A stretch of 17,271 nucleotides of DNA from Candidatus Hydrothermarchaeales archaeon (lineage in GTDB: Archaea; Hydrothermarchaeota; Hydrothermarchaeia; Hydrothermarchaeales; JAZGAD01): assembly GCA_036444275.1 (NCBI GenBank), contig JAZGAD010000030.1:1-17271 (forward strand), in the 5' to 3' direction. The notes beneath the pieces are model-generated. The model made no database searches. It saw only the letters and a list, made by a program, of their open reading frames with translations, and was not told the DNA's origin. The position numbers and the translations under genes were made by a program. How positions within the stretch are numbered: position 1 is the stretch's first letter; each line of letters opens with the position of its first letter. Below, one piece after another: positions 1 to 17,271 of this stretch.

Positions 1-276
1 AGACTCTGTTTCACGTTCGGTATCGTGTTTCAACTGCCGATTATCGTGCTCGTGCTGAGCCTCACCGGTCTTGTCACCCCCGGTCTTCTCCTTCGGCAGT
101 GGCGCTACGCCATCCTTGTGATTTTTGTGGCGGCCGCGATCCTGACTCCGCCCGATCCCGCGTCACAGGTATTGATGGCTTTGCCGGTCATACTTCTGTA
201 TATTGGGAGCGTTTTGGTCGCTCACGTCGCCGTCAGAAAACGACAAAAGAGACAGCCGTATGTGGAGAATGACTGA
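1..276 (+). CDS. tatC: Twin-arginine translocase subunit TatC, 3' part (5' end outside window), bacterial segment
   Basis: Frame is open from base 1 (RLCFTFGIVFQLP...). Contains typical TatC C-terminal motifs FQLP, WRYAILVIFVAAAILTPPDP and LLY with hydrophobic TM segments. Confidence 0.92.
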   Translation, partial: RLCFTFGIVFQLPIIVLVLSLTGLVTPGLLLRQWRYAILVIFVAAAILTPPDPASQVLMALPVILLYIGSVLVAHVAVRKRQKRQPYVEND

Positions 277-297
277 CCGGGTGAGATCGGAGAACAA

Positions 298-478
298 TTG
301 CCGAAGAGAATAACCAAAAACACGGCCAAGAAAGTAGCGCGATTCACTCTGGAGAAGAAGGCGTTTGACGTTCAGCTCATGGATCTTCGCAAGGTCACAC
401 CGGTGACGGATTTTTTTGTGATCTGTTCCGGTACAACAAATGTGCAGGTCAAGGCGATCGCAGACAACGTGATTGATC
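298..478 (+). CDS. rsfS: Ribosome silencing factor RsfS (Iojap), N-terminal ~60 aa only, broken at the GATC junction
   Basis: TTG start after GGAGA. EKKAFDVQLMDLRKVTPVTDFFVICSGTTNVQVKAIADNV matches the RsfS N-terminus. After ...NVID the ORF runs into antisense of the tubulin-family gene and lacks the RsfS C-terminal EG...W.L.D...VH motifs. Confidence 0.88.
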
Positions 479-1186
479 CTTGCTACCTGGGGCGATCATC
501 ATGTCTATTACTTTTATTATTTCTTGATTTATCGTGTAGTACCGCTCCTCCGTTTCAGCGCCACTTACGCCGACGATCTTTTCCACTTGGTCGTTGTCCA
601 CTAATAGTAAGAGGTCTGCGTTCTGTCTACCGTCGCTGCCGAACTTAAGCAGTCTCGAGATGCCGCATACGACGTTGAAGAATCTCTGGGGCGCCTCAAA
701 GTCATAGGGGAGTATCCCGAGGGACATATAACTGTTCTCGCCAGCAGCCACTATACCCTTGCCGTATTTGAGCTCATGGATTATGTATGGTAAAGAGCCG
801 TTCCCAGTGCCGCCTCCCAGTGTTGTGATACCAAAGAGTACATCTCGCCCACCAAGTTTCAGATTAGTTATATAGCGCCTTATGGTATCGAAATCTTCCC
901 TAGCCTCGTTCTCCCCGACCTTCCAGTTATTTCCGGCTCCAGAGGGAGATTTCCCGAAGATACAGATCTTCTCCCGTCTTATGCGGTCGTAGACCTCGCT
1001 GAAATTTGGATCCTTAGTGAGCATGTACTCAAAGGTCTTCTCAGGCCTCACGTCGGCCGTCGTGGTATTCAACAGCAGCACGCGATCATCTATGGTTGGA
1101 TTATGAAATTTTGCGTAATATAAAAAGGACACTCTATTAGCGCCTTCCCCCGCGGCTATTATGCTCCATCTCGTTCCTTCTTCCAT
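449..1186 (-). CDS. Tubulin/FtsZ-superfamily GTPase (divergent, CetZ/tubulin-like); C-terminal domain missing, genuine sequence ends at ~475
   Basis: Degenerate T1 IIAAGEGANRV, LLLNTT, T3 SGAGNNW, T4 LGGGTGNG, GILPY..E, LLLVDN and YYTINQEI. AGGTGA Shine-Dalgarno before the ATG. Stops just before the expected T7 loop. Confidence 0.88.
   Translation of the reverse strand: MEEGTRWSIIAAGEGANRVSFLYYAKFHNPTIDDRVLLLNTTTADVRPEKTFEYMLTKDPNFSEVYDRIRREKICIFGKSPSGAGNNWKVGENEAREDFDTIRRYITNLKLGGRDVLFGITTLGGGTGNGSLPYIIHELKYGKGIVAAGENSYMSLGILPYDFEAPQRFFNVVCGISRLLKFGSDGRQNADLLLLVDNDQVEKIVGVSGAETEERYYTINQEIIKVIDMMIAPGSKDQSRCLRSP
475..478. other. Probable chimeric junction (GATC) between bacterial and archaeal DNA
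   Basis: rsfS (+) and the tubulin-family gene (-) both lose recognisable family similarity at this GATC. Genes to the left are bacterial and genes to the right are archaeal. Confidence 0.8.
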
Positions 1187-1202
1187 AGGTTCACCTGGCT
1201 TC

Positions 1203-2633
1203 TTATTTCCTTCTCCTCAATTTCTCTCTCAATTCAGTGGTAATTATTGATTTCAAAGTGAGAACAGGTGGATTCTCCTTGAACTCTACATCTGAGTGCT
1301 TCGAACTGTAAAAGTGCATGAATTTATCAGCGTACTTGACCTTTAAATCCGGTCCGGCCAGTTTCCCATTTTCCTTTAATCTTTGGGTGATTATAGGCTC
1401 TAGTTTTTTGAAATTCTCTAGCACCTTCATGAACATAACATCCTTACGGTACTGCACAGTCACCCGCTTCAACGCCTTCAAGGAGTCTTTACTGAAGGCA
1501 TCCAACTCCTGAGACGGATCGACCTTATCAACAAGCTCACCAATACCATCATCTCGGTCCCAGAAATCCTTCCCAGGTTCGTGTGGGGTTATCTCGGCTT
1601 CCATATCAGAGAGTTCATGGTTCAGCTCTGCCAGTGTAGCCGCTAGTTTGTTCTTGAATTGAGCATCAAGCTCTTGAAGTTCGTCCATTCTCCCTGGATC
1701 ATTGAGCGAGGAAATTCTGTCCTTCAGCTCCCTTATGGGAAAACTATATTTTGTAGCCTCCCCACCCAGGAACTCGAGGTGTTTCTCCACAGAGGAAAGT
1801 AGCCGAGTGTGTTGCTTTGCAAAGCTGGAGGCCATAATATCTTTTAATTTGTTCCTAGCAGTTATGAACAGGGAAACGCACGCATCCAGATCGTCCATTC
1901 TTTTCATTGCTTTCGTTATATCTTCTTCAGCCTGATTCGTATCCCCGTATTTCTTGGCCGTAGATGCTATGGTCGTGACCTCCTCCACACAGCTTGTCAA
2001 TAAGGAAGTAAAGACTTCATCGGCCCTCCGGTCCTTCTCTACCAGTTCCTCCAAGCTCTTGGCATAGTAGTTTGCGACAGCATCGAAATCCTTTACGCCT
2101 TGCCCTATACTATACCCCGCGCCTTCTAATTCTTGCAGCTTGGAGCCGAGGTTGCGGATGTGTTCATTCAGCTCGGGCTTGTAGCTGCCGGCGGTAAGGG
2201 TTTCTAAACTGAGGAGTTTCTGTTCTGTCTTCCTTGTCTGTTGCTCAATAAAGGTCAAAGTAGACTTATAGACTCCCCTGGTAACCCTCTCGAAGTTTTC
2301 ATCAAAGAGCCTTAACTTAATAAGGCTGCTCCTTATGGCATCTAATTCCCGCTGGATATCCTTGATGTCGATAAGGTTGCTGGATTGAGTGACTAAATCC
2401 TGGGTTTTGTTAAATTCCATCCTGATCTTGCTTAGAGTCTCAACCTTTAGTTTTTCTATTGTCTTGTCAGAGGTTGTCTTCCACCAAGTATAAAGAACGC
2501 TCCCTAGGATAGAGACAGCTATCACTCCTAGGCCAAAATACGCTACTTCTGCTATCCCAAAGTTCACTAACAAAAAAAAACCTACACCAATGGTGGCTGC
2601 TATAACTATTGTAGCGGCGACGTACTCATTCAT
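1203..2633 (-). CDS. Membrane-anchored long coiled-coil protein (two N-terminal TM helices, small C-terminal globular domain)
   Basis: Two hydrophobic N-terminal segments followed by ~370 aa of E/K/L-rich helical sequence. Start moved to ATG 2633 because GAGGTG (SD) lies 6 nt upstream. Ends 16 nt before the tubulin-family gene, so probably the same operon. Confidence 0.85.
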   Translation of the reverse strand: MNEYVAATIVIAATIGVGFFLLVNFGIAEVAYFGLGVIAVSILGSVLYTWWKTTSDKTIEKLKVETLSKIRMEFNKTQDLVTQSSNLIDIKDIQRELDAIRSSLIKLRLFDENFERVTRGVYKSTLTFIEQQTRKTEQKLLSLETLTAGSYKPELNEHIRNLGSKLQELEGAGYSIGQGVKDFDAVANYYAKSLEELVEKDRRADEVFTSLLTSCVEEVTTIASTAKKYGDTNQAEEDITKAMKRMDDLDACVSLFITARNKLKDIMASSFAKQHTRLLSSVEKHLEFLGGEATKYSFPIRELKDRISSLNDPGRMDELQELDAQFKNKLAATLAELNHELSDMEAEITPHEPGKDFWDRDDGIGELVDKVDPSQELDAFSKDSLKALKRVTVQYRKDVMFMKVLENFKKLEPIITQRLKENGKLAGPDLKVKYADKFMHFYSSKHSDVEFKENPPVLTLKSIITTELREKLRRRK

Positions 2634-2742
2634 GAAGTGCACCTCGAGAAACCTTGTCTTACTACAGTAAAGGAAATACCCTGTTTTTGTTAATATCCTT
2701 TTGCAATCTTCTCTGACAACCCATTTGATCTACCACTCGAAC

Positions 2743-2756
2743 TTATACTAGTATAA
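2743..2756. promoter_or_regulatory. Perfect 14-bp palindrome TTATACTAGTATAA in an AT-rich intergenic region, possible operator or promoter element
   Basis: Read directly from the sequence. Lies ~110 nt upstream of the coiled-coil gene start. Confidence 0.35.
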
Positions 2757-2911
2757 TATCAATAATAAATGCATTTCCCTTTTTAGTATTAATGGTGAAC
2801 CACTTCCTATTGTAAGTGATTTAACAATTAGATTAGAGCATATATTATATCTTCAATGGTATGGTAGCCTAGTCTATTTAATCCGAAACCTAGCTTATCT
2901 AACCCTCTGGA

Positions 2912-4141
2912 TTATTCCAGAGTAGCAGCTTCTTCTGCTTCCTCTGCCTCGTACACAGCGAAGTCCTTTTCGTATTCCTCTAGGACCCGTAAAGAAATAT
3001 TCTCGTACTGCCCGGCTAGCTTGCTCAGCGTGTATAGCCTAGACAACTGATTGGGCCTGTATGTTAGGAGTACTGTGGCGCTAGCGAGGTTCCTCTTGGT
3101 GAGAGCGACACCGAAGTGCGTCTCACCCAAACGCGACCTCTCTTCCATCACCCTCTTTGCCATCGACGTGTTCACCTTACCGGCTTTGGTAAGGTATGCA
3201 GGTGGAAGCCGCAGTAGCACGAGGTTCTTTTCGGCTTCTCCAACCCGTATGTCTTCTAGGGATAACTTCATGAAAGCCCGGTAGAGAAGGCTCACCACAT
3301 CTATCTCCTTGTACCCCCTTACCGGGAAGATATAGTGTAAGAAGTCCCTTGTCTTCTCACTAGCCCTGCCTAGGCAGGCAAAGCCCGGGCGCTGCTTATC
3401 CTTAAGAGTGAAAGAGGATGCAGCTATCATGTCCTTAATATCTATTACAGGTGCATAGCCCTCAAACTCAGCTGGGTTCAGCCTCTCCAATGCGGTACCG
3501 ATCACTATGTCCCTCAGGCTCCTAGCTACATATTCATTGTAGCGCTGGAATAGGTTCTCGCTGCTCTCAGAGTATGCCAGCTTCTGGTTGTCCACGAGCA
3601 CGATAGAATCCACATATTCAACGAGAATGTTCAGACTTTCCACAGCGTTCTTAGCGGTTAGACCGCCCTCATGGCTGGCTGGCAAAACTACGATGGCTAT
3701 CACAGGGATTCCCATCTCTTTGAAAACTTTTGCTATTATGGGTCCAGCACCGCTTCCTGTTCCACCTCCAAGACCGAAAGCCACAAAGGCGACGGCTATG
3801 CCCACGCCCTTTTCGTCAGCACCCTTTACTCTGGCCCTTTCCACGATTATGTCCCGTATGCTATCCTCATAGCGCTCAGCATCTTGCGCGGCATTTGCCC
3901 TGTTCTTTCCATAGCCCCCGCTGACGAAGTGTTCGAAACCCGTTATTTTGCCATCGATGAAGCCTCTATCTCTAGTCATGCCTACCCAGTACCGCCTATC
4001 GATGTACTTCAAAGTCTGCAGGTCCATGGTAGCTGAATTCACAAGGATAGGCTCAGCTACCTGGTACATGTTTTTTTCATAGAAAGCGGCATCTACTATC
4101 GCTCCACCGCACTGTCCTACTCCGATGAATGCATATGGCAT
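2912..4141 (-). CDS. Tubulin/FtsZ-superfamily GTPase, CetZ-like, full length
   Basis: T1 FIGVGQCGGAI at the extreme N-terminus (no FtsZ N-terminal extension), LVNSA, GGYGKN, T4 GLGGGTGSG, VVLPASHEG, LVDN, T7-like VIDIKD, LGRASE and an acidic C-terminal tail. Confidence 0.92.
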   Translation of the reverse strand: MPYAFIGVGQCGGAIVDAAFYEKNMYQVAEPILVNSATMDLQTLKYIDRRYWVGMTRDRGFIDGKITGFEHFVSGGYGKNRANAAQDAERYEDSIRDIIVERARVKGADEKGVGIAVAFVAFGLGGGTGSGAGPIIAKVFKEMGIPVIAIVVLPASHEGGLTAKNAVESLNILVEYVDSIVLVDNQKLAYSESSENLFQRYNEYVARSLRDIVIGTALERLNPAEFEGYAPVIDIKDMIAASSFTLKDKQRPGFACLGRASEKTRDFLHYIFPVRGYKEIDVVSLLYRAFMKLSLEDIRVGEAEKNLVLLRLPPAYLTKAGKVNTSMAKRVMEERSRLGETHFGVALTKRNLASATVLLTYRPNQLSRLYTLSKLAGQYENISLRVLEEYEKDFAVYEAEEAEEAATLE

Positions 4142-4163
4142 AGTCTACTCTTAGGGGGTAAAT

Positions 4164-4173
4164 ATTTATAAAT
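4164..4173. promoter_or_regulatory. Palindromic archaeal TATA box (ATTTATAAAT), likely bidirectional promoter for leaderless transcripts
   Basis: TTTATAAA at 4165-4172 sits in the middle of a 53-nt spacer, ~23-24 nt from both divergent ATGs (4141 and 4195). Confidence 0.7.
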
Positions 4174-4194
4174 TTATAGGGTGGAATTAGATGC

Positions 4195-5157
4195 ATGAGT
4201 TCAAGAGTTCTGCTTCTGGCGATGACTTTAATGTTAATTCCTTCGGTTTATGCCCAAAGTTGCGGGGACCTTGTATTAACGGTACGGGGCTTGCAGTCCC
4301 CTGCTTTCGACGAGTACTACCAGCTCAACGACATGAAGCAGGATGCCCTGCTTATCCTCTATGGACGGGAGAGGGCTACTTGTCCCGAAGAGGTTATAGG
4401 TCTCTCATCCTCAACAATAGAGTTCATTGAAGATTTCAGTGTTGCCTACAACCTGAGCCGGTCAGAGGCACGTGTAGATCGCGTCGATGCATTGGAGAAA
4501 TCTGTGAAGCTAGTAGGTTCTGCAGCTGCATTATCCCGGTACACGTTGGGTATAGAGGCTGAGGATCTAATAAATTCGGCGCAGCAGGCCTCTAGGGAGT
4601 TTCTCATTATACAGGGCAAGGCATTTCTAAGCAAGGCAGAGAGTGCTTCGGCAACGAAGGATAAGATCTTTAACTACAAGCAGGCCACCGTAGCATACGA
4701 AGCAGCTGGAGAAACCCTGGAGGCAGCTAACCTGAGGATGAAATGGAAGGCATTGGAAGAGAGCTATTCGAGAGATATGGAGAAAGCCGATGTGCAATTT
4801 GTTGCAGGAGAATCAAAGTATTCCTTAGCAAAACAACTACTATCTCGGGATATTTTTTCTAGAATAGAGGCATATACATTAACCAGGGAAGCGTCGATCC
4901 ACTTCGAGAAAGCAGCGGTTTACTATGAGTATCATCGTGAGCAAGAAAAGATCAGGGATACAGTGGGTGAGATATCTGCTACAGCGAATACGCTGCAGGA
5001 ATTGAGGAATAACATCGGGCTGTATTTCGCTATCTCAGGCATCGCCTTGTTGGGTGTTGCCCTGTTCTTGATAAATCGTTTGAAGGCATGGAATAACGAC
5101 GCATATGACTACAACTTGGGAAATGAACTAGTGCAGGTGAGTACCGGTGAAACATAG
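4195..5157 (+). CDS. Exported alpha-helical single-pass membrane protein (signal peptide, helical ectodomain, C-terminal TM, short tail)
   Basis: Signal peptide MSSRVLLLAMTLMLIPSVYA, TPR/SNAP-like helical patterns (YKQATVAYEAAG), TM GLYFAISGIALLGVALFLI. Confidence 0.85.
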   Translation: MSSRVLLLAMTLMLIPSVYAQSCGDLVLTVRGLQSPAFDEYYQLNDMKQDALLILYGRERATCPEEVIGLSSSTIEFIEDFSVAYNLSRSEARVDRVDALEKSVKLVGSAAALSRYTLGIEAEDLINSAQQASREFLIIQGKAFLSKAESASATKDKIFNYKQATVAYEAAGETLEAANLRMKWKALEESYSRDMEKADVQFVAGESKYSLAKQLLSRDIFSRIEAYTLTREASIHFEKAAVYYEYHREQEKIRDTVGEISATANTLQELRNNIGLYFAISGIALLGVALFLINRLKAWNNDAYDYNLGNELVQVSTGET

Positions 5158-5170
5158 TTCCGGGGGTGAA

Positions 5171-7180
5171 ATGGGGTTCAATCTAGTTAAGTTGGGCGTT
5201 GTCTTACTCCTCGTGTCAACCTTCTTTGGCGAGGCATATGCGATTGTCACGTGGCATGTATCAGGGTGGAATTACGAATTTGACGTTGACTTCAATGAAC
5301 CCAGAGGCACGAAACAATACACGATAGGTAGAACAATTGTGTTTTATAATAGCGATGAGAATTACAGCGTATCTATTCCTAGTCTAGCTGCTACTACAGA
5401 CATAGATGGTTTTACGGTCGAGTTGAGGGCGACATCTATAAATATTGATCCAGAAACGACTAAGAGTGTGGACGCGACCTTCCACGTTGCTCCTAACATG
5501 ACAGAGGGCACTCACAAGGGTAAATTGAGGATAACAGGTGCAAATGTAAGTACCAGTCCGAAGTCGGTTACGGTAGACATAACCTGGCCCAACCCAGCTA
5601 TTACTGCGGTCTGGGATCAAAGGGACTGGGGTAAATTAAAGGCTGGCAGTGCCTTCAAACAGAGATTCATCGTAAACGAGACCATGGGGTACCACCTTGC
5701 TGAGAATGTTAGCCTTAGGATAGGTAATATAGGGTCAGCAGCGTTGAATTATAGCGGTGCTCTTGGGGACATACTTCCATTTGGATCTAAGAGGGTGACA
5801 GTAGATGTAGAGGTGCCTGAGCGGAATCTGGAGCCAGGCACATACTCGGTTACGCCGAGGTTAAGCTCAACTAACATCACTGACATAGACGTGGAAGATG
5901 CCGCCTATGCCATACCCATGCCGGTATTAGAGCTGGACAACCATTCTATGGCTTTCGGTGACATCACCTTTGAAGCTGGGAGAGACGCTTCATTGAATAT
6001 CTTGACCGTGAAGGAGAGCGGGGGTTATACCCCTGTAGAGGACATAAACCTAACCCTTTCATCCGGGGAGGGTGGCTGGATAACCTATACTCAGATCGAT
6101 TATCTACCCCGAAACTCGTCCAAAATTCTCAACTTTATCCTAAGGCTGCCGCCGGAAGCCAGCTTAGGAGATAAGAAATGGGAATTCACTATCGACACCC
6201 TATATGCCGGCTCTCATAAAATCGAGGCAACTACCACTGTGTATTTCCCTGGAATCGAGGATGCATTGATAGACCTGCAAAACGCCACGGTACTAAACGT
6301 CACGGAATCCAAAATCATCCTAGATAACTCCTTGCTCCTGCTTCAAAACTCTAGGGGAGCGACTGAAATCAGGAAGATCGCGATGGTAATGTCAGTATAT
6401 AGTGGTACTCGGTCCATACTGAATCTAATGAAGGAGGCAAAGGATAGCAAAGCCACCGATCTTGATAGAGCAGGTTCTGCGATTATACTAGCTGAAAATG
6501 CCCTCAACAAGATAAAGATCGGAGACGAGAACATAGAGGATGAGAGTCTGAAGCAATACACTACTGCAATTGCGCAAGCAGCCGATTCGCTGTGGAGGTC
6601 TAATGCTGTCGCTATCCTGAGTTTGATAAGTGATAGAGCTGAGGCGAGTAAGGACTCTGATTATAAGACAGCAGCAATATACTACAAGAGGGGAAAGAAG
6701 ATATACTCCCTTCTTGGCGATACAGAGGCAGAGAATGAGTACCTCGCCCTCCAGACGCTAAAGGAGGAGGAGTACCGCGAGTCGCTTACAAGGGCGATAA
6801 AGCTGAAGTCAGAAGGAGCAGGAGAATTAGAAGTTGCAAGGGCGAAGATGTTTGGAATAGGCAACGTATACTTTGTTCTGAATCCTTTTGCCTATGATTT
6901 GGTCTCGCAGAATTATAGGCGTGTCATCGAGAAATATACCGATGCTAGAGAGCTATTCGAGGTCGCTGGCGAACGCGACGATGCAGAACTCCTTTCAAGG
7001 GAGGTAGTAGCGACTGTAAATCAGGAGCAAACGATTCGGATAGGCTTTTTGGTGTATGGACTATTCTGGACTGTCTTATTCGTAGGATTCATTGCGAGAG
7101 TAAGCTTGGGACTGCAGTACTTCAAGCAGGATGAGGAGGATACCTACATCGGCGAAGTGGTGCTGCCAGAAGAAAGATGA
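5171..7180 (+). CDS. Exported single-pass membrane glycoprotein (Ig-like beta domains, helical domain, C-terminal TM, short tail)
   Basis: Start moved to ATG 5171 (GGGGTGA SD). Signal peptide ending AYA, about three beta-sandwich-like segments (EGTHKGKLRITG, PGTYSVT, GDKKWEFTI), about 12 N-x-S/T sequons, TM GFLVYGLFWTVLFVGFIA. Confidence 0.85.
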   Translation: MGFNLVKLGVVLLLVSTFFGEAYAIVTWHVSGWNYEFDVDFNEPRGTKQYTIGRTIVFYNSDENYSVSIPSLAATTDIDGFTVELRATSINIDPETTKSVDATFHVAPNMTEGTHKGKLRITGANVSTSPKSVTVDITWPNPAITAVWDQRDWGKLKAGSAFKQRFIVNETMGYHLAENVSLRIGNIGSAALNYSGALGDILPFGSKRVTVDVEVPERNLEPGTYSVTPRLSSTNITDIDVEDAAYAIPMPVLELDNHSMAFGDITFEAGRDASLNILTVKESGGYTPVEDINLTLSSGEGGWITYTQIDYLPRNSSKILNFILRLPPEASLGDKKWEFTIDTLYAGSHKIEATTTVYFPGIEDALIDLQNATVLNVTESKIILDNSLLLLQNSRGATEIRKIAMVMSVYSGTRSILNLMKEAKDSKATDLDRAGSAIILAENALNKIKIGDENIEDESLKQYTTAIAQAADSLWRSNAVAILSLISDRAEASKDSDYKTAAIYYKRGKKIYSLLGDTEAENEYLALQTLKEEEYRESLTRAIKLKSEGAGELEVARAKMFGIGNVYFVLNPFAYDLVSQNYRRVIEKYTDARELFEVAGERDDAELLSREVVATVNQEQTIRIGFLVYGLFWTVLFVGFIARVSLGLQYFKQDEEDTYIGEVVLPEER

Positions 7181-7221
7181 TTGTTCCTTTCGATTCGACA
7201 TATCGCTGAGCTGACGTGATG

Positions 7222-9630
7222 CTAGACTATGGTACGTTTGAGTCTATTTATTATGCTGGGTTTCTCCAGCATCTCCTCCACGTAATTCAAGAGCGCCACT
7301 GCTATCAATATAGAAGCAGCTGTTTTAAATCCCGACTCGCTAGTTGTGCTCTCTAGAAGTCCTTCAGATATCCGCCAGAGACCTGTGACAGGTAGGATGG
7401 TCAGCTCACCCATCTTCTTGGTAATCTTCTCATCAGTATCCCTTAATTTCTTCCGGGCCTGGGAGCGATTATCCCTTGCTGAAAACTCAGGATCCCTAAC
7501 TGCATCCATAAAGGCGTGTGGAAATTCTTCACCTAGTCCGCTAGGTCCGCAATCCTCTGCTTTCAGTCCGATAGAAGCCTTGTATATCTGAACATTCTTC
7601 CAATCGGTTATTACAGAGGATATGCTATCACCGATGCTGCCTAAGATGTCGATAAAGTCCTGGGTTATTCCTTCGTAGTTCTCTGTCTTGGAGGCGAAAT
7701 ACTCTGGATTAGTGGGTAGCTTTTCAGCGAAAGCTATAAAGTTCTCAGCGATGCCCCCGTAATAGTTAGGAAGGCACATATCAAAGGAGGAAACCTCTCC
7801 AATGCTTTTATCCAGCGAGCTCCTTATAGATTCAAGTATATTTTCCTGCATAGCACTCAATTTAAGGACGGACTCTAGCTGGACCGTTATATGATCTTCT
7901 TCCCCAGTAGAAGTGTAGGGGGTCCTTTGCACGTCATATAACTCTTTCTCCACCATGAGGGTATACTCACCTATCGCAGGCACGAATACAGCTTCGCCGT
8001 CAGAATTGGTTCTCTTCTCCACATGGTCAATGATTACCTTGGCGTTGGGCACTGCAAACCCCGCTTGATTCACCACTTTTACCCGGAATTCCTTTACCGC
8101 TACCTCCATAGCTTTCGCTTCTTCAAGCGCCTTCTCTCGGAGCCGCAATCTTGTCCTCACTACTAGAACACCGATTACAACAGCTAAGCCTATGACGGCA
8201 AGGTAGGCATACACCGGATTTCGCTTTGATGGTTGCTCAAGAGGTGGAAGAGCTCTAGAGTTATCGTAAAAGAGGAGCTTCCTGCCTTGAGAATAAGATA
8301 GATAATCCCCGCTGGACGCAATGGCCACGGAGATGATTCCCATATCCGGACGCCGCCATACCTCCTCCCCTTCCTTGAATAGATATAAGCTGGAGTTAGT
8401 AGAAGTGAAGATGTATTCCCCCTGTAGACTCATGGAGACACTGGAAACCACATCTAGAGTAGGATAAGTAGAGAGAATGCTTTTATTTTCGATGTTCAAG
8501 ATGTAGATTTTGTTGCCTGCGCCTGCTGCTATTCGTCCGTTTGATAGTGAGATGCTGGTTATTGTTCTTGGTGTTGTGTAAGTCCAGAGTGTGGTTTTGT
8601 TTTCTAGTACGTAGATTTTGTTGCCTGCGCCTGCTGCTATTCGTCCGTTTGATAGTGAGATGCTGGTTATTGTTTCATTCATCGTATATTCTGCGATAAT
8701 ACCTCCATTCCTCCCGATTATGTAGACTAAGCTTCCACTGCTGTAAGCTATAGCGCTTCCATCCCCCGCGATATCAATGGAGCTAATAGGCGCCTTTTCC
8801 TCCCTCATCCAGAGAAACTTAGGTGGGGCTATCTCGGATTTATTTAATAGGTAGACTACTATCTCATCCATACCACTATTATTCGCCAAATCAGTTGCTA
8901 TGACTTCCACCTTGTAGGGTCCCTCGGTAAGGTTTAAGGTGTCCCAGGAATATGGAAAGTTCAAGACTTCTTTACCCGCTATCCTAAGGGAAACATTGGC
9001 GAGGGGATCTCCAACCGAGGCGTCTATCAAGATTATCTCCCCAAGCGTAGCCTCCACTACACCGCTTATAGAGGTAACCTCAGGGCTCGTGATCTCTACC
9101 GAAGGCGGTATAGTGTCGTTACTGGACACCTCTCCAACCTCTATGGAGCCGTCAGCAAATAGGATATGGCATTCTTTATCGCAGTATGTGCATGCACCAG
9201 AAGCATCGAAATCACGGGCTGCTGTATCTTGGTTAAACAAGAAGATTAGTCTAAAGTTATAGACACCAGGCTCTGCAGGGGTTCTGACAGAGATAGTAGA
9301 TTCAACGCTGCCTCCGACTCCTTTCACTCCAGAAAACAGCATTCCTATCTCAGTATTGGGGGCCCAACTTCCAAAGGCATTAACCTGTACTAGGCAATCA
9401 GGGCAGGGTGCATTCCAGTCCCATTTCACTTCCACGGGTATCCTCTGGAAGGAATCAACCCTTATGCTCTCTTGGATGCCATCTGAGGCGGAATCCATGT
9501 CGAGGTATCCAAAGGTCAGAGGCCCAACCTCATATCCCGGGGTTAGCTGGTGGGTATATGTAGGGCAAGAAGCCGAAACCATCGGCATCAGAGATAGGAG
9601 CAAGATTGCAGTGAAAAGTCTCCGCAACAT
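7222..9630 (-). CDS. Large single-pass membrane protein: Cys-containing and Ig-like domains, beta-propeller repeats, TM, then carboxypeptidase-regulatory-like beta domain and helical C-terminal domain
   Basis: Start moved to ATG 9630 (signal peptide MLRRLFTAILLLSLMPMVSA) because the longer ORF overlaps a tRNA. Big-like PPSVEITSP...WDT...EGPYKVEVIATD, WD/PQQ-like blades, TM VYAYLAVIGLAVVIGVLVV, then VPNAKV...TNSDGEA...GEYTLMVEK. Confidence 0.85.
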   Translation of the reverse strand: MLRRLFTAILLLSLMPMVSASCPTYTHQLTPGYEVGPLTFGYLDMDSASDGIQESIRVDSFQRIPVEVKWDWNAPCPDCLVQVNAFGSWAPNTEIGMLFSGVKGVGGSVESTISVRTPAEPGVYNFRLIFLFNQDTAARDFDASGACTYCDKECHILFADGSIEVGEVSSNDTIPPSVEITSPEVTSISGVVEATLGEIILIDASVGDPLANVSLRIAGKEVLNFPYSWDTLNLTEGPYKVEVIATDLANNSGMDEIVVYLLNKSEIAPPKFLWMREEKAPISSIDIAGDGSAIAYSSGSLVYIIGRNGGIIAEYTMNETITSISLSNGRIAAGAGNKIYVLENKTTLWTYTTPRTITSISLSNGRIAAGAGNKIYILNIENKSILSTYPTLDVVSSVSMSLQGEYIFTSTNSSLYLFKEGEEVWRRPDMGIISVAIASSGDYLSYSQGRKLLFYDNSRALPPLEQPSKRNPVYAYLAVIGLAVVIGVLVVRTRLRLREKALEEAKAMEVAVKEFRVKVVNQAGFAVPNAKVIIDHVEKRTNSDGEAVFVPAIGEYTLMVEKELYDVQRTPYTSTGEEDHITVQLESVLKLSAMQENILESIRSSLDKSIGEVSSFDMCLPNYYGGIAENFIAFAEKLPTNPEYFASKTENYEGITQDFIDILGSIGDSISSVITDWKNVQIYKASIGLKAEDCGPSGLGEEFPHAFMDAVRDPEFSARDNRSQARKKLRDTDEKITKKMGELTILPVTGLWRISEGLLESTTSESGFKTAASILIAVALLNYVEEMLEKPSIINRLKRTIV
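8503..8674. repeat. Exact 64-bp direct repeat (8503-8566 and 8611-8674, period 108 bp) encoding duplicated propeller blade TITSISLSNGRIAAGAGNKIY
   Basis: Both copies were compared base by base and are identical. Confidence 0.95.
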
Positions 9631-9654
9631 GCAACTAACTTCTGGAACTTTGAA

Positions 9655-9668
9655 TAAAAAGCTTTTTA
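9655..9668 (-). promoter_or_regulatory. BRE/TATA-like element (palindrome TAAAAAGCTTTTTA) upstream of the 9630 start; its T-run could also terminate the tRNA transcript
   Basis: Minus strand reads AAAAAGCTTTTTATT ~25-35 nt before the ATG and just downstream of tRNA-Gln(UUG). Confidence 0.5.
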
Positions 9669-9674
9669 ATGGAA

Positions 9675-9747
9675 TAGCCCGGAGCGGATTCGAACCGCTG
9701 TCGCGGGCTCCAAAGGCCCGCATGATTGACCGCTACACTACCGGGCT
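9675..9747 (-). tRNA. tRNA-Gln (UUG)
   Basis: 73-nt cloverleaf: acceptor AGCCCGG/CCGGGCT (A1-U72, archaeal Gln type), anticodon arm CGGGC-CTTTGGA-GCCCG, T-loop GGTTCGAATCC. No intron and no CCA directly after the discriminator. Confidence 0.97.
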
Positions 9748-9767
9748 ATGATGCGAACACAATGGGA

Positions 9768-9840
9768 TAGCCCGGAGCGGATTCGAACCGCTGTCGCGGG
9801 ATCCAGAGTCCCGCATGATTGACCGCTACACTACCGGGCT
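9768..9840 (-). tRNA. tRNA-Gln (CUG)
   Basis: Same cloverleaf with anticodon arm CGGGA-CTCTGGA-TCCCG. Confidence 0.97.
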
Positions 9841-9900
9841 AATTAGTTGGTGCCGCTAGGAAAGATTTATCATCCATTTGGAAATAAACCTTTGGGTAAC

Positions 9901-10737
9901 ATGTTCCAGTACGTCAGGATTCTTAGGCCCCTTAACTGTGCAATGGCGGGGATAGCAGTAATAGTTGGGGCAGTTGTAGCCTCAGATGTATTTCCTGTAA
10001 TGAAGATAGCCTTGGCTTTCTGGGCAACTTTTATGATATGTGGAGCTGGAAACGTGGTAAATGACTTCTTTGACTATGAGATTGACAAGATCAATAATCC
10101 CCTACGTCCTCTTCCTTCGGGAGCAATACCCCTAAACCTAGCCCTCTACTATGCCTTATCACTATTCGTGCTTGGAGTGCTAGCATCAGCTTTCATAAAC
10201 ATATACGCCCTTGTCATTGCTCTTTTTAATTCCCTTTTGCTCTACGTCTATGCCCAGCGGATAAAGAAGGGAGGCGGAATAAAGAAGAACCTAACCGTCA
10301 GCTACCTCGTAGCATCGCCTTTCTTTTTCGGGGGAATAGCGGTAATGGTTGTGGGAAAACCGCTTGTAACCCTCCTTCTAGCCCTTATCGCTGCCTTTGC
10401 GAATACTGGTAGGGAGATAGCCAAGGATATTGAGGACTACAAAGGAGATTCAATGTTTATCAAGACACTGCCTGCTAGAGTAGGATTTGAGAAGGCTTCT
10501 AGACTCGCTGGAGCATTCCTCTTTGCCACGGTAGTCCTAAGTCCACTTCCCTACTTCTTTGGGATTCTAAATTGGTATTATCTTCTCATTGTATTAGCAG
10601 CAGATGTTGTTGTCGCGTATGCAGCTATGATTTTGTTGAGAAATAGCAGTGACCCAGTAAAGGCAAGTGAGAGTCAGAGGATGATCAAAATCGGGATGTT
10701 GCTAGCATTAGCGGCCTTCTTTGTGGGTAGTCTTTAA
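9901..10737 (+). CDS. Digeranylgeranylglyceryl phosphate (DGGGP) synthase, UbiA prenyltransferase family
   Basis: ILRPLNC, GNVVNDFFDYEIDKINNPLRPLPSG, REIAKDIEDYKGD, KTLP and multiple TMs. ATG 9901 preferred over TTG 9847. Confidence 0.9.
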   Translation: MFQYVRILRPLNCAMAGIAVIVGAVVASDVFPVMKIALAFWATFMICGAGNVVNDFFDYEIDKINNPLRPLPSGAIPLNLALYYALSLFVLGVLASAFINIYALVIALFNSLLLYVYAQRIKKGGGIKKNLTVSYLVASPFFFGGIAVMVVGKPLVTLLLALIAAFANTGREIAKDIEDYKGDSMFIKTLPARVGFEKASRLAGAFLFATVVLSPLPYFFGILNWYYLLIVLAADVVVAYAAMILLRNSSDPVKASESQRMIKIGMLLALAAFFVGSL

Positions 10738-10783
10738 CTATTCTGCTATTGCTCTACTCAATTAGCAGTTTATCAGCTATATA

Positions 10784-11521
10784 CTATCCTAAATCCTTTA
10801 TTCTCCCAAGGGCCGTGCCATCCAACAAGTATGCCTCAGCATTTGCCATGTCTACTAAACCCTTGTTAAAGAGCGGACCCAGTAGTCTTCTCTCACAATT
10901 AAAAGGAGTACCGGGAAGCATATCATTGAAGGCAGGCGCTATTACCACCTTTGGAGACGTATTCAATCCAAATAGCTCCATTCCTCTCTCATTCAGCTCA
11001 GCCCTTATCCACGCACTCTCTCTTACAGCGTAGCCAAATTCGTCCCTGAAGTCTATGCATGGATGATTGTGGCCCAGTACTATGTATTCATAGTCAGCAG
11101 AAGGGATATTCATATGTCCATGGGTTAGCAATGCTCCATTAATCTCTAGGCTCTTAACGATCTCAGTTTTTGGTAGGAGCCGTTCTATGCCGCCATCATG
11201 ATTTCCCTTTACAATTATCACTTCGCTGTGCTCTGATAACCCCGCTACAAATCCTGGTATCCCTGAGTACTCACGCCACGACATCGCTGGGATATTGTGC
11301 TTCAAGTCCCCTACGATAATAAGGCTCGCGGCGCTAGATATTTCCAAGAGATGTACCAGCCTTTCCCGCATCTTCTCCCATTGAGGCCTAATGATGATCC
11401 CTTTTTTACGAAGCTCGTGCTCAAAGCCTAGGTGGAGATCCGCTACTACAAGGTAATTCCCTACAATCAACGCCCTTTCGCTATGGATAGGTTCCACCGC
11501 AAGTTTTACAAGGTCGGCCAT
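10784..11521 (-). CDS. Calcineurin-like metallophosphoesterase (archaeal ICC-like family)
   Basis: Motifs ADLHLG, GDLKH, GNHD, HGH, GHNHP and PAFN. Likely start is ATG 11521. Confidence 0.9.
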   Translation of the reverse strand: MADLVKLAVEPIHSERALIVGNYLVVADLHLGFEHELRKKGIIIRPQWEKMRERLVHLLEISSAASLIIVGDLKHNIPAMSWREYSGIPGFVAGLSEHSEVIIVKGNHDGGIERLLPKTEIVKSLEINGALLTHGHMNIPSADYEYIVLGHNHPCIDFRDEFGYAVRESAWIRAELNERGMELFGLNTSPKVVIAPAFNDMLPGTPFNCERRLLGPLFNKGLVDMANAEAYLLDGTALGRIKDLG

Positions 11522-11620
11522 GTTCGCTCCGCTATTGGAATTATATTGTTTGATTGATATCACTTCCACTAATGTAAAAACATTAATATTGGGAAATATA
11601 ATTTAAATGGAGGTGATAGT

Positions 11621-11902
11621 TTGCTGGAAGCCAAAACTGAGATAAGACTGGTCGGCCATGTATTGGAGAGGGGTATAATCTTCAAGCTTTCGGAAGCAAT
11701 AAAAGACGTAGATGTAGAAGTCATGCACTGCGAGGTTTCTTTTGCAGCCCTCAAAGCAGGGATAGAGGAAAAGATGCCTTCCTTCATGCGCTTCTACCTA
11801 GTGGGGGCTAAGGAGGAACGGGATAAAGCAGTGGAAGCTGTGAAAAAACTTGCTGAGGAGACTGCGTGTAAAATAGATTATATTCGGGAGAGGCGTGACT
11901 GA
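11621..11902 (+). CDS. Small hypothetical protein, possible ACT/ferredoxin-like fold
   Basis: Perfect GGAGGTGA SD before TTG, alternating beta/alpha pattern (IRLVGHVLERGII), and TGATG overlap with the next gene. Confidence 0.7.
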   Translation: MLEAKTEIRLVGHVLERGIIFKLSEAIKDVDVEVMHCEVSFAALKAGIEEKMPSFMRFYLVGAKEERDKAVEAVKKLAEETACKIDYIRERRD

Positions 11903-12714
11903 TGAAAGCCCAGGTCACCTTAACCGTAGCTGAGTCGAAGAGGTTGATAGGAAAGGCGGTGAAGGAGCACCCATGGGTGAAGAAAGCCTTGAAAAGTGGG
12001 ATAATAGCTATAGGCACTGGTTCCACCAATGCATATGTGGTAGAAGAAATTCTAGGCATAGAAATCGAGAAGAAGAGGCACATAGCTGGATTCATAGACG
12101 AAGAAGGCGCATGCATCGTTCCGAGGGATGAGAGAAGCAAGAGCATAGTCCTAGATAATGGTAGGCGGGTAGACGAATCTCTAGAGGCTGTTGCCAAGAG
12201 AATGGGCAGGGACGACGTATTTATCAAAGGTGCAAATGCATTGGATTTCGACGGTATAGCCGGGGTAATGATGGCAAGCCTTACAGGCGGCACTGTTGGC
12301 GATGTTATCGGAACGCTAAAGGCAAGGGGGATAAAGCTCCTTATACCTGTGGGCCTCGAAAAGCTGATTTGCCACTCGGTAGCTGAAGCTTCCAATATCG
12401 CTGGTATCTATGAGATGGATTATTCTGACGGTGTACCCGTGGGCATAATGCCTATCTCAGGGGAAGTGATAACCGAGATAGAGGCTTTTATGATTCTCTC
12501 GGATGTAGATGCCGTTAACATTGGCGCAGGAGGGATCGGAAGCGGAGAGGGGTCTAAGACCTTCATACTACACGGGAAAGAGGGCAAGGTATCGAAGGCT
12601 CTAAGAATCCTAGAATCCATACGAGGTGAGGAGAATATAGAGCCCTTAAGAGGCAAGTGTAAGGATTGTGTATACCTATACTGCCCGCGCAATAAAAGCA
12701 AAAAAGATAAATAA
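11902..12714 (+). CDS. Conserved hypothetical protein, probable RpiA/CoA-transferase-like fold with C-terminal Cys motif
   Basis: LTVAESKRLIGKAV N-terminus, IAIGTGST, FIKGANALD, PVGLEK and C-terminal CKDCVYLYC. Confidence 0.7.
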   Translation: MKAQVTLTVAESKRLIGKAVKEHPWVKKALKSGIIAIGTGSTNAYVVEEILGIEIEKKRHIAGFIDEEGACIVPRDERSKSIVLDNGRRVDESLEAVAKRMGRDDVFIKGANALDFDGIAGVMMASLTGGTVGDVIGTLKARGIKLLIPVGLEKLICHSVAEASNIAGIYEMDYSDGVPVGIMPISGEVITEIEAFMILSDVDAVNIGAGGIGSGEGSKTFILHGKEGKVSKALRILESIRGEENIEPLRGKCKDCVYLYCPRNKSKKDK

Positions 12715-12734
12715 GCCGCTTTTGAGGTAATACC

Positions 12735-13322
12735 ATGGATGTCCTGCAGGAGTCGATGCTGAGCATTGCGGATCACGTTAAAAAGATAACTAATTCCTTA
12801 GATGAGGTGCCAGTGAATGAGATGATCAACTTGATTCAGAAGGCGCAAAAGGTTTTTGTGTACGGCTCTGGTAGGAGCGGGCTAGTGGGTAAGGCGTTTG
12901 CCATCCGCCTTATGCACCTGGGAATAAACGTATTTGTCATTGGCGATGTGATAAACCCTGCTATAGTAAAGGAGGATGTGTTGATAGTCATCTCGGGTTC
13001 TGGGGAGACCGATACCCCTGTTAATGCCGCCAAGATAGCGAAGGGTGCAGGCGCCAAGATCGTAGCTATAACCACCTATCCAAGCTCTACAATAGCTAAG
13101 ATCGCTGACACCATAGTAGTCATTAAGGGCAGGACCAAGTTGAAGGGTGAGACGGACTTCCTACTGCGGCAGATCAAGGGAGAGCATTATTCGCTTGCAC
13201 CTTTGGGGACCTTGTTCGAGGTATCGGTGCTCATCTTCCTTGATGGCCTGATTGTAGAGATGATGACTCGAATGGGTAAGAGCGAAGATGACATGCGGGT
13301 ACGTCATGCCACGATAGAATAG
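12735..13322 (+). CDS. hxlB: 6-phospho-3-hexuloisomerase (SIS domain, RuMP pathway)
   Basis: VFVYGSGRSGLVGKAFAIRLMHLG, ISGSGET, APLGTLFE and C-terminal RHATIE. GAGGT SD. Confidence 0.93.
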   Translation: MDVLQESMLSIADHVKKITNSLDEVPVNEMINLIQKAQKVFVYGSGRSGLVGKAFAIRLMHLGINVFVIGDVINPAIVKEDVLIVISGSGETDTPVNAAKIAKGAGAKIVAITTYPSSTIAKIADTIVVIKGRTKLKGETDFLLRQIKGEHYSLAPLGTLFEVSVLIFLDGLIVEMMTRMGKSEDDMRVRHATIE

Positions 13323-13331
13323 AGGGATGTC

Positions 13332-13586
13332 ATGGGCGAGGTTAAGGTTAAATTTTTTGCGAGTTTCAGAGAGAGTCTTGGAAGAGAAGAGTTGATCATA
13401 GGCTTAGAAGGCAAGAAGACATTAGATGAGATCATAGATGCCATTGAGGAAACAGCCCAAGGGTTGAGGGCGCTTTTGAAAGTCGGAAACGCTGTAATCG
13501 CAGTAAACCACGAGGTAGCAAGAGGTGACACACAGATTAAGGCAGGGGACGAGATAGCAATATTCCCCCCGGTGTCAGGGGGCTAA
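13332..13586 (+). CDS. moaD: MoaD/ThiS/SAMP-family ubiquitin-like sulfur carrier
   Basis: VKVKFFASFRE, AVN and GDEIAIFPPVSGG with C-terminal diglycine. Adjacent to moaE. Confidence 0.92.
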   Translation: MGEVKVKFFASFRESLGREELIIGLEGKKTLDEIIDAIEETAQGLRALLKVGNAVIAVNHEVARGDTQIKAGDEIAIFPPVSGG

Positions 13587-13611
13587 TCTAAGTTGGACGA
13601 GGATATAACAT

Positions 13612-14034
13612 ATGGATATGATTAGGATTCAGGAGGAGGACTTCTCGATTCAAGAGGAGATAAATAGGGTCAAGGGTAGCTCTAAGAGGATAGGGGGTAT
13701 AGTATCCTTTCTGGGCACAGTGCGGGACTTTTCTCGTGGTAAGGAGGTATCAAAACTTGTCTATGAGCAGTACTCCGGCATGGCCTTGAAGAAGCTGGAG
13801 GAATTGAGGAACGAAGCATTAGAGAAATTCAACGCAATAGAGGTGAGCATAATACATCGCTACGGCACGCTTGAAGTCGGGGAGAACGTCGTCCTCGTAA
13901 TCGCTGCAGCTGAACACCGCATTGATGCTTTTGAAACCTGCCGGTGGTGCATAGATGAGTTAAAAAAGAGGGTGCCCATCTGGAAGAAAGAGTTCACTTC
14001 TGATGGGGGAATCTGGATAGAAGAGCACCCTTAA
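13612..14034 (+). CDS. moaE: Molybdopterin synthase catalytic subunit
   Basis: GGIVSFLGTVR, LVYEQY, HRYG.L.VGE, HRIDAF and IDELKKRVPIWKKE. Confidence 0.95.
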   Translation: MDMIRIQEEDFSIQEEINRVKGSSKRIGGIVSFLGTVRDFSRGKEVSKLVYEQYSGMALKKLEELRNEALEKFNAIEVSIIHRYGTLEVGENVVLVIAAAEHRIDAFETCRWCIDELKKRVPIWKKEFTSDGGIWIEEHP

Positions 14035-14053
14035 AAAAGAAGGGAATATCTCC

Positions 14054-14287
14054 CTATACGTTTACCACATCCATCGCTTTTCGCCACTTGTTTCCCTGCA
14101 TCTCCATAACCCAAACTTTCTTGACCTTTGGATTAGACTTCGCTAAACTCACTACTTCGTCCTTAGATGGCAATGAATCGCTCTTCTTCAAAGTTACAAA
14201 GCGCTTTGCTTCTACACCTTTCATGGTTTTGCCTTTTATAGTCACATCTCTTCCTAAATATTCAAGTGCATTTACATAGTATGTCAT
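14054..14287 (-). CDS. Small basic hypothetical protein (77 aa)
   Basis: Has its own SD (GGAGGTAGGAG), a TATA box (TTTATATA, ~14325-14332 on the minus strand) and a downstream T-run. Fills the gap between moaE and aIF5A. Confidence 0.8.
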   Translation of the reverse strand: MTYYVNALEYLGRDVTIKGKTMKGVEAKRFVTLKKSDSLPSKDEVVSLAKSNPKVKKVWVMEMQGNKWRKAMDVVNV

Positions 14288-14441
14288 GGTCTCCTACCTC
14301 CTACCACTCTTCTAGGACAGAAGGTATATAAAAAAGTTTTGGTGTGGGGTTAGTTTTAAGAGCCTAGAAATTAGCCTCTAGATAACCTCGAAATCTATAT
14401 ATACCTGCTAGTCTTGTCTTATTCATTCGAGGCGAACAGAG

Positions 14442-14837
14442 TTGACGACTAAAGTAGTAGAAGTAAAAGAACTTAAGAAAGGCAAGCTAGTAATGATAGA
14501 TGACGAGCCCTGCAAGATAATGAGTATCCAAGTAGCGAAGACCGGTAAGCATGGATCGGCTAAGGCAAGGGTCGAGGGTATGGGGATCTTTGATAACCGG
14601 AAAAGGAGCTTCATCAGCCCTGTTGAATCCAAGACGGAAATACCTATCTTGGAGAGAAAAAGTGCCCAGGTTCTAGCCCTCATGGGCAAAGAGGTTCAGT
14701 TTATGGATCTCGCAACCTATGCGACCTTTGAATTGCCGATGCCCAGCAAGGAGGAGGTTAAAGGAGCCATTATAGAAGGGGCGGAGGTGGAGTACATAGA
14801 GGCATTGGGGAGGAAGAAGATAGTCCGAGTGAGATGA
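14442..14837 (+). CDS. eif5a: Archaeal translation factor aIF5A
   Basis: Hypusination motif KTGKHGSAKAR, IDDEPCKI and QFMDLATYATFE. GAGG SD before TTG; TATATATA upstream. Confidence 0.96.
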   Translation: MTTKVVEVKELKKGKLVMIDDEPCKIMSIQVAKTGKHGSAKARVEGMGIFDNRKRSFISPVESKTEIPILERKSAQVLALMGKEVQFMDLATYATFELPMPSKEEVKGAIIEGAEVEYIEALGRKKIVRVR

Positions 14838-14887
14838 TATCTGGAGTGTAAGTGCTAGAAGCACTCGGTCATCGGAGGAAATGTAAC

Positions 14888-15760
14888 GTGCCCGGATTGT
14901 TTGCGTCTCCTTTTACTTTTGCTAGGCGGGAGCTGAGCTTAAAGGATGCTAGATACGCAGTGCTTGGAATCCCCTACGACGGCAGTGAGAGCTACCGTCC
15001 TGGCTCGAGATTTGCACCTAATGCCATCAGGGAAGCCTCTAGGGAGATAGAGGACTATGATATGCAGGAGGAATTCGACTTGAGAAAGCTTGGGATATCT
15101 GACTGCGGAGATGTAGATGTATCCTTCGGCAACTACCAGGAGACATCCAGGAGGGTTCGTGTGTCGATAGAAGGGATCTTGGAGCAGGATGCAGTACCCA
15201 TTTGTTTGGGCGGAGAGCACACTATATCCCATGCAGTAGTTGGCGCCTATCCCGAAAAGCCCTTTTTTCTAGTCTTTGATGCACATTTGGATTTCCGCAA
15301 GGAATACCTAGACGAGAGGTTCTCTCATGCTTGCCTTATTAGGAGGATAGGGGAACTCATAGGCTACGAGAATATCCTCGCTATAGGTGTGAGAAGCGCG
15401 GCGGAAGAGGAACTAAAAGATGCTGAAAAACTCGGGTTAAAATTCATAGATTTCAGGGGATGCGAGGATATACCGAGGCTTATTGGACTCATAGCAGATG
15501 AGATAAGGGGCAGAGATGTCTACATGTCCCTAGACATGGATGTCTTCGATCCAAGAGAGGCGGCTGGTGTTTGCAATCCAGAGCCTGGAGGCTTCTCATA
15601 TTGGGACTTCGTCACCTGCATGGATTTCTTAAAAAAAGCGAAGATAGTCGGTTTCGACATTGTGGAGGTAACTCCGCTTTACGACAGTTATACTCCGGTA
15701 CTAGTCGCGAAGCTGATCTTCAAGATACTCACTAAGATGGAGATGGCAAGTGGTGAATAA
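14888..15760 (+). CDS. speB: Agmatinase (ureohydrolase family)
   Basis: GIPYD, YRPGSRFAPNAIR, GGEHT, DAHLD, SLDMDVFDP and DIVEV. GTG 14888 follows GGAGG; alternative start at 14852. Confidence 0.92.
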   Translation: MPGLFASPFTFARRELSLKDARYAVLGIPYDGSESYRPGSRFAPNAIREASREIEDYDMQEEFDLRKLGISDCGDVDVSFGNYQETSRRVRVSIEGILEQDAVPICLGGEHTISHAVVGAYPEKPFFLVFDAHLDFRKEYLDERFSHACLIRRIGELIGYENILAIGVRSAAEEELKDAEKLGLKFIDFRGCEDIPRLIGLIADEIRGRDVYMSLDMDVFDPREAAGVCNPEPGGFSYWDFVTCMDFLKKAKIVGFDIVEVTPLYDSYTPVLVAKLIFKILTKMEMASGE

Positions 15761-15891
15761 AGACTGGAAACGTACAGTCTCTTACGCCTACTGCCAGAAA
15801 ACATTTCTATACGCAGAGTAGAGCCCCTTGCATGCAACCTGAGCCCTAAAATAGGGTCTTGTTGCTTTTAGCTATAACGAGAAGGGGAGGA

Positions 15892-16056
15892 TTAGCCTTT
15901 AATACCTTTAACCCTTATTACGTCCCATTTGCCATCCTGCAATGCTTCCTTAAGCATTCTAAAGCGCTTCTTGGTCAGATGAAAATTAGAGGGGTCCTTC
16001 TTTTGGATGAGGATGTCGACTAGATCCGCGATATTGAAGCGCATCTGGGCTTTCAT
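15892..16056 (-). CDS. Putative small protein, 54 aa, below the ORF-track cutoff
   Basis: MKAQMRFNIADLVDILIQKKDPSNFHLTKKRFRMLKEALQDGKWDVIRVKGIKG. TATA-like TTTATCTA ~26-33 nt upstream. Occupies an otherwise empty ~430-nt gap. Confidence 0.55.
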   Translation of the reverse strand: MKAQMRFNIADLVDILIQKKDPSNFHLTKKRFRMLKEALQDGKWDVIRVKGIKG

Positions 16057-16194
16057 ATCAGTATATTCTTAGCGAGAAAAATAGATAAAAATTGAGTTAT
16101 CGCAAATGCACTTCTAGGTTAACACCTGTGTCCTTTCCCCTCATTGGAGAGCCTTTTTTTCATTTCTTCTATACTTTTAGGCTCTTGCTCACCT

Positions 16195-17271
16195 TCACTT
16201 TATTACCTCCACTTTAGTATCCTCCAGGATACCTGCGGTAAATTCAGATATCGCTAGAGATGCCTCTGCCTCTTCCACTCTTTTGCAGGTAGCCCTTGTC
16301 GCTGGATGCCTCGGCGGTCCTAGACAGCAGTTGGCTGGAGCAATAGAGGCCTCGTAGGTGTCTATCTTCTTGGCTAGGTCTATTATCTCGTTCTTATCCA
16401 TGCCTATGAGCGGGCGAAAAACTGGTAGGGAGGTTGTTGCGTCTATAACTGCTAGGTTATCGGTGGTCTGACTTGCCACTTGCCCAAGGTTCTCCCCGGT
16501 TATAAGTGCCTTCGCCCCTTCCTTTTTGGCTAGTCCCTCGCCAACACGGTACATCATGCGCTTGCACAGAATGCAGCCTAAGCTATGGTCACTCGCCTTG
16601 AGGAGCTGCAGTAGCACATTGCCGTAAGGTGCAATATAAGTCTTTATCTCTGCACCTTTCCAACCCGCTAGTTTCCTTATAGTCTCTCTAGCCCTGGCTA
16701 TTGTTCTCTCGTCTACCAGTGGACTTGGGTCCATGAATAGGGCGACAATATCCATGCCACGCTTCATCATCATCCAGGCGGCTACAGGAGAGTCTATACC
16801 GCCACTTACCAATGCTATAGCAGTGCCCTGTGTACCTAGTGGCAGGCCGCCGACACCTTGAATTACCTCATCAAAGATATAGGCGTCATCCTCTCTGACC
16901 TCGACGTAGATGGTCGTGTTAGGATTATCTAGGTCTACTCTTGCACCAGTTGCTTCAGATACAGCAGCCCCGAGGTTTGAGGCCACGTCACCGCTTCTGT
17001 ATCCCTGGTTGCCAATTCTCCTAGCTCTAACTGCGAAGGTGTTATCGTGTTTTATCCTGTTTTTAGCGTATTCTGCCCCTCTAGCTACCAGCCCCCCCAT
17101 ATCTGAAGAGGTCTTCACAGTTAGGGAGGTAGACACTACTCCGAAGACTTTGGCTATCCTCTCTGCATCTTCTCTAGAGTCTGAGTCGACGAAGATCCTG
17201 CCGAATTCCCTAGTAATATCTCGATCTACTGCACTCTTTATATTCCGCACGAGCTGGCCTTCTATCCTGCG
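16195..17271 (-). CDS. thiI: tRNA 4-thiouridine synthase ThiI (THUMP plus PP-loop, no rhodanese domain); 5' end outside window
   Basis: Frame is open to the window end (RRIEGQLVRNIK). Motifs GVGGLPLGTQG, SGGIDSPVA, CILCKRMM, TGENLGQVASQT, RPLIGMDK and NCC. Confidence 0.95.
   Translation of the reverse strand, partial: RRIEGQLVRNIKSAVDRDITREFGRIFVDSDSREDAERIAKVFGVVSTSLTVKTSSDMGGLVARGAEYAKNRIKHDNTFAVRARRIGNQGYRSGDVASNLGAAVSEATGARVDLDNPNTTIYVEVREDDAYIFDEVIQGVGGLPLGTQGTAIALVSGGIDSPVAAWMMMKRGMDIVALFMDPSPLVDERTIARARETIRKLAGWKGAEIKTYIAPYGNVLLQLLKASDHSLGCILCKRMMYRVGEGLAKKEGAKALITGENLGQVASQTTDNLAVIDATTSLPVFRPLIGMDKNEIIDLAKKIDTYEASIAPANCCLGPPRHPATRATCKRVEEAEASLAISEFTAGILEDTKVEVIK

Follow-up and report, generated by a model that had tools for sequence, protein, structure and literature searches.

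A conserved archaeal gene cluster combining two divergent tubulin-superfamily GTPases with membrane and exported proteins: a candidate cytoskeleton-to-surface link in Hydrothermarchaeota

Six consecutive genes (here G1 to G6) of a Hydrothermarchaeota archaeon (Candidatus Hydrothermarchaeales) seem, on a modest balance of the evidence, to be that phylum's version of a conserved archaeal module linking tubulin-like filaments to the cell surface. An uncharacterised link of this type is proposed because the six genes keep together across several archaeal phyla, and the observations drawn on concern the genes present and their topology signals, their family placement and domain links, and their conservation with all-or-none co-occurrence. 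The DNA analysed, termed the window, is a stretch of 17,271 nucleotides (contig JAZGAD010000030.1, positions 1-17,271 of the forward strand, assembly GCA_036444275.1). An earlier sequence-only reading of it had listed six consecutive genes, and all six are present at about the positions where it had placed them.

One end of the contig is chimeric and lies outside the system. Positions 1-475 are a misjoined bacterial fragment with the C-terminus of TatC (1-273, plus strand; Pfam TatC 75 bits) and the N-terminal half of RsfS (298-477, plus strand; Pfam RsfS 43 bits, model positions 2-50 of 98). The RsfS and G1 frames are both interrupted at about 476; read cover is absent on window 1-400 in public run X1, and loose ends occur at 476 both in X1 and in a further public run, X2. 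Contigs from two public runs match the window from 476 on and have different sequence before it, while contig C2 of the same assembly matches 476-691 at 94%, with the match starting only at 476. Because of the misjoined fragment, G1 is incomplete at 476: the open reading frame called at 449-1186 on the minus strand is genuine only from 1186 down to 476 (the N-terminal 237 codons, with 34.1 bits for PF00091 in this window fragment), a truncation overlooked when 449-1186 was earlier taken as the whole gene. The missing 3′ half, a 283-residue C-terminal part, is on C2, and the full protein is ~445 aa, with full-length orthologues being 423-451 aa.

From their sequences, G1 and the 409 aa product of G3 (2912..4141, minus strand; PF00091 90.5 bits) are members of the tubulin/FtsZ superfamily that have kept the nucleotide-binding loops and the PF00091 signature, invariant as GGGTGNG in G1 and GGGTGSG in G3, even if a full-length orthologue of G1 scores 30.5 bits against the PF00091 cut-off of 33. 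G3 has a T1 loop of the GQCGG type and, as had been claimed, lacks the N-terminal extension of FtsZ; its C-terminus has a conserved LEEYEKDF motif and an acidic tail, and that of G1 also has a conserved motif, both motifs being by analogy like the FtsZ C-terminal peptide. D243 and D246 of G1 (invariant in 44 orthologues) and D234 and D237 of G3 (invariant in 16 sequences) stand in columns that we take, from familiar FtsZ motifs, to be the T7 loop, whose acidic residues, required for the polymer to hydrolyse GTP, are kept in both proteins and lost in a few members of the wider family. The alpha/beta-tubulin pair is asymmetric in its T7 aspartates, unlike G1 and G3, each of which keeps both. That the two GTPases are very dissimilar was correctly perceived, identity being 23% over 275 profile columns, with the profiles matching each other at 98.3% probability.

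Neither GTPase matches FtsZ_C (PF12327) at E<=1, and both fall far below the TIGR00065 cut-off of 295 bits, G3 scoring 84.6 and G1 38.1. CetZ_C (PF21011) has no match at E<=1 in G1, in G3 or in their homologues from haloarchaea, ANME-2, Altiarchaeales and Micrarchaeota (7 proteins), as against 210 and 102 bits in the canonical CetZ genes (C3a and C10) of the window's own genome. In a tree of 87 sequences, the product of a quick LG+G4 search with long-branch warnings on a set without eukaryotic tubulin, artubulin, OdinTubulin, TubZ or FtsZl references, G3 and G1 each have a clade of their own (24 and 25 rows, respectively, both with SH-aLRT support 100), outside a clade of 11 PF21011-bearing proteins and three own-genome paralogues. 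The lineage grouping is the same in the G1 and G3 subtrees, and G1, G3 and CetZ are together across a long branch from FtsZ. On the evidence of domain matches and tree, then, both GTPases represent well-supported clades of the tubulin superfamily that are distinct from canonical CetZ and FtsZ, and the placement of both in ordinary CetZ clades, which the sequence-only reading had named as telling against its proposal, is not what was found. FtsZ_C genes are present in 30 of 30 relatives, with or without the cluster, and for this reason, together with the canonical CetZ of its own genome, the cluster is considered an extra system. (No FtsZ_C gene was found in the window's own genome, which is 81% complete.)

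Between the GTPase genes is G2 (1203..2633, minus strand), whose product, a membrane tether candidate, begins with a TM hairpin, continues with helical-bundle repeats over ~350 aa and ends in a winged-helix-like domain (model pLDDT 91.7); its residues 406-475 match the wH region of UFL1/DDRGK1 (Z 7.5, rmsd 2.3, 68 aligned). G2 is directly upstream of G1 in every G2-bearing lineage. The AT-rich 278-bp spacer that separates it from G3 (2634..2911) is missing in relatives, whose G3, G2 and G1 genes are contiguous or overlapping; it differs between strains, with a joint and loose ends at 2877/2905. Prediction of a G1-G2 complex gave ipSAE values of 0.54, 0.53 and 0.54, the highest of 3 controls being 0.00, with at least 84% agreement between runs and a partner pLDDT of 84 or more. 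This is a weak pass, and the calibration of the tool shows such passes to be wrong in most cases unless the interaction is likely beforehand; the modelling weakly suggests that G2 may tether G1. FtsZ has the membrane tethers SepF, FtsA, ZipA and EzrA, and tubulins that work as heterodimers include alpha/beta-tubulin and BtubA/B. The likeness of the present cluster to these is one of analogy, namely a GTPase pair presumed to polymerise with a membrane protein encoded beside it; between G2 and EzrA or other tethers there was no sequence match and no convincing fold match.

The 53-bp spacer on the other side of G3 (4142..4194) has, on direct reading, an AT-rich TATA-like stretch that is partly palindromic, in keeping with the divergent promoter earlier envisaged as common to G3 and the G4/G5 pair. 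G4 (4195..5157, plus strand) encodes an exported protein, as judged from its signal peptide and topology, whose helical ectodomain is followed by a single C-terminal TM and, in the cytoplasm, by a conserved tail of 22 aa (W..D.YDY.LGNELV). G5 (5147..7180, plus strand), by the same signals also exported and with one TM, has three Ig-like (ASH-type) domains, which bear 12 N-glycosylation sequons, and then a helical bundle (model pLDDT 88; Foldseek matches to ASH-domain arrays, E 3e-16). Its cytoplasmic tail is likewise conserved (RD......G.VVL), D662 and G669 hardly varying among 27 sequences that represent four lineages, and the tails rank among the most conserved positions of both proteins. 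Signal peptides, sequons on the ecto side and conserved tails on the cytoplasmic side support the trans-membrane topology first envisaged. The view that G4 and G5 are paralogues survives for part of their length: BLASTP of one against the other is not significant (E 0.49), and hhalign matches G4 to the C-terminal half of G5 (97.3%, E 1.8e-11, 292 columns), to which, since the profile comparison matches there only, paralogy is limited, with the remainder of G5 excluded.

G6 (7222..9630, minus strand; Pfam matches, sequons and TM) has a signal peptide, Cys-rich/Ig-like domains and a beta-propeller, then a TM and a cytoplasmic module of 305 aa consisting of a CarboxypepD_reg-like beta-sandwich and a helical domain. 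A longer open reading frame overlaps two tRNA-Gln genes that are the cluster boundary (9674-9748 and 9765-9841, minus strand, TTG and CTG anticodons), so the start is put at 9630, where it had been before. Its membership was previously deemed the least certain, and it was not found in two of the eight fetched relatives. The cytoplasmic module is, however, homologous to a gene directly after G1 in other lineages (Micrarchaeota 5/5, L088, L089, L107, L114 and 19 of 20 haloarchaeal loci), on which ground G6 is assigned to the cluster. In all five Micrarchaeota loci a G6-type beta-sandwich is also fused to G3 (PEGA match).

G1 to G5 are syntenic in all eight fetched relatives, and the order G3-G2-G1 is present in 20 of 22 Hydrothermarchaeota loci, the remaining two of which begin inside the operon; G4-G5 is divergent from G3 in each of the 15 such loci having upstream sequence. 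Beyond that phylum, the core cluster occurs at one locus in Methanoperedens, at one in Archaeoglobaceae (with no G4 match), at locus L114 and at 19/20 loci in Halobacteria, and G2-G1 plus G3 in 5/5 Micrarchaeota loci. Homologues that were not co-located would have counted against the proposal as originally framed; co-location extends from the eight fetched relatives to these further phyla. Among 34 same-order genomes, G1, G2 and G3 are each in the same 23 and G5 in 22 of these, with none of the four found in the other 11 (80-98% complete), a genome-wide all-or-none pattern that pertains to these four genes and whose counts, coming from related genomes, are non-independent. A different type of locus has a G1 homologue without other components within 10 kb (25 loci in ANME-2/Methanosarcinales and three in Altiarchaeales, one of the latter having G3 7 kb away), and from these G1 is apparently able to work in a different context or with unlinked partners.

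Some of this has been partly noticed already. Santana-Molina et al. (2023, PMC9871819) describe CetZ from Hydrothermarchaeota as well as CetZ-like proteins from Altiarchaeota and Halobacterota. For the 'CetZ-like'/'Halo.Tub' groups, quasi-tandem copies and coiled-coil neighbours are reported, the contexts being treated as 'unknown and unrelated genes' (PMC9871819), and at the level of the text available these features fit the G3/TubX/G1 arrangement; that portion of the text mentions neither a cluster conserved over several phyla nor the G6 module or the exported pair of G4 and G5. Given these groups and the Halo_adaptin locus with its CetZ-like protein (PMC9871819, PMC11188069), the statement that this is not a characterised system has to be narrowed, and what stands is that no experimental work on any cluster member was found in the literature. 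RNA runs were absent from the listing as well. FtsZl1, a divergent FtsZ-like GTPase with conserved neighbours and a proposed role in membrane remodelling (Makarova and Koonin 2010, PMC2875224), has as neighbours a vWA protein, OmpA-family proteins and a GTPase distinct from itself, none of which types was found by Pfam in the six genes; G1 is set apart from it by neighbourhood only.

On another reading, the cluster would supply the tubulin half of a Halo_adaptin-type, ESCRT-like machine for vesicle budding or protein sorting. Filaments and surface proteins would define the cargo or site, and scission would fall to a Vps4-like ATPase and an ESCRT-III-like protein whose genes lie elsewhere or have been lost in Hydrothermarchaeota. 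Halo_adaptin loci are described as having arCOG11740, arCOG11741, an ESCRT-III-like protein, a Vps4-like ATPase and an adaptin-like protein, with CetZ-like, membrane, Ig-like/PEGA and beta-propeller proteins in addition (Makarova et al. 2024, PMC11188069). The latter set has its match here in G3/G1, G2, the Ig domains of G5 and the propeller plus CarboxypepD_reg-like domain of G6, and in both haloarchaeal genomes that were extended (L119, L121) G5 is adjoined by a convergent operon whose order, a wH protein (~372-426 aa), a coiled-coil protein (~350 aa), a small one (~242-264 aa), an AAA ATPase (PF00004, 111 bits) and a large one (~1000 aa), fits the published system as far as that paper's text allows comparison. 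Homologues of the operon ATPase are probably on the cluster's own contigs for at least 12 haloarchaeal loci, since their longest contigs equal the cluster's contigs in length, and AAA genes flank the cluster in L107 and L114. Even so, this reading is rather unlikely for the window. Neither the ATPase nor the ESCRT-III-like gene that defines it was found close to the cluster in Hydrothermarchaeota: there is no AAA ATPase (PF00004) on the window's contig (16 matches genome-wide), none within 10 kb in 22/22 Hydrothermarchaeota loci, and no Snf7 match over cut-off in the window's genome. Further, Haloquadratum is absent among the 120 matches listed, the loci are matched through the paper's text only, and that text gives the system one CetZ-like protein versus two here and three in Halobacteria.

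It is also very improbable that both GTPases are ordinary CetZ-type shape or motility proteins (as with Haloferax CetZ1/2, 4b45 and 4b46, of the same superfamily) to which the membrane and surface genes are unrelated neighbours. CetZ2 is the best solved relative of G3 (4b46, 65 bits), the shared position beyond the long branch from FtsZ would be expected, and the lone G1 loci of ANME-2 and Altiarchaeales would be accommodated, but the want of a CetZ_C match, the separate fully supported clades, and neighbours that are conserved across phyla with all-or-none co-occurrence all speak otherwise, and those neighbours differ from the ones reported for cetZ (cofactor biosynthesis, a sugar epimerase, type IV pili; PMC9856176). 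An accessory cell-division module beside FtsZ1 and FtsZ2 would also combine tubulin-superfamily GTPases with a membrane tether, and the architecture of G2 loosely recalls EzrA (4uy3, Z 7.8), yet at rmsd 11 that match falls within the noise usual for helical proteins, FtsZ_C genes are retained by relatives irrespective of the cluster, and in eleven genomes of the order FtsZ is present with none found of the four cluster genes searched. Large glycosylated ectodomain proteins are not known to belong to archaeal divisomes, and a division role is very unlikely. Least credible is a TubZ-type DNA-segregation system or other mobile-element function. One haloarchaeal copy is on a plasmid record (L097), the cluster is patchy in Halobacteria and G2 ends in a winged-helix-like domain; against this, that domain is carried by an integral membrane protein, 476-9850 contains no array of iterons or of centromere-like repeats, there were no PHROGs or PADLOC matches, and exported partners would be senseless for DNA partition. 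The Hydrothermarchaeota cluster lies, with conserved synteny, among chromosomal housekeeping genes (DGGGP synthase, tRNA-Gln, an aminotransferase). The TubZRC combination of a DNA-binding adaptor with a repeat centromere on a plasmid or phage is not seen, a judgment based on repeats, gene context and PHROGs.

For the favoured reading, a link from tubulin-like filaments to the cell surface, we infer polymerisation, binding partners and cellular output. The co-inherited G1 and G3 would polymerise, alone or together, on the inner membrane face, with G2, co-transcribed between them, acting as the integral-membrane tether. G4, G5 and G6 would be type-I surface proteins that show glycosylated Ig-like, helical and beta-propeller ectodomains and reach the cytoplasm by short conserved tails in the case of G4 and G5 and, in that of G6, by the adaptor module made up of beta-sandwich and helical domain. 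The filament would then position, cluster or move the surface complex, or shape the membrane beneath it, and the cluster may serve cell shape, contact, an appendage or remodelling.

A broader and distinctly tentative extension is of an ancient euryarchaeal transmembrane linkage machine, shared with DPANN, in which dedicated bitopic adaptors physically couple a two-tubulin filament to an extracellular glycoprotein assembly. If so, it would be a prokaryotic counterpart of eukaryotic cytoskeleton-to-surface links, and in Halobacteria its union with an ESCRT-like scission module would yield a single apparatus for membrane remodelling that has both tubulin and ESCRT parts.

The six genes between 449 and 9630, in which the sequence-only reading had seen a trans-envelope two-GTPase cytoskeletal system, form a cluster that is real and beyond chance, namely a conserved accessory gene module present across several archaeal phyla. 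On the reverse strand, G1 (449-1186) and G3 (2912-4141) have tubulin/FtsZ GTPase domains (from the ORF listing and family search for G1, and at 90 bits for G3), and with them lies G2 (1203-2633), which is without a family match, as are G4 (4195-5157) and G5 (5147-7180) on the forward strand. G6 (7222-9630, reverse strand) has weak beta-propeller and CarboxypepD_reg matches. Beyond it are archaeal housekeeping genes: two for tRNA-Gln and those for DGGGP synthase, a phosphoesterase, 6-phospho-3-hexuloisomerase, ThiS and MoaE homologues, an arginase-family enzyme and ThiI. Adjoining the hexuloisomerase gene is one for a 270-aa protein (11902-12714, forward strand) without a Pfam or NCBIfam match, with a Cys-rich CKDCVYLYCP motif at its end and kept at the same place in at least one relative (locus L031, 64% identity).

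All six genes of the sequence-only reading were found by ORF listing, with the amendment that G1 is cut at about 476 and its remainder is on another contig, C2, of the source genome bin (1.49 Mb, 81% complete). The window is itself an entire contig (C30, 17,271 bp) of that bin, and the names borne by its closest homologues assign the organism to Hydrothermarchaeota. The left end of the window, 1-475, is chimeric. It holds the C-terminal end of TatC (1-273, forward strand) and the first half of RsfS (298-477, forward strand, opposite to G1), with about 476 being the common break point of RsfS and G1. As RsfS genes are bacterial or organellar, this end looks like an assembly misjoin with bacterial DNA. 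A public sequencing run covering most of the window (X1) has zero cover on 1-400, and the contigs of this run and a second (X2) that match from 476 have different sequence before it. C2 is 94% identical to 476-691 and then runs on through the 283 C-terminal residues that G1 lacks in the window, after which comes an aminotransferase gene in convergent orientation. G1 as read has 245 aa, the final residues without conservation, and its full-length orthologues have 423-451 aa. Given the C2 continuation, the cut at 476 and the orthologue length, the window holds only the first 237 codons of a real gene that is whole in the organism.

That the neighbourhood recurs in other genomes is well borne out. 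With tblastn of the window proteins, G1-G5 are in the same order in 8/8 fetched relative regions, and G6 is present in 6/8. The relatives have G3, G2 and G1 end to end or overlapping, in an operon-like manner, and only the window has a 278-bp spacer, AT-rich, between G3 and G2 (2634-2911). Public contigs show a 27-base skip with loose ends at 2877-2905 and a 3-base insertion at 2752, so the spacer differs between strains. In a genome-wide search with four genes (G1, G2, G3 and G5) of 34 genomes of the same order, which are related so that the counts are not independent, G1, G2 and G3 each occur in the same 23, and G5 in 22 of these, the exception being 62% complete. The remaining 11 (80-98% complete) yielded none of the four and take in all six genomes of one family and all three of one genus; the pattern calls for several separate losses or gains.

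More widely, a full-length G1 profile gave 226 matches at E<=1e-3 among 1.84 billion representative proteins, only 34 of them at E<=1e-30. A locus scan queried with an 11-sequence subset of the G1 alignment, one genome per species, yielded 79 loci, all ORFs of which were searched with G1-G5 HMMs. In Hydrothermarchaeota, G3-G2-G1 is present in 20/22 loci (the other two start within the operon) and G4-G5 in all 15 that have sequence upstream of G3. The core extends to Micrarchaeota (5/5 with G2-G1, and G3 on the opposite strand), Archaeoglobaceae (one locus, with G2, G1, G3 and G5), and to one Methanoperedens locus and locus L114, each with all five genes. In Halobacteria, 19/20 loci have TubX, a third, very divergent tubulin gene, then G3, G2, G1, G4 and G5, all on the same strand; cultured Natrinema, Halorubrum, Haloarcula, Halorussus and Halopenitus strains and one plasmid record are among them. 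TubX (L098:1151-2740, and at the same place in 19 haloarchaeal loci; about 530-570 aa, PF00091 at 47 bits) heads the operon, with a gene for a bPH-domain and zinc-ribbon membrane protein coming after it. G2 and G1 of the Methanoperedens locus have between them an RRXRR-family gene (L089:9053-9913, 135 bits), likely an inserted mobile or nuclease-type gene splitting the operon. G1 is alone within 10 kb in 25 ANME-2/Methanosarcinales and three Altiarchaeales loci, with G3 7 kb off in one locus; a relaxed HMM search (E<=1) of seven of the ANME-2 and the three Altiarchaeales loci found no G2, G4, G5 or G6 homologues near G1.

Both GTPases are of the tubulin superfamily and very dissimilar to each other (in profile comparison, 98.3% probability, 23% identity over 275 columns). 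The glycine-rich signature is kept in each, as are, from alignment conservation, two invariant aspartates in the stretch that lines up with the FtsZ T7 loop, and on these grounds both proteins look like active, polymerising GTPases. The G3 C-terminus has a conserved LEEYEKDF motif and then an acidic tail, and that of Hydrothermarchaeota G1 a helix with a conserved WGF motif. Placement relied on a quick maximum likelihood tree of 87 sequences (LG+G4, SH-aLRT support, rooted on bacterial FtsZ) that is without bootstraps or references for eukaryotic tubulin, artubulin, OdinTubulin, TubZ and FtsZl, and carries long-branch warnings. A long branch separates bacterial and archaeal FtsZ from the CetZ, G3 and TubX/G1 groups. 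Neither GTPase is in the CetZ clade, which takes in the window genome's three other paralogues: G3 (24 rows) and G1 (25 rows) form separate clades, each with support 100, the latter grouped with TubX, a sister on a very long branch, and with one unnamed family. Members of that family, P0155-P0185 from the G1 profile search (about 430-455 aa, with weak tubulin domains), are sister to the G1 clade with support 93-99. Neither CetZ_C nor FtsZ_C from Pfam matches G1 or G3 at E<=1, which agrees with their apparent position outside CetZ and FtsZ. Within the G1 and G3 subtrees the grouping is the same, Hydrothermarchaeota, Altiarchaeales and Micrarchaeota versus Halobacteria, L114 and Methanoperedens, a correspondence that fits joint inheritance.

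G2 is the candidate tether. In its confidently predicted model (pLDDT 91.7) a TM hairpin at the N-terminus comes before about 350 residues folded as long helical hairpins or three-helix bundles, and the C-terminus forms a small alpha/beta domain that can be aligned over 68 residues with a winged-helix region (Z 7.5, rmsd 2.3). Foldseek of the model against PDB gave nothing under E 0.16 and VIA-align only generic helical-bundle matches (Z at most 9.9), neither yielding a specific structural relative for the rod; all of these matches, EzrA (Z 7.8, rmsd 11) and PRC1 (Z 7.2) among them, are inside the range expected for helical repeats, and the rod is assigned to no fold family. For complex prediction the cytoplasmic part of G2 was paired with G1 as the most conserved adjacency, both entered as alignments. 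The proposed GTPase/coiled-coil pairing passed weakly, with ipSAE of 0.54, 0.53 and 0.54 against 0.00 for the highest-scoring of three controls (runs sharing at least 84% of contacts, partner pLDDT at least 84), in a range, up to 0.60, where by the tool's calibration wrong passes outnumber right ones unless the pairing was probable from the start. The model thus lends weak support to binding of G1 by the cytoplasmic part of G2, counted as a small increment.

On the outer side, G4 and G5 each have a signal peptide, a single C-terminal TM and a short, conserved cytoplasmic tail. Within its first 390 residues G5 has 12 N-glycosylation sequons, and its model (pLDDT 88) shows three ASH-type Ig-like domains, then a helical bundle running into the TM helix; in a 27-sequence alignment from four lineages few positions are nearly invariant, D662 and G669 of its tail being two of them. 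The two had been read as paralogous exported proteins. Export and homology stand, the likeness being confined to the helical bundle, TM and tail of G5, to which G4 is the counterpart (hhalign 97.3%, E 1.8e-11); BLASTP between them is not significant. A protein atlas search with their helical ectodomain gave no named match; the top one was an unnamed archaeal cluster (score 0.88, TM 0.53).

G6, the member rated least certain initially, is supported as belonging by sequence comparison. It has a signal peptide and an ectodomain in which Cys-rich and Ig-like regions, a propeller and nine sequons are present; after the TM and basic residues comes a 305-residue cytoplasmic part, consisting of a CarboxypepD_reg-like beta-sandwich and a helical domain. 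Of two HMMs, one built for each half, that for the cytoplasmic module matches the gene directly downstream of G1 in Micrarchaeota (5/5), Halobacteria (19/20) and L114, and two genes each after G1 in locus L088, Methanoperedens and Archaeoglobaceae. In these proteins, which are anchored in the membrane, the module and the exported part lie on opposite sides of it. In Micrarchaeota, G3 carries a fused C-terminal extension that the beta-sandwich alone matches (5/5, E 2e-9 to 3e-4) and that also has a weak PEGA match in Pfam, under cut-off. The propeller half finds its match (110 bits) in a propeller protein of 1051 aa encoded convergently in the Methanoperedens locus, and in the Methanoperedens, Archaeoglobaceae and Natrinema loci both extra genes and longer G2 homologues hold CarboxypepD_reg/PEGA domains (Pfam). 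A perfect 64-nt direct repeat within G6 (8503-8566 and 8611-8674, 108 nt apart) corresponds to a duplicated beta-propeller blade segment (ITSISLSNGRIAAGAGNKIY); either a recent duplication in frame or an artefact of the assembly may explain it.

A role as the divisome can be dismissed. Canonical FtsZ_C genes are present in 30/30 relatives searched, mostly two each, and the source genome of the window carries two canonical CetZ genes, so the cluster is an additional, dispensable system. (No FtsZ_C gene was found in the window's own 81%-complete bin.) One of these CetZ genes (380 aa) adjoins a gene for a 334-aa protein with the GTPase domain only, at C3:10456-12609, and the second CetZ-type gene is on contig C10. 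The Borg 'large FtsZ-tubulin homologues', described in the available parts of PMC9605863 and 10.1101/2024.11.05.622173 as proteins of about 1057 aa with an inserted coiled coil, were set aside as not being the same thing.

Such systems have partly been noticed in print. In the sections available, Santana-Molina et al. 2023 (PMC9871819) report CetZ for Hydrothermarchaeota, CetZ-like proteins for Altiarchaeota and Halobacterota, and 'Halo.Tub' copies in quasi-tandem with coiled-coil neighbours, in contexts deemed unrelated, and Brown and Duggin 2023 (PMC9856176) leave 'non-canonical' tubulin-superfamily proteins out. The text of Makarova et al. 2024 (PMC11188069), as available, describes 'Halo_adaptin', an ESCRT-like system. 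When two haloarchaeal loci were extended, an operon with an AAA ATPase converged on G5, and its gene order is that published for Halo_adaptin, as compared with the paper's text only. By that description the haloarchaeal form of the cluster is very probably part of the published system. Homologues of this AAA ATPase are probably on the same contigs as the cluster at no fewer than 12 haloarchaeal loci, since the longest contigs on which they occur match the cluster's contigs in length; Haloquadratum, the reference organism of that paper, is absent among the 120 ATPase homologues listed. The main rival explanation, in which the cluster would serve an ESCRT-like machine for budding or sorting as its tubulin half, draws on this association and is judged rather improbable: in contrast to the haloarchaeal form, the Hydrothermarchaeota cluster has no AAA ATPase on the window's contig, nor within 10 kb in 22 loci. 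A full-text literature search found the set of two tubulins, G2, G4/G5 and the G6 module nowhere described as a unit, and PHROGs gave no match and PADLOC one, at 12.6 bits far too weak to count.

Somewhat favoured on balance is a membrane-anchored tubulin-like filament system coupled via bitopic adaptors to a glycosylated surface assembly. In this membrane-spanning layout, as predicted from sequence features, the filament proteins would be inside the cell, the tether and adaptors in the membrane, and the glycoproteins outside. To our knowledge there are almost no functional assignments in the archaeal tubulin superfamily beyond FtsZ and CetZ, and here is a compact, strictly co-inherited gene set of clear topology in Hydrothermarchaeota, Methanoperedens, Archaeoglobaceae, Micrarchaeota and Halobacteria. 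Cultured haloarchaea (e.g. Natrinema, Halorubrum, Halorussus and Halopenitus strains) have homologous clusters, which makes the hypothesis testable with existing genetics and cryo-tomography. The cluster joins two separate literature observations, the CetZ-like groups with coiled-coil neighbours and the Halo_adaptin ESCRT-like system, and suggests that a tubulin module is the more widespread core. If true, this would bear on the pre-eukaryotic linkage of cytoskeleton, membrane remodelling and surface organisation.

Follow-up and report, generated by a model that had tools for sequence, protein, structure and literature searches.

Two paralogous single-pass membrane proteins that share a tail motif and co-occur with a pair of tubulin-like GTPases in Hydrothermarchaeota

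The locus

The window considered here, a whole stretch of 17,271 nucleotides from a Hydrothermarchaeota archaeon (contig JAZGAD010000030.1), contains a set of six genes: S, L, tubA, tubB, CC and P833. The S gene (P0001, 320 aa) lies at 4195..5157 on the forward strand, its TAG stop codon at 5155-5157, and encodes a type I membrane protein, as judged by translation, hydropathy and an AF2 model. The signal peptide covers about residues 1-21 (..VYA/QS), the TM segment about residues 274-294, and a tail of 26 aa follows. Both S and L have an N-terminal hydrophobic segment with an A-x-A-type site and a TM segment followed by R/K. The ectodomain of S is all-helical (the model, with a pLDDT of 90.0, has eight helices), and all 21 homologues keep C23 and C63. 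The protein matches no family in Pfam or NCBIfam. Its model finds nothing better than E 0.13 when compared by Foldseek with the PDB, a wide VIA-align search returned only generic three-helix bundles, MIT-like proteins and designed proteins (Z at most 13.4, the noise range for helical models), and the ESM Atlas offers only a cluster of its own kind, with 147 members called 'hypothetical protein'.

The L gene (P0002, 677 aa; 5147..7180, forward strand) encodes a second type I membrane protein, by the same kinds of evidence. The open reading frame begins with GTG at 5147, overlapping S, but a likelier start is the ATG at 5171, which is preceded by GGGGGTGA and leaves 13 nt between the two genes. 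Following the signal peptide are three beta-sandwich domains, a helical module, a TM segment (about residues 632-650) and a tail. The AF2 model has a pLDDT of 88.0, and the sequence contains 12 N-x-S/T sequons and no cysteine at all. There is no Pfam or NCBIfam match to L itself, and NCBI names its homologues 'COG1361 family protein'.

Upstream of S, and divergent from it, is tubA (2912..4141, reverse strand), encoding a 409-aa GTPase of the tubulin/FtsZ superfamily (Pfam Tubulin, 2.1e-25) with the motifs GGGTGSG and T7-like IDIKD. The 53 bp between the two genes (4142..4194) contain a core, AAATATTTATAAATTTATA, that is rich in A and T, resembles a TATA box and lies about 25 nt from either start codon, and on the strength of that sequence the region is a candidate divergent promoter. 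Beyond tubA, on the same strand, is CC (1203..2642), recognized by translation, hydropathy and synteny, whose 479-aa product has an N-terminal membrane segment, a long helical or coiled-coil remainder and no Pfam or NCBIfam family. CC separates tubA from tubB, a divergent tubulin-like GTPase with GGGTGNG (Pfam Tubulin, 4.3e-8), of which the window holds the 5' part (476..1186, reverse strand; residues 1-237 of about 446). An assembly break cuts the gene, tblastn homology stopping at nt 479, and residues 166-446 are found on G000:C2:7745-8587. On the other side of L is P833 (7222..9630, reverse strand), whose open reading frame reaches 9723 but whose likely start is M32, at 9630. This type I membrane protein of 833 aa has a signal peptide, beta-propeller-like repeats in its ectodomain, a TM segment at residues 504-522 and, inside the cell, some 310 aa that include a CarboxypepD_reg-like domain (Pfam, below cut-off).

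The CetZ tubulin-like proteins of Euryarchaeota have a part in how Haloferax volcanii cells are shaped and how they move. Among solved chains, the set compared, tubA is closest to 4b46_A (E 6.1e-17), which I take to be Haloferax CetZ (the structure record names FtsZ), and it shares the GGGTGSG motif. tubB is more remote, at E 2e-7 or worse from solved FtsZ and CetZ structures. CetZ has been reported in Hydrothermarchaeota (PMC9871819). Unlike CetZ, however, tubA and tubB form a tightly co-occurring pair of their own, and the pili, cofactor and epimerase genes described in canonical cetZ neighbourhoods (in the part of PMC9856176 available) are unlike the genes found here. Closer in pattern are the 'Halo.Tub'/CetZ-like groups of Halobacterota (Santana-Molina et al. 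2023, PMC9871819), in which quasi-tandem tubulin-like genes are surrounded by unknown coiled-coil genes. The tubA-CC-tubB arrangement shows the same pattern, a comparison made by description and not by sequence, but an exported pair like S and L is not mentioned in the available portion of that article.

S and L are ancient paralogues

Compared directly by BLASTP, S and L are scarcely alike (E 0.48, 24% identity over 164 columns with 28% gaps), yet the alignment falls into the register that the earlier note had found by hand in calling the two exported proteins hidden paralogues. Comparison of profiles, one from 21 S homologues and the other from 19 L homologues, leaves little to doubt: residues 40-314 of S match residues 384-674 of L over 270 columns with a probability of 98.2% and E 3e-14 (98.22% and 3.6e-14 in a second hhalign run). 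It confirms that S and L are ancient paralogues. All four blocks on which the note relied are in register, namely YKQATVAYEAAGET/YKRGKKIYSLLGDT, LEESYSRDMEKA/KEEEYRESLTRA, EISATAN/EVVATVN and the two tails, and the positions and sequences it gave for the tails (S from nt 5080, L from nt 7112) are correct. It had looked to the C-terminal 160 aa or so, with a helical stalk and the tail. The last 160 aa do align by hhalign (E 1.1e-11), but the similarity does not end there; it takes in the whole of mature S.

Parts of the proteins also match by themselves: the ectodomain alone gives E 7.6e-10, the TM segment and tail alone E 3.3e-5, and the helical domain, when cut to its N-terminal half, E 2.5e-5. 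The negative controls are clean: E 0.12 when the L family is reversed, 0.13-0.84 in ten column shuffles, 0.049 and 0.099 with the CC family, 0.42 with tubA, and 0.0011 (signal peptide only) and 0.051 with P833, so that by profile comparison neither P833 nor CC has any hidden similarity to the module shared by S and L. When 37 S and L sequences are simply aligned with MAFFT, the register is the same as with hhalign, and Y191, A198, A240, E249, D302 and G309 (S numbering) are invariant. In two independent AF2 models the helices of S 42-319 pair one to one with those of L 386-671, in the same order and with the same lengths. 

The paralogous part of L (residues 384-674; 6296..7168, forward strand) thus amounts to eight helices, the TM segment and the tail included. 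What L has in addition are the three Ig-like beta-sandwich domains, seen in the secondary structure of the AF2 model at residues 34-365 (5246..6241, forward strand). When S is compared by hhalign with residues 1-383 of L, only the signal peptide matches (E 0.003), leaving the Ig-like domains with no counterpart in S, and distant homologues of L match Ig-like Pfam families. That these domains belong only to L, as was said earlier, therefore stands.

One merged S/L profile finds both size classes in distant lineages, with representatives that include a 'Methanosarcinales archaeon' and a 'Candidatus Micrarchaeota archaeon'. When 134 of the 150 representatives are placed in a tree (15 with less than 75% coverage and one TPR protein were left out), 51 short proteins form a clade with no others in it (support 0.974), and 69 long proteins form another together with 13 short-looking ones (support 0.988). 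The helical module has no Pfam TPR match, and its best Foldseek E-value is 0.13. It is very improbable that two TPR-like helical single-pass proteins of similar composition merely converged: such a history would suit the BLASTP result, the repeat-like A-x3-Y-x2-AG motifs of the helical module, the TPR protein (P0140) among the profile matches and the generic helical bundles returned by structure searches, but not 270 columns at E 3e-14 where reversed, shuffled and unrelated-family controls give 0.0011 or worse, nor an ectodomain still significant when stripped of TM segment and tail, helices that match one to one, and a single profile able to retrieve both size classes across distant lineages. 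I found no published account of the paralogy or of the tail motif in a literature where subscription journals were thinly covered.

The cytoplasmic tails

The tail of S, LKAWNNDAYDYNLGNELV, starts at residue 296 (nt 5080) and that of L, LQYFKQDEEDTYIGEVVL, at residue 656 (nt 7112), four residues further from the end of the TM segment. Within the S tail is the motif W299-x2-D302-x2-D305-x2-L308-G309-N-E-L312 (5089..5130, forward strand), and within the L tail F659-x2-D662-x6-G669-E-V-V (7121..7162, forward strand), both defined by invariance in homologues. W299, D302, L308, G309, E311 and L312 do not vary in 21 S homologues. They constitute 6 of the 20 invariant columns of S, all within 14 residues, making this the most invariant stretch of the protein. 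In 19 L homologues the invariant residues are R651, D662 and G669, and the aromatic position is F, Y or W in every one of the 18 L proteins in the merged alignment, whose rows were read by eye.

The earlier note expected the tail to be conserved in homologues and named D-x-x-D-x-x-h-G as the pattern. The first D and the G have held up, being invariant across all 37 S and L sequences, but the second D and the hydrophobic residue (h) have done so only in part. Among the 150 best representatives of the wider family, the aligned columns contain the aromatic residue in 144, D in 134 and G in 132, as against a second acid (D or E) in 111 and L, I, V or M before the G in 94, and neither of these last two is conserved in the hydrothermarchaeal L family. 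The core that remains, aromatic-x2-D-x6-G, occurs in 126 of the 150 representatives and in 35 of 1076 background windows.

Three observations about the tails count against the tubulin-based reading proposed below: the offset of four residues in L, the 24 of 150 representatives that lack the strict motif, and the substitutions in Halobacterium salinarum, where D replaces G in the S tail and E replaces D in the L tail.

Conservation and distribution of the gene set

S lies directly upstream of L in the window, in 19 of 20 loci from relatives (the two are split by contig ends in the remaining one), in H. salinarum and in Halobaculum. tubA is adjacent to S and divergent from it in 16 of the 20 loci, lies elsewhere in the genome in 3 and is lost to a contig end in 1. 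CC is syntenic in 16 of the 20, and P833 adjoins L in 13. The six genes are the only conserved neighbours in these 20 hydrothermarchaeal loci; a search for related loci with a smaller S alignment found 16, all of them hydrothermarchaeal. tubA is the most conserved gene of the set, with 58-87% identity in 16 relatives; tubB has 56-83%, while S (27-50%), L (28-47%) and CC (26-53%) have diverged further.

The earlier note had looked to co-occurrence with tubulin-family genes, and this is very strongly borne out. In 401 genomes, the S/L profile is found in 24 and an orthologue of tubB (E at or below 1e-30) in 25, with 24 genomes sharing the two and 376 having neither, counts that overstate the number of independent events because kin are not independent. 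The one genome with tubB but not S/L is 62% complete. S/L was not found in any of 6 genomes from a family belonging to the same order. S and L co-occur with tubA, tubB, CC and P833 genome by genome even where the genes are scattered, as in G384, a genome from outside the class, where S, L, tubA (50% identity), tubB (54%) and CC are on five different contigs. Such co-occurrence suggests that something at the cell surface is linked to an internal skeleton.

I propose that the paralogues S and L are the arm by which a tubulin-based membrane module, conserved as a set of six genes, spans the membrane, and would put the probability of this at roughly 0.55.

Haloarchaeal counterparts and a possible role in sorting

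A collinear six-gene set is found on haloarchaeal plasmids, in Halobaculum roseum and on plasmid PHS2 of H. salinarum R1, a harmless model organism open to genetic manipulation. By hmmsearch against the haloarchaeal set, E-values are 4e-78 for tubA, 1e-83 for tubB, 2e-28 for CC, 4e-16 for a P833-like protein, 2e-14 for S and 1.5e-45 for L. The profile of 21 hydrothermarchaeal S proteins picks out a 329-aa protein on PHS2 (E 2e-14) and one of 333 aa in Halobaculum (E 7e-15). In H. salinarum R1 the profiles identify WP_012289791 as L-type and WP_012289792 as S-type. Makarova et al. (mBio 2024;15(3):e00335-24, PMC10936438, supplementary file 9) list these two proteins in the ESCRT-like 'Halo_adaptin' neighbourhood of Halobacteria, the S-type as arCOG12846, 'uncharacterized protein, membrane anchored', a group to which S of the window belongs by homology to WP_012289792 and by its position directly 5' of L. 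That study ties a CetZ-like protein to the neighbourhood; the portion of it at hand gives one tubulin-like gene, arCOG02202 FtsZ3, in its table row for H. walsbyi, and mentions neither a pair of tubulin-like genes nor the paralogy of the S and L types nor the tail motif.

The likeness to the published neighbourhood is considerable. The six PHS2 proteins are homologous to the six of the window and stand in the same relative order, and its CetZ-like GTPase and its Ig-like and beta-propeller membrane proteins are present in the window as tubA, tubB, L and P833. In H. salinarum R1, S and L also adjoin genes for winged-helix proteins (arCOG11740/11741), for an ESCRT-III-like protein and for an AAA ATPase of Vps4-like type, and the Ig-like and PQQ-like proteins of the haloarchaeal relatives have been read as the components that bind cargo in a vesicle or sorting system (PMC10936438, PMC11188069). 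S and L might then be membrane components of such an ESCRT-like system, with Ig-like domains binding cargo, tails recruiting the sorting machinery and the tubulin-like protein helping to remodel the membrane. The listing of both proteins in that neighbourhood and the company they keep in haloarchaea speak for this reading, but I consider it unlikely. Only the six genes are conserved at the 20 hydrothermarchaeal loci, the Vps4-like, ESCRT-III-like and winged-helix neighbours are not, and the genes conserved there include no AAA gene, let alone a Vps4-like ATPase whose N-domain is of the VAT_N type. The haloarchaeal ATPase as query finds only generic AAA proteins (about 33% identity over the AAA domain), equally well whether the module is present (5 genomes) or not (5 genomes). 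Queries of the arCOG11740 type and with the ESCRT-III-like protein have no match in 5 module-bearing genomes, four of them hydrothermarchaeal; these were single-protein searches with divergent queries, so the absence is weak negative evidence and an empty answer by itself shows nothing. For the ESCRT-III-like protein the authors themselves give an HHpred probability of 33 (PMC10936438). Finally, the predicted topology puts the Ig-like ('adaptin-like') domains of L outside the cell.

ESCRT-like genes were not found beside the set, nor by the queries used, in Hydrothermarchaeota, hence the tubulin/membrane core may be the older unit. The proposal that S and L are the membrane arm of a tubulin-based module refines the published Halo_adaptin reading in this respect: the hydrothermarchaeal form would be a tubulin/membrane core in which no ESCRT-like genes have been found. 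Cargo sorting, as published for the haloarchaeal relatives (PMC10936438, PMC11188069), is a different function from linking the envelope to a cytoskeleton, and this counts against the proposal.

How S and L might reach the tubulin-like proteins

If S and L are the arm of a tubulin-based module, they may act together. The earlier note took them for a heteromeric pair, and the prediction of a complex goes part of the way: the score is 0.42 (runs of 0.32, 0.42 and 0.47), where the best of 3 controls is 0.00, contacts agree between runs to at least 83%, and partner pLDDT is at least 81, but the verdict is 'weak support' for a heterodimer. In calibration, 116 of 157 solved complexes got as far as the mark, as did 2 of 215 mismatches, and values of 0.60 or lower comprise only 18 of the 157 solved complexes plus both of the passing mismatches. 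The closeness of the two genes, which overlap or are separated by 13 nt, also fits a pair. Contact between the two proteins would be made by the helical modules and the TM helices, with the Ig-like end pointing outwards, which would place the twin tails on the cytoplasmic face as candidate short docking peptides. There they may hold the S/L complex to a tubA/tubB polymer, either directly or by way of CC or the cytoplasmic domain of P833, the other cytoplasmic candidates for a tail partner in the module. The assembly of filaments could thereby be tied to where surface proteins sit or how they move, or to the shaping of the membrane.

As the earlier note had it, the tails would dock a cytoplasmic partner such as the adjacent GTPase. 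The tail is the most invariant part of S and tubA and tubB are highly conserved, as would fit a tail in contact with a highly conserved partner. Both tails (26-27 residues) are acidic and so are the last residues of tubA, thus a simple charge-based contact at that end is not favoured. The invariance of D and G in both paralogues points to a specific contact. Here, then, is a candidate link across the membrane: a related single-pass pair with a 14-residue tail motif, travelling with one pair of tubulins across distant Euryarchaeota. Archaeal tubulin-like proteins other than FtsZ have few known partners.

It is possible that S and L are ordinary envelope glycoproteins of the S-layer type, that the tail is a structural or sorting element, and that the tubulins merely position the growth of the envelope, never touching the tail. 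An L protein with Ig-like domains, many sequons and a C-terminal TM anchor, whose homologues carry the name 'COG1361 family protein', is what might be expected on those grounds. I think this improbable, however. Proteins found in only 24 of 401 genomes, and in none of the 6 genomes of a family in the same order, are oddly rare for the main protein of a wall, and their distribution matches that of tubB perfectly save for one incomplete genome. The invariant D and G common to both tails also speak against it. PGF-CTERM proteins have a PGF motif before a C-terminal TM helix and then a short basic tail. No PGF precedes the TM segment of S or of L, whose sequences were read directly, and so they lack the signature of an archaeosortase substrate.

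Comparison with known systems

In layout, a membrane arm of S and L attached to tubulins would resemble integrins: both have a pair of related type I subunits that cross the membrane once, with a large ectodomain on one side and a short conserved tail on the other, and a proposed reach to the cytoskeleton. The resemblance goes no further. Integrins have homologous alpha (beta-propeller) and beta (beta-I domain) ectodomains, whereas S and L have no Pfam match, no structural match above noise and no NPxY-type tail motif, and the partner proposed for them is tubulin-like and not linked to actin.

The membrane tethers of FtsZ (FtsA, ZipA, SepF) and the wall synthases guided by FtsZ provide a second parallel, in that a membrane-held polymer of the tubulin family organizes proteins that act outside. 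In those tethers the docking peptide comes from the tubulin-family protein and the folded domain from the tether. Here, by contrast, it is the membrane proteins S and L that carry the short conserved peptide, and neither shows homology to FtsZ tethers in Pfam or NCBIfam.

A bolder view can be entertained, though I regard it as doubtful: the six-gene set may be a self-contained machine for coupling across the membrane, in which the tails of S and L grip a two-subunit tubA/tubB polymer whose growth or treadmilling would move surface proteins or push them. If so, it could drive surface motility, membrane protrusion or the budding of vesicles without any ESCRT part, and the haloarchaeal ESCRT-like genes would be a later addition.

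The location of the set on plasmids in haloarchaea, together with its patchy distribution, suggests an accessory rather than a core function. The tubA of PHS2 may correspond to the 'cetZ5 VNG6260G' of strain NRC-1 mentioned in PMC7439475, but a megablast of the PHS2 cluster against PLSDB gives PHS2 itself as the sole match and does not establish such a link.

Two exported proteins of common origin

The small exported membrane protein, S, is encoded at 4195-5157 on the forward strand (320 aa; TAG stop at 5155-5157), and the large one, L, on the same strand in the open reading frame at 5147-7180 (677 aa). That frame contains an ATG at 5171 and, since GGGGGTGA lies just ahead of it, this is most likely the start of L, 13 nt past the end of S. 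Each protein has an N-terminal hydrophobic segment with a site of the A-x-A type and, at the C-terminal end, a single further hydrophobic segment, after which come R/K and a tail 26-27 residues long. So arranged, both would be type I membrane proteins with their bulk outside the cell. L carries 12 N-x-S/T sequons, and two cysteines of S are invariant in its 21 homologues. Neither protein matches any family in Pfam or NCBIfam.

An earlier note aligned S and L by hand and took them for hidden paralogues. On pairwise evidence alone this could be chance: BLASTP recovers the same register, at an E value of 0.48. It is the family profiles (built from 20 related genomes, with 21 homologues of S and 19 of L) that settle the matter. 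Compared by hhalign, they match S 40-314 to L 384-674 over 270 columns with a probability of 98.2% and an E value of 3e-14 (98.22% and 3.6e-14 in a second run), and the four blocks paired by hand all fall opposite one another. The match is found with the ectodomains only (7.6e-10), with the C-terminal 160 aa (1.1e-11), the comparison that the note had proposed, and with the membrane segment plus tail only (3.3e-5). S against L 1-383 gives a match limited to the signal peptide (0.003). As for controls, the reversed L family gives 0.12, ten column shuffles give 0.13-0.84, and S or L against the families of three neighboring genes (CC, P833, and tubA, described below) gives 0.0011-0.42, the best of these again a signal-peptide match. 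A MAFFT alignment of 37 S and L sequences has the same register as hhalign, with Y191, A198, A240, E249, D302, and G309 (S numbering) invariant in both families.

Independent AF2 models of S (pLDDT 90.0, pTM 0.75) and L (pLDDT 88.0, pTM 0.53) have eight helices apiece, in identical order and of similar lengths: 42-56, 65-88, 93-115, 120-150, 154-170, 174-214, 220-246, and 250-319 in S; 386-401, 408-434, 439-462, 466-501, 506-523, 526-566, 580-607, and 610-671 in L. What L has in addition is three modeled beta-sandwich domains at residues 34-365, in agreement with the claim that only the larger protein has Ig-like domains. Given the profile matches, the clean controls, and the matching helices, the paralogy is real, but the C-terminal ~160 residues were too short a span for it: it extends over the entire mature S.

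A conserved tail and an old duplication

In hydrothermarchaea, the tail reads W-x2-D-x2-[DE]-x2-L-G-[NA]-E-L in the S family and R-[VIT]-x-x-[GA]-x3-[FYW]-x2-D-x6-G-[EDVA] in the L family. A profile from the merged S and L alignment, searched against 1.84 billion representatives, has 216 protein matches at E<=1e-3, of which 131 reach E<=1e-10. They come in two size classes, ~300-360 aa and ~640-1130 aa, and among the matches listed, the shared part (helices, membrane segment, and tail) lies at or near the C-terminal end. The best 150 of the 216 were searched for a strict pattern, aromatic-x2-[DE]-x6-G within the last 60 residues. It is present in 126 of the 150 (62/78 below 450 aa and 64/72 at 450 aa or more), against a background of 35/1076 in other 60-residue windows of the same proteins. 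In the tail columns aligned by HMM, the same 150 have the aromatic residue in 144, D in 134 (plus E in 6), and G in 132. The fuller pattern first put forward included a second acid and a hydrophobic residue ahead of G; the core aromatic-x2-D-x6-G is strongly conserved in these best 150 matches, but the second acid (D/E, 111/150) and the hydrophobic residue (L/I/V/M, 94/150) are only partly so.

A tree was made of 134 of these 150 proteins, leaving out 15 with less than 75% coverage and one TPR protein. In it, 51 short proteins form a clade with no long ones (support 0.974), and a second clade unites 69 long proteins with 13 short-looking ones (support 0.988). Several of the 13 are clear fragments, and those tails inspected by eye are of the L type. 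Hence the duplication giving S and L is older than the spread of the family. Close relatives carrying it belong to Hydrothermarchaeota (Candidatus Hydrothermarchaeum profundi JdFR-18 and Candidatus Pyrohabitans are examples), and the distant members are haloarchaeal (Halorussus, Natrinema, Natronolimnobius) and named 'COG1361 family protein' or hypothetical. One further cluster is labelled Methanosarcinales and one Micrarchaeota.

A module with two tubulins

I put at about 0.9 the probability that S and L are paralogous parts of a tubulin-linked module. Three genes of this module lie upstream of S on the opposite strand: tubA (409 aa; Pfam Tubulin, 2.1e-25), CC, a coiled-coil protein of 479 aa that begins with a membrane segment and is helical over its long remaining part, and tubB, which is again tubulin-like but divergent. 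The GGGTG[SN]G signature is retained in both tubulins, as is an I-D-x-x-D stretch, which I take to be at the expected position of the T7 loop. Between the divergent start codons of tubA and S is an AT-rich spacer of 53 bp (4142-4194) with an AT-rich near-palindrome, AAATATTTATAAATTTATA, ~25 nt from either start codon. It could be a bidirectional archaeal promoter shared by leaderless or short-leader transcripts. Downstream of L, and convergent with it on the reverse strand, is P833, an 833-aa protein (frame 7222-9723, likely start 9630) with a signal peptide, a repeat-rich ectodomain, a membrane segment at 504-522, and a predicted cytoplasmic part of ~310 aa.

The tubB frame in the window (449-1186) amounts to only 245 aa. 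Homology to full-length relatives ends abruptly at nt 479, and nt 1-478 are unrelated to tubB. Residues 166-446 turn up on a different contig of this genome, at its end (C2:7745-8587), with an overlap of ~70 residues, so the truncation looks like an assembly join or break and not like a pseudogene.

Among 20 related loci, S and L are adjacent in 19, the remaining one being divided by contig ends. tubA is divergent from S and adjoins it in 16, is elsewhere in the genome in 3, and in 1 meets a contig end; P833 adjoins L in 13. No other neighboring family is conserved in these loci, the remaining 'families' being shadow ORFs within module genes.

The earlier note had suggested that S and L be tested for co-occurrence with tubulin-family genes, and the two go together. 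Amongst 401 genomes (37 of the same class and 364 other archaea), the S/L profile is found in 24 at E<=1e-5 and a tubB orthologue in 25 at E<=1e-30, with 24 having both and 376 neither, counts that are descriptive and carry no statistical test because kin are not independent. The sole genome with tubB only is 62% complete. Of the 41 closest genomes, 23 have a tubA orthologue at E<=1e-60 and one more has a fragment. Even inside the order whole groups lack both S/L and tubB, for example one family (0/6) and one genus (0/3). In G384, a genome from another class, S, L, tubA (50% identity), tubB (54%), and CC are spread over five different contigs (C29, C47, C78, C45, C44; loci L087, L088, L093, L098, L102), and no other searched gene comes closer than 9 kb to its S or L gene. 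The module is dispersed here, and the set thus persists without clustering.

Plasmids bearing the L type turn up in a tblastn search of PLSDB: PHS2 of Halobacterium salinarum R1 and those of three Halobaculum species and one Natrinema. The module is collinear on PHS2 and the Halobaculum roseum plasmid. The order there is tubA (hmmsearch E 4e-78), two small membrane proteins, CC (2e-28), tubB (1e-83), a P833-like gene (4e-16), S (2e-14), and L (1.5e-45), with a PQQ-type beta-propeller protein, a classic AAA ATPase (Pfam AAA, 2.1e-30), and three further proteins encoded on the other strand. The two small membrane proteins of PHS2 (83 and 352 aa, at 1501-2807, between tubA and CC) have no counterparts in the window's cluster. 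That the module is carried on plasmids and is patchily distributed speaks for an accessory role.

Relation to a published neighborhood

Makarova et al. (mBio 2024, PMC10936438; preprint PMC11188069) describe an ESCRT-like neighborhood of Halobacteria, 'Halo_adaptin', comprising a Vps4-like ATPase, a weakly PspA-like protein (HHpred probability 33), winged-helix proteins, a pair of 'adaptin-like' proteins, two further Ig-like ones, a membrane protein, and a CetZ-like one (PMC10936438). The PHS2 proteins matched by the S/L profiles appear in its supplementary file 9, the S type (WP_012289792) as arCOG12846, 'uncharacterized protein, membrane anchored'. Gene order is the same at the locus of Haloquadratum walsbyi, where an Ig-like protein is assigned to arCOG04500 and 'FtsZ3' to arCOG02202 (PMC10936438). 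Santana-Molina et al. (PMC9871819) report CetZ in Hydrothermarchaeota and 'Halo.Tub' genes quasi-tandem amid coiled-coil genes, an arrangement that, by its description, is like tubA-CC-tubB.

The present system is thus a variant of one already published. However, conserved neighbors of ATPase, ESCRT-III-like, or winged-helix type are absent from the 20 hydrothermarchaeal loci. The haloarchaeal ATPase as query gives only generic AAA-domain matches, no better in five module-bearing than in five module-less genomes, and single divergent queries of arCOG11740 type and ESCRT-III-like type find no match in five module-bearing ones, which is weak evidence against their presence. For these reasons the core is, in my view, formed by the six genes (S, L, tubA, tubB, CC, P833), with which the ESCRT-like genes are associated in haloarchaea. 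What is new is that S and L are paralogues, that their tails share a motif, that a second tubulin is a constant partner, and that the core occurs without ESCRT-like genes. The text passages and supplementary tables consulted of PMC10936438, PMC11188069, and PMC9871819 do not state the paralogy, the motif, or the ESCRT-less form, and literature searches found nothing further on them.

What the tails might do

The observation in the earlier note is thus confirmed and extended; its interpretation, a heteromeric receptor-like pair with tails docking a cytoplasmic partner, is borne out in part. S and L probably do heterodimerize, to go by the predicted complex: it scores 0.42 (runs 0.32, 0.42, 0.47) against 0.00 for the best of three controls, with contacts agreeing between runs by at least 83% and partner pLDDT of at least 81. 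Scores passing at 0.60 or below are rated weak, and the verdict on the pair was 'weak support'. The adjacency of S and L is nearly constant (19 of 20 loci), and their co-occurrence with the tubulin pair is broken only by that one incomplete genome.

On the cytoplasmic side, the two related tails would serve as docking peptides. No stretch of S is more invariant than its tail, which holds 6 of the 20 invariant columns within 14 residues, and the tubulins are by far the best conserved of the module's proteins (tubA 58-87% identity, tubB 56-83%, other module proteins 26-53%), which fits a contact between the two. That two paralogous tails would face two paralogous tubulins is suggestive. The chances seem about even that the tails bind some protein of the module; that they bind a tubulin directly I consider rather doubtful, with CC or the cytoplasmic part of P833 equally available as partner. 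The module might link proteins of the surface to a system of filaments, so as to position or move them or to assemble the envelope. Alternatively it may shape membranes or form vesicles, the role put forward for its haloarchaeal relatives. A direct test of the system is feasible in Halobacterium salinarum R1.

Other features

The rest of the window (9847-17271) has ordinary housekeeping genes, for UbiA prenyltransferase, a metallophosphoesterase, a SIS-domain protein, MoaE, an arginase-family protein, and ThiI; among relatives, not one of these is conserved as a neighbor of the module. Three consecutive tubulin-superfamily matches occur on one contig of a related genome (G003:C221:7359-10979, locus L055; 33%, 40%, and 28% identity to tubA), a cluster separate from the module. 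The ectodomain of P833 has an internal near-exact repeat, with ITSISLSNGRIAAGAGNKIY occurring twice, and a CarboxypepD_reg-like domain is found on the predicted cytoplasmic side of its membrane segment; the haloarchaeal counterpart is annotated 'carboxypeptidase regulatory-like domain-containing protein'.
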